From Podospora anserina (lineage: Eukaryota): a DNA stretch of 64,000 bases. The notes beneath the pieces are model-generated. The model saw nothing but the letters and a program-made list of their open reading frames with translations, searched no databases and was not told where the DNA came from. Position numbers and translations under genes: made by a program. The DNA lies in assembly GCA_017654855.1 (NCBI GenBank), contig CM030336.1, positions 558,001 to 622,000 of the forward strand, in the 5' to 3' direction. Positions 1 through 64,000 of this stretch are shown here, one piece after another; position 1 is the stretch's first letter, and the number at the start of each line of letters is the position of its first letter.

Positions 1-1
1 G

Positions 2-1180
2 ACATCAACAGCAACGCTCTATAATCACCTCGACCTATTTTTCCAAGATCCTCGGGTCCGGCTCCGCGATGACTGGGACATTTGGGTACCAACCACACCA
101 CCTCAACCACCCGCTCTGTCACTCCTCTTGACATGCCGGATCCTGCACTATGACGTCCAGTATCTATTGAATTCATCCACTGCCCAATCCCACCCCTATG
201 AGATTGACGTCGTCTTCATTGCCAAATGCGGACTTTTCCCAACCTGGGTGTGTTGTCCACTCCCAAGCCAGATCAACCTCGACACTCTCCAGGCGTCATT
301 CCGCATAATGGACGTGGAGGATATCGACGACGAGGTACCAGCAGGAAGGCAGGGGGAGTTCTTAAGCCGTTACCGCGGTGTATCGTCTGACTTCGATGCA
401 GACAACTACCCAAATCCTCCTCCCGGCTCATGGAACTTCTATCGCCTGTTAGCGTCCTTCCTGGCCTTGGGGCCTCGGGGCCTGACCTCTCCCGCTTATC
501 AAAGAGAAAATCGCGGCTGTCTTTCAAGAAGCAGATACTCACTCCAACATCTCATCATTAGCGTAACATCTAAGGAGGAAACTGAAATGGATGACGAAAG
601 ACGGGAGCGAGCAAGTGGACCAAGGCGGTTCTTACTTGACCACAATTCCGACCTGCCTTACGGAGCCTCGAGAGAAGATGACGTTTTTCCAGGGCCGCCT
701 GACAATTCTCCATACACATGGACAGGCCCCACCGAGTTGGAGACCGTTAGAGGGATGTATGGCCACGCGGGCCGTCTCACCCTCGGACACGCCGACCGCT
801 ATGGCTTGTACCTTGCCAACACCCTCTGGGCCCTGCTTGACTTCAAGTGGCTCTCACGAGGCTTCGGTCTTATGGTGTACGAAAGCATCCTTGACGACAT
901 TACCTTTTACGTCGACGGGGAGCCAAGACCTCACTTTGGCATGGACGACTTGCTTTCCCTGGAACCCCTAAAGCACCGCACCTTGACACCGGAGGTCGCA
1001 GCAGCCCTTCAAGTCTGGAAGGAGTGGGTAATGAAGTGGAGGAGTAAGCTACGGGAGCGTGGTATGTTGGATGAACCACGCCCGAGTTTTGCTTTTGTGA
1101 GATACTTGCCGGCATCGATGGCAGATCCTAATGAGTGCCCAGAGTCAGACTCGGATTCTATGTCCGGCTCAGACGTATAG
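2..1180 (+). CDS. Hypothetical fungal protein, 5'-truncated by the window edge
   Basis: Frame +2 is open from base 2 to TAG at 1178-1180. It contains ALSLLLTCRILHYDV, resembling the LLxTCRxxxxE motif common in F-box-like fungal hypothetical proteins. Confidence 0.65.
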   Translation, partial: TSTATLYNHLDLFFQDPRVRLRDDWDIWVPTTPPQPPALSLLLTCRILHYDVQYLLNSSTAQSHPYEIDVVFIAKCGLFPTWVCCPLPSQINLDTLQASFRIMDVEDIDDEVPAGRQGEFLSRYRGVSSDFDADNYPNPPPGSWNFYRLLASFLALGPRGLTSPAYQRENRGCLSRSRYSLQHLIISVTSKEETEMDDERRERASGPRRFLLDHNSDLPYGASREDDVFPGPPDNSPYTWTGPTELETVRGMYGHAGRLTLGHADRYGLYLANTLWALLDFKWLSRGFGLMVYESILDDITFYVDGEPRPHFGMDDLLSLEPLKHRTLTPEVAAALQVWKEWVMKWRSKLRERGMLDEPRPSFAFVRYLPASMADPNECPESDSDSMSGSDV

Positions 1181-1617
1181 TTTACATCTCTCGTAGCAAT
1201 GAAATGAACGGCCAAAAGAGCTGGTATTTAATCGTTTAAAGCCTATCACGATGTTTAAATACCTTCTATTATATTTCCGCTCGTTTTTCAGGTCTCCTAA
1301 GGCCTATCCACTATCTTCAAGTCGTATTAACTATCTTTGATGCTTGTTGACTATCTTTAAAGGCCTACTGAATATGTTTTAGGGCCCTTGCTTCGCTTGT
1401 TGTCACACGTCAACCACTCGCAGCCTGGAGCACAGCCAACAACACAGTGAACTGAAAGCTCTGAGCCAGTCGTTGGGAAGTGAAATAAGCAACAGGCTAC
1501 AGGCGGCAGCAGCAGAGGCATTGGCTCATGTATAAGCAGAGGGATGTGCTGGACTTGGCAGATACTTAAGGTCATCACAACACGGACCACAGTGAGAGAG
1601 ACAAATACATGAGCAGA

Positions 1618-1809
1618 AGAGCAACCAGACTGTCATTTCCAGTGAAATCCAATGCAGATTTCGGAAGACATACTGCCAAAAACTGAGGAAGATTTCTCTC
1701 CCTATCTTCTACATTCACACCCCTCAGTCTTGCAATGAACCTGAAGCATATAAGCGCCGATAGAAAATAAAAATCGAAAATAAAACGGGCGGTAAAAAAT
1801 GTAGGTACT
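1618..1809 (+). repeat. Dispersed ~190-bp direct repeat, copy 1
   Basis: Aligns by eye with 20942-21129; shared blocks include TGCCAAAAACTGAGGAAGATTTCT and CCTGAAGCATATAAGCGCCGA. Confidence 0.9.
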
Positions 1810-1820
1810 CATCTATTTCA

Positions 1821-1843
1821 CTCGCTTATAATGTATGTTACGT
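1821..1843 (+). mobile_element. Isolated, mutated terminal inverted repeat of a pogo/Fot1-like DNA transposon
   Basis: CTCGCTTATAATGTATGTTACGT matches the element end at 28480-28502 (CTCGCTTATCACGCACGTTACAT) at 18/23 positions; three of the five differences are C>T. Confidence 0.6.
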
Positions 1844-1854
1844 CGTAACGGTTT

Positions 1855-2405
1855 TTACTTAAGAGTAATAGTAATATTGTCCTTAGAATCATTGCTCGAG
1901 GCACCAACAATCAACATAAAGTCGCCTGGCTCGACGACATACTTTATCCTCGAATTCCACACCCTTAAATCCTACATCTTAACTTTAATGCTAACCCTTT
2001 TGCTCTCCCTAGCCTTAAGGAACACCTTCTTAAAGCCCTTCAGTTAAATATTAGCACCACAACACTAGCAATTAAATCCTTCACATATAGCTGGAGAACC
2101 TCCTTTCCATCCCGCTCCGACGTATTCTTTACGGTAACACTGATAGTTATAATGTCTCTCTCGCGGACCTCCTGTTTATCCACGGCGACGTCGCTATAAA
2201 CAAATATCGAGTAACTCCGACCGTAGCCAAACTCATATAGAGGCCTTAGGTCGCCTAAGACGTACTGGCGACCGAAAACGAGCGTACCGTTCTCGTAGGA
2301 AACGCCGGAATTTAGCGAGGGCCCCCGACCAGAGTTCCAGTAGTCGTAATAGACAGGCAGGTCGCCAACGCTATAGGGAAAACTAACGGTTAGTTTACCG
2401 GAAGA
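1855..2405 (-). pseudogene. C-terminal fragment of a GH3 beta-glucosidase (Fn3-like domain), RIP-like decay
   Basis: SGKLTVSFPYSVGDLPVYY...PLYEFGYGRSY...VTVKNTSERDGKEVLQLYVKD, then *LKGFKKV and YVVEPGDFMLIVGASS in shifted frames. It has frameshifts, an in-frame TAA and no N-terminal part. Confidence 0.85.
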
Positions 2406-2423
2406 CTCACTGCCCGGGAGTCG

Positions 2424-2535
2424 AACCCTCAATCTTTCTCTCTCTCTCTCCCTCTCTCTCTTCCTCTCTCTCCCTCTCTCTCTTCCTCTCTCTCCCTCTC
2501 TCTCCCTCTCTCCCCCTCTCTCTCCCTCTTTCTCC
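2424..2535. repeat. Imperfect (CT)n/(GA)n pyrimidine tract
   Basis: About 110 bp consisting almost entirely of C and T on the + strand. Confidence 0.95.
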
Positions 2536-2989
2536 ATCGATTGACGGCAAGGCGACTGCTCGCCCTTGCCTTGCGCGCTGCGCGCGCGCGACCCTAACCC
2601 TCTGCCAGTGCTCGGCATGTGGTCTGTGCCGGGCATGTGGCTCAATATGTAGCTCACGGCCATGTGGCTCGGCGCAGGCACCGTGGGCCAATGAAAAATG
2701 GACGTTCGATAAGGTCTCTCATTGACCAATGATCAATTGAGAACCCTGCCAAGTAAAGATAAAGCCTATTCCGGTTAAATAGCGAGAGACTCTCCGTCTG
2801 CTTTTTATTGCTCCACTTTCTCCACCTTTTTCCTCAGCCCTACTCCTGAAATGGAAAGTCTTCTAGCTTCTCTTCTTTCAGCCTTAAGCCTTATAAGTAA
2901 GGTAGAAAGAAGAGGGAAGCTTTGAAGACCATACTCTATGCAACTTTAATGATTGGCCCTTGCTTCTGATTGCTAGGTCAGCTGACATG

Positions 2990-4374
2990 GGATGGTCAGA
3001 ACGTGGATCCTGAGCAGGAATCCCGTTAAAGCCTGGTTAGATACCGGAACGAACATAGATCCGATAGTGTGGCTCACTGGAATTCCTGGTGCGGGTAAGC
3101 TGAAAAAGGTAACACCTCCTTGACTCTTTCACAGCTAATATCTCATGCAGGCAAAACCATTCTGGCTTATGTGATTATCGAGACATTGCTAAAGCGCCCT
3201 GATACCAAAGCTGTGTTTTTCTACTACAAAGACGGGAACCAGTTACGAAACAACTTCCTCGCCATGGCCAAGAATCTACTCTACCAGCTATGCATCAAAG
3301 ATGATCGACTAATGGAGTACGTCGATGCTGTCATGTCGGAGGAGGGTCAGGCGGTCCTACAGAGACCCGAACTCGCCAACAAACTTGTTACCACTGCGAT
3401 GAAAAATCAGGAGAAGCTGTTTGTCATCATCGACGGTGTTGATGAATGTCTCAAGCCGGAGAAGAAAAAGATCATTCAATGGATTCAGTCCATGGTCGCT
3501 GCTGGTCCAGACACATCAGACGATGACGACGACATGACCCAACCAGACAGCACCGGTACGCTGAGGCTTCTATTGGTCAGTCAAGAAGATGCAGAATGCA
3601 CGAGGCTTCTGAAAGGGTATCTGTTGGGCTGGCGACCTAGGAAAGTCACTGGCTGCGAAAATGAGGCTAAAATGGCCAAAAAATGGTAAGCAAATTGGTA
3701 TTACAGTAGTTGGTTGTTGGTTAAAAAGTAAACAGTAAGAAAATCCAGCCCCAAGAGCAAACCGGTGTGGGTCTGGGAAAACCTGGGCCCTTTGGTGCCC
3801 CACAGTATCCGACACTCAAGATAAGTCCAGAAGATAATCATGACGATATCAAGGCCTTTTGTGAGTACTGGAAACCGAAGATCAGAGCGAAACACCCCAA
3901 ACTTCAAGTTGGCGATGGACCAGCTTCCACCACTTCCAATGTTCTTGCTCGTGCAGACGGTAAGCTTGGTTTTTGCCTTCTTGAGACTGCCATAGTGGCC
4001 ATCTGACATAGCCTAGGTATGTTCTTGTACGCGAAGCTGGTAATCATGAACTTGCATACGCAGTCAAAAGCCTTCAGGCTTCGTGAAGAACTCGAATGGT
4101 TGCGCCAGGATAGTGGGAAGCTGGGTGTCGTTGGCAAGCTGAGCTAAGCGTGAGCTGTCACATACCTATCTATTTTCCCGAAAGCAATACTGACGACTAT
4201 CGCAGGTATGGCCGTATACTTGGGGCGATGAAACACGACATGGATGACGAACGATATCAAGAGGCAATGCAGGTATTGTCTTGGGTTGTCGTGGCCCAGA
4301 GAGACCTCTTTTGGCGTGAAATCCAGGGAGCCGTGTCTCTGGACCTGGAGAATCGCAAGAGAAGAGCACAGTGA
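2990..4374 (+). pseudogene. NACHT-domain (fungal NLR-type) pseudogene interrupted by a solo LTR
   Basis: Walker A VWLTGIPGAG/KT is split by a GTAAGC...CAG intron. Walker B is FVIIDGVDEC, followed by LRLLLVSQ and ARADG/MFLYAKLV. The frame is broken by the insertion at 3622-3804 and the gene appears truncated at both ends. Confidence 0.85.
3622..3804. mobile_element. 183-bp solo LTR with 5-bp TSD GTATC
   Basis: Ends are TGTTGGG...CCCACA, with GTATC at 3617-3621 and 3805-3809. Removing the element plus one TSD restores the frame LLKGYPTLKISPEDN. Confidence 0.9.
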
Positions 4375-5391
4375 GGTGTTTGACATACTGGACTGGTTAT
4401 ATTAAACCAAGCATGTCAGAACGATTTAGGATCTCAAGGTTCTTGACCGACTTATTAACCCACACAGCGAACGCGATATTGCATAATATGTCCAGGATTT
4501 TTGGGTTCAAATCCTCGATTGGCGCTTTCTAGACATATCGCTTTCCGTTTTCAGTGATGAGACGAAAAAAAGAATTCGTAGTCTCCATTTATACTCCAGC
4601 GGGAAAATAGTAACGATTAGTTATTAACTAAATAAAAAAGATAGGTTAAAGTCTTTTAAGAATATAAGTTACTATATAAACGGATACCGTATAACGTTGG
4701 AGAATAATTAAAGTCTAGGTACTTATAACGTTACTAATTTTGCCGGATTAATTGAAGTGGCCAGCAAAATGCATGAATGCATAACATCAGAGAATGGAAA
4801 TCTCTGAAAGATTACCATCTTCAAGTCCAACAGCTCCTCTCCGGACGATAATTCTAGCATCACTGATGTGTGTGACATTCACATGATCGAATCAATCAAG
4901 ATATATGTTTCCATCAACGTTATTCGTTGTAAAAATAATCATCCATGTGTGTCATTTCAGAGTTTACTAACCTGGGTATATCGACTGTTCTCGCTATTAC
5001 AAGCATTTCTATTGCTTACAAGTCTTGTCATCATGCATCTGCGAATGTGAATCGAGAACAGTTGCGATAAGAGAAGGCGACATAGGATCATATTGTGGCA
5101 TTGCAAGTCTCAAAGCAGTACATGGTTGCCGTCAACGTCTAGTATTATCAAATCTCGAGCGTTCCACAATTCCCAACGTCACTGATCAGCACACATCAAA
5201 TCATGATTTTTCGTACGAGAATGCATCAAATTGCCATAAGTGAGCTTGAATAGCACAATAGCTAGACAGAGAAAAAGAATACGATTGTCTCGACTGCTGA
5301 AGGCGAACATGGTCCAATTATTCGCCGTTCACGCCTGACAAATTGTCATAACCTTTTCCCACAGGGCAGCAAGTCGTACTTGCGGGTCATG

Positions 5392-8300
5392 CACGTGGCT
5401 GTCACGCTCAACAACCATTGGCTCGAGATTTCTCCCACTAACAGCTCGCTCTTCGCCCATTCGGCTTCTGATGGAACTTTTCTCGTCCAAGACATTAACA
5501 TCACATCTGTGCCTCACCATCAGCTCAGAATTTTCACCCGGCGCCCGCCGCCAATCCAACAATGGGAAGAGTCCCGGAGCCTTGGTACTGGCGCCTGTGC
5601 CACCGTGCATGATGCAGACTATGCGTAACGAGATGAGTGGGAAAAGCAGTGACTAGGCGTCAGGCACCGCATGATGCCCACGCTTTTCTTATGACATGAG
5701 GTATACCCTCTGGGGTCTTCATTGCACGAATTTAGACTGCAGCTGTATCCACTGTCTCTGATTAAGGCACGAGACTCGGATGTTACGGTGGACGGGACCC
5801 TGAATGTGGTGGTGTTGGTTCACAGGTGGGACGGCATGGGTGAGGATAGAACGACTCCCTGAGTTCGAAAAGAGAAAAAAAACATTCATCACATGTGTTG
5901 GGTCTCCATGAGAGCCTTTGGATGACATGAGAACCTACCTAAGGATAGGGATGTTGAGAGAGGTGACTGGATATCAAGCCAGAGATCTCATTACGAAAGA
6001 GCTCTCTTCTCAAACACCCCAAAGTTTCTCTAATACCTCTCTTAATCTCCATTCGGTAGCTCTTTTAAACAAGCTCGGTGACCAAACTGGTTTGACATCT
6101 TCACATGCCACTTTTTTTCTCCTGTAATATCCCGCTACCTTGCATCCCATGATGTTGGGGAACGGGCATGCACATCGACATCCCGCGGACATGAGCCGTC
6201 GATCATACCATTCCGGTATCCCCAGCCGGGCTAGGGACGTAGCGCAGATGCTTGTTTCACTCATGATGCCGCCTTCGGAGCCGGAATGGGATTTTGAGGA
6301 TGAAAACACACGTGGGCGTGGAAGCACAGCGTCTCAGCCATGCTGTTACGCAACGCCCAGAGCCCAAAGCAACCTGATAGTGGATGTTTTAAGCCATTCA
6401 CACATGGCTATCGACTTGTCAACACACCACAAATGTCTTGTTCTGCTAGCCTTGCTCTCAACACTTCAAGGGCCTGCCCAAATTGGAATCAAAGACCATC
6501 CGAGGTTCATCTCCGGGGAAGACTGATGACCGCCCTCCATGTATCATCAATGCAGGCTGGACGGGATAGGGCCCGTGAGTTCAGCCAGCACGAGCACAAT
6601 GGGGAGGAGCTGATTGGACTGGTGTAAGCGTACACCCTGCCACATAAGGTACCGAATAACCAATGGAATGGGGGGTACCATTTCCGGGGGTTGGCTTCGA
6701 CTTTGAGCTTGAACCCCGCGAACCACTTGTGCCACCCGTTCTCTCGGCGATATGGGATTAAGATTTTTGGTGCAATTTGAACAGCATTAAGCCTTTTTTG
6801 CCAAGTTCTTGGGAAGCCAACACTGGGACTGACATCCTCGCCCACCACGCCGACGTAAATCGTAACGGGCGCCAACCATCAAACTGGGGAAGGAAACAGG
6901 CAGCATTCCATCATCATCCCTGTGGTGGTAGGTCATTGATTGTCCATACAAGTGTGCGGCACTCACCAACGTGGGACACTCACTGCTCCTGACGATCTCG
7001 AAGTCGGTGGTTCGTCTCGAACAGCCATGGAATATCAAAAGTCCAGGACGGAGGTTGGTTGGTCCAGACCCCGCAAAAATAGGTCCCGGCTCTTGTTATC
7101 GCCATCAGCCTCTTGATCGTGCACGTTGCTCAAACAAAGACTCCGATTGGATCATCTCGTAGAGCCAAGACTTTCTGACCTCTGCCAAGGACATCGCCCG
7201 CAGGGCCAAGAGCGGAACCTGGAGACTTGGCGACCGGGGGATTGCACCCCACGTGTGTCAAACCTCGAACGCCAAACGTCGAAGCTGGTTTTCCCTCATT
7301 TTCTTGAACATTGCCATCCCTCAGCGCTCACTGGCTGCGAGAGCCCACCAAACGCACGTCGTCGTCCCCGCGCGAACCATGATGCAAGCATATAAGGATG
7401 ATCGCTTGTTCCGTCGCCCTCAGCCAAGCCTGCCAATGCTTGGCCCCGTGGGGTTTTCCTCTTCAATGGATCTGAGGTGGATCTCTCTTCCCAAAAAGAA
7501 GCGGTGTCGTTTTTTCCCATGATCCGCCCGCTGATGCCTCCCTCCCCGTCACTCCTCGGTTTGGCTTTTTTTTTCTCGGTGCTTGGCTTTTTTTTGTGGG
7601 ACGGACTTCGAAACATGCCGTTCATCCAACATCGAGATTCTCGGCTGACGGCTTCGTTGAGCTTCGGTCGGCCGGGGGCTCACGGATGTCTCCTCTCTCA
7701 CCTACTAGTATCTGACGACTGCCTAGGCAGGTGATATCTGCTCTAGCGGCATACAACTACACACACTAAGAGGACAGGTTCAATATTCCATTTTTGAACG
7801 CGGCACGCGAGCATACCGCATACATACTGTGATGGTGCTCTCTTTCGAGTGCATATCCCACACATGTCCACTGCCCTAGTATATACACTACATCCGCCAT
7901 CTATCGGCTTTGTACATGATGCAGCCAAGATGCACAAACGGATCTTTCTCGCTAAAGCTAGACAGCGGGAGGGTTGCGATGTGCGTATTCCCCTCCCCTC
8001 TCCGGGGACCAAATGGAACCACTCATTGCGACGTCTCACATCACGCACATCAGAGAGTGCCTGCCAGCCTTGCCTCTTCTTCTGACCGAGGGAGGAACGA
8101 GTTGGATGTCAGAGAAAGAGAAAAAAAGTCTCGGACGTGTGTGGGCTGGACGGGAACAGGGATGGAGGGAGACAGACCTGGAAGCGCGATCGGCCCTACC
8201 CGCCAAGCCCCAGTGCCCCCCCCGCCGTCAAAGGCCCACCCCTTCAGCAGGGGTTCCAACAGCTCCCACCCACCAGGTTGTCCCGACCAGCATCTCGACC

Positions 8301-8430
8301 TCCTCCCGATGCAGCAGAAGCAGCAGGCGAGCAGGTCTTGTTTTCGCCAAGGCACCAGTGCTGTGGGGAGAGGCAAAAAACCCAGAACCATTCGACAACG
8401 GCAGAAGAGCTCGAAGAGCCAACCCACGTG
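5392..8430. promoter_or_regulatory. Four CACGTG E-boxes upstream of pho-4 (candidate NUC-1/Pho4p-type sites)
   Basis: CACGTG occurs at 5392, 6309, 7250 and 8425, plus CACGTT at 7122. The Neurospora bHLH factor NUC-1 is known to bind CACGTG in the pho-4 promoter. Confidence 0.55.
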
Positions 8431-8621
8431 TGTGCCACCGCTGGCTGATGTCCCCCTGCGCCGACCATCGCCTCTCCATGTGTCCGTCTGGTTAAATACA
8501 GACGGCACAACCTGTGTTTCCTCCTGACTCTGCATCCCTCCTCAACAGGTCGATCAGCCACCCGCTACAACAACCTTCGCAGTCTCGTCTCTGAGCACGC
8601 GACATCCACCGTCCAACTACA

Positions 8622-10529
8622 ATGGCGGTCCTCCACCAATTCGACTACCTCTTCGCCATTGGCACCATCTTCGCAGGCCTCGACGCCTGGAACATTGGTG
8701 AGTTGATACACCAACATGCAACCATCACCACCGCTTGATATCAGCTCCTAACCAGCTCTCTCTCTCCCCTCCAGGTGCCAACGATGTGGCCAACTCATGG
8801 GCCACCTCTGTGGCTTCCCAGTCCGTGACCTACCTCCAGGCCATGGTTCTCGCCTCTGTCATGGAGTTTGCCGGCTCCGTTGGTGTTGGTGCCCGCGTTG
8901 CCGACACCATCCGCACCAAGATTGTCGACACGGCTCTCTTCAAAGATGATCCCGCTCTTCTCATGCTTGGCATGGTCTGCGCTGTTACCGCTTCCTCCAT
9001 CTACCTCACCATGGCTACCAAGATTGGTCTTCCCGTCTCCACCACCCATTCCATCATGGGTGGCGTCATCGGCATGGGTGTTGCTGCCGTTGGTGCCGAT
9101 GGTAAGGCTGACCACGCTCTCGGGTACCTTTTCTGACAGGACGCTAACATTGTGATCTCCAGGTGTCCAATGGGTTGGCAAGGGTCCCGGTACTGGTGCC
9201 ATCAACTCTGGTGTCGTTCAGGTCTTCCTCGCCTGGATCATCGCCCCTGGTCTCTCCGCTATCTTTGCCTCCATCATCTTCTTGATCACCAAGTATGGCG
9301 TCATGCTTCGCAAGAACCCCGTCTGGAAGGCCTTCATCTACGTGCCAGTCTACTTCGGTCTCGCCGCCGCGCTCCTTACCATGTTGCTTCTCTGGAAGGG
9401 TGGCAACTACGAGGTCAAGCTCACTGATTCCCAGCTCCCCGGTGTCATTGTTGCCGTCGGTGTCGGTTTTGCCCTCCTCATGTGCGTCACTCTGATGCCC
9501 TGGCTCTACCGCGTTGTCATGCTCGACGACTGGCAGCTCCGCTGGTACCACATTCCTCTCGGTCTCCTCCTCCTCCGCCGCGGCCCCGTCCCTGAGAACC
9601 CCGACGACGAGTACGAGGATGAGCCTGTCCAGGAGATCAGCCCCAAGGATGAGCTCGCCGCCACCAAGGCCGCCCAGCGTGGTGATGTCGAGATCTCTGC
9701 CGCCGGTGCGCTCCCCGAGAAGACTGTTGGCGCCGCCGACTCCACCGATGGTGCTTCTGGCAACGGCGCCGCTGCCCCTGTCCGCCGCAAGAAGCCCTCC
9801 GACTTCCGCAAGCCCCACAAGAAGCTCCTCAAGGGCAGACCCGAAGGCAAGTGGTACTCTTTGCCCGTTGTTTGGTACGGTATCAAGTGGGCTTTCCTCC
9901 ACGGTATCGATCAGGATGTTGTCAACCTTGCTGGCCAGAAGAGCGCCCTCGCTGGTGATGTCGAGGAGATTCACGCCCACGCTGCTCGCTACGACAACAA
10001 GGCCGAGTACATGTACAGCTTCCTCCAGGTCATGACTGCCGCCACTGCCTCTTTCACCCACGGTGCCAACGACATCGCCAACGCCATCGGTCCCTATGCC
10101 ACCGTCTTCGAGATCTGGAACTCCGGCGTGCTCCCCGAGAGTAACAAGGCTGCCGTTCCCACCTGGATTCTCTGCTTCGGCGCTGCCATGCTCGTCCTCG
10201 GCATCTGGACTTATGGCTATAACATCATGAGGAACTTGGGTAACCGCCTCACCCTCCAGTCGCCATCCCGTGGTTTCTCCATGGAGCTTGGCTCTGCCAT
10301 CACTGTCATCCTTGCCACCCGCCTCAAGCTTCCCGTCTCTACCACCCAGTGCATCACTGGTGCCACCGTCGGTGTCGGTCTCTGCTCTGGCACCTGGCGC
10401 ACCGTCAACTGGCGCATGGTCGGCTGGATCTACTTCGGCTGGTTCATCACCCTCCCCGTCGCTGGTATCATCTCTGGCTGCCTCATGGGCATCATCATCA
10501 ACGCTCCTCGCTGGGGCTACTCTGGTTAA
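8622..10529 (+). CDS. pho-4: Phosphate-repressible Na+/phosphate symporter, PiT/PHO4 family (yeast PHO89 homolog)
   Basis: Exons 8622-8697, 8775-9101 and 9163-10529 with GT-AG introns. N-terminus MAVLHQFDYLFAIGTIF; duplicated PiT signatures GANDVANSWAT and HGANDIANAIGP; LPVSTTH and LPVSTTQ motifs. Confidence 0.95.
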
Positions 10530-11906
10530 ATTGGGATTAGCATTGGCGTTTTTATTTTGGATTTGATTTTTTTGAGAGTGTGTGGGTTCGAAAAGTACTG
10601 GGATCTGCACATTGGTTGAAGGATGTGATTATTGGGTAGTATAATAGTTCGTGGTTCCGGTTTCAGAATACCCCTGGGAGGCTTCGATATCTAGCGAGTA
10701 GTAATAAAAAAGGTCTTGGACCTGTACCTACCACTTTCGTCTTGATTAATCTGATTTTCCACAGCCACATCTACTTTCTCCTTCCTTCCCACCGATCTTT
10801 CTGCTGCCCCCTTGAATGTGTTTTTGTCCCCGAACAACACCAATCGGATTCCATCCATGCCTAAGGGCTCCCCGTCAAGGCATCCAAGCTCACAACCAAT
10901 GAAGAATAGTTGCATGTCTGAAGTTCATCCCATCTTCACTTCAGCCACATCCCACGGTTCTCTTTGTCTATCCTGCCTACTTACCTAAGGTACTTACTAA
11001 CCTGCCGAGCCTACTCACACCTGCTGTTCCAAGCAATGGGGTCCATTGTCTTCTTTGACTGGATTTGCAATTGCCTACTCAACAAGTAGGTTTGAGGCTA
11101 CCAACAAGGTCTCAGCCACGCGCTACTTCTAAGGTAGTCTTGGACAAAACAGCGCCACTGTAGGTACCCTAGGTAAAGTCTGATCTTCTGATAAGGTGTC
11201 TGTGACCATTGCACGCATTCACACTCAGAGCCGACGCCTCAACCGGTTCGTTGCATGTTCCTAGCTGCCAACGACACACCTGCTGCTATCGTCTGAAGGC
11301 ATATCAACTGCTAACAAAGGCCTATCCGTGTACCAACAAGGCGTTGTGATTGCCAACACTGCACGCCCTCTCACTATCATCTGAGGGTATTTTCACCCCC
11401 CGTTTCAGGCCTTTAGCTCACAACTGCACGCCTCCTACTCCCATCTAAAGGCATGCCAACCCCTTTTCTCACGCCCATTCACATCCAAACAACATGTCAC
11501 ACGCTCAAGCAGCCAAGTCCACAACTTAGAACCCCTTTTCTATCATACACCACCCCTGTTATTATAAAAACTATATAATACACGGCAATGAATCCGCCCG
11601 TTTGACAACTCCCCAGACCATGTGAAAACCGAATGCAATGAACCCCCCAAAACATAAGCCCAGTCGCAAATAACTCCCCAGACTATTGTAAAACCTGAAT
11701 GTAACCACTCAAATACCGCTTCCTTTGGTGCATAATAAACCCCCTTTTGCAATTCGTAAAAAAGGCCCATATAAACCTTCCTTGACCATGGGTATGTCTC
11801 AAAAAAAAAAAAAAAAAAACCGAGCCGGAAAAAAGGCAAATAACCCCCCCCAAATATCTTCTCGTCTCTGATGCTGCTGCTGTCATTCTCACGGGCGAAA
11901 AACAGC

Positions 11907-14426
11907 TCAATTCTTGCGCTCCATCCACCCAGCCGGAGCAGCGAGGTGCATATCCATGCCATCCTCATCCTCGTTCTTTTTCTCGTCGTCGATATTTCCG
12001 GGGGCCTGTTCTTCATTGTTAGTCTCGCGTCCATCTTCTCTTCCAAGCTGTTCATGTACAGTCTTACCTGCCTTCTTCTCCTCATTCTTCTGGACCACCA
12101 CCTGGTCCTGCTCTTCATCAGACTCGGTAACATCGGCGTCATGCTCAATCCCTACAGTCGGGGGAGCGGGAGCCGCAGCCGCGGGAGCGGGGGCAAAAGC
12201 TGAGGAGGTAAATCCTTCCTGAGCTGTGGTTGTACCAACCACCGTCGTTGCCGTCGTAACCGCCGGGGCGGGAGCAGCAGCCAGAGGTCGCAGCCCACCA
12301 GTGTTAGGCCGGCCAGGGCGCGCGGGAGGAGGGTCTGTCACCGTCGTCACGGTGATCACGTTCTTGTTCTTCGGGAGACGACCACGGGTTCTCTTCGGGG
12401 CTGGGGCCGGGGCCGGAGGGGGGGATCCAGACCGGGCTCTCTTGGTATCGGCCCTCGGGGAGGGGGTTCCAGAACGGACGCGGCGTCTCTCGTTCGGGCC
12501 TGGCGTCCCCGTGATGGTGCGGCTGACGCCGCCGGGTGCGGTGAGCTTGAGGGAGGGGATTGGTCCGGCGAGGAGGGCAGGGTCGGGTCCAGCGGGGGCG
12601 GTGAAGACGACCCGGGCGTCGGGAGGCAGGTTGTAAGTGTTTCCGACGATAGTCACCGGCGCCACTCCCAAAGACTGGGGAGTTTCCCCCTGAGGGGCGG
12701 GCCTCACAATTCCAGCCGTGGGCTGGGGGCCGGACTTGGGGTGGGCGGGGAAGTAGTAATAGACTGGGCAGCCACACTCGATCTTCATTACCCTGATAAA
12801 CTCCCAGACCTTGTTGCCGGGCTTGGGGATGCTGGCATCGAGTCTCTCGTCCGCGGTCATCTCGATGCTGTCGGCGTGGATACGCTCGACGTCGATGTTG
12901 GATTTGATAACCAACTGGAGCGTCTTAAACTCCTTTCTCACGTCCAAATCCATCCTCTCTGCGCCAAAACAGGCGAGCATATTCCGGATTCTGGCCAGGA
13001 CGGTTTCTTGATGCTGGATATGCATCGTTGTTGTCTGGGCGGCGGCGGCTCGACGACCTTGCTCAACCCCGATGGGGAGAGCGGCTTGCCAGCCGAGGTC
13101 GTATCCGATCACCACCCGCTGATCCATATCGGCGACGAACTGGGGGGTGGTCTGACCGCCGCTGGGAAGGCTGTGATATGCCGACCGGGGGTCGAGGGCA
13201 GCCTCTCTCTTCGCCATCTCGGCCTCTCGTTCCGCCATCTCGGCCAGTCTTCTCTCGATCTCTTTCTCTTTTGCCGCGTTCTCCATGTCCTTCTTGACGA
13301 GGCTGGTGTTGACGGCGACGAAATTCCTGTTCTTCTTCTTCAACTCCTCCTCCTTCTCTTTCAGCGCCTTCTCCTTCTCTTTCAACGCCTCCTCCCTCAT
13401 CCTCAACCCCTCTTCCTTCTTCCCCAGCTCCGTCTCCTCCGGGGGACGTCTATCCTTCTCCTCCAAGGCTCTCTTCTTCTCCTCCAGGTTCTTCTCTTCC
13501 TCCTCCAGCTCCCTCTTCCTCGCCTCCAGGGCCTTATTCTCGTCGTCCAAATCCTCCCTCCAAAGCCGGAGGGTGACCTTTTGGGTCTCGACAATCTTCT
13601 GCTGCTCAAGAATAGCAGCGGCAGCCTTCTCCCTCACCTCCAAATCCTCCTTTTCCTTGTCGAGGGCGTCCTCCCCAGCCGTGAGGGCATCTTCCCGCTC
13701 ATTGAGAGCGGTTTCTATCTCCACAGCCACAGCCTCCCGCTGGAGGAGTTCCGCCTCACGGGACTCGAGACCCGTGAGCTGGTGCTTCTTCTCCTCGATA
13801 GCTCTGGTGAGGCTATCGAGGGAGGCTTTCGCCTCAACCTCGGCCTGGAGAAGCCGCTTCTCCCTCTGGCGGAGGATCTTCTCGAAGTCGGCGAGCCTCG
13901 CCTTCTCTCTGTTGAGAGAGGCGGCGGAGACGGAAGACAGCGCTGGAGAGACAATAGGGACGGCCGGGGCGACAGGGGCGTTGGTGGCGGCGGCGGTGGC
14001 GAGGTTTGCGAGGACCTCACCATACCGAACGATGTCGGTATGGGGGACACTCACGTACCCCCAGGCGTTCTTCCCCTCCACAAAACTCTTCTCCAGGGCT
14101 GTCTGCTCCCTTTGGAGCATCCCCAGGATGTCCCGAGGATGTCCTCCGGGAGGACCAGCGGGCGAACCGGCGAGAGGAGCGGCGATGGTGGCAGGAAAGC
14201 TGCCGAGGGGAGTGCTGGGAGGAGGGAGAGGGAGAGAGGGAGAGGTGGGGGCGAGGGCAAGAAAGTCGGTGCCAACGGGAGTACCCTTGGTAACTAGGTA
14301 CCTCGCGGCCGGGGTCGGAGTGTCCACCTGGAAGGGCGGACTCCCCGTGGTGGGGATGGGAGGGGTGGAGGAGGGGTGGCCAGGATTTTTCCCCTGGCCG
14401 GGGATCGAAGTAAACTCGAGAGGCAT
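11907..14426 (-). CDS. Orphan 839-aa protein: Pro-rich N-terminus, long charged coiled coil, Pro/Arg-rich C-terminal region and acidic tail
   Basis: An uninterrupted 2.5-kb ORF starting at ATG, with E/K/R heptad-rich sequence over roughly aa 170-410 and an AT-hook-like PKRTRGRLPK. A branch point, pyrimidine tract and TAG acceptor lie just 5' of the ATG. Confidence 0.7.
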   Translation of the reverse strand: MPLEFTSIPGQGKNPGHPSSTPPIPTTGSPPFQVDTPTPAARYLVTKGTPVGTDFLALAPTSPSLPLPPPSTPLGSFPATIAAPLAGSPAGPPGGHPRDILGMLQREQTALEKSFVEGKNAWGYVSVPHTDIVRYGEVLANLATAAATNAPVAPAVPIVSPALSSVSAASLNREKARLADFEKILRQREKRLLQAEVEAKASLDSLTRAIEEKKHQLTGLESREAELLQREAVAVEIETALNEREDALTAGEDALDKEKEDLEVREKAAAAILEQQKIVETQKVTLRLWREDLDDENKALEARKRELEEEEKNLEEKKRALEEKDRRPPEETELGKKEEGLRMREEALKEKEKALKEKEEELKKKNRNFVAVNTSLVKKDMENAAKEKEIERRLAEMAEREAEMAKREAALDPRSAYHSLPSGGQTTPQFVADMDQRVVIGYDLGWQAALPIGVEQGRRAAAAQTTTMHIQHQETVLARIRNMLACFGAERMDLDVRKEFKTLQLVIKSNIDVERIHADSIEMTADERLDASIPKPGNKVWEFIRVMKIECGCPVYYYFPAHPKSGPQPTAGIVRPAPQGETPQSLGVAPVTIVGNTYNLPPDARVVFTAPAGPDPALLAGPIPSLKLTAPGGVSRTITGTPGPNERRRVRSGTPSPRADTKRARSGSPPPAPAPAPKRTRGRLPKNKNVITVTTVTDPPPARPGRPNTGGLRPLAAAPAPAVTTATTVVGTTTAQEGFTSSAFAPAPAAAAPAPPTVGIEHDADVTESDEEQDQVVVQKNEEKKAGKTVHEQLGREDGRETNNEEQAPGNIDDEKKNEDEDGMDMHLAAPAGWMERKN

Positions 14427-14679
14427 TATGTTCTCCTAGGAGAAAAAGAAGAGAATGTCAGTCCCTGTTAAGCTGGGATGTTTTTTGGTCGTTTGTGAAC
14501 GCTGCTGTCTTGTGTGCAAACGACATGACTTGGTGAGGAAACGGTGCTATCTCGTGTGAAAACGGTGATATTTTGTAAGGAGACGATGAGGTATCGGTGT
14601 GTACACGGCTATGCATCGTTTGTGAATGTTTATGCATCGTGTGCAGATGGCTATGTCTTGTGGGGAGGCGGATATGTAA

Positions 14680-15430
14680 CTTCAAACTTTTAACTTGGAC
14701 GTTTTCTCACGATCTTGGGGTTCATGAGAAAACAATGCTAAGTCAAAATCTGGGGGTTGAAAACGCCAAATCCTTGTGACTAGACGAATACCACACTCGT
14801 GAGAAAACGCTGCCAAGTCAAAATCACACTCATGAGAAAGCACTGCTACCTCGAGTCAAATTTGGGGTTTGAAAACACAAAGTCCGTGTAAAGACAGATC
14901 TCAAATCCTTGACTTGAATATTTTTTTTCTGTGCTCAAAAACAATGCCAGGTCAAAGTTTGGGGTTGAAAATGCCAAATCCGTAGACCAGTCGAATCTCA
15001 ACATCGTGAAAAAACATCCAAGTCAAAAGTTTGAAGCTTGCCAATTCCAAATCTTGTTGACGGGACGAATCTCATCATAGCAAGAGAACGCCCAAGTCAA
15101 AAGATTGGAGTGCGGAAACATCAGCTCTTCCTGGCAAGGCCCGTCTCACACTTGTGGGAGATTGGTGCTAAAGTCAAGAGAATAGGGGGTGTAGAATATG
15201 AAGATTTGTGTTTCAGAATGCCAGATCTGATGATAGGACAAGTTTCGCACTATACTGTGAGAAAATGTCCAAGTCAAAATGTTGAATTGGGGACACCTAA
15301 TCTTCGTGACGAGACAGTCTCCACATATGTGAGAATAAATGCCAATTCTGAAAAGGGGGGTTTGGAGACAGATCTCACACTTGTGAGAACATGCTGCAAG
15401 GCAGACAGGGTTTGGGGGTTGAAAGGCAGA
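14680..15430. repeat. Degenerate ~70-100-bp tandem repeat array with one inverted unit
   Basis: A recurring core GTGAGAAAA..GCCAAGTCAAAA..TGGGG.TTGAAAA is seen near 14741, 14816, 14854, 14950, 15021, 15095, 15171, 15272 and ~15345-15420. 14680-14713 is the reverse complement of 15003-15036 (31/34). Confidence 0.85.
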
Positions 15431-18400
15431 ATGCTTGCCAGGAAGCAACGTTCAAAAGCATTTGCGGCAGTGCTTGTGTTGTATGTAGACGGGGTGGACT
15501 TTTGTGAAGTCTTGTGACGGAATGACGTTGCAAGAAAGGATATTAGTGTAAAGGCAATACTAAGATCAAAAACCTTTTGTGCGTGACACAAAGGTAAGAT
15601 CAAAGACTTGGTGCGGGAGCAACGCTGAGCCCAAAAGGCTTCCATGCATGGGGAGGATGCCGGTGTAGAGGAAGGGAAGAAAGGGTGTTGATGTAGAAGG
15701 TATGTCCAGATAGAGGATCTTGGTGTGGGAACAATGTCAAGACACAAACTCTTGTGTGGAGACAAGATGAGATGGAAGTGTGATGCGAATATCAGACTAG
15801 AATAGGAAGGGTGTGCGGGAATGGTGGAATAATACGTACTCTTGAGCGGGCGAAGTTTGGTTGGTTGTCTGAGGAAAGAGAACAGTTAGCAAAGGATCTG
15901 AAAGTGGTAGTGCTGCAAGCAATTGACAAGACATTCGCCCAATCATCTGAAAGAGGTAACCCCAACTCTTGATAAGACGACTCGGAGGTGCTAGTGCTCG
16001 TGAAAAGATGTGTTCCCTTGCAGAGGGAATCTCGGCCCCGTGGAAGTAGGAATCCCTCGCTTGAGAGTTGACGTTGAACAGGCAGTGTGCCCCAACATCG
16101 TAATTCCATAGCTTTGATACCATCTTCTTCAAGACAGACCTTGCTTCCATGCAGACTGAGGGTGTAAACTGTGACGTCACCCTTGTGATCGAGTGGTCGG
16201 TAGTCATGAAGACGGCCAGGAGTCGCGACTCGACGACCCTGGAGTAGATTTGACCGCAAACAAGCCAAGCAGGAGACTTGAAGCCATCATGATAAAAAAA
16301 ACAACAAGAAGAAAAGGAAATACCTACGATCGTTCTCGCGGGGCGACAGCAGGGGCGGGCGAGGCAGAAGCAGAGGCGAAGGCGAGCGAGGGCGAGAACA
16401 GAAAATTCTCGCGGGCGTGGAGGTTAAAAAAATGAAAAAGGAAAAGCATCAGGGCTAGACGAAGACCTTAAGTAAACAAACCCCCTCAGGCAAGCACTGA
16501 AAATTATAGAAGGCCTACCGCCTATAGGCCAGGGCATCTACCAGCGTGGTTTATGAGCAGGAAGACCGTTCTTGGGGCAGGAACGTCCTTATCGCGCCAT
16601 TGTCTGCTAACGATACTCAAGTCTTCCTAATCTCCCGGTATGCTTCTCATCTGTCTCCTGAAGACATCTTGAGATCTGGTTCATCTTGTTCCATCCCGAA
16701 CAGTGGCATACACCATAGGGTGGAAGAGCCCAGTCTCCTCATCGCGAACCCCTGTTTTTAGAGAGCAACCAGGCATGGCAGCAAAAGTGGAGCCAGTTGT
16801 TTGGGTAAAACAACACAAAGATGGTGGGAGACGAGCAGTGACAGGAGAGCACGGCCCCCTGATATTTATAAGAGAGAGAAGATAGCTAGGTATTAATTAT
16901 TGAGCATAAGGTATGTTACTATATAAGACTCCTGGGGCCAGATCAGCCCCAGCTTTTGGATGAAGGCTTGTGAAATATAATTATATATACCCTTATTGAC
17001 GTCCAAAAATCATAAGGCTTTTATTGGCTTCCATAGGTAAGCATGTACAGGGAGCCCTTGACGCTCAGAATCCAATATGCGCTTACGTTGAAGCTTAAAG
17101 GTCTATCTGTGTGTCTTTATTGCCAACGAATAGATCACGAACCCAAGCAACAAGCCACAAACTCTATCCAATTTCGTTTGCTGAGTACCATCCCAGCGAG
17201 CGATGCCACTGTTCCAAAACTCCCAGACTGACCGGGTACTTCGTTGTATCTGGGACAAGGGGCTCGGCGGCGACAAGGATTGTTGTTAGGGCGAGTGATA
17301 CTTGCAAATAACGAGTCAGTTGCAGAAACAACATCAAGCTTTGTCAGTCCTGGTCCATCATCGTCGGGAAGTAGGGTAGTTGTTGTTGGTTAAATGCACA
17401 AGACCGATCCCAACGTTGTCTGCTTGCTGAGTTTGTGAACCAGATGCGGGCACATGATGGCAGAATGGATGGTTTATTCTACGTCTTCCATTGTATGCGC
17501 GTTTCCGGTTGCCGAGAAAGGAGACGATTGGCTGTGACATATACTAGAACATAATCCTACAAACCTTGTTCGCCGTGGCAAAAGCCAATAGCACCTGGGG
17601 CTGGCCCCGTATTAGAAGCTAAAGAAAACGATAAAGTGACATTCAAGGGCCCTACATGATATGACCGAACCTCTTTTAGCAACAACCCCCAAGGTGTCGC
17701 CTCAGCCGCTGTCTATCCTGTGGAAGACTCACCAGAAGTCACCGCTTCTTTGCTGAAGGGGTCTGTTGGTGATATCTGCCACTGCCCATCCCGTCACATC
17801 CTCCAGTGTATCATGTCCTTCTTCTTCTTCTTCTTCGTATTCCAGACTCCTTGGGCATCTTATGCAAGGGATAACAATCGTGGCTTGTGGCGGCGCACAA
17901 TCATCACGGGCTCACATGATCGTTTTGACAAGGCAGCATGTGCATTCACCGGCATCGTTGGGGGCCGGGGACTGTTGGAATCGTTGGTGACGAGATGCTG
18001 TGTAACCACACCTTTGACCACAGAAATGGTTCGTCTGCGAGGCGGGCAGTTTGAACCGGGATGACGGGATGGCTGACAGAGCAGTCTGACTGTGCCTGCT
18101 GTTGGATGATGCAGGTACGTGTATCTTTTTCGAGTGATGACTGTGTAATATTCACGCCTCGTACCTCTCTGATCTGACAGCTTTGGGGGTCTTTGGGAGG
18201 AAATCGCACTGCGGTGAAGTGAGGGAGTGTCAGCGTTGAGGTCATGGGGACAGAAATTGAGGTGCAGAGGACATACTTCTTGATCGATGTAGAGGAAGTG
18301 CCACAGACAGACAGGCAGCAACCGATCCGTCACAGAAACCTGTGCCGCTGGGTGGAAGACATACCAGAAAAATAAGCACAGAACAGATCAAAACCATGTG

Positions 18401-19155
18401 GCTCCCGGCGAGCCCCGTAGGGCTGAAGAGCAATCTCTGTCACACCACACGGCAGCTCTTTGCTCGTGTGCCGCACAATGTTCTCTTCCTTCAGGATTCT
18501 CGGTTTTTCGGGTGGTGGGGGATAGCCGAGGAGGGGCCCCCAATTACAGGGCACAGCACCGCAGAAAGGCAGTTTTATTCACTCGGATATCGGGGCTAGC
18601 ATCGGCATTCAATCACTTCCCGCACCGACTCCAGGTTCAGCGGCGCATACCGCGGCAGGACACGACTGCGGATATGTCTTGCGATGAAAAGCCACATGGG
18701 ATTGAAAGCACATTCTTGGTACGAATCATTGCCCATCCCGACACACCCACCAGATTGCCGACACATCCAGATCTAGTTTAGGCACTCGCATATCGCACTC
18801 CCCCTTTGCCTGGCAAACATGGACGCCACAGACATCGAGTATGGACAACCCCGACGTGGCTCGGCCATTGAAGAATGTTAGTGGAGGTAGAGGGGGATGC
18901 CTGCTTGGGGTTGGGGGTCTAAGCCAACACCAAGAACTACCTGGAGGGATACGTACGCTGCCCGGTCTCACGGAAGTACCTAGCAGGTTGGAGGATTATC
19001 TGGTGGGTGTACAAGCCTCCTTGGTGCTACTAAGTAAGGTATACAAACTCTAAGACAGGCCGTCATCCATATCATGGAGCTGTTCCTCGTTTCTCCCCTG
19101 GGTCTGTTGTGCCTGGGTTCCAGCATTTCTCTAGATACCAGCATAGTCACCAAAG

Positions 19156-20943
19156 ATGGCCTCCCTACTCCTACCATCCCCTCAGCTTCCCCGTCTAGCC
19201 AACCTCCTCACAAGCTCAATACTCCTCCACCTCCTCATCGCCCTCCTCCTCCTAAGTCTCGCCTACCGTGTCCACCGCTGGCATAAACTCTGTCATGTCC
19301 CTGGCCCCTTCCTAGCAGGATGGACCTCCCTCTGGCTCACCCGCGGCTTCATCAGCTACAAAGTCTACGAAGACATGCACGCCCTCACCAAGAAATATGG
19401 TCCTGTCGTCCGTGTAGCTCCAAACAAGGTGATCATCAACAACATTGACTCCATCTACCGCATCACCAGCGCGCGGTCAGAGTACAAAAAGAGTGACTGG
19501 TACCTCCTCGCACGGGTGATGCCGGGGGCGGATAATCTCCTCTCAATGAGAGATCCAAAGCTGAGAGCCAAGAGGTTGAGACATGTCCTCCCAGCCGTAA
19601 GTTCCCTCCACCCTTTCAAGTAGGAGCGACACTGACAGAGATAGTTCTCTGGCAAAAACCAAGACGACTTCGAACCCGCCGTTGACAAAACCATCTCCAC
19701 CCTCCTCGACCTCATCAACACCAAATACCTCTCATCCCCCTCCCAACACCGCCTCATGAACCTGGCCCAGAAATCCCACTTCTACACCTTGGACTCGTTC
19801 GGTGAAATAGCCTACAGCCAGTCCTTCGGCTCCCTCGACACCGACAGCGACGTCCTCGGCATCGTCAAAACAGGCGACGTGACCTTCCCTCTGCTTAGCG
19901 CGGTGCACAACCACCACAAGATCTTCCAGACGATTCAAAAATGGCCTTTTTACTACCTCCTACCCAGGGAAGGGGACAAAGTCGGTTTTGGGAGGGTGTT
20001 TGGCCTGGCGCTGGAGATTGTGAACAAGAGGTCGAGGGAGGTTGGGGAGGAGGGGGTGGATAAAAAGAGGGATATGCTGCAGAGCATGATGGACAATGGG
20101 CTGGAGGGGGATGAGCTGAGGAGTGAGGTTGCCATGTCTTTGTATGCCTCCCTTCCCTTCCTTTCCTTTCCTTTCCTTTCATCTACTCACTCATATGGGA
20201 TAAAACGGAAGCTAACCTATGTGTGTGTGTGTGTGTGTGGTAGTTTTGTCGGGTCGGACACGGTTGCATCCGCCATCAGAATGACAATGTTGTTGCTCAT
20301 GACACACCCCGCTGTGTATAGGCGTTTACAAGACGAAATCGACGACTCGACAGAGAAGGGTAGGATCAGCAGGCCGGTGACCAACGATGAGGCGAAGAGG
20401 CATCTTCCGTACATGCAGGCTGTGATTCAAGAGTCACTCCGGTTATTCCCCCCCTCGTCAATCGTCCCGTTTTTCAAGGAGGTCCCTGAGACGGGGGATA
20501 CAGTCGACGGGTACTACCTCCCCAAGGGAACCACCATCGGCACAGGCTGTGTCATGTGGAGTATGAACCGCGACGAAGACTTCTGGAGTCCGGACGCGAA
20601 CCTCTTCCGACCGGAGAGGTGGCTTGAAGCGAACGAGGAGAGACGGACCGAGATGGAACGGTGTGTGGATTTGATCTTTGGGAGTGGCAAGTTTGTCTGT
20701 GCTGGGAAGAAGATTGCGTTTATGCAGATGAACAAGTTGTTTCCCGAGGTGAGTTTCATCTTACACATTACACTGTTTTTTTTTTGGTGGCTGAAGTGTG
20801 GGGTGATGGTGGCTGACGTTTATTGATTGTAGTTACTGAGAGGGTATAACTGGTCTCTGCCAGATCCGTTGCGCCTGCCAACGATTGATAACCCTACCAT
20901 CTGGGATATCCACGGGTTGATGGTGCGGATAGAGAAGAGGTAG
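19156..20943 (+). CDS. Cytochrome P450 monooxygenase (pisatin-demethylase-like by overall appearance)
   Basis: Exons 19156-19596, 19645-20141, 20244-20748 and 20833-20943. N-terminal TM followed by VPGP; I-helix VGSDTVA; ExxR (QESLRL); FRPERW; heme motif FGSGKFVCAG. Confidence 0.93.
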
Positions 20944-21129
20944 AGCATCCAGACTCTCATTTCGAGAGAAATCCAATGTTGTATCTAGAAGATATATTGC
21001 CAAAAACTGAGGAAGATTTCTTCTTTATTTTTACATTCACCCCTAAGTCTTCCAATGATCCTGAAGCATATAAGCGCCGACAGAAAATAAAATTTGAAAA
21101 CAAAACGGGCTGTAGAAAATATAGGTACT
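20942..21129 (+). repeat. Dispersed ~190-bp direct repeat, copy 2, starting at the P450 stop codon
   Basis: Aligns with 1618-1809. Confidence 0.9.
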
Positions 21130-22144
21130 TCGGTACATCGACCTTGTATTTTCAGATGATAAGAAGCATAACTCTTTGTATATCTGGACATTTACCAGTC
21201 CGATCTCTGAAGCAGAAATCATGATCATCTATGTGCCATCCTAAGGAATGCGTTTTGCTGAGGATTCAGCTGAGCGACTGGATTACGCTTGGATGTCCGT
21301 ACGCGTTTGTGCTGGACTTGGCTCTCACAAAAACGAGGAGGCGAAATGGCGTTTTGTGGTGGAGTCAGGTTCAGGGCAGCACAATGATAATTTCAGAGGG
21401 GCCCCGACATCAGCCGAGGATCTCGTTCACGGCTCCCGGATCACTCACGTTCGGGAAAAGAGGGGGAGTTAACCGTCAAATCGTCAGATCTCAAGAAGAG
21501 ACGAATACCCTAGCTCTCTACAAAACGCACACTTGCCCTCTAGAAAACGCACTTTCTTGCCATCTACCAAGAAAAGTCCGCACTATCTTCCCCTCCACAG
21601 CCCCTCAAAGCAGAGTCCGCAGCTTCCCTAGGAAAAGAGAGTTATGTTTAAGATTTTTGTTTATAGCTGTCACAGCAAAGCCATGAAAAATATTTGGAAG
21701 AGTATTCCTTTCTGTATGGTTGGAGAGAAGCTTGCTGCTTAAACGCTTTGTAACTGCTTAGGCCTGAATGGTGATCAACCTCCAAAGAACCGTCGCTGTG
21801 TTCCTGATCATCCCCGCCGGTATACCCTCTTTCTCCTACTAATCAGAATCCGAAAGATGGTTGTCTGTTTCAGAATTGTCTCCGCATTCCCCCGAAAACC
21901 TGTTGGAAATTGGTTATACCAACACACAGGGTGTCGCCGTCATGATTCTACCCCGCTTTGGGACGATCGTAGGTAAGACAGCCGTCCTGAATATACAAGC
22001 CTTGTGTTCCTTCCGTAAAATGGAATGGAGCGTTCGGTAAAGGGAAAAGGATAGGCAGGCTTGTATATAAAGAGCTGTTGAGCGTTTTGATCTAGGAAAA
22101 GTTGACGGTTCATCAGCTCTGCTCATGCTCGGCATGCCGCTGAG

Positions 22145-22635
22145 TTGGTGGCCAAGGCGCTCATCGATCCGACTCTGACGATTGCTAAAGGAGGGAAGCC
22201 CACTGTACTTGTGAACATGTACTTCAAGGCGCAAACTCATCAGTACATCGTTGTCTTCGACGAGACGGTCAAGAGCAGACTGATCACTCGTGAAGACTTT
22301 GATCGGATCAAAGTTCGTACAGTAGATGGCTCCCAGGATTCGCGGCAGACTTGGTGGCCCAAGATTTCGTCAGAAATCGTTTCCCAGGATTCACTGCCGA
22401 CAAACAGCGCCTGTGTGTCTCCGTGACCAGAGCCAGGCTTACTGAAGTCATTCTGGTGAATCGAGGTATCTTTGACAATCTCCCGTTCGGCGATAGAGAC
22501 ATGAGAAAGGGTTACGACCTTGCCATCTTGGAGTCTATGCACATTGAGCTCGCGAAAACCGGCGGCGTCAACACGGGGTCGGTTTGTTCCCATTGTGAAA
22601 ATCGAGGAACTAAGTATCTTTATGGTGTGGCCTGA
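22145..22635 (+). pseudogene. C-terminal fragment of a UPF1/DNA2-NAM7-like SF1 helicase (AAA_12)
   Basis: IKVRTVDGSQ, then a frameshift, then ADLVAQDFVRNRFPGFTADKQRLCVSVTRAR, matching SF1 motifs V and VI. Confidence 0.75.
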
Positions 22636-23586
22636 AGAGCAGGCAAGTTTTATAACTGCCAAGATCGGTCGGAAAACATCATAATCACTGGAGGCTCAAG
22701 TTCCGGACAGTGGCCGGTTTGGTATTGCTCGTAGCGGGCATCTTGGCAATTTGGTCGTGCGAGGGATCTTTTTCAATATCCACCTGCGGTTTTATCTCGC
22801 CTTGTTGAGTCCAGATGAATCCCAGCGCGGGCGGACGGCACTCCCGCGTTTTGAGCCGGCCCGCAACTTGAGCGGACCCGGGGAGGGAGAGGTTGCGGTT
22901 GACTCCCACAACTCGGGACACCACCGCTAGGGGAGGTTGCGGGACCCTGCCTTGAGCGGACCATCAACGAGGGAAGCTGCGGGAACCTCCCCCCAATTGA
23001 TGGACGGGATGTGGTGGTGGGGCATTTTTTGCGGTACCAATCATTTTTGTCTACGACATGTGTGGCTTGGCTTTCTTGTTTCTCGATTTGTGTCCACTTC
23101 CCCACATTATGTTGGTTGGTTGGAAATACCCACAAATCCCCATTCCAACGGCGCCACACCCAGATCATTACATATTACAGCAAATGATTGACGGCGACTT
23201 CGAGCAAATTTGCAGTGTGGTGTGCCTCTGCAGTGGTCTCGATGGAAGGGCAGCCCCGACCGGGAACCAGACAAACCTGGCGACTTCAGACCAGGTCCAA
23301 CATTCAGCGTCGTCGCCAGACCTCCAAAACTCCATCAATCTATAAGTAATAAGGAAACGAAAAGTGGAAACCTGTTTATACCAATGGTTCTATCCGCTTA
23401 GAGATGGCCCTGCGAAAAAGGCCATCGATGTTACTGGTGCTGCGGACCTCTGCATCCTGGTGACAGCGATCCAGACCGTCCCCAGCTTTGTAATAACCGC
23501 ACGAAGCAGCCGCCAACTTTACAATGTTGCTGCTATTGCGATAGCATCTCTTCTTCCCAAGTAGTATCCTCGCTGAAGCTGAAGCC

Positions 23587-26500
23587 ATGTGCAAGAAAGA
23601 GATTGTTAGGTCGCCGAAGAGGCTGTTCAAGAAGCTTTTTGGACGTCGTGGTGCAACCTCGCCCGCTCCATCTGCCACTCAGTCAATGGGTATGTTGAGA
23701 CCAAGCGCCAGACTGCAAGCCTTCTCGAAACTCACTTTTCCGACAGATATCCAGCCCCCTGAGCAGGGAAGCGCAAAACGTGGACTAGCGATACTTACTG
23801 GCACTACGACACAGCCATGTACTCCTACCTCCCCGTCCACCGACCACGATCAGGCGCCTCGACTTAGTGGCGATACAAAACCAACAGACCATCAACAGCC
23901 AGCTGCTACATTGAAAGCTCCACCCCGCGCCCTAGATATCGAACCCCAAGCCGAACCAAAAGCGACCGAGTCCATAGATCAACCAATCTCTGCGCTTTCT
24001 ACGTCTCAGAGACTCTGGGATACTGCGTACAACAGCCTCGCAGAGGGCAAGGACACTGCAGAGCTTGTTAGGTCGTACTTGGAAACACTGGACAAAGTTC
24101 TCGGGAACAAAACTTGTGAACCCTCAACCGTCGGCGTTTCTATCACACTAAAGGACTCAAGCCAGCGGCAGGCCCACATGAGAAAGTTGGTAGAAGAAGG
24201 CCAAGCAAAACTTTTCACACAGTCAAAGGTTATACAGGGTGTAGGCGATGCCGTCCAATTCCTTTCTTCAGTCAAGCCCATGATCGACCTGGCAATTCAG
24301 AACATACCGCAAGCAGCGCTACCGTGGGCTGGTGTTTGCATCGGACTACAGGTACATTTTTGTGTTCGGACGATGAAATTATATCCTTGACTAACTGGCA
24401 GCTAGATCTTGCTAAACCCAATAAAAGCGGTAGAGTCCAACCTAGAGGGCATTGTACATGTTATCTCTAGGATGGACTGGTACTGTAGCCTGGGTGAACA
24501 TATCCTAAGGCAGGACAACATTGTGGTTGGGGTGGAGAGCTTAAAGTCTGTCCAGCTTCAGCTGGAAAATAGAGTGGTTGAGCTCTACAAAGTTCTTCTC
24601 CTCTATCAGATGAAGAGCGTTTGCTCCTTCTACCGGCACCAGGCCTGGGTTTTTCTCCGTGGCCTTGCAAACATTGACGACTGGAATACCGATCTCAAGA
24701 ATGTCACAGACGCCGAAGCAGCTCTTCAGAACGATTTGAGTCAGTTTAACAGCCAGATAACCAAGAGCCTCCTAGCAAAGCTTGTTGAGGAAGCGGAACA
24801 GAGAAAAGCGCTGCTGGGAGGCATTCGGCAAGCTCTTCAGAGCGGCATCGCTGTGCAGAAGGAAACCCACCAAGCTATCCAGGACGGCAATGATCTGCAG
24901 ACAAAGATTTACAGAGATGAGAAAGATACACAATGCCTCCGGGACCTACGCTTAACTGATCCGCGCGATGACAAAAAAACCATCGAGGGGAGGAAGGGCG
25001 GCCTGTTACGAGATGCGTATCACTGGGTCCTCACCAACCCTGAATTCGAAAAATGGCGCCATGGCCCAGACAGCCACCTACTCTGGATCAAGGGCGACCC
25101 CGGCAAGGGCAAGACAATGTTGCTCTGCGGTATTATCGACGAGCTGCAGCAGTTGACTTTGAAGACAGGCGTTTTGTCTTTCTTTTTCTGCCAGGCCACC
25201 CACTCGTGGACCAATAATGCCACCGCCATCCTACGCGGCCTTATCTACCTGCTTCTGGACCAACGGCCATCCTTTATATCCCATGTACGGCAAAAGCACG
25301 ATCATGCAGGCAAAGCACTCTTCGAAGATGAGAATCGATGGGTTGTTTTATCCGAGATATTTATAAACATTCTGCAAGATGCGAGCCTGGAGGGCGCTTA
25401 CTTGATCGTTGATGCGCTCGATGAATGCATAGACGATCTGCCAAAACTTCTCAGATTCATTGTGGAGATGTCGCAACAGTTTCCTCATGTCAAGTGGATT
25501 GTCTCCAGCCGCAACTGGCCGAATATTGAGAATGGTCTCAACGCAGCGACACAGAAAGTACGGCTGTGTCTAGAGTTGAATGCGATGCAAGTGTCTCAGG
25601 CCATCGACGCGTACATCGACAACAAGCTATTCGGTCTCAAACTGCTTCAGGATGACGCGTTAACTGAAGACGGCGCCCTTCTGAAGGATCAAGTACGGGA
25701 TATTCTACGCAACAAGGCCAACGGCACATTCCTCTGGGTTGCCCTCGTTGTACAAGAACTCAGCCAAGAGTGGGTTGAGCGCTGGCATGTCCTAGAGATC
25801 GTTAAAGAAGTGCCACCCGACCTGAATGGGATGTACGATCGAATGCTCAACGAGATTGAGCGGAATAAACGGGACTCGGAATCTTGTCGGCGCATTCTCT
25901 CGGTAGTGACGGTAGCGTACCGCCCACTTTACTTGGACGAAATAGGCGGCTTGTCTGGATTACCGGAACAGATTGTCAAGTCGACGGAGAATGTTCAGAA
26001 GATCGTGGCCAAATGCGGATCCTTTCTCACAGTCCGAGATAACCAGATCTACCTCGTTCATCAATCGGCCAAGGATTATTTAAGCGACCAAGCCTCCGCC
26101 CTACTTTTCCCCGACGGCGCGGCAATAGTCCACCACGACATATCGAATCGGTCGTTAAAGCTTTTGTCTAACAAGTTACGACGCGATATATACGGCCTAC
26201 GCGTACCAGGGTTTCCTATCGACCGAGTCCGTGTACCGTACCCCGACCCTCTTGCCACAGTGCGGTACTCGTGCGTTTACTGGGTTGATCATCTCTATGA
26301 GTGGCAGTCAAGCGACAATATCAAGTACACAAATGTTTTTCAAGATGGCGGTAACATTGACGACTTCCTAAGGAAGCACTATCTCTACTGGCTCGAAGCT
26401 CTTGCACTTTGCAGGAGCATGTCACAGGGGATAACTTCAATGGCAAAGCTTGAAAGTATTGTTCAGGTAGGCTCTACCTAGTAATAGTAACGTATTATTA

Positions 26501-27011
26501 AGCAGTTCTGACAGGAATTTAGCACAAGTCGATTACGCCTCAATTACTAAGCCTTATCGCTGATATGCGCCGATTCGTTTTATACTGGAAATGGGTTATC
26601 GAGAATTATCCTCTTCAGGTATACGCTTCAGCACTTGTGTTTAGCCCCGCCCAAAGTATAACAAGAAGCCTGTTTACGCAGGAAGAACGGAAGTGGATTA
26701 CTTCGGGACCGATTATAGAGGATAATTGGAATGCGTGCCGGCAGACGCTCGAGGGACATAGCGCTACGGTCTGGTCGGTAGCGTTCTCGCCCGATTCGAA
26801 GTGGGTTGCGTCAGGATCACGCGACAACACCCCACCTTACCAAGGCTATGAAATTAGCTTGGGTAACAGATGGATTACGAAGGGCTCAGAAAACTGGCTA
26901 TGGCTGCCTCTGGAACATCGGCCAAGTTGTTCAGTTGTAGCGGCATCAACAGTTGCTATTGGCTGTTTTTCGGGACGCGTCTTAACTATCACGTTCACGA
27001 CAGACAGCTAA
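23587..27011 (+). CDS. Fungal NLR of the NWD (HET-D/E/R-related) type: NACHT_N + NACHT + WD40 domain reduced to about one repeat
   Basis: Introns at 24352-24405 and 26467-26522, plus a possible in-frame intron at 23690-23746. NACHT_N-like LWDTAY and PQAALPWAGVC; Walker A WIKGDPGKGKT; Walker B LIVDALDEC; KWIVSSRN; GTFLWVALV; VHQSAKDYL; one WD unit QTLEGHSATVWSVAFSPDSKWVASGSRDNT. Confidence 0.9.
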
Positions 27012-27401
27012 GCTAATCTTTCATTCTTTCTCTCTCTCTTTTTTTTCAATCATAGCGTGACACAGGAGGGGTCTGGGGGGCTCCGTTGATTTATAGCCCG
27101 TCGAAATACTCTAGATCCTTCTAGATCCCGCCTCTTTAATCAATCCGAGTATTCTATTTCGTCATGAAGACAGGTGGCTCTAGAACACTTGGTAGACGTC
27201 ATTTGGCCCACTCCAACAACTCGAGATCGGGCTTGTTAGTTTGATGTAGTTCCAAGCGCCACAACAAACTTTATTTGATCTAGTTCCGGCATTTGCGCAT
27301 ATTGCAGAGCCGCAGCACCTTGGCAATTCCAAAAGTGGCTAATGCACACTTCCTCTGCATTCGCAACTGCATGTTACGGGAGAGGTAGATAATCGAGGCA
27401 A

Positions 27402-27825
27402 GCGTCTTTCCAGAACCTGCCTCACGTGCATCTGATGCTCCGTCAGACTGTTGGAATATATCAGGATGTCATTGATATATGCCAAGCAAAAGACATCAAG
27501 GTAACCCATTATCGTCTCATTAATGAATGGCTGGAATGTGGAGGGGCCGTTGGTGAGGCCAAAGGGGAGGACCTTATACTTATATACTCCATACCTTGTT
27601 CTGAACGTCGTTAGTTCTTCGTCGTCCGGGTGTATGCGGATGCGATTAAAAGCTTATCGAATGTCGATCGATCTAGGTAAATATCTTTGCTTGTCTAATG
27701 TGGGCCATGGCTTCGTTAATTAAAGGCAGAGGGTATCTCTCTTTCCTGGTAATCGCGTTGAGTTTCCTGTAATCCACATAGAAACGGGGATCACCATCGG
27801 TTTTATTAACGAATAGCACTAGCGC
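27402..27825 (-). mobile_element. Degenerate Ty3/gypsy reverse transcriptase fragment
   Basis: Manual translation gives [36 protein letters not shown]...FNRIRIHPDDEELTTFRTRYGVYKYKVLPFGLTNGPSTFQ...AYINDILIYS (YxDD changed to YIND), with stops and a frameshift. Confidence 0.9.
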
Positions 27826-27939
27826 TACCTATAGTACTGCAAAAGCTGGTCGGAGGTGGTGATTCTATCGGGGTGGCCCTCACGCATATAGGGCTGTTAC
27901 AGTTAAGCTAACAGGTAAGACGGACCTTGTGCGGGGCAG

Positions 27940-28502
27940 GCACGGCACTACCTTGGCTCTCCCAAACACCACACAACCCTCGAGAAGCCACCTCACAGTC
28001 AGAGCTTATTAAAACTCGGGTATCAAACCACCAGGGTAGCTCTCCAAAATCTATGTTGACTACTGTGAATCGATTAGCTAAAGGTACGATGGCTGTCATG
28101 CACGAGGTGGCTTTTTTACGTCCGGAGGTCTCAGGACTGCGAAAGGCCAATGAGGCACTTAGTAAGAGACGAAGAGCCAAAAAACACGTGTGAGGCTTGG
28201 AGGGTCAATTACTGTACAAGAGGCACAGGATTTACTGGATTAAAAGGCTGTAGGTGAGCAGGTAATCCAGGAAAATGGACAAAGTGGTGGTGGTGCAGGG
28301 GGTCCCGTACAAAGGTTCGGTGCTGTGGCGTGTGCGGTAAGCCTGGCCATAATGTACGTACATGCCAGGAGGCTACAGAATCATCTGATTCATCTGTTTC
28401 CGATTCAGTTATAGTTATTTCCTAGTGTTGTGGTTGTGTAATTAAGGATAGTTGTGGTAGGGTAGTGGTGAGCCGGCCGCTCGCTTATCACGCACGTTAC
28501 AT
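27940..28502 (+). mobile_element. 3' remnant of a pogo/Fot1-type Tc1-mariner transposon with right TIR
   Basis: PWLSQTPHNP...HQGSSP...LRKANEALSKRRRAKK, then RLGGSITVQEAQDLLD* and a CCHC knuckle RCCGVCGKPGHNVRTC. It terminates in GCCGGCCGCTCGCTTATCACGCACGTTACAT. Confidence 0.9.
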
Positions 28503-28559
28503 TTTACCTACATCTGCTTCCTCAGCGGTATGGCGCAAATATGTCCTTCAAATTTGGAA

Positions 28560-28900
28560 TTACAACATTATGCGTTTCTTTTCGTCTCTCCCACTCTTTC
28601 GTTCCCTTTTTAGCGCCCTTGTAAACCCATGGTGCAGTCCTTCAAGAGTCTTCACAACAACCTTTCTCTGCCCATCCTTCAACTTTTCTCCCAACTCCAC
28701 AGTCTCAGGAGAGAAGACGTCACCCGAAGCTGTCACCAAAGTTATATGAAGTGGAAATTCTGCCGGGTCGGCCCTGGATGGCGACACACGCGGATCTGTC
28801 CTCTGGCTGACCTCCGGAACGAAACAATCATGGAAGAAGTGCACCATGGCTGGTGGGTGCAATCGACAGGTCGGTCTCGGGTTAGATCGCCACGACACTC
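28560..28900 (-). pseudogene. C-terminal fragment of an alpha/beta hydrolase (HSL/esterase-like)
   Basis: DPRVSP...LVTASGDVFSPE...LEGLHHGF covers the acid and His residue regions. Upstream VAI*PETDLS is in another frame, and no nucleophile region was seen. Confidence 0.6.
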
Positions 28901-29349
28901 CGGCTTCCACCCCAATTCGGATGAGGGTCGCTTGGCTACAGCCCAATGCCCAGCGGCCACAATGGGCTTTGCCGACCAATTTCAATATCACTTGGAGGCA
29001 CTTGATTTGCCAGGCGCGCCTACTCGGAAGCCAATGATATGCCCCCCGACATGGTCCCTGCAGACCTGTCAGAAGTACGATACACTCTATAAAGGTAAAT
29101 ATAATAGGGGTTACCACTGTATAATTATATTGCTTGTCCTACTTGTTCTTTAAAGCCAGAGAACCTCCATTATATCTATACATGGTGACAACGTTGGTGG
29201 CAAATGGTACCATGTCCAGCTGAACTGGTTACGTCAGTTCAGCTCCCCTGAGCTCCATTCAGCTTGGTTGACCAGAACCCCTTTCTGTCTGACAAAACCA
29301 CCCCGCGCTCCAGAGCCAGAACCTTTCGCGCCCACAGGCCAGGCGACGC

Positions 29350-29526
29350 TTCACCTACCAAGTGTGTGGCATATCCATTAGTCGCGAGAGGGACCTCAGG
29401 TGCCACATGAAGATGCACGACAAGACTGAGAAAATCCAGTGCCCCCAGTGCACCAAGACGTTCACACGCCAGGATAAGGTTCGCGACCACCAGCACTGGA
29501 GCAGCACTGACCAGTTTGATCAGTGA
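29350..29526 (+). pseudogene. Fragment encoding two C2H2 zinc fingers
   Basis: FTYQVCGISISRERDLRCHMKMHDKTEKIQCPQCTKTFTRQDKVRDHQH; the first Cys position reads Tyr (TAC). It could alternatively be the last exon of an unresolved gene. Confidence 0.6.
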
Positions 29527-30089
29527 CATCAAGGAGGGATGGAGCGCTGAGTCAGGAATATAATGGGGAGCCTGCGACTTTTAGATGCTCAAGTGAAGCT
29601 TATCGTTCATTGCATTATATACACACATTTCTTGCATGTTTCATAGCGCGATAGTTCTATCCAACTCTTTACACTCTTCCATTTGACCTGCGTTCAGCTG
29701 GTCTGTGACACCTGGGAGATGTAGTGTCACACGGCAACCGCTAACAAACCTGGGCCACGACCAATATCACACCACGATGAGGGATAATTGCAGGCTCTGG
29801 TCCAATCGTTGGGTGATGAGACAAGACTCATGATGCAGGGCGCTACGGTAGCCATCTCATTAGCTTGTATTTATATCAAACAAAGAGACAGGCCTTGGCG
29901 GGCGCCTAAAACCCTTAGGACACAGCCTACCAGAAGAAGGATAAATACGCGTGGAACGCGACAGACTGATCAGCCGAAAAGAATCCCCATCAAGGATCTT
30001 GAGGCCACTAAAGATCATTAGCTGAATTGAACCACTGTTCCAAGCTCTGATATCTCGGCCCTTGTCACATGTAGCCAGCTGTCACACCA

Positions 30090-33000
30090 TCAGTCCGAAG
30101 TGACAACCGACCACGACTCTGCCGTAAATGAAAGCACATCCCGAGTCCTCATTTTCTCCGGATCAATCAAAACCTTCAGCCTAACATTGCCAGCCGCGAG
30201 ATTTAACACCCGGAAGATGACATACACCGTCCTCCTGTTGCCGTTTCCATTCGTGTTCTCTTGCATCTGCCATCAGTCAGCTTCTATCCCACCCAGAGCA
30301 ACCGTCCATCGACAAACAACTTACCCTGCGATACTGAGCTTTGCTCATAAAAAATCGCGTGCCGCACCCACTTGTTGTAGCTTTTACCTCAATGAAGTAC
30401 CGCGGCCTCGCAGTTGTCCAAGAGTTGGCGTTTAGGTACCCCCTGTCAATGAGAAGCCTCGTAAACTCTCCGTCGTTATCATCGTAGACAATGTCAGACG
30501 TCTCATTTCCAACCCATGCCCTGATATCCGAGTACTCTGGATGAACGGAGACATAGTGACGGATGGTGCTCTGCCAGTTGGCTCTTGAGAACCCTGGAAG
30601 GGCTGGTTGAAGTCTGGAGAGGAGTTCGAAGACCTGGAGGATCATCAGCAAGGTTCCTTTTTGTTGACAAGAAATACCTACAAAAAGCTCGCCCGCGGCA
30701 CCAATCTGCTTATCCCGCTCCACCTGACTGGCTGATCGAATCTGGTAAGTCTCCCCTTCGGACCCGTCCTGATTAGTACCGCCCGGGAGTGCGGCTCGAA
30801 CATTGGACATGTCAAAGGCGCCTGTTAATGGAAAAGTAGCTGATCTGGCAACCCTGACGACGTTGCGCAGAAGACGAAGGTATGTGTCCCCTTCCACGGC
30901 ATATGCCTCCATTGGTCGTAATGAGGGCCTGGAAGATACATAGCGATTCTGCGCGGCTACATAAGACGGATTAAGAGGTGCAGGGGACGTAACTGAGGAC
31001 TGTGGTGTCGCTATGTCTGAACCCTCGTCATCGCTAGACTCGGCTTTCTCCATGCCCTGATGGGGCATTGCCTGAGGGCTTGGACTGGATGAGGTCTCCG
31101 GTCCTGGCACCACAGTCTCCTCAGTCGGATCTGAGATAGCAGGGGATGCAGTTCTGATGTGAACGAGCGCGTTGTGCTCCCCGACTTCCTCGCCGTCAAT
31201 GTTGGGGATGTCGACTCCGCTGATGCCCTGTTCGGCGAGGATGTCCCCGAGAGCAAAGGCTTTGGCATTGAGGACGCTCTGGACAGCGGCGTATGCTTCG
31301 GACGCTACCGGCTCGGAAATTTGTGTTGTTGGATCTCTTATGAGCCATTCACAAAGGCGGAGTGGAAGCTTGCTGTTGAAACAGACTTCTTGACCTCGTT
31401 CGTTTCTTGGGACGTAAACTGAAAGCTCGTCGTTGTCTTCACGGATGTGAAGGAGCACAGATTCTCTCTCGACGCGGTGGACTTGGTTGCCTTGAGAGAG
31501 AAGGAGCTCAGCCGTGGTTCCGTCAGTTTCAAGGGTCCTGGAGCTTCGAAGGTAGGCGTAGAAGGCGTTGGGGGTCAGTCGCGTTCGGGGGCTGCTGAAG
31601 TGTACCGCAATGCTATGTGATAACCGTTAGCCTAGTTCGCTGTTGAAAGACCAAAGTAGCTTACCGGAGTAAAGCGTGAGCTTTTGCTCTGATTTCTCGA
31701 TGAGGAAATGATATTGGTCGTGTTGACTCTCTGTCCGCAGATGTAATCTCCTTGACGGATGCGGATAAGTACCGGTCTCCCAGGCCAGCCCACCGAATAA
31801 ACGGCTGGAGAGTGTGAAGCTCCAGTAGATCAAAGTCGAGGAATTTTGCGACATGCGCAAATGCTTCGCCAAGGGGTTTGCGGTCGAGCAATGAAAACGC
31901 GTCGTCACCCCTGCACAGTCTGATATCTCCGTCCGGAAATCGTACTGGGAAAACGCGGTTTTCTAGAATTGGGGCCGGGTCAAAGTCTCCTGAACCAGCT
32001 TCCAAGAACGAGTTGAACACCAGCAGAGTCTCTCTGGCTTCCCGGACTGAGAAACTTTCGTCATGCTGTGCCTTGAGCTTATCGTATACCATTTTGGCGG
32101 TCATCTTGGCGACCCCCAGGGTGTCGACAAAGAAGCCCCTGAGACCGCCATAGACACCATCAAGCACTAGTTTGCCTCCGATTGTAGTGGCACTCGACCA
32201 CAAGCAATCTGAAACCTTATGCCAGGAAACTTCCCCATTGTCGTCCAAGGAAAATATCAGGGCTTCATCGAGGAAGGCTTGCCTGGTATCTGTTAGCTTG
32301 TGTGTGAGACAAATACGCGCAATTTGTGGTGAATACTTCAAGTCTCTGGCTTGATCTCCGGTCAAGCACATGTCTGAAAGACATGTGTACAGCTCCGTCG
32401 CCTCTGTGAGTGTCATCTCCTTATAGTTTTTTTGCCAGCGGATTTCCTCGACGATATGATTCCAATCGGCCTCGGCCGGAATGTTCAAGGTATGTACGAA
32501 AAACATCTCTAAAAGCAGGATCTGGTCTTGTGAAAGCGAGAAGGCGCCAGAATATAAGGTCTTCAAAACGACTGTATGCATCAGATCGACTGGTGCCGAC
32601 CAGAGACAGTCCTCCGGTGTCACCCATTCATCAGGAAGATAAACGTAAGATTGCCCAGAAGTAAAAGCCGTCCTGAAAGTATGTCAGTACCGCGATGTAA
32701 TTTGCGTCGACATTGTTGACAAACCTGATCTTCTCCCGGCAACCTTCAGGGTTGTTCGACTCGCCAACCTTGGATTGTAGATAAGCGTAAAGCTGGTGCA
32801 TCCGATCCGGCCTCTCTAACGGCTCTGCAAACCGATTTGGGTCGATATGCTTCAGCACGACCAGCGCAAAGTCCAGGAGTTGGCCATCATGTGCCAGCCC
32901 GAACGCAGATATCAAGCCGCTCCATTCCAAAAGGGGTGCGGTACCGCTGAGAGGAGCCTCCAGCTTCAACCACGGGAAGAACTCGCTATCAGTCATAAAT

Positions 33001-35544
33001 CGACGGCATAGTTCGAGCGGTTCCCCATATGGAAGATACGTCGAATTCAGAGGCCGAAGAGTAGTTTCCGGTCCTTGACACAAAACTGGGATTTGGCCAA
33101 TGGCTTCGATGATTCGGTTGTCAGGTCTCGCCTGGGACTCGAGTACTCTCGCCCAGCTCTCCCGCAAAAGCCCTACGAACTTTTCGGGTCTGTTTTTTGC
33201 GACATAATTGCCGGCAGAAGTGAGTTCTCCTCTCTCAAAATCATAGATTGGAACCGACTCGGACAAATTGCAGGCCATAGCCAGCCATTCCTCCCACCAG
33301 ACAAGGCCATCTTCGGTTGGGTTGGGCAAGCTTGGAGGGTCTTCAAAGTAAGCTTCGTGTATGAACGAGACTTCGAGCCCGGGTGCACCGCATCCGTAAT
33401 CGGATCCGGGCGCGGTGGGGCGGAAGAGCTGTTTCGCGCCGTAGGGGTCGTCGCTTTCAGTGTAAATGTCCACGTCCCATCCGTTTTGGAGTACCCCGCG
33501 GTGGTTGAAAATCCGCAGCCTGCCATACTCGGTCTGCGCGGAACGTTGCGTGAGGAATAGAAAGCGAAGATATTCAACACTTTCCGCGAGTGTGAGGGGG
33601 CCATTCTGACACTTGCTGATAACGGCGCTTTGGACATCTGCAACGAATGCGTTCTTCACACCCACGGCGTCAAAAAGCTGCTTTCGAGCACTGTTGGCGG
33701 CAGCCGCAGGATCTGTCACCTTGAAGGGAAGGCCCGAGGGAATCACAAGTTCTGTGCCCTTAACTTGGGCATAATAAACCGGCCCGGGGATTGTTGACGT
33801 CCATTGCCCGGTTCGAAGTGGTAACAGTTGCAGCGCTTTTACCTCGGAAATTCGCGTGTGGCATCCCATACTGAATGGCAGGTGCAAAATCTTTGCGACG
33901 CGTGTTTGCCAGTCCTCGTCGACTTGAGTTTTTATCCTCGATGTTACCGAGGCGAGATCGGCTCTTGCCCTCTTGACGATTCCGTCCATGCCTATATACC
34001 GCAGGCCATAGTCTTCCAGTCGGCCCAGGTCGGATGTTTGGTACTGTGAGGAAAGGTATTTCTCAGGGCTTATATCACGGAGTAAAGGCTCGCCGTGCCT
34101 GTCCAGACTAATGCTTGAATGGTGCAAACAGTCGTCTATCAGCCGAAGCGGCCCTGGCTTGGCCGGGACTACAACCGGGGTGGACATAATGCGGTCCTTG
34201 ATCTTTGTGATGACACCTTTCCAGAAATCGTCCCAAGGATAAGCATCCTGTTGCGGGAGGTATTGCATCCACTGGAATCGCAAGGTAGGGTGATCGCACA
34301 GCTGGAGAACAGCTTTGATGAAGGCATCAGCGATTCCTGTCGCCAGCCCCTGGTTTCTAGTCGAGGTTATGACGATGTCCTGACGGTTCGCTTGGGTATC
34401 GAAGTCGGCGTGTATAAGGAACTTGAACCCCATTTGTCGGACGGGTAGAAACGCAAAGAGCCATTGGTTATTGACAACGGGCACAGAGATTGCAGTCATT
34501 GGAAATGCCAGCACCACTTCTCCCCGAGAATACGCTCCCGAGGACTCTTCTGACTCGGAGTAGGTGCGTCCTTGGGATCTGGCAAGACCTGTAGCGACGT
34601 GATCCGTGACGTGGTAATGTCGAACTTCTGTTTGGCCCTCCTGCCCTAACAACAATGTATGTTTTGTGCATACAGCCCTGGTCCCTGTGCGCTCAATCGA
34701 ATGGGTAATGACCTTGTATGGCTCATCAGCTTCGCCTTTCTCCTGGTCGTAAAAGATAATTTCAATCTCTCGGATCTTCTTCATGAAGAGGAGGATCGTG
34801 TCATGGATCTCGTTCAACTGTTGGTGAATGACCTGGTTTCGTCTCTCCCTGTCTTCAGGGGTCTCCGCATGCTGAAGATCCAGAGTGATGCGAGTGCACT
34901 GGTCTCCAACAGATGGGCCAGCCTCTTCCCAAATCGGCGTAATCATGCCCATTCCTGGGTCACCTTTCCTGTGGGTGAATTGGAAACACAAGTGACCGGA
35001 CTGCACATGCACTCGATCCGCCGCCATGAAAACGGACTTAAACCCAATGCCCTTCTCACCGATATAGCCCTGGACAGCCGTCTTGGAGCTCTTGCCGATG
35101 TCGCATATGGCTCTCAGGTTGGCTTTGGTAAAGCCGTCTTCGTTGCACTCCAGGACCACGTGGTTCGGATAAACGCTAAACGATACTTTCGGGACTTCGC
35201 CATGTGCTAGAGCTTCGCTATAGTCGTTATCCTCGGCGTTTTGGAGCAGCTCGAAGATAAAGCGAGCGGTACTTGTGTATAGGTTCCGAGCGAGTCTACA
35301 TACGTCTCATTTAGGGTCAGTGGATACAGGGCAAGGCGAAGGAAAACACTCACGTCATCACAGATGAGCCGATAAGTCGATCTCTCGTGTCAAGAGCACG
35401 CTGAAGCTCCTGGAGGACGGCCTCGGGCAGAATTCCCGTCACGCGGTCCCAAGTCTCTGGTCGGATGCGGCCGTGGCTCTCAGCGATGCTCTCCACGAGC
35501 TGTCGGGCCTCTGCCCGATTGGACGGGCGGGTTGTTGCCGTCAT
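30090..35544 (-). CDS. Large multi-exon sacsin/NO VEIN-like protein: N-terminal GHKL (HATPase_c-like) ATPase and C-terminal DUF3883-type PD-(D/E)XK nuclease-like domain
   Basis: ATG at 35544; introns include 35353-35296 and 32724-32673; TGA at 30092-30090. The spliced product has FIFELLQNAEDN, CNEDGF, ICDIGKSSK, IGEKGIGFKSVF and FLIHADF. The C-terminus has IGAAGELFV, SDIVYDD, YFIEVKATT, FFMSKAQY and YVIFRV. Confidence 0.85.
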
Positions 35545-36374
35545 GTTTGCCGAGGCACATGGAAAGAAACCAAAAGGATGTTTGTAGTTCTATGTGTTGG
35601 CGGCAGGTTCTCCTTTATGCAGGGCTATTTCCTCCCTGGCGGTTGGCGCGGCGAGTTTTCCGGCTGCGCCGTTGGCCTGCGAAGTCTTGCCGCCCGTTTA
35701 AACCTCACATGTTACAGGAGACGCATTGAACCAGCGTGTCGGGTCAACATGAGACAGAGTCGCCAGGGTCTCGGCCCGGAAATGGACGGGTGGTACCCCA
35801 CGATGAATGCTGTTTCCTCACTGGCCCCAGGAAGACGAGGTAGCGTCAATATTTTCCTCTTAGGAGACCCAAACTCAAAGCGGATTACTACACGGGTATA
35901 GGTAATTCTGCTAGCCTGGCATCCCTCACCTTTTACCACTGAAACCCATTTCAACAGGCTTTAAGAATTATTATCGGGGCCATTAAAGTTGTTAGTAGGC
36001 CCTGAGAATTGCTCTTTTGGCCTAAAGAAGGTTGTGTTAGGACTCAAAAATAAATCATAAGACCTATAGGATAGTTTCGGAGGTTGGTCATGCCCGTCTA
36101 GCAATACTCAATTCAAAGTGCAGCTTGTGTGATGATCTTTCAGCGACTCGGCTTTATAACAAATTCAAAGGGACCCAGCGCACTCCGCCAACCCTTTGAG
36201 CCTAACATCTGAGGACTGCACTGCGTCGAGTTCGGCCAGCGGAGAAAACCACATATCCTGTTGTTACCAGAGTGTCCATATTGCTACTGTTCGAAGGACT
36301 CCTCCATTCTATGCTCTACATCAAGCCTCCCTCTTCTCACTTTTCACTTTAGACAACAGCTAACACTGGCAGAT

Positions 36375-36924
36375 CTAAGTAGCCTTCCTCTTCATAACGC
36401 AGTATTGAATCACCGTCAGGAAGAAAAGAATCGTATGAATCGTCCTATCACTGTCAGCAAAATCCCACCCCGATTCAAAAGTCAACCCACGCAGCGAGAT
36501 AAACCCCCGCCATCGCCACCGTCGCCGCAGTCGCCATGGGCCCAGCACTGCGCCTGCAATCAAACTTTTCCTCATCCTTGTACGAGACATATCTGCACCG
36601 CTCATACCTTGCCGCTTCATACCCCAGGCTCGACGCAGCAGGCAGCGCAAAGCAAAAAATCACCGTGACGAGCTCGAGGATGTACAGCCATTTGGCTGGA
36701 CATCGACGAATGCGCGCGTTGGCGAGGGCCGCAATTTCGGTAATGTCTTCGCCGATAGTCCAAAATGATGCGACGAATGCGCCGATGGTGGTCACGGCTT
36801 CCTCTGGGATTTGTGCCGCTGAGATGGCGGATGAAATGATTGATGTGAAGCATGCGAGGAGGGAGAGGGAGTGCAGCGCGGTTAGTACGATGGCGAATTT
36901 GCTGGGCAGGCGATCGCGCGCCAT
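36375..36924 (-). CDS. Small four-TM membrane protein (MARVEL-like topology)
   Basis: Four hydrophobic segments. The intron 36490-36445 (GTGGGT...CTGAC..TAG) joins VYLAA to TIHTILFFLTVIQYCVMKRKAT*. Confidence 0.7.
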
Positions 36925-37456
36925 ATGGGCGGGATGACTGCCGTGGACGGCGTTCGGGTTGAGGAATTTGGTGAGAATGTGGTAGTCTTTCGTCGCGATT
37001 CAATTGTTCGATTGTGAGTCGTTGCTGTAAGCTTTGGAACTGTCACGGCGGTTGGCCGGTGATGCTTGATCGATATAGAATTGAAACTAAAAAAGGGGGC
37101 TTGTGGACTCCAGGGGACCGCTGCCCCTTTTAACCGCAGCGCTCCCAAAGCTGTAGGATTGTAGGGAGCGAAAGTTTTGGCACCCTACCAGGTACTGACC
37201 AGGGGGTCCACTTTTCTTCGAAACTGTCCGCAGCCACCAAAATTTCTATCCAAAAAGCCTTTTTTCCCAATATCAAACCCGACCGCCATTATACTACGAG
37301 TTCCAGGAATTAGTACTGCACACCTTACTACTGAAGACTGGGTCGCGGTCTGGACTTTGTTCTTTATTAGAGGACCTATAAGGGCTCAGATTCAATTATT
37401 ATTATTCCTGCTCCGTTCTACCCTAAAAGAGTGTGCCGGTCCTGCTGATGCTATTT

Positions 37457-37864
37457 TGTGACGAACCCCTATCCAGAACCTCTGAAAGGGATACACAGTT
37501 GAAGGTAAACTCTAGATGATGGCTTGGTGCAGCCAAAAGGTGCACAACAATGGACTTGTCTTAATGTAATCAAAATGCGTGATAAACACTTGTACAGATG
37601 TACTTGTATTGCATACTGCAGAACTATCTATGAGCTATCTAGTTCCTCCGTATATATAAACCATGCCAAGCCCCTGATCGTTAATCATTATTAATGATCA
37701 GTGATCCTGATCATTTAATCAATATCAATGATCAGTGATCCATAGTTGATCATTTCTTCCTTTCCTTGATCAACTCCTGGTTGGCTATCGTGCGTGATTG
37801 GTTAACTTTTATCCTGGTTCTGATTGGTCCACTCGTCCCAGGATCCTGCACCAGGGTTGTGACA
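37457..37864 (-). mobile_element. 408-bp solo LTR, TSD TATTT (gypsy-type, crapaud-like)
   Basis: The minus strand reads TGTCACAACCC...GGGGTTCGTCACA, with TATTT at 37452-37456 and 37865-37869. The family name is an inference. Confidence 0.92.
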
Positions 37865-39269
37865 TATTTACATAGAAAAAGTCGTGCCCTGAGGCCGGGT
37901 GAAAAACCTAAATCGGTAACAAATAGGAAACTATTCTAAGGAAAGTAGCCAGTTGGTTGCGAAATAAGAGAAAGGCCCTGTATAAGGCTTTGAAAACTAG
38001 TTATCCTCGACTTCAGCTCCGGCCGCCTCTTCCGCCTCTTCCTCTCCTGCCAGTACGCCCCCCTACTCCAGTTCCAGCTTCCTCGTGTGAGAGTTGTCGT
38101 TATGGTTGATACTTGAGTGGTAGAAGCAGCTCAGAGGCAATGTTATCAAAGAGGTTAAACGTATATTGAACTCTGAACCAGCCATTGATTAGTGGCTGGT
38201 TCCCAGGCATATATATATCCCTATCTATCCCGCTGTTCTATGCCTTCCTTTGAGGGCCCCCGGTGCGGGTATGGTTCCGCATCCGGCGAACAGCCTTTGA
38301 CTGGTTTCAGGAGACAAAGCAGCGTGGGCGATGCGCCGAGCCACAGTCAACCAGCCCACCAGCTCCCGAGCTCCCCTCTAGGCTGAAGCGCTTCCCGGCA
38401 TGTGACAAGCCCTCTTCCAGAGACTGATCTTTTGACATATCGGATTTTGAGGTAAATTAGCAATACGGCCATAGCGTTAGCGATATTCACCAGCCACAGG
38501 TCAGGGGTTTGGTTGCCATACAATTACTACAAAAACAAAACTCCTTTGTTGTGCCTGTAAGGTAGGATTTCCAGTGCCCGGGTCGGACTTTATTTCATCA
38601 ACGTCATTAGCTACAGAGTAACTCTCTGATGGTGATGGCTTTCTTTACTGGGTCTCGGTTTCTCAGGAGGTATGGCGCGCCGGGCGCAATTGCAATAGCA
38701 ATGAGAAGTATTGTAACCTTTAACACACTGCGCCTGAAGCGCTTGCGCCTTCTCACCACCTTAGATGTCTCCATTCGGCCGGCAAGAAGGTGGTAGCGAT
38801 GGGAGAATACGGCAACGATAGGAGGTTTATTACAACGACGAATTCTTCGATCAACACCACACTAGCGCTAGCGCGCGCCTATCATGGCCTTCACTTGGCC
38901 CCGCACCGTAGCTGTGGTGCCCTTAATGAGCCACAGGCTGTGATGACAACGCGGAATTACAAGGCAAAATCTGGATTTCCAGACCCTTTTTGCTCTGGAA
39001 AATCTCCAACGCAAATCGAGCCTGAAGAGCGTGTCCTGTTGGTCAAATCTAAAAATATGGGCCTAGCGTTACGGGATCAAAATGCAGAGCAAAGTTACGT
39101 GCGGAAATGATTACGGACCAAAAAATCACATCTTGGAATTTGCCTCGTAAGACGTTACGAGACAATAGTTACGGAGCAAAAGATCGCGCTCTAACACGCC
39201 TCTGCCAATCATACGCATAGATCTTGGTCGTTGGGTCGCCGGGAGTCCTTTTGAGCAAGATCTAGCCTG

Positions 39270-40565
39270 GCAGGCTGATTTACTGCATCTATTACGGCCC
39301 TAACCGAATCAAGGACGTTGTGCAGCTAGGCACTTACGACTTGGTTATCACTCCGTCATAAGCGAGCTCGATGCGCGCCTCAAGAGAAAGCCCGGTATCT
39401 ACCCTCTCTGGAGGAGATTGGGTGGTTCCGTATAGTTCTCGATGAAGCCCACACCATTCGAGAGCTAAACACGCTGTCATTCAAGTCGATCTGCCGGCTA
39501 CAGGCTAACCGCCGTTGGGCAGTGACGGGAACACCGGTTTAGAACAAACTTGAGGATCTTGCATCCCGTTTTGCGTTCCTGCGTCTGAAGCCATGTAACG
39601 AGAGGAGTAAGTTTATCCAGTACATAAATGCTCCCTTCAAGGCTGCCGACCCCGACATCGTGCCCAAGCTTCGCGTTTTGAATGACACTATCACAATTCG
39701 TCGCCTAAAGGACGAGATCGAACTTCCGGAGCGGACAGACGAGATTGTTCGTCTCGACTTTACGCCCGAGGAGCGCAGGGTCTATGACATTTTCAAGAAG
39801 ATGGCCGAGGCACGAGTTCAGGTTTTGACGGGTCAGGGTGTCGGCCAGACCCGCATTATGGGTGGCAAGACCATGATATACGTCCTGCGGTCCATTCTTC
39901 AGCTTCGTCTGGTTTGTGCGCACGAGAAATGTCTGCTGAATGATGACGGCTTTCAAGAGATTCAAGGCATGTCGGCTGATGCGCCCATCGATCTTGACAG
40001 TGGCGACGACGACGAAAAGCCGGCACTCGGCAAGGCTTATGAAATGTTGTACCTAATGCAGGAGGGTCGCAGTGACTACTGTATCAAGTGCAGCAACAAA
40101 CTCGGTTCCATTGAGGTGGACGACCCAGAGTCGGATCAGAAGGATGACATCTTAGGTTACATGGCTCAGTGCTTCCATGTCTACTGCCCAACTTGCATTA
40201 AGTTGGTGAATCGGCACGGGAATGGCGAGCTGCAACAAACTGCCCTGCCTGCGCTTACGCCCAGAAGGCTCAGTGCATTGAACTTCGCTGCAGCAAAGCC
40301 AATATCGAGCACAAAACCCACCAGGCAAAGACACAGGCGGGCAAGATCGTTCCAGATGGCCGGTATGCCAGACCTCATACCAAGATCCGGGCTTCGGTAG
40401 AAGAGCTTCTAACCAACAAGGCCCGGAGCGAAGCGAATCAGGATGAGCCGCCGTACAAATCAGTTGTCTTCTTCGGCTGGACCTCCTACCTTGATCTTAT
40501 CGGATTCGCCCTAGACAATGCCGGTATCACGCACACTTGCCTTGACAGAAAGATGTCCCGCATTG
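39270..40565 (+). pseudogene. Internal fragment of a RAD5/RAD16/HLTF-like SNF2 helicase with RING finger
   Basis: WFRIVLDEAHTI, RRWAVTGTPV*NKLEDL (TAG at 39540 where CAG is expected), ILQLRLVCAH, RING CIKC...CFHVYCPTC and KSVVFFGWTSYLDLI. It has several frameshifts and lacks both termini. Confidence 0.88.
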
Positions 40566-40871
40566 CCTCCACTTGCTGCTCAGTATCAGCACAGTAGCCG
40601 CAACTGCATTGTGTCTGTCGGCTTCGGCATTGCAGGCAGTGGCGCAGCATTTATTGGGGGCCTCACAGACCGATTAGTGTTTTCTCTTTGCAGTTAGCAA
40701 GTCTTCGGCTCAGATTAATAAGGGCGGCTATTCATCTCTATGTAGGAGGCCTTTATTCCTACAGGATATCGTCCATTCGAGGTGCTAGGGGACAGCTTCC
40801 CCTTTCTTTAATTGTTAATATAATGGCGTTGATTATTAAGAGGTATTAGAGTATAGAGCTATATTTAAGGG

Positions 40872-41209
40872 TGTCACGACCCTAATACCATACGGGGCGC
40901 AGGACATCTCTCCGACCAATCAGTAAATAGCCAATAGGAAGAGAGTTACCATTATCACAGGTAAAGACAGTGATAATCGGCATTATCACCAGTGAAGGAA
41001 GTGAACACTTAGTCTATATATATGGAGGAACTAGACGGCTATAGATAGTTCCGCAGTTTACAATACAAGTACAAGTTCTAGTACGAAGCTTACGAATACA
41101 TTGAGACAAATCTATTATCGTGCACCCCTTAGCTACACCGATCCATCATCTAAAACTTCGCCTTCAGCAGTATATCCCTTTCAAAGGTTCTAGACAGGGG
41201 ATCGTCACA
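40872..41209 (+). mobile_element. 338-bp solo LTR, TSD AAGGG (same family as 37457-37864)
   Basis: Ends are TGTCACGACCC...GGGGATCGTCACA, with AAGGG at 40867-40871 and 41210-41214. The 3' half is shared with the other copy. Confidence 0.92.
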
Positions 41210-42462
41210 AAGGGGCGCTATACTTCCCAGTCACCTCCTTTAGGCATACTTTAAACCCGCATCTACTCTACCACGGCCGCCATACTATAGCGGTCTCTAG
41301 GCAAACAACGATGCCCGTTGGCGCTTGGGGAAAAGAGGCGTTTCGTTCCCTTTACAACGGACGCTATTAAGGCCATATCTTGGAGACTCCACAGACTTAA
41401 CTAGTCTCAACGATTAGCCACACCTTAATACTCGATTATCTCACCGTGCTCGATCTCTCAGCGAGGGAAACTCGCTATTCCTGCCTATGTCTTATCGCCA
41501 TTCCAGCCCGGCAAAGACCTGGGATCTAGTACGGGCAGACAAGCCTATGCAAACCCTCGCCCAAGATTTCACCTAATCTACCAATTGCTTTTTCCACGAT
41601 ACTTGAATTTATAGGCCAAGATAATCTTGCAGCTGCACAGAGTTGCCAGGCGTCCAAACCGGCCAGCTCCAAAGTCGTATAAACGTTGCTTACTTACCGC
41701 TTCCCTCCAGCTTCTCCCCTTTAGTCACCGTAGCTTATATTGCGATATTTAAAGCTTATCTCTTACAGCAAGGCCACCTGTCGGCCCTGTTATCCCGCTA
41801 TGTCGGCGCTGGTGGACCTCCATCCCTCGTGGGTAGTGGAACGTTCTTCGCACAGTCGAGTCGTGAAAGGTACGTGCTTAAGTCCGTGGTACGCATAAAC
41901 CAAGTAGACTAGCAGAATTCGACACGCTGGGCACCGAAATCGAATTCGTTAAGTGGAAGCGCAAGCAAATGGCTGGCTGGTCTCCGAGCGAGCGATCGAC
42001 TGGTGCAATGGATTGACTCGGCTGATGATGACCTAAGTCCGCAAGGGTGTAGCAGCGGTGATGGTTTCGTCGGGACGGAAGATCTGGAGGCTGCTAAAAT
42101 TTGCTTGCCGATGGTGCTCCGAGAAGCTCTTAGGGAGCTGGTGAGAGCTGTTGAGGGTTGCCAGGATCTCGGCCTATAGATGCGAAGGAAATAGCTACTA
42201 GACAATCTTGCAGTATACAACTCACAATCACAAGTTCTGGGAACAAGCACTTGCGAGAGACAATTCCCTGCCAAGCGGATAAGAACTTATATGAACTTCA
42301 GTTGTCGACTTTGAACCTCTTTTCAATGGTGAATCGTCGCAGTGACAGTTATTTTCCGATGATGCTGAAAATAACATGAACAGCAAAGAGGCTGGGGTGC
42401 CAGTTGTTATTGCGACACCCCATAAGCGAGTCCGAAAACGGCAAAAAGTTTCTCTCGACGGA

Positions 42463-42607
42463 ACAATACAAGTCACATTCGTTGGTATCAGATTATTGTG
42501 ATTGAGACAAGCCATTTTTGTGCACTGTTTAGCTGCGCTGAACCATTGTCTAGAAGCACCTTCAACTGAGTATCTCTTTCAGAGGTTCTGGATCGGGGTT
42601 CGTCACA
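42463..42607 (+). mobile_element. 5'-truncated LTR fragment of the same family
   Basis: CAATACAAGT...TTGAGACAA...CCTTCAACTGAGTATCTCTTTCAGAGGTTCTGGATCGGGGTTCGTCACA matches the 3' ends of both solo LTRs. Confidence 0.85.
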
Positions 42608-42973
42608 GATAAGCAGTATGTTGGTTTATATGACGTTTCAACTAGGCCTTGACCTTGACTTGCAAATTCGGTATTCGAACTTAAGCTGGTTAATTTGGAC
42701 ATTTCAAAATCAAACACATTTTTTCCAAGCTGAAATTGCCAGGGGGTAGAGTGGAAGAGGCAGTGCTGCTTCTAACTACACAGCCCACCCAAGTCCAAAA
42801 GCGGCAATACATTTCCCTTGACCGGGAAGAACAACGGTGGGCTCTCTCAGACAAAGATTTCTCGTCAGCAGGATGCACACCAGGCGCGTTTGGGGAGGGG
42901 GAGCAATTCACAAGTTCGGATACCTTGAATCTGAAACAATCCAGACGGCCCAGGAAATTCCACTGTTGCATTC

Positions 42974-43402
42974 TTACATCATTCCCCCATCTCCGCACAC
43001 GTCGTGACTCCGCTTCAGGACCTTGTTACCCGTGTCCAACGCCGGGTCAAATGCAACCCTCGGTTTGTACGCATGTCGAGGCTTTGGCGCCTTGAGGAGG
43101 ATGCCCTTTATCTTCCCTCCTTCGGCAGAAGTAGGTTTGCTCGGCTCGGCAGTATGGAAATGGCTGACGGCGAGGACCATCACAAGCAGTGCGGCCCCTC
43201 CAACGAGAAACTCAACCGGGGAGGTCTTGCTGCGAAGCCATACCATGGGGACCAGCCCCTTGAGCGCCAAGATGGCCATCTCGACGAAGGCCTCGCCCGA
43301 ACTGGGGACCCGGTCGTGGTGTGGCTGACTTGAGATCATGGCGGAGATGAATCGAACGAAGTTATCTACTACAATCATCACCGTAACCATGGTTGTGTCC
43401 AT
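42974..43402 (-). CDS. Possible small hypothetical membrane protein
   Basis: A 142-aa ATG ORF with a hydrophobic segment FLVGGAALLVMVLAV; no family recognised. Confidence 0.3.
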   Translation of the reverse strand: MDTTMVTVMIVVDNFVRFISAMISSQPHHDRVPSSGEAFVEMAILALKGLVPMVWLRSKTSPVEFLVGGAALLVMVLAVSHFHTAEPSKPTSAEGGKIKGILLKAPKPRHAYKPRVAFDPALDTGNKVLKRSHDVCGDGGMM

Positions 43403-44951
43403 GTCGCCCGCCCCCTTTTACAAGCAGAGGTCCTACAGCATATGGTAGTCGGTATTGTCCCGCCTCGTGCCGTTAGTATTGTCAACGCCACGTGAGGTCT
43501 TTGTATCCACTACCAACGTGGCCAGTGGTCCATGTGGTTTTGCTTTGTTGTTCGAGCGCTTGTGTTCGGTTCGGTAGATCGTCGGCCGTTGGGTATTGAC
43601 GACATGCCCCTGCTTGAACCCAGTTCTGGTTGACAGACAGGGGGTAAGGTGCCAAGGGAGCCTGAACTTTGGTTCGCAAGCCTTGGTTTTTTCTGCTGCT
43701 GGTGGTGGCTATTCGGCTATGGATGATGAGCTGGAGAGTCCTTGATCCTGTGGGAACTTTTTAGTGGTCGGTCCTATTACGTTTGCAGTCCAGCATGCGA
43801 GGCAGTGGTACATTACGCAGGGGCCGGTTGGGTGGCTCCTTTGGATATTTGGGTGAGGAGGAGGTCCAGACTTGCCTTGAGAGAAGGCGATCGTTTCCCA
43901 ACCTTTCAAGGCGCGATCGAAGTTTGTGTGATCTCTTCGGGAGAGCAGCATCACCATGCTCATGGGCCATGCTCATGTTGGTCCGGCGGGGAGCTTATCG
44001 TATCGCTTCTGAGGGGAACTGCGCAGTGCTTTCCCTATGAAGTGTGGGATTGGCGAGGTTCCATTTTCTGGGGGCGGAGACGGAGTGGGAGACAAGATTT
44101 GATAAGTATCGAAATTGGAGGGGGGATTCGGTGATCTGCATTCCTCGTTTCTGAAACAGGCAGATAAACTCGATGCCGGCCAGACGCCTGCTACGGTGCT
44201 TGAAAAGAGAGGGGGGACCCATGCAGCGGGGAGAGGGGGGGGGCCTGCAGCGAGGTGGCCGCTATCACGGAAGGATGTGCCAGGTAAATTTGACAAGGTG
44301 CCAATCTCGTGTTGTGCTCGGCGTGATTCCTGCCCACGTTCTGTCCCGTCTTGCAGTTCTTTTCTCGCGCTATTGACGGTGGGCGTGTTCCAACTTTTCC
44401 GTGACTGTCTTTTTGCTCCGAAGCGGCAGCCCGGAGTTTATGTGAGTTTCTTCTGGTGATGGATGCACTGCACTGACGGTGGACTGGAACAACGGGAGAC
44501 CTCTCGGGACAGACAGACACAAACACGCCCACCCCCCCCCCCCACCCCACCGCCGGGTTGGCCGTGCATGTGCCGGGGTTGGCAGAGAATGATAAGAGGG
44601 GCTAGTCCGGGAATGGCATAGTTCCAGGAACCGAACCGACGATCCCTTCCCGAAACATGGGGACGACATGGGTGCTAACCGTTGTTGTCCAGACCCCCAA
44701 TGTCACCCAGCTGTGGGGCTCGGTTGTTGCTTCTTCCAAGTGCCACTCATCACAGCGAAACCTAGCAGGTTTTCTTCAGTCACCAGCATGCTGACACCAC
44801 ATACAATACCGACAGCCCCGCGGCGATGTCTCTCCTGTCTCTTCTCCTCCTCCTTGATGCCACTCCGGAGTCTTCACTCGTTCGTCTCTAGAAGCTGGCT
44901 TCCCTCGTTATACCCTCCTTTTGAGAAGATACAATACCACTAACAGTCATA

Positions 44952-44981
44952 AACAACAACAACTACTACAACAACAACAGC

Positions 44982-45027
<46 letters not shown>
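44952..45027. repeat. (CAA)n microsatellite upstream of the Gly/Ser-rich gene
   Basis: About 25 slightly imperfect CAA units. Confidence 0.95.
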
Positions 45028-45095
45028 CGTCCAACACAGCAAGCATGTGGCCTTGATCATCCTTCTATTCATTTCGCAAATCTGGAGTCACAAGA

Positions 45096-47002
45096 ATGCA
45101 TCTTCCAACCTCTGGCCAAGAGCTAGAGAAAAGGGACATCAAGGAGTTCTGGAACAAGCTCATCAGCCCATGGTGCAAGACGTTTCCCAAGTCGCTGGGA
45201 TGTCCCAAGCCTGAGGAGCCCGCCCCCCAGCCGGAGCCGAGCCCGACGACACCCACGCCGACGAACCCTCCATTGGAAGCCCCCGTGGTGCCGGTGCCCG
45301 CGCCGGTTCCTACCACGCCGGCATCGGCCCCGGATACGGAGAAGCCTCCTGTCAACAATACTCCGGTTACTAATCCAGTCAAGACACCAGTGGAGGACCC
45401 GCCAAAGAACAGTGCGCCTACGCCTGGGAACTCGGGAGGTGGAGGAGGGTCAGGAAATGGGTCGGGCAATGGGTCTAGTCCTGGAACAGGATCTGGTGCA
45501 GGGAACGGGTCGGGCGGTGGTTCCGGCAATGGCTCGGGGAATGGTTCAGGTAGTGGGTCGGGTTCAGGATCAGGTTCGGGCTCAACTCCCAGCCCTGGTG
45601 TAGGACAGGGTTCTGGTTCTGGTTCTGGTTCGGGTTCAAATCAAGGATCGAACCCAGGGACTGGCTCCGGCTCCGGCTCCAGCAATGGGTCTGGTTCAGG
45701 ATCGAGCTCTGGCAATGGCTCTGGTTCGCCAACCCCAACCTCTGGGAACTCCAACTCTGGATCTTCTGGCTCGGGTTCATCTGGCAATGGCAACTCAGGA
45801 TCCAACAGCAATTCAGGCAATGGCAACCAGGGAGCCGGCTCAACAACAACAGGGCCCCAAAAGGCGTTCCCCTCCACCGCAGGAAACGCCCTCTTGGCTG
45901 TGGATGGCACCCAGGACGGACAGAACCAAGTCACCCAGAAAGGCGCCGACTCAGCCACAGGCGGCGGCTATGTTCCTGGTTCAGATTACACCTCCACCGA
46001 CGAGTTTGGTTACACCTATCATGGCGAGCTTGACCAGAACTCAGGGGGCGTTCGCGGGACGTCAGGAACAGGCACCAACAACGGCTCTAATCCCGGCAGT
46101 AACGACAACACCAATAACCCCAACGAGAAAGGCTCCAGCCCCATGATCGGCATCATCGGAGCCATAGTCTGTCCGTCTTTCCCTTCATCCATCCCTTCTG
46201 TCCCCTCTTACTAACACCTCTTCCAGCCCTCCTGGTAGTGCTCCTCCTCCTCATCGCCCTCCTTTACCGCTACCGCCGCACCCGCCGCGTCCAAGCCTTC
46301 CTGGCAAGATGCACCCCCTTCAAAATCGCCCCTTACAGCAAGAAGGAAAAGAAACGCTCATCAATGGGCAACGGCCTCTTATTCAGCGACGTCGGTGATG
46401 CAGCTGACTCGGCAATGTACGAGAAGCGAAGCAGCATGAACTACGGCACCACCACTGGCCCCCCTCCCCCAGTCTCCTCATCGGTTACTCTCCCCGCCGC
46501 AGCCACGATCCCCCCCCTCAGGCTGGATTGCGCCCCTAGTAACAACAACAACAACAACAACAACAACAACTTAACCCTAATGGACAAACGCGCCTCCTCC
46601 CCCACGAGCGGTCTGCTCATTGATTTTTCCCCTCTGACGCCAGGATTGCCAACTATTCCGTCTCCGACGATCCCCCGGCGGTCGAGTCAGGATTCCATCG
46701 GGGCGGCGAGTATAGCCTCTAGCGGGGTGTTTTCCCCTTCGTTGATCAGCTGGCCTATGCCGCCTTCTACGCCAGGGAATTCAAGACCGACGACGGGAAC
46801 GGGGTGTAACTGGCCGGTGTTGCAGCCAGAGACGGTGCCGGCTGTGCCCCCGGTTATTCAACAGACATCTGCTGCTGCTGCTAGCGCACCGCCTTCGAGG
46901 CCGACAACGGGGGGCTCGCACAGATACAGTCTTATGCCTGTTATCAAGCCTGCTCAGCCGGCGCTGCTGAGCAATTGGGTTAAGCCCAAGGGGTGGGATT
47001 AG
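45096..47002 (+). CDS. Single-pass membrane protein with Pro-rich and Gly/Ser/Asn-rich N-terminal region and Pro/Ser-rich tail
   Basis: Exons 45096-46170 and 46227-47002 splice to give the TM MIGIIGAIVSLLVVLLLLIALLY, followed by basic RYRRTRR. Confidence 0.8.
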
Positions 47003-47415
47003 CAATGACTTGTGGGGGGGTGTCTATCAAACAAGTGACAAGTGGGAAAGGTGAAGAGGGAGAGGAGGGGGAAACATGGTTGTCATGATAATCTACTTTA
47101 CCTACCTTATTTATGATGAGATCAGTGTGTAATATTAGGAGATGGAGAGAGAAGGAGGGGGGGGGAAGGGGGGGGGTTAATACTGTGGTTTTGGGTTTTT
47201 GGGGTGTAATTCTTGGTCCTCTGGTCTTTGGGGGGGGGGACATACATATCACTTTTTATATATCTTCTTATTGGTTCTTTTGTACCTACTTGCTGATGTC
47301 AAAATAACTGATGGAATGGGGATTCATATTCTCATATTCTCTTATACACTCGAGCAAACTTCTAGCTGTCTTGCCTTTTTCCAATGTCACGCCAGCCCAG
47401 GCAGCATCAGCATCA

Positions 47416-50096
47416 TTAGTCCTTCTTTTTCCGTCTGCTGTCAGTGACAAACGTCGTGGAAAGGCTCTTCCGCAGGCTCTCCCTCTTTCTGGCAAGCATT
47501 TCCTTCCTGATCCGCTCTTGTTCCTCTTCCTCCAGTTTCCTCTTTCTCTCCTCCTCCTCCTCCTCCAGTTTTCTCTTCCTCTGCTGCTCCTCTCTCTCCC
47601 TCTTTTTCTCCTCTGCCGCCCATTGCTCCCTTGCTTTTTCCTCAATGTCGTCCTGCATTTTGCGAACTCTTTCCCTGGCTTTGTCTTGCGGCAGATCGTA
47701 GCTCCAGCTTTTGGTAGAATCGCTGTTGCCATCGACGTTGGGCTGATAGCCTCGGCCCCAGTCGCGGGTAGAGTACATGTCCTTGTGGGCTTCGATGTCG
47801 GTGTAACCGTCCTTGAAGCCGAGAGTGGTCTCTTTGATGTCGAATGAGCAGTTGATAAAGTCGTCCTGCCCGTCGGTGAAGGTGGCGGACCCCTCGATGA
47901 TGTGGATTGCGCCCCGCTTGATTCTGATGGAACTCAATATCTTCTTGGCGTGGGCCAAACCCTCCTCTCCGGTGACCTTGATGGAGCCGTCGTTGATTTC
48001 GATATAACCCTCGGTGATCTTGATCTTCGCGTCCGTGAGGCTGATCAGGTCCGGATTGCCATCAGCGTCGTCGACGTTGATCCCCCGACGAGAAACACCA
48101 TCTTCAAAACTGATGGACACCGTGCCGAGATCCTCTTGGAAACGCTTCCGGTCGTCACGGTGCAGAAAGTCAATGTCGCCGCTGACCATGTTGACGAAGC
48201 CGGTCTTGATGATGATGGAGCCGTCCCGCTTGTTCAGGAACCCGCCCATCACGTCAATAGAGCCTTCCGTCTCGATGCAAATCGCGCCATTTTTGATGTT
48301 GATGGAGCCCTCGCTGAGTTGAGCCTCCTCGGTCTCATTTTCGGCGTCATCGGCTGAAGCGTGCTCGGCGTCATCGACCAAGACGCGTTCACCGACTGAC
48401 TCCTCCTTGCGCAGGGAGGCGTCGATCTCATACTGAACTGCAGCCTCAAACATGCTCTCGACGTCCTTTTGGATTTTGAGCCGCTCCCGCTCGGCCGCTC
48501 TCCGTCGCTCCTCGGCTTCCTTTTCCATCTTCCTCTCGTGCCGTATCCTAGCTTGTCGTTCCTCCTCCTCCTTCTTCCGAGCCTCGGCCAACTTTCTTTG
48601 ACGCTCTTCTTCTCTCCGTGCCTTCTCAGCTTCTTCTCGCTCTCGCATTTTCCTCTGCTCATTCTGGGAGAGGAACTTTTCCATGAGTCGTTTGAGCATT
48701 TCGTCCTCCTGAGCGGTAGTCTCGGGCACTGGCTCCTCGACGACGGGTGCCGGTTTCAGAGGCGGCTTGAACACGATTTCGGTCGCAAACGTCTCGCGCA
48801 CTTTCTCGTCCCAGTGGTTAAAGATGCGGTCGTATAGCCTCCGGCCCATCAACGAGACGATAACAACTGTGTCTTGTTTCATGTTTGCCGAAACCTCCTC
48901 CAATAGCAGCCGGGTCGGTTTTTGCGGGAGCTCTGTCGATACGTGGATCACGATTGTCGTTCCACGCCATTTCTCCAGTGCTCTGGCAATGAGCACTCTG
49001 CAGTGGTTCTCTGCCTTTTCCGGGAGGAATTTGGAATAGTCCTTCGGAGGCCATGCCTTCTTGATGATTTCGGCTAGCCAGAGCTGCTTTACTGTTGTGC
49101 TACGAACCCGCCCCGTCTCCTTGAACTTCTGCGCTAGCCTTTTCGCAGCAGCAGCCATGCGCCGCTTTTCGTCCTCTGTGTTTTCGATCTGTGAAAAGAC
49201 AATGGCTGTGCGGTCTTCAAAGGGCCAACGACCCGGCGGCAAGTATATCTTCTGGTGGCCGTGGTAATAGGCGTCGGCACGACCAACAGCGGGTTCCCCA
49301 AACGCCGGACAAAAGGAAAGAAACTCTCGAGTGGCCGGGCCATGATCGCCTGTCGGGTCAAGGCGGTCGATTGATTCTCTAGTCAAGGCAAACCAGCGGT
49401 GGGGAAGCGGAGTGCTCAAGTGCTTGACCGGTATGGTGAGTGCCCCGGGTGCCAAGACAGGGCGGCTGACTTCTTTCTGGAACATGCGGGCCACCTTGGT
49501 GATCGGGAGGTTGGGATTCTCCTCGGGTCGGAACTCGTACTCGATGGTGGGGGTCAGCTGCCAGGGATCCTGATCTCCCAGCATGGGTTCTCTGTCAAGG
49601 TCGGACCAGCGAATGCTGAAATGGTTGTTTTTCGCATTCAAAGCGCCAGTGCTAGTAAGCTAGACGGCCAACGCTGCGTATTAGTCGGCCGTGCAAGACA
49701 AGATGATTGGGTATAAAAACAAACCATGAAGACGTCCACCGTCAAGACTGGCTCTTGTTTTGGATCATCCAGCCTCACTGACAGCGACACGCGGTCCAGC
49801 AAGATGACATAGTGCTTTAGATTCAAGGCATGCACAACGATGCCTCGCTTGTAGATGTATGGCCTTGAGGGCAGGCCCCAGGCTACGTCGTCACGTTTTG
49901 CTTTCACTGCCTCTTCGTGTTCCTTGAGCAAACGAAGATAGATTGTTTGGTCCCATGGTAGAGTCTTCCACTTGTCCTTGCTGTGTAGCCACAAATTCAG
50001 CCATCTCCGCTGCGGCCGAGCATTGGCAAGCTTCAGTCGAGAGGCCACGACAGTAGCAGCTGGGAGCCGGCGGGTTGGGCATAGCAGTATCAGCAT
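47416..50096 (-). CDS. Hypothetical protein with two charged coiled coils flanking a GxIxI-rich beta-repeat region
   Basis: ORF 50096-49638 joins the 741-aa ORF through a phase-0 intron (ATG|GTTTGT...CTAAT...CTAG|CTT). The Arg-rich N-terminus resembles a mitochondrial presequence. Confidence 0.7.
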
Positions 50097-50220
50097 GGTG
50101 GGCGAGGAGGGATCTGAAAAGGTATCATTTTCCGGGATGTTGCCGTCGCGAGCTTCCCAGATGGTTTGAGCCTTGGACGTGTGTCGTCGTGCCGTCGTGT
50201 GGTTGCTTGTGTTTGAGAGA

Positions 50221-50275
50221 GTATATATACATATATATATATATACATGTATATATGTATATATCTATATATATA
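50221..50275. repeat. Imperfect (TA)n tract in the divergent intergenic region
   Basis: TATATATACATATATATAT... Confidence 0.85.
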
Positions 50276-50632
50276 TTTTTTTTTGGATCTTGGCAACACG
50301 TGACGCAGCGAGATCTCTTGCCCCACCAGCCCGCTCGCTGGAAAATGGGAAATTGATCTTTTTCTCCCTGTCCCTGTCCTGCGCCTCGTGCTTCGCCACT
50401 GGCTGTCCCGGCGACACGGCCCCATCACGTGTGGCCAGCCAATGAGCTCCCATGACAGGCCTCGCGGCCGCCAACCGGGATGCCCTCATCATCATTCGAG
50501 GCCAGGCGACCTCACATGAGATTTGGAGAGCAAAAGAATAAATACGATACACATCCATCGTTTGCCGCCATTCAACCACTCTCATCTTCCACACTCTGAA
50601 GTTTATCAGAATCAACAACACCGTAACACAAG

Positions 50633-51949
50633 ATGCACATATCACCACCCCCACCACCACCCCTCCTCCTCCCCTTGGAGGACACCACCCTCATAAACCA
50701 CCACCACCAAAATAACAGCACCCACAACCTCACCCACGAACTCCTCATCGCCTCCCTCGCCATCCAGCGCGCCTCCCTCCTAACCAAACGCGTCCTCCAA
50801 ACCCTCACCTCCAACAACAACCCCTCACCCTCACCAACAACCTGCCCCTCCACCCCCGTAACCGGCCACCCCTTCTTCCCCTCCACCACCACCTGCCTCA
50901 ACCCAACCTACGACCCCTCCTCCCGCCGCCTCTCCATCGCCAAACCCGACGCCTCCCCGGTAACGATAGCCGACTTTGCCTCCCAAGCGCTCCTCATCTC
51001 CACCATCCACCACCATTTCCCGTCCGACACCTTCATCGGGGAAGAGGACTCCTCCTCCCTCCGCCACAACCCCGACCTCTGCTCCCAGGTCTTTGATCTC
51101 GTCTCCACCACTTACCTCTCGGACCCTGCCGCGGAGGCGTTGCTGGGCCCGCGACCGGGGAGCATACCCGAGATGCTGGGGTTGATTGATCTGGGCTGTG
51201 GGAGGGGGACAAGGGGGAAGAGGTGCTGGAGTATGGATCCCATTGACGGGACGAGCGCGTTTTTGAAAGGGGAGCAGTACGCTGTTAGCTTGGCGTTGTT
51301 GGATGGGGAGGGGAGGGAGCTGATGGGGTTGCTGGGGTGTCCTAATCTGGGGATTGGGGTGGTGGTCGGTGGGGGGAGGATTGAGGAGGGCGAGGTGGAC
51401 AGGGAGGGGTGGGGGGTTATGCTGAGTGCTGTACGGGGGGAGGGGTGCGCACTTGTGAGATCGATGGGGAAGGCGGGGTTGAACAAGGTTGTCAAGAGGA
51501 TCAACAGGCGAAAGGGGAAACAGCGGGAGATCAGGACGGAGGAGTTGCATTTTGTGGATTCGAGGGTGAGCTGTGCTACGGATAGTGGGATGGTGGAACA
51601 GCTTGCGAGGAGGGCCGGGGCGGGGAGGACGGGGGAGAGGACCGAGATTTACTCTTCGCACATGAGGTATGCGGCTATGGTTTTGGGAGGGCGGGAGTTT
51701 GTCCAGGTGAGGTTTCCGAAACGACCGAAAGGGGAGGCGGCGCCGTGGTGCGTCTGGGATCATGCGGGTTCGCAGCTCATCTACACGGAGTCGGGGGCCG
51801 GGAAGGTGACAGACCTGGAAGGGAGACCGATAGATTTTGGGACGGGGAGGAAGTTGACGAATAACTGGGGGCTGATCACGGCCGATGAGAGCGTGCATGG
51901 CAAGATACTCGAGCTGGCGGGAGAGGTGCTGAAGGAGGCGGAGAGGTAG
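50633..51949 (+). CDS. 3'(2'),5'-bisphosphate nucleotidase-like (HAL2/MET22, inositol monophosphatase superfamily)
   Basis: Motifs KPDASPVTIADFASQAL, IGEEDS, WSMDPIDGT, GCPNL and WDHAGSQLIYTESG..KVTDLEG. Confidence 0.9.
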   Translation: MHISPPPPPPLLLPLEDTTLINHHHQNNSTHNLTHELLIASLAIQRASLLTKRVLQTLTSNNNPSPSPTTCPSTPVTGHPFFPSTTTCLNPTYDPSSRRLSIAKPDASPVTIADFASQALLISTIHHHFPSDTFIGEEDSSSLRHNPDLCSQVFDLVSTTYLSDPAAEALLGPRPGSIPEMLGLIDLGCGRGTRGKRCWSMDPIDGTSAFLKGEQYAVSLALLDGEGRELMGLLGCPNLGIGVVVGGGRIEEGEVDREGWGVMLSAVRGEGCALVRSMGKAGLNKVVKRINRRKGKQREIRTEELHFVDSRVSCATDSGMVEQLARRAGAGRTGERTEIYSSHMRYAAMVLGGREFVQVRFPKRPKGEAAPWCVWDHAGSQLIYTESGAGKVTDLEGRPIDFGTGRKLTNNWGLITADESVHGKILELAGEVLKEAER

Positions 51950-52068
51950 AAGGATCTAGGGTTACATTTTCTTCTCGACATCACATGGGCAGGCGTTTCG
52001 GTTCTAGATGATACCCCTCATGATAGACAGATATATACACATTACGATTAATTGTCAGATTGGCATCA

Positions 52069-55000
52069 TCACACTGACTTCCACCTCCACATGTTTGCAA
52101 TCGTGCTCGCCCGACTCGGCCGTCTTCCTCCCTGTGGTTCCGCGCCGGCGTTCCGATGCAACGGCAACGCCCCGCTAGCCAGAGCAACACCATTCTCCTG
52201 ATCTCTGATCTCCAGTTCTCTTCGTTTTTCAATCATAAACTCTCGCAGAGCACGCGGCGAGGCGTTTGACAACTGTGTTGCAGCTCGGGCAGACTGTTTG
52301 CCCCCGACCTTGTTCGCAGCATCAAAGATGGCCCGGAATGCAGAAAAAAATGCTGTCCGAGCCCAGGTGTTGAATGCGAGAGCCAGTGAGGCGCAGATGA
52401 CGATACTTGACAGGACAACTGTGGCAGTACAACGTCAGCCGCTCGGCCCGTACCTACAAAAGTCCGTATTTTGCTCCAAAAACTCACACATGTATACAAG
52501 TTGGGTACTCAGCCTCATGTAGCCCTCGTTTAACTCTTGCGCGTTCATGCCAAAGAAGGTGGCGAAGAAGGAGAGAGGAAGCTGATGATGTGCGCAGCTG
52601 GTCAGCACCCGTGTCACAAGGCTATAATATAGCGGGGGGCAGTGAGGAGGACAGGTCAGCTTACGAAGAAAATGGTCACCACGGTGAAGACGACAATCGA
52701 TCTGCCTTGCACAACGCTCTCGTCTGCCCTGCGGATGGCGGCCTTGGCCTCGATAATTCCCGACTGCTGTTGCTTCATGTCGAGGAGTTCTCGCAGCTGC
52801 AGCAATTGCTGTCAGTATACCCAGATCCGCGATAACGATGTGATAGGAGACAGTCACCTGGCTCCGAGTATTGGCCTGTCTCTTCTCCAAATTCCAAAGC
52901 TCATCCCGGCGTAGTTTCATGTCCTCAATCAGAGCCGCTGCCCGTGCGAGAGCAGGCTTGAGATCAGAAGGGCCCTGAGATTCCGAGCTCATGGCCCTGA
53001 GCGCCTTCTCAAAGTCGCCCATCACGGTTATCTGCTGGGTGAATATCTCTTGCATGATCTGAAGTTGGTCTATGAGGTTCTGCGCCTCCATCAGCACCGA
53101 CCATTCGAACTTGATGTTGAGAGACTTTCTCAGCAGTTCCTCTGCCGTCTGGAGTGGGTCTTGGGTGTTCATTCTCTTGACATCTCTTCCAAAACGTTCG
53201 TAAGCGTCGGTCTTCTTCTCTGACTGGACGCCTTCCATGTTAGTGGCTGGTTTGCGGGCGCACTGCTAGGTTGGTGAACTTACAATGCTTGAAATGGCAG
53301 AACTAAACATGTCTACCACTTCGGGTCGGAGGTCTGGCTTGGTACGGTCGAAGAACACTTTGGAACATTCGTCAATGATGATCAACGCCAAGTCGTAGAC
53401 CGAGGTGATCTGGGCATGGTCGATGGCTCCCAGGTGATCTCGAATGGCGCGATGCACAGCAGACGGGTCTGGCTTGTTGCGGCCCCACCGTCGGGGAAAG
53501 GCAGATAGAATGGTGTCTGTAGCTTTTCCTTAGCAAAAGTCTGGAGCCAAGTCGTAAACAAGCAGCTCACTCTCGTCCAAGATCCACAGCCATAACTGGT
53601 CAACCATCACCACCCTTGGGATAGCCTCTGGGTCACTTCTCATCTGCGTGGCCCGGTAAACAACTTGTTGACGATCTCTCTGCGTTGTGTCGTCCGCCGT
53701 CCAGTAGTAGTATTGCTCAAGCGTCCTTCGTGGGTGAAGGGGCGATGGTGAGTAAAGGTGGTTCGTGATCAGGCGCCAGTCTGCCGCTTCGTCTATGAGC
53801 TGATACAGCTTCGACGCCTGCCACAGGTAGCTCCCGAGAGGCGATTGCGGCCTCCATGATGGGGACCCTTCGTCCCACTCCCCGAATTCCGACGTGGTGC
53901 TGTTCATTCGTTGAGCTCGGGCTCGAGCTCTGTCGACAACGCTGCCCCAAGTCCCTTTCCGCTTGCTCAGACGCTCGTAGGCAAACTCCTCTTCGTTCTC
54001 GAGTCGTGTCTTGCGCATCACATTGGTCATTCTGACAAGCCTCTTCTCGATTTCCCAGTGCAGGTAAGGCATCTGTACCTCCGGTCAGACCATGGGCAGT
54101 TGTCAGTGTCATCTGGAGGAGGCTCACTTACAAAAAGCACAACATCTTGCAGCTGCGAGGAAGAATGATGATACGCGTGTGTTGCAGACGCGGCCGGAGA
54201 CCTGGCTCCCTGCTTCGGCGGAGGGGACGGAATAAGAGCGCAACGGGGGCGTATCTGGCGTGAGTGAGGAGGCATGTGACTATCGCCACCGCCTCGTTCT
54301 TGGCCGTGCCACAGCTCGCGCTTCAGAAGCTTCTCAGTATTCGACTCGGACTTCTTGGCCCCCGGCTGGAACAGCTTCCTCTGGTGCAGTCCTCGGTGAG
54401 CGTCAAACCGAGAGTCGTCTTCGCCATAGTATCGCGAGATGGCATCCTTGAGCTTGGTTAGCTAGCATACAGCGCCACGGACCGCATGGTCTGCTCCGTA
54501 CCTCAACCCACTTCATGTTATTAGCCTGAAGGTGAAAGTATCGTAGCTTTGTCCGGTCTTGGCTTCGTCTCAACGGTGTTTGCTTCTTGTCGTACAGAAG
54601 CTTCTGCACAGCAATCTTTTGGTGTGGAAACCTGCCATGGCAGAGGGGATGGTCCAAGTCCACGCCGCCTTTGCCCTTCTCAAACTGAATCAGCCAACCA
54701 TTGTAGCCGTAATTCGACACGGTGTGGTCATCGTCGATGCTGTCTTCCTGCGAGTAAAGGCCCTCAATGTAGCTGTCGGGTGCCACTGATCGCTGAAGGC
54801 TGGTATACTGCTGAGTCGGCCATTGCTGCACTTGCTTGAGAATGAGACGGTCCCGGTTATGCTGCTGCCGGCGGGTTCCAGATGACCTGGCAATCTCAAC
54901 CTCGATACGGGGAAGATCCTCCTTGCAACGACGAGAAGCTCTCTCTCTCCAAGTGGTGTGAGCTCGCTGGAGAGACTCGAGCAGCGTGATCCGGTCAGAT

Positions 55001-55200
55001 TGGGAGAGCCGATGGCCCGAGAAATAGTCCCTCAAGAAGCCGATGCGACGCAGCTCCTTTCTGACAATTTCTTTCTCCGGGCCGGAAAAGCTTGCATAGA
55101 GATCTTTTCTCCTGGAGAACCTGGCGGCGAGGAATGCTGCCCATGCGTCGATGATAGGCACGGGGTCAGCGTACTGGTCCTCGACGATGTACGGCTGCAT
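52069..55200 (-). CDS. Multi-exon fungal protein with C-terminal CorA-like (GMN) two-TM domain; start uncertain
   Basis: YFHLQANNMKWVE, MPYLHWE, LHPRRTLEQYYYW, VMVDQLWLWILD, LPLSFFATFFGMN and a second TM in the last exon, which ends at 52069. Confidence 0.8.
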
Positions 55201-55917
55201 CTGAGTTCACGGGCCTCAACGACGCGAGGGTGGTTTAGGGTGTCCCCAGCATCTGCGACGGAATAGTTGAGAGATGGATAGAGAGGAGGTTGGTGCTGGA
55301 GTTGGCGAGATTGTGGATGCGTTGTCGTGCAGAGTTGCAGATGCTGCGGCCCAATCCGAATGGCATGTTGCAGTGCAATGGCGAGACTTGGCGGGGTTCC
55401 CTCCAGCTGCACGTCGGGCGTCCTGTCACGTCCTATTCGCGGATACGGCGTGGCATGTTGGGGGCTTTGCAGCAACCATTGATCCACCTTTCCTTCTTCC
55501 GGAGGGGGGGCTCTGCAGCATCGTAATCTTGGTCAATTGCTGATCTCGGACACTACATCAAGATACACGATTTAGAATCCTCGACCTGCTTCTGTTCCTG
55601 GAGACCTCTCGTCCCGGTGCCACATTGTGACATGACTGTGCTCGAGAAAGGCCCCGAGTCCAGCTGTTTCAAGTCCACACATGTTCTTGCACCTGCTTTT
55701 GCTCCGGTTCCCTTGTTCCAAAACATTCCACCCCTTGGTTCATTATTCGTGGCATCATTAGGCATTATCATGTTGCGTTTAATCGTCTCGTCATCCTCCA
55801 AGCCGTCGCCGACAACCTTGCTGATCAGACGAATCGCACCCGCGCTGGCGCTGTCGGACCGTCAGCACTAATTCAAGGCAAAGAACAGAAGAGATAGCAG
55901 GAAGGAAAAGCTGCAGG

Positions 55918-56286
55918 TTACCCAGGCTTGACAGAAAGCGACGGAGATGAAGATGGACTGCTCGTACTGGGAACCGTGATGTGGGATTCGCCTGAACAAG
56001 TTGAGCAATAGTCGTTGCTATTATTCGGCGCCCACACTACTTCCACAGGCCGAGGTGCAGGTATTGGGTAGTAGGTACCTGAATACCACCACGCGTCCCA
56101 GTAGCAGCGCTTCACTGCCCAAAAGAACAAGAGAGCAAACACGGCGCTTCCCAGGACGGCCAGCAGGATCACCACTCCTGATGTCTCTTCGGGTGTCGGT
56201 GGTGATGTGGATGTGCCATCTCGCAGGGCGAGTTTGGCTGTGGTCGATGAGGCATAGTATCCTGGTGGCATATTGTCTGTAGTCAT
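55918..56286 (-). CDS. Small single-pass membrane protein
   Basis: A 122-aa ATG ORF with TM GVVILLAVLGSAVFALLFFWAV followed by KR. Confidence 0.5.
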   Translation of the reverse strand: MTTDNMPPGYYASSTTAKLALRDGTSTSPPTPEETSGVVILLAVLGSAVFALLFFWAVKRCYWDAWWYSGTYYPIPAPRPVEVVWAPNNSNDYCSTCSGESHITVPSTSSPSSSPSLSVKPG

Positions 56287-56887
56287 CCCCGAGGGCGTGT
56301 GCTCGAACAGGGTACTCTTCCACCGGGCAAGGAGAGGGTTGTTATTATCGAGGGCATTTTATGAGGTTGGCCCGAGAGAGCCGCAGCCCGGCCCGGTTGT
56401 TTGGTGATTGCCTTGGGAGCACCAGAGTAGCCATTGTTGCGCCATGCTCATTTCTGCAGTGGATTGTTGACATTGGTTGCTAGTCGTGGTCAACCGCATT
56501 TGAGGCTACACCTGGCGCCCTTCAGGTACACCTCACGGTTTGTCAACCTTGATGTTGAGATAAGCCTTGGAGCAGAGGGGCACACCACCCACCCTAGAAG
56601 GCTGATGGCGCAACTGGTGTGTGCCCCATGGCCTAGAGAGCCAACTTGCACTATCTTCTTCCCTGCAAGATATGGCGCTTCAAAGTTAGCAGCAGATAGT
56701 TTGGTGGGTTCTCTTATTCATCTGTCAACAACCCCTCATTGGCTCGCTTGGCCGATCACATCGCCGCCAGCAGATGCCCCCCACTCAGCGCAAACAACGG
56801 GCACTGGAATGGATGAGGTGACGATTCCATCCCCTCTTCTCTTCTCTTCTCTTCTTCTCTCCATCCAACAGTCTTCCGTTGGTCAAA

Positions 56888-59830
56888 ATGGACGTGGACG
56901 GAAAGCGTCGTCTGCCTCTTCAACAGCCCGTGCCTGGGCGTCCGCGCTGGCAAGGGCGCAGCAGGCCTCGGAGGACAGCTCGGAGAACAGCCGGCCTGTT
57001 GCTCTCAGCGTGTTTGTGCTTTATCGCGTACGCCCAGTGGAGGCAGCTCCAACACTCACCATCTTCTGTACCGCCGGCCGGTTCGGACATCACAGTACAC
57101 GGCCTCTCGGTCAAGCGCCTGCAGGACGACCTTGCCACGTGTAGTGCCCTGCGCAAGAAACCTCAGGATCCCATCGGCCTCGGACGCAAGAAGAACAGCC
57201 GCTACATCGACGGCCATGCCCCCACGCTCGTCAAGAACGCCACCGTCTGGGTTGGCGAACCAAAAGAAGGCACCGACCCCGAGGTTGCTCGCAACGGAAA
57301 AGGCTACGGCTGGATCCACTCTGATGTCTACCTGGAATACGGACTCATCAAGAAGGTCGAGGCCGCCATCGGCCTGTCCTCTGTCGCGTCTGACACCATC
57401 GTGTTCGACGCACGTGGCCGGCCCTTGACGGCCGGCATCATCGACATGCACAGTCACGCTGGGGTGGGATCGCTGCCTAGTCTCTGGGGCAACGAGGATA
57501 CCAACGAGATGTCGGCCAACATTAGTCCCTTTGTGCGTTCCATCGACGCCCTTCACCCAGGTGACCCTCAGATCCAGGTGATCAAGTCCGGCGGCGTAAC
57601 CACAAGTCTTGTGCTGCCAGGGTCCGGAAACAACATGGGCGGTGAGGCATACGTGATCAAGCACGCTGTTGGAAAGGCTGATGGGAGAAACGAGACAAGC
57701 GCCGCCGACCTGCTGGCTGACCCTGACCGGAACTGGAGGTACATGAAGATGGCGTGTGGTGAGAATGCCAAACGAGTCTACGGAAGACCAGGAGAGGCGG
57801 GGCCAATGAGCCGGATGGGCGAGAGCTGGGACTTTCGCCACGCCTTTGAACAGGCAACCAAAGTGGTGCGGGAGCAAGATGACTGGTGTGACGCCGCTGC
57901 GGCCCATGGCGTGCACAACCACAGGAGCTACCTTCCACAGGAGCTAAGGTGGGAGTCGCTCGGTGCTCTGTTACGCGGCCAGGTGCACCTGAACACGCAC
58001 TGTTACACCATCAGCGATTTGGAGGCGTTCATCGACCACACGAACGAGTTCAAGTTCAAGCTCCGAGCATTCCACCATGCCCACCAGACATTTTTGGTCC
58101 CCGAGGTGAGTGCTTGTCTGTGACATGATGGGTGTGTCGCCTCAAGACTAACGGTCTGCCAGATTCTCAAACGTGCCTATGGTGGAGACCCTCCTGCCTC
58201 CGCTTTGTTTGCGGATAACATGTATTACAAGGCCGAGGCCAATGTTGCGAGCGAATTTGCTGGGAAAATGCTGTGGGACAGCGGCCTGACGCCCATCTAT
58301 GTCAGCGACAACCCGGTGTTGAATGCCCAGCATGTTCTTTTCGAGGCTGCGAAAGCGTACAAATACGGTCTGCCATACCATGCGGCTCTTGCTTCCGTCA
58401 CCGCAGCGCCCGCAGAGCGCCTCGGGTTCGGGCAGCGGCTGGGGAAGATCAAGCCCGGATATGACGCCGACGTTGTGGTCTGGGACAGTGACCCGTTGAG
58501 CGTCGGTGCCGCGCCAGTCCAAGTTTGGATTGACGGAACAGCCCAGCTCAGGGACCCAGTGGAGTTGGACAAGCCGGCCGTGGAGCTTATCGTTCCCGAC
58601 AAAGATCTTGCCCATCTCCCAGGCGAGCCTGTTCAAGCGGACGAGGTGGTATTTACCGGGGTGACTCATGTCCTTCTCGACGAGACCAGTGTGGATCGCA
58701 AGATCGGTGCCAAGGGCATTGCTGTGGTCTTTTCCAAGGGCCAGTTGACCTGTCTTGGGGACTGTCAAGACGAACTGCAGGCCGCCACCAAGTCGAACAC
58801 CCCCGTCATCCAGCTCAAGGACGGATACCTGACCGAGTCCTTTACGGCCTTTGGCTCCAAGATCGGCCTCAACGCTATTGATGCAGAGGATGATACCGAC
58901 GACGGGCCGAATCCCAATACGTTTGTCCGAGCAGAGGACGGTCTAGTTCTCGACAACCAAAAGACAAACGCGTCCTACACGTATGGTGTCACCAAGGCGA
59001 TTTCAGCTCCCTCATTCAGGGGTGGTTTCAGTCACCATGGCACGAGCGTGGGGTTCTTGACCGGCGCAAAGACGGTGGTGGGACAGGACGCTGTTTTCGC
59101 AAGTGATGTGTCAGCCCACTACACTTTTGATACTTCAGTCAAACAGGATGGCACGCCCTCTATTTCGGCCGCTATTGGAAGCCTTCGTCGGAAGCTTTTG
59201 GAGGCCCACGCTTCGCTGAGCTCTGATGAGACGACAAAGGATGTGCACTCGGAGTCGGCATTCCTCCAAAAGGTGGTCAATGGCTCTCTGCCTCTTGTCA
59301 TCACAGTCCACAGCGCCGATACCATCGGGGCTCTGATCAAGGTCAAAAAGGCGGTGGATGAGGTGACGAAGGCGTCTATTCGACTGGTCATCTTGGGTGG
59401 TGCTGAATCTTGGCTCGTCGCCGAGGAGCTGGCGGCTGCCAAGGTCGGTGTGGTATTAGCCCCCTTGCAGTCGTATGCTGTCAGCTGGGATCAGAGGCGG
59501 GCTTTGACCGGTGCTCCCCTCACCAACGGAACCGCGGTTGACAAGCTGTTGGAGGCTGGTGTGGTGACAGCCATCGGGTTGGAGGAGGACTGGCTGGTGA
59601 GGGACTTGGGCTTGCTGGCTGGGATTGTGTACCGGAACGGCGGCGGCAAGGTGGATGAGAAGGGAGCCCTTGACTTGGTTAGTGGTAACATTTACAAGCT
59701 TCTGGGACTGAAGCAGCCTGGATCTAAGTCGGGACATTTTGTGATCTCCGAAGGGAGTCCGTTGGATATTGGGTCGAGGGTGAAGGCCGTTGGGGGCGGG
59801 GCTGGCCAGGTCACGATGTTTGCCAAGTAA
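56888..59830 (+). CDS. Metal-dependent amidohydrolase-family protein with two amidohydrolase-like halves and an N-terminal TM anchor
   Basis: Exons 56888-58105 and 58163-59830. Motifs AGIIDMHSHAG, SGGVTTSLVLPGSGN, MKMACGENAK, HCY, FHHAH, SDNP and GKIKPGYDADVVVWD. Confidence 0.9.
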
Positions 59831-60196
59831 ACATTGGCGTGTGGTTTCATTCTTGTCGGTGATAATACGAGACATTCACGTAATGTGTAGGTAGCCACCT
59901 GTAGCCGCTTGCTAGGCATCAGTGTCGATGTTCTGATGTCTGTGAACAGTCAGTCAACGTTGGCCGACGCTTGGTTGCCTGAACTCAGGGGATTGGCCAG
60001 CAAACAAGTGAACCAGTGACGTTGCGGGGCAACTCGCTGTGGACCCAAATAGCTGTGCTTTTAGGGGTTTGGTCCCAGTGCTCACTCAGCATATTAACTG
60101 CTCACGACTTCCAAGGACAACCATCAGGATCCTTTTCGCTTCTCTCAAACTCTTTATCTTTGCATCCTCACTGAGCTTGAATAGATATCAGTCATC

Positions 60197-62192
60197 ATGG
60201 AGCAATTTCTCATCGACAACGCCGACCGCTACAAGGAGCTGGTTCAGGCCTTCAACCCCAAGCCCGCGGCTCCAGTCAAAGCGGATTCAACAAACCCCGA
60301 CTTTCTCGTCAGTACTCGCATCAGACCACTGCTGCCAGATGAGATCTCTCAGGGCTTTCTCGAGGGTGTCTGTTCACGGCCTGGTGGTGCGAATATCGTC
60401 GACTTGCACGAGCTCAAGAAGTCAGTGAGGGGGCTGCCTTGTCTGAATGTAAGTCACTGTCAATCAGTGCTTGGAAATAGTGCAAGCTTTTTAACAAGAG
60501 CAGTCCTTCAGCTACCGGGTCGACCGCGTCTTCGGCCCCGACAGCACCACTAAGCAAATCTACGATGCCATTATCCAGCCCCTCGTCCCCTGGGCCTGGG
60601 GCGGAGGTGTAAGCACCATGTTCGCCTACGGGCAGACAGGATCAGGCAAAACCTTCACCGTCAGCGGGTTGGAGGAGCACGTTGCAGAAACGCTGATGGA
60701 TGGTACCCTAGAGGGAGAAAGGAAGCTGTGCATGTCTGTTATTGAACTAGCCGGACAGACAGCCTTTGGCAAGCAACCACCCCTCCCCCCCTTGACCCCC
60801 CAACTAACGCCAGGCGAGTAGACCTCCTCAACTCCCGCAAGCAAATCTCCATCCTCGAAGACTCCCTAGGCAACACCCAGCTCGCCGGCGCCCAAGAACA
60901 CCCCCTCACGTCCAAGGCCGACCTTCTTTCCCTAATCTCCACCGCGTCTTCCCTCCGAAAGACGGCCCCAACCCTCAAAAACGACTCGTCCTCCCGCTCG
61001 CACGCCATCTGCCGCATCCGCATCGAGAACCCCTCTATTCCGGCAGCAGAAGATGGGCTCCTCTACCTCATCGACCTTGCCGGGTCGGAAGCCGCCCGCG
61101 ACAAGTCCACCCACGACGCGGCGAGGATGAGGGAAGCGAGAGAGATCAACACCAGCCTCTCTGTTCTAAAAGACTGCATCAGGGGGAGGGCGATGGTTGA
61201 TCTTGATCCCGGGTCTGGGAAGAAGGCGCATGTGCCGTTCAGGCAGAGCACATTGACGAAGACGTTGAAGCATGTGTTTGATCCGAGCCCGGTGGGGGGG
61301 GTGAGGGGGGGAAAGACAGTTGTGGTGGCGTGTGTGAATCCTTGCTTGGCGGATACGCAGGCCAGCAGGAATACGTTGCGGTATGCGGAGTTGTTGAGGG
61401 TTACGGCTGGGCCGGCGGGGAAGAAGGTACAAGAATATGATGAGAAGAGGCCGGTCACGTGGGGGAATGGGGAGGTGAGGGAGTGGGTGGGGAAGAATGT
61501 GAGTTTTGATGGGTTTCTGAGTGTAAATGATATGCAAAGGCTAACAAGGCCGGATGGGATGGTGACAGTCGGGAACCCCTCCTGTTGATGGAAACGTCCT
61601 TGCCCCGACGGAATCGGGAGCGCAGCTTTTACGGTTGCCTGTTGGGGAGTTTGTGGAGAGGTGTCTCAAGACTCCGGGGGTGACGATGGAGCAGGCCACG
61701 GCGTTTCAGAGCAAGTTTTGGCAGCTGCATGTTGATAACTTGCGCTCTCAGTCCTCTTCCCAGCACTCCAAAGAGAAGCCTGAGGTCAAGTTGACGAGGA
61801 TGGAAAGACTTTACTCGAGCGCGGATATCGAAGGGCCGCCGCACGCGAGGGATGTCCCCTTCAAGGAGAGGATTAGGCCGGGCATGGTTGTCTCTTACCG
61901 TTCAGTTGGGAAAACTGGGGGGGCGCAGATGGGGACGGAGCAGATGGGGGTTGTGCTGTCGAGGGCTGATGCGGTGGGGGAGAGGGTGAGGGATTTGACT
62001 GGGGTGCAGGTTAATCATGGGGGGGAGAACTTGGGGGAGAGGTATCTCTGTGCGATGGTTGTGCCTGCTATCTTGCCGGGGGCGTATGATGTTGGGCTTT
62101 GGATGCAGGTGGTGGTTGGGGTTGGGGAGATGGAGGCTGAGGTGGTGCTGGAGTGGGATGTGGCCACTCGATATTATTATTTGACTGTGTAG
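60197..62192 (+). CDS. Kinesin motor-domain protein
   Basis: Exons 60197-60448, 60504-60768, 60822-61498 and 61569-62192. Motifs FAYGQTGSGKT, NDSSSRSHAI, LIDLAGSE and HVPFRQSTLT. Confidence 0.92.
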
Positions 62193-63794
62193 GGAGGTGT
62201 TGGACTGATTTCACGGTGATGGAAGTCATCACCGGCATATGCAGACGATTTCTCATTTCCCCGCTGCCAGTATCGGTATCGATGACGGTCGGTAGGTTGA
62301 GTTGTGTTGGCACCACCTTCCGTTCTCTCTCATACTTTTTTTCTCCATAATGGGTGAGAGATTCTCTTGGTGATTGTGATAAAATGGTACTATATCTCGT
62401 CGCTACATAAGGTACAGTAGGGCTGCACATCTCCCGCATACGACGCGTGTTTTTTCCCAACAGGATTCATTACCGACGCTTGGTTCCGACATACAACGCG
62501 AGCGCCGGGTGGACGGTTCCATATTACTTGCTGCACCGGCCAAAAGGCGTTGATAGCGCTTGGGTGCAGGTTAGAATACCCGGATGAGCTGTCACTGGTG
62601 AGTAGACGAGAGCTGGTTGACCGTTGGGTTGGTATGTTCTCGGCACTTTGGACGGCGTTCATTCGGGACAGAGTATTATGTAGGAGAGGTGGGATTTGCC
62701 CCTGCATACTGCGTCTTGACCGGTTTGGATCATGGTTGGGGGGTCACTTGCTTGTGCATATTCAATCTTGGGTATGTGGAAAAAAGAGACCTCGGGTGAT
62801 CTTGAGGCTGACGGCAATCATCATGAGATACTTGTTTGTTTTCGGGATGTGGGTTGTGAGAGAGAGGGAGAGAAAGGGAGGGCAAAGAGACATGTGACTT
62901 TTACAAGGGTACAAGGGGGTGATTATCAGTGCCCCTGATCCTTGCCCTGTGTATGCGGGCTTGGCGGGCGCTGATTCTCTTTAGCGCAACGTCATTTGAT
63001 AACGTTTTCGCGCAAAAGGGGCCGGGCCGTCAGAGGATTGTGTGTGGCTTGCGGGTGCTGAACTGGTTTCGGTCAAGACACGCGAGAGTGGCGTCTTCTA
63101 ATGCTGCATGGAAGGTTTCGGGGGATGGCTTCGGTGTCTTTTCTAGAAAGAAAAACACGAAGCCGCGCAAGAAAGGAGGTCAACGGAGAGACAGGCTGAC
63201 TGACACGCTGCTTGCCAGACACCCGACATCTGTCAACCACGAGGTTATCACCGCTCAGACAGCTTAGTCCCAGGGCCTTTAGCCGTACCGTCATGCTGGA
63301 ACGAGGTTGGCTGTGTATGTACGGCAATCAATTGAGGAAAGTGGTATCTGTTTGGCCCCTGGACGACACTCTCTCACACGTGGAGAACAGCTTACTGCTG
63401 GGCAGGCGAGACACCCCACATCAAAACCACCTTGCACAACCATGCCGTGCAGACAGACATGTTGGACCAATCACGCCCGGCTCAAGCGCAAAAGAGCTGG
63501 TGGTTCGATGTCTCTTCCCAGCTGCCAACCGGACGAATTTGGTAGCAGATCCGACACCTGTGGACGCCAACCTCGAGAGAGGATGACGGGGCTCCAGTCG
63601 AGATCCACAGAGAACATCTAGACCCTGTTGATCTCTCGTTTGGGGGTCACTTTCTGGCTGCCGATCACGTTTGGCGACTTGAGCCTCTTTTCACCTCAAC
63701 ATCTTCGTTAACATCACTTTGCGCCGAGGCAGCTCGTTGACGAGCCTCAAGCAAGACACCTGCTCCTCACAACAGGAGCCATGAGCCAGCAACC

Positions 63795-64000
63795 ATGACT
63801 CTCTACTCGTCTCCGCCTCCGGCACGGCCCTTCAGCGAGGACAAGCCGACTCTCTTGACATCGTGGTGGATCACGCTGCTATGTGCCTTCATCATTCTCC
63901 TCCGTCTCGTGGGGCGGTTTGTGCGGGTCGAGAAGCTGTTTGGAGAGGACAAGGTCGCCGCCCTGGTGTTGATACCCCTCTTCCTGCGCATGGCCTTTGT
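63795..64000 (+). CDS. 5' part of a PTH11-like (fungal rhodopsin-domain) integral membrane protein, running off the window
   Basis: MTLYSSPPPARPFSEDKPTLLTSWWITLLCAFIILLRLVGRFVRVEKLFGEDKVAALVLIPLFLRMAF has the LRxxxR...ED pattern and is open to the window end. Confidence 0.7.
   Translation, partial: MTLYSSPPPARPFSEDKPTLLTSWWITLLCAFIILLRLVGRFVRVEKLFGEDKVAALVLIPLFLRMAF

What the first reader, a model, noticed from the sequence alone, without database searches (positions are those of the whole stretch)
30090..35544. Intact sacsin/NO VEIN-like GHKL ATPase fused to a DUF3883-type nuclease inside a transposon-rich NLR island
Seen: the spliced gene retains GHKL motifs (ELLQNAED, GEKGIGFKS) and a C-terminal GxxGE...D...IEVK nuclease-like signature, with clean introns at the junctions checked, while most neighbours are decayed. 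Established: this architecture matches plant NO VEIN, and DUF3883 belongs to the PD-(D/E)XK restriction-like fold. Inference: it is a candidate fungal defence or allorecognition effector in which the ATPase regulates a nuclease. I know of no characterised function for it in fungi.
Basis: partly seen in the sequence, partly recalled or inferred. Interest (0 to 1): 0.75.

Follow-up and report, generated by a model that had tools for sequence, protein, structure and literature searches.

The report
Fungal Tiamat-like ATPase-nuclease gene
This is an intact, transcribed fungal gene for a large protein with an Hsp90-like ATPase at one end and a restriction-enzyme-like DNA nuclease at the other; it belongs to the family of the bacterial anti-phage protein Tiamat and plant NO VEIN, which is common in filamentous fungi and has no tested function there.

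Summary
A minus-strand gene runs from the ATG at 35544 to the stop at 30090. It has seven exons, not six: a 54-nt in-frame intron was missed. It encodes 1710 aa. A transcript contig from a relative about 1% diverged removes exactly the six predicted introns.

- **N-terminus:** a sacsin-type GHKL/Hsp90-like ATPase (Pfam SACS; Foldseek Hsp90, E 2.5e-9).
- **C-terminus:** a NOV_C/DUF3883 domain with the E...D...ExK residues conserved. Its weak fold matches are almost all PD-(D/E)xK nucleases.
- **Family:** both ends match PADLOC profiles of the bacterial anti-phage protein Tiamat (TmtA), collinearly (E 6.6e-67 and 4.1e-10).

So this is a fungal Tiamat homolog. It is not a full NO VEIN, because it lacks the NO VEIN N-terminal region. 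Two October 2026 preprints already describe this family, fungal members included. At least 1756 long homologs exist.

Context: two NACHT loci lie in the window, but I found no transposon protein domain.

The catalytic ends are conserved. The middle is variable, and pN/pS is about 0.7 in the C-terminal half. A defence role is plausible but untested.

Verdict: a real, ordinary new member of a recently described kind. Interest is moderate.

The parts
35354..35544 (-). Exon 1 (aa 1-63 plus two bases of codon 64): N-terminal helical lead-in before the ATPase
   Evidence: ATG at 35544 is the first in-frame ATG after a stop. The donor is GTGAGT at 35353. The exon end is confirmed by the RNA contig joint 35295/35354.
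32725..35295 (-). Exon 2 (aa 64-920): GHKL ATPase, Hsp90-middle-like domain and first part of the variable core
   Evidence: Pfam SACS E 1.4e-10, 41.9 bits against a cut-off of 32.8. PADLOC TmtA PDLC03972 E 6.6e-67, residues 1-585 against profile positions 33-598 of 1302.
33900..35294 (-). Modelled ATPase plus middle-like piece (aa 65-529). Motif I is E79/N83 (codons 35252-35250 and 35240-35238); the GxxGxGF motif is at aa 143-149
   Evidence: AF2 model pLDDT 82.5. Foldseek best matches are all Hsp90 family, E 2.5e-9, probability 1.00. E79 and N83 are invariant in 36 of 36 aligned sequences.
32337..32672 (-). Exon 3 (aa 921-1032)
   Evidence: Joints 32671/32724 and 32281/32336 in the RNA contig.
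32283..32336 (-). Intron 3: 54 nt, in frame and free of stops, GTATTC..CAG with a CTAAC branch site. It is easily read through as 18 extra residues.
   Evidence: The 18 residues are missing from ortholog P0001. Sequence read. Skipped in the RNA contig.
31665..32282 (-). Exon 4 (aa 1033-1238): first half of the conserved core block
   Evidence: Joints; conservation profile.
30682..31612 (-). Exon 5 (aa 1239-1549): second half of the core block, low-complexity linker (aa 1381-1480, about 30889-31188), pre-nuclease helix, and the GAAGE motif (E1547 at 30690-30688)
   Evidence: Joints. The linker shows mean conservation 0.09-0.30 and up to 74% gaps.
30634..30681 (-). Intron 5: 48 nt, in frame and free of stops, directly after GELF. 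Four annotated relatives end here.
   Evidence: Skipped in the RNA contig. P0002, P0004, P0009 and P0028 stop at GELF/GELY plus V, three of them with a further S.
30325..30633 (-). Exon 6 (aa 1550-1652): nuclease core with D1596 (30495-30493), D1601 (30480-30478), E1631 (30390-30388) and K1633 (30384-30382)
   Evidence: Conservation counts. TmtA C-terminal profile matches.
30090..30266 (-). Exon 7 (aa 1653-1710 plus stop): last strands of the nuclease fold and the C-terminal strands predicted to pair in a homodimer
   Evidence: Joint 30266/30325. Secondary structure. Predicted interface at aa 1695-1710.
30023..35636 (-). Extent of the spliced transcript contig seen in a close relative. It gives a 5' UTR of at least 92 nt and a 3' UTR of at least 67 nt.
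   Evidence: X19 contig of 5292 nt and X20 contig of 5242 nt (table 8).

Best explanation
The gene encodes a fungal member of the Tiamat (TmtA)/NO VEIN family. It is a 1710-aa protein with three parts: an N-terminal GHL (Hsp90/sacsin-like) ATPase, a long and poorly conserved middle region, and a C-terminal PD-(D/E)xK (NOV_C/DUF3883) nuclease tethered by a disordered linker.

Most likely mechanism, by analogy with B. cereus Tiamat. The protein is a homodimer held together at the nuclease end. ATP binding closes the ATPase ends into a clamp. The variable middle binds a trigger, which could be foreign nucleic acid or protein. The nuclease then nicks or cuts DNA, and ATP hydrolysis resets the protein.

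Most likely role: nucleic-acid-directed defence or conflict, against mycoviruses with DNA stages, plasmids or mobile DNA, or as a cell-death executioner.

Shown here: the gene structure, the transcription in a close relative, domain identities, conserved catalytic residues and family membership. Inferred: enzymatic activities, dimer-clamp gating and the defence role.

My odds: family identity about 0.9, ATP-gated nuclease about 0.55, defence role about 0.4.
For: **Gene model**
- Six GT..AG introns, all removed in one RNA-type contig of a relative, with no insertions or deletions.

**ATPase end**
- Pfam SACS at 41.9 bits against a cut-off of 32.8.
- PADLOC TmtA E 6.6e-67 for exon 2 and 1.3e-76 for the ortholog.
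- AF2 model of aa 65-529 has pLDDT 82.5 and matches Hsp90-family N plus middle domains at E 2.5e-9.
- Motif I E79/N83 is invariant in 36 of 36 sequences.

**Nuclease end**
- Tested on the last 233 aa of ortholog P0001, which is 90% identical to the window there.
- NOV_C at 22.5 bits against a cut-off of 22.1. 22 of 28 family members match at E <= 0.01.
- Matches the C-terminal ends of TmtA profiles: PDLC03971 E 4.1e-10, residues 30-221 against 1612-1768 of 1782. 25 of 28 members hit PDLC03972.
- AF2 pLDDT 87.8.
- The best VIA rows are almost all PD-(D/E)xK enzymes: I-Ssp6803I Z 5.7 (rmsd 3.4, 107 aligned), Hjc Z 5.5 (3.8, 104), D212, SwaI, NhoI, RecU-like.
- Catalytic residues conserved among 121 aligned C-termini: E1547 in 113, D1596 in 103, D1601 in 106, E1631 in 110, K1633 in 104. 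The remaining rows are mostly gaps.

**Homodimer of the nuclease domain**
- Complex prediction score 0.55, best of 3 controls 0.01.
- The mark was reached by 21 of 30 microbial proteins solved as pairs of one chain and 0 of 23 solved as single chains. For eukaryotes the counts are 17 of 29 and 0 of 30.
- The runs agree in at least 82% of contacts, and partner pLDDT is at least 83.
- The alignment was not used. The pass may reflect memory of solved PD-(D/E)xK dimers.
- The interface is the C-terminal strands, as the Tiamat preprint describes (section 17 read).

**Pattern of constraint**
- Identity to T. setosa is 94% in the GHKL fold and 94% in the nuclease, but 83-86% in the middle.
- Between the window and the close relative, 25 nonsynonymous and 11 synonymous differences fall in codons 959-1699. 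pN/pS is 0.71, and omega <= 0.2 is rejected at P = 2e-4.

**Biochemistry of the prototype**
- B. cereus Tiamat hydrolyses ATP, cuts ssDNA and nicks dsDNA (preprint 10.64898/2026.09.30.754977, section 19 read).

**Context**
- An NWD-type NLR lies 3 kb from the gene's 3' end.
Against: - No activity or phenotype was tested, and no fungal homolog has been tested in the papers I could search.
- The structural match of the nuclease domain is modest. Foldseek gave no PDB match at E <= 0.001. The best VIA Z is 5.7, below the level of about 8 that the tool says can arise from common arrangements.
- The Pfam NOV_C score is only just above threshold, and it was measured on the ortholog, not on the window's own spliced protein.
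- The middle region did not align to TmtA profiles beyond about position 655 of 1302, and I could not fold it.
- Within the species the gene looks nearly invariant: 2 differences in 6309 bases in two other runs. 18 of 18 listed holders of that species carry at least 0.98 of its words. That is unlike many polymorphic immune or het loci. Those runs may not be independent strains.
- pN/pS near 0.7 fits relaxed constraint as well as diversifying selection. It rests on 36 differences from one comparison.
- Plant NO VEIN and human sacsin show that family members can hold non-immune roles.
- Most known mycoviruses are RNA viruses (my own knowledge). B. cereus Tiamat did not cut ssRNA (section 19).
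Confidence: 0.6

Rival explanations
1. It is an exapted housekeeping protein. The ATPase-nuclease would work in genome maintenance, chromatin or RNA/DNA quality control, much as plant NO VEIN has developmental roles and sacsin is a chaperone-like protein. It would not work in defence.
For: The gene has a one-per-species set of relatives in 10 Sordariales species among the 120 best hits. Its catalytic ends are strongly conserved. It is nearly invariant within the species. It is transcribed in a culture-type RNA assembly of a relative without any known challenge. The preprints stress that eukaryotic homologs have non-defence roles (abstract of 10.64898/2026.09.30.754977).
Against: Identity falls fast within the order: 89, 66, 61, 53 and 50% over exon 2. 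pN/pS is 0.71 in the C-terminal half. Homologs are very numerous, with 1756 long proteins at E <= 0.001. Several species have more than one copy, for example two Apiospora kogelbergensis entries. Fungal relatives fused to HET domains are reported (10.64898/2026.09.30.755639, section 10). None of this suits a core housekeeping gene.
Confidence: 0.27
2. It is itself an allorecognition (het-like) determinant. Allelic differences in it would trigger cell death when strains fuse.
For: It sits close to an NWD-type NLR, a class that includes het genes. The middle region is variable between species. HET-domain fusions occur in other fungal family members (preprints, passages read).
Against: The gene carries no HET domain. 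Two runs of the same species from other studies differ from the window at only 2 of 6309 bases. All 18 listed holders of that species carry it. There is no sign of divergent alleles or of presence/absence variation. 0 of 4 long homologs that I scanned carried HET.
Confidence: 0.07
3. It is a gene under relaxed constraint that is drifting towards loss in a decaying region. It is still open by chance and still transcribed.
For: pN/pS of 0.71 cannot be told apart from neutrality (P = 0.33). Several neighbours are fragments: SNF2, Abhydrolase_3, a NACHT piece, and an NLR with a single WD40 repeat.
Against: 1710 codons stay open in the window, in the relative (no indels, and none of the 36 listed changes is a stop) and in T. 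setosa. All catalytic residues are intact. The catalytic ends are 94% identical to T. setosa while the middle is 83-86%. Exon 2 has only 13-15 differences in 2572 nt, about the number expected from synonymous change alone (12.1). That last point is not verified site by site.
Confidence: 0.06

Closest known systems
Bacterial anti-phage protein Tiamat (TmtA; prototype from Bacillus cereus)
   Same: The layout is collinear. The N-terminal GHL ATPase and the first part of the core match TmtA profiles (E 6.6e-67 to 1.3e-76). The C-terminal domain matches the last 60-160 positions of four TmtA profiles (best E 4.1e-10). The motif I Glu is present; the preprint reports its counterpart E44 as needed for defence. 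A disordered linker precedes the nuclease, and dimer-forming C-terminal strands are predicted (preprint section 17).
   Different: This gene is eukaryotic, with six spliceosomal introns. The middle region (about aa 720-1480) does not align significantly to TmtA profiles. No defence phenotype or enzyme activity is known for it.
Fungal Tiamat-like proteins described in the 2026 preprints (for example Immersiella caudata A0AA39THY1; types VII-A/B with a HET/het-6-like fusion)
   Same: It has the same Tiamat-like core without the NO VEIN N-terminal region, and it comes from the same fungal order (Sordariales). The closest proteins are named 'Protein NO VEIN C-terminal domain-containing protein' by UniRef.
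   Different: The gene and its ortholog have no HET domain. I could not see the preprints' supplementary tables, so I cannot say whether this orthogroup is listed there.
Plant and animal NO VEIN (NOV, At4g13750)
   Same: It has a GHKL ATPase plus a NOV_C nuclease with conserved active-site residues.
   Different: It lacks the conserved N-terminal region with three structural motifs that defines NOV (preprint 10.64898/2026.09.30.755639, section 10 and a figure legend read). Here the ATPase starts 64-79 residues from the N-terminus. In that preprint's tree, fungal homologs fall apart from NOVs.
Sacsin (human SACS)
   Same: The ATPase matches the Pfam 'Sacsin domain' model (PF25794) above threshold, with the ELLQNA and GxxGxGF motifs.
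   Different: It has one such domain, not three repeats. Pfam found no ubiquitin-like, DnaJ or HEPN domain. It has a PD-(D/E)xK nuclease instead.
Hsp90/HtpG/TRAP1
   Same: These are the best structural matches for aa 65-529, covering the N and middle domains (E 2.5e-9). There is also a weak sequence match (E 0.0015).
   Different: Sequence identity is 10-15%. There is no Hsp90 C-terminal dimerisation domain. The rest of the protein is unrelated.

Membership tests
Tiamat (TmtA) family, as curated in preprint 10.64898/2026.09.30.754977 | N-terminal GHKL/Hsp90-like ATPase domain | tested here: met
   Pfam SACS at 41.9 bits against a cut-off of 32.8 on the window's exon 2. PADLOC TmtA E 6.6e-67. 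Foldseek Hsp90 family E 2.5e-9 on the AF2 model.
Tiamat (TmtA) family | ATPase catalytic motif I (Glu and Asn) and the glycine-rich ATP lid motif are intact | tested here: met
   E79, N83 and G143/K145/G146/G148 are invariant in 36 of 36 aligned family members, the window included.
Tiamat (TmtA) family | C-terminal NOV_C (DUF3883) domain recognised by sequence profile | tested here: met
   Measured on the C-terminal 233 aa of ortholog P0001 (90% identical to the window there). NOV_C scores 22.5 bits against a cut-off of 22.1, only just above, and covers profile positions 42-83 of 91. TmtA C-terminal profile matches reach E 4.1e-10. The window's own unspliced ORF gave no hit because two introns interrupt the domain. 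The spliced window protein could not be passed to the tool.
PD-(D/E)xK nuclease superfamily | Restriction-endonuclease-like fold | tested here: inconclusive
   The AF2 model has pLDDT 87.8. VIA-align top rows are nearly all PD-(D/E)xK enzymes, but Z is only 5.7-4.0. Foldseek has no row at E <= 0.001; its best rows are a Cas4-family protein and Hjc at probability 0.82-0.85. The direction is consistent, but the strength is below the tool's caution level.
PD-(D/E)xK nuclease superfamily | Catalytic signature: E in helix 1, D, then (D/E)xK | tested here: met
   E1547, D1596/D1601 and E1631-V-K1633 are present in the window. They are conserved in 103-113 of 121 aligned C-termini, and the other rows are mostly gaps. 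E70, D124, E154 and K156 are invariant in 28 of 28 sequences. Their spatial clustering in the model was not checked.
Tiamat (TmtA) family | Central DUF3684-type core (TPR-like repeats, 'Fold B', inactive metalloprotease-like fold) | tested here: inconclusive
   The TmtA profile alignment runs on to residue 585 of exon 2, profile position 598 of 1302. The precomputed Pfam family on all 120 listed relatives is PF27504 (DUF8348), not DUF3684. A language-model look-alike search of aa 930-1400 of the ortholog lists clusters with DUF3684 on 13-35% of members; these are leads only. The folds were not predicted.
Tiamat (TmtA) family | Protects the host against viruses or foreign DNA | not testable with these tools
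   This needs genetics in the fungus.
NO VEIN (plant/animal NOV) | Extended conserved N-terminal region upstream of the ATPase | tested here: not met
   ATPase motif I starts at residue 79. The transcript contig begins only 92 nt upstream of the ATG. The preprint states that fungal homologs lack this region (10.64898/2026.09.30.755639, section 10).
Sacsin | Three sacsin repeat regions plus UBL, DnaJ and HEPN domains | tested here: not met
   Pfam finds one SACS match and none of the other domains, both in the window's exons and in five full-length relatives.
Fungal HET-fused Tiamat-like proteins (types VII-A/B) | HET/het-6-like domain fused to the C-terminus | tested here: not met
   No HET match in the window's exons or in P0001. 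The stop codon follows the nuclease domain directly.

The most novel reading that the evidence does not exclude
Filamentous ascomycetes may carry a very large, under-counted arm of the Tiamat family that acts as a nuclease-based innate immune effector.

It would be under-counted for two reasons. The NOV_C match is borderline. And the nuclease-coding end is split by tiny introns, some of them in frame, so gene models are truncated or padded.

In this reading the conserved ATPase and nuclease ends are the engine. The fast-evolving middle is the sensor. Genes such as this one sit beside NLRs in eukaryotic 'defence islands' and may work with them. This gene is expressed, intact, and lies in a tractable Podospora/Triangularia-like fungus. 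It would therefore be a direct way to test whether eukaryotic Tiamat homologs are still immune proteins.
Probability: 0.3. Interest if true: 0.7.

Novelty: new member of a known kind. Interest (0 to 1): 0.4.

Why it matters
The two 2026 preprints leave one question open: have eukaryotic Tiamat homologs kept an antiviral role, or have they been exapted? Fungi get only a few lines in them.

This locus offers a cleanly validated gene model. The gene is transcribed in a close relative, keeps every catalytic residue, and comes from a group of fungi with good genetics. It lies next to an NLR. A knockout plus catalytic mutants could answer the question directly.

There is also a practical point. Short in-frame introns and a borderline NOV_C score cause annotated fungal relatives to lose their nuclease domain on paper. 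Four of the eight short models I looked at stop exactly at the intron 5 donor. Surveys that require both domains will under-count fungi.

Tried and rejected
- No whole genome is held for this window. Copy number in the genome and synteny could not be examined.
Whether the NLR adjacency is conserved is untested.
- Pfam on the unspliced C-terminal ORF gave no NOV_C hit. Introns explain this.
- The profile of the C-terminal alignment against PDB sequences gave 0 matches at E <= 10.
- Foldseek of the nuclease model against PDB gave no match at E <= 0.001.
- HET fusions: 0 of 4 long homologs scanned, out of 8 that were 1900 aa or longer, showed a HET domain. I therefore could not reproduce the preprints' HET observation in my sample.
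- Transposons: 0 of 40 neighbouring ORFs had a reverse transcriptase, transposase or integrase match. There was one sub-threshold zinc knuckle (E 0.0043). Only two short direct-repeat families and no inverted repeats of 60 nt or more were found. RIP-like dinucleotide indices appear in only 3 of 64 one-kb bins.
- Expression in the window's own species: no RNA holder is listed. Four RNA-guessed runs of the same species label held next to none of the words. This is no evidence either way.
- Folding the middle region (about aa 1040-1382) was not done, so the TPR-like, Fold B and metalloprotease-like folds remain untested.
- Supplementary tables of both preprints were not available. They may already list this orthogroup.

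Full report
**1. What is there**

On the minus strand, an ATG at 35544 opens a frame that ends at TGA 30092-30090 once introns are removed. I first derived five introns, of 58, 52, 52, 48 and 58 nt. All are GT..AG with a CTRAY branch site 15-25 nt before the acceptor.

The resulting protein aligned end to end with the best database relative, P0001 from Triangularia setosa, at 86% identity. That alignment showed 18 residues absent from the relative. The DNA there is a sixth intron at 32336-32283: 54 nt, GTATTC..CAG, with a CTAAC branch site. It is in frame and free of stops.

The final model has seven exons and encodes 1710 aa.

**2. Independent check of the model**

- Twenty of the 24 public runs listed hold the stretch.
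- I laid four of them on 29500-36100.
- Runs X19 and X20 come from one sample of 'organism B'. The tool only guesses that they are RNA. Each holds one contig (5292 and 5242 nt) covering 30023-35636 (X20: to 35586).
- That contig skips exactly 30267-30324, 30634-30681, 31613-31664, 32283-32336, 32673-32724 and 35296-35353. These are my six introns, read as CT..AC on the plus strand.
- It has 52 (X19) or 54 (X20) base differences and no insertions or deletions.
- Two runs of the window's own species label (X2 and X12, from other studies) hold an unspliced contig across 29792-36100 with only 2 differences.

So the spliced form is best explained as mRNA of a very close relative. A processed DNA copy is not formally excluded, because the table of joined forms in other runs was not given.

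**3. Domains**

*ATPase end*
- The window's exon 2 matches Pfam SACS (Sacsin domain) at E 1.4e-10 and 41.9 bits, against a cut-off of 32.8.
- An AF2 model of aa 65-529, built on 36 sequences, has pLDDT 82.5.
- Its Foldseek matches are all Hsp90-family proteins spanning the N and middle domains. The best is E 2.5e-9 at probability 1.00.
- Motif I residues E79 and N83 and the GxxGxGF lid are invariant in 36 of 36 sequences.

*Nuclease end*
- Two introns split this domain, so the unspliced ORF gave no Pfam hit.
- I therefore used the last 233 aa of the ortholog P0001, 90% identical to the window in that stretch, together with 27 other family C-termini (alignment A1).
- NOV_C scores 22.5 bits against a cut-off of 22.1. 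22 of 28 members match at E <= 0.01.
- The AF2 model has pLDDT 87.8.
- Foldseek finds nothing at E <= 0.001. Its weak top rows are a Cas4-family nuclease, Hjc resolvases and cap-snatching endonucleases.
- An all-against-representatives structural search gives Z 5.7 to I-Ssp6803I, 5.5 to Hjc and D212, and 5.3-4.9 to SwaI, NhoI, a RecU-like protein and others. Nearly all are PD-(D/E)xK enzymes, but Z is below the level the tool calls safe.
- Among 121 aligned C-termini, E1547 is kept in 113, D1596 in 103, D1601 in 106, E1631 in 110 and K1633 in 104. The other rows are mostly gaps.

**4. Family**

- PADLOC's models of the bacterial anti-phage protein Tiamat (TmtA) match strongly. For exon 2, PDLC03972 gives E 6.6e-67, with residues 1-585 against profile positions 33-598 of 1302. 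For P0001 the E-value is 1.3e-76.
- The C-terminal domain matches the very ends of TmtA profiles. PDLC03971 gives E 4.1e-10, at positions 1612-1768 of 1782. 25 of 28 members hit PDLC03972.
- The match is therefore collinear at both ends.
- The protein search found 1756 proteins at E <= 0.001 among 6645 candidates of 1499-4280 aa. Of the 120 best listed, 119 carry names of filamentous ascomycetes (my reading of the names) and one has no name.
- All 120 carry PF27504, which is DUF8348. 117 of the 120 carry PF25794.

**5. What is in print**

I ran three full-text searches. They found two bioRxiv preprints dated 1 October 2026.

- **Yuan et al. (10.64898/2026.09.30.754977).** I read the abstract, sections 8, 15, 17 and 19, and passages on fungi. 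B. cereus Tiamat is an ATPase that cuts ssDNA and nicks dsDNA. Homologs are common in eukaryotes. The core holds TPR-like, 'Fold B' and inactive metalloprotease-like folds. Both ends are predicted to dimerise. Filamentous fungi have Tiamat-like proteins, some fused to het-6-like domains.
- **Lageide et al. (10.64898/2026.09.30.755639).** I read the abstract, section 10 and passages. Fungal homologs lack the NO VEIN N-terminal region and hold only the Tiamat-like core. Some carry HET domains, and they fall apart from plant and animal NOVs in the tree.

I found no functional study of a fungal member. The supplements were not available.

**6. Evolution**

*Tree*
- I built a FastTree (LG+gamma, midpoint root) on window positions 60-1380.
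- Eight proteins of 1900 aa or more were left out before alignment. Rows with 30% gaps or more were dropped; I did not record how many.
- The window's protein sits with T. setosa (support 1.0). Next come Echria and Podospora aff. communis (1.0), Achaetomium and Chaetomium tenue (1.0), Phialemonium and Lasiosphaeria (0.98), and then two more Podospora species plus one Cladobotryum (0.91).
- This looks like a mostly vertical Sordariales group that diverges fast. Exon 2 identity falls through 89, 66, 61, 53 and 50%.

*Identity by region against T. setosa*

| Region | Identity |
|---|---|
| GHKL fold | 94% |
| Nuclease | 94% |
| Middle blocks | 83-86% |
| Helix before the nuclease | 77% |

*Window against organism B*
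- 40 of the 58 listed differences are shown, and 36 of those fall in codons 959-1699.
- 25 are nonsynonymous and 11 synonymous. pN/pS is 0.71.
- This is compatible with neutrality (P = 0.33) and incompatible with omega <= 0.2 (P = 2e-4).
- Exon 2 has only 13-15 differences in 2572 nt. About 12 are expected from synonymous change alone, but those sites were not shown to me.

**7. Annotation pitfall**

Eight listed relatives look as if they lack the nuclease. Four of them (P0002, P0004, P0009, P0028) end at GELF/GELY followed by V (three of them with a further S), which is exactly the intron 5 donor. These are most likely truncated gene models, not real domain losses.

**8. Dimer**

- Two copies of the nuclease domain (A1 residues 50-233) scored 0.55 against a best control of 0.01.
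- The tool's mark was reached by 21 of 30 microbial proteins solved as pairs of one chain and by 0 of 23 solved as single chains. For eukaryotes the counts are 17 of 29 and 0 of 30.
- The runs agree in at least 82% of contacts, and partner pLDDT is at least 83.
- The alignment was not used, and the pass may come from memory of solved PD-(D/E)xK dimers.
- The interface is the last 16 residues plus aa 1640-1650, as described for Tiamat.

**9. Surroundings**

I scanned 40 neighbouring ORFs with Pfam.

| Window position | Match |
|---|---|
| 3099-3689 | NACHT fragment |
| 9156-10529 | PHO4 transporter |
| 19645-20826 | Cytochrome P450 |
| 23545-27011 | NWD-type NLR: NACHT_N, NACHT and a single WD40 repeat |
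| 28560-29138 | Abhydrolase_3 fragment |
| 39543-40400 | SNF2 fragment |
| further right | Inositol monophosphatase, amidohydrolase, kinesin |

- No transposon protein domain was found.
- Repeats are few.
- RIP-like composition is confined to three 1-kb bins.
- 'NLR island' is therefore partly true. 'Transposon-rich' is not shown.

**10. Verdict**

The gene is an ordinary member of a family that has a name (Tiamat/NO VEIN) and was described shortly before this analysis. Its function in fungi is untested.

I commit to an ATP-gated, dimeric DNA nuclease with a variable sensing middle, most likely used in defence or conflict. My odds are about 0.9 for family identity, 0.55 for the mechanism and 0.4 for the role.

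Noticed in passing
window 23545-27011 (+): This is an NWD-type NLR. NACHT_N is split over two ORFs about 50 nt apart, probably by an intron. NPHP3_N/NACHT follows, then only one WD40 repeat before a short tail and a stop. The 26001-27000 bin has RIP-like dinucleotide indices. This may be an NLR whose repeat array has collapsed.
   Followed up: partly
window 3099-3689 (+): A 196-aa ORF holds a partial NPHP3_N/NACHT match (E 1.7e-19). This looks like a second, fragmentary NLR locus.
   Followed up: no
window 39543-40400 (+): This ORF matches only the last part of the SNF2-related domain (profile positions 166-289 of 290). The flanking ORFs gave no helicase match, so it is probably a gene relic. 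It may be worth noting because prokaryotic Tiamat genes often neighbour helicases (preprint abstract).
   Followed up: no
window 1605-1809 and 20929-21129; also 29766-30053: A short dispersed repeat has two copies at 80-89% identity. In DNA runs of the same species, several contigs break at 29975-30053 with raised summed depth. One loose end starts like this repeat. A multi-copy element therefore seems to abut the gene's 3' end.
   Followed up: partly
window 29579-29931 (-): RNA-type contigs of the relative show a further joint, 29842 to 29931 (88 nt skipped, CT..AC). This suggests another spliced minus-strand transcript just downstream of the gene. Summed depth is very high at 29942-30162 in those runs.
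   Followed up: no
window 35560-35480 (-): An out-of-frame upstream ATG lies 16 nt before the main start. It opens a 26-codon reading frame that overlaps the start codon and lies inside the transcribed 5' leader. I read this from the sequence.
   Followed up: no
window 28258-28422 (+) and 28560-29138 (-): There is a weak CCHC zinc-knuckle remnant (E 0.0043, below threshold) and a C-terminal fragment of an Abhydrolase_3 domain. These are signs of decayed genes between the NLR and the Tiamat-like gene.
   Followed up: no
window 30136 and 32229: At these two positions the window differs both from two other runs of its own species label and from the relative. Both changes are nonsynonymous relative to the window (V1696E, V1051A). 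They are either private alleles of the assembled strain or assembly errors.
   Followed up: no
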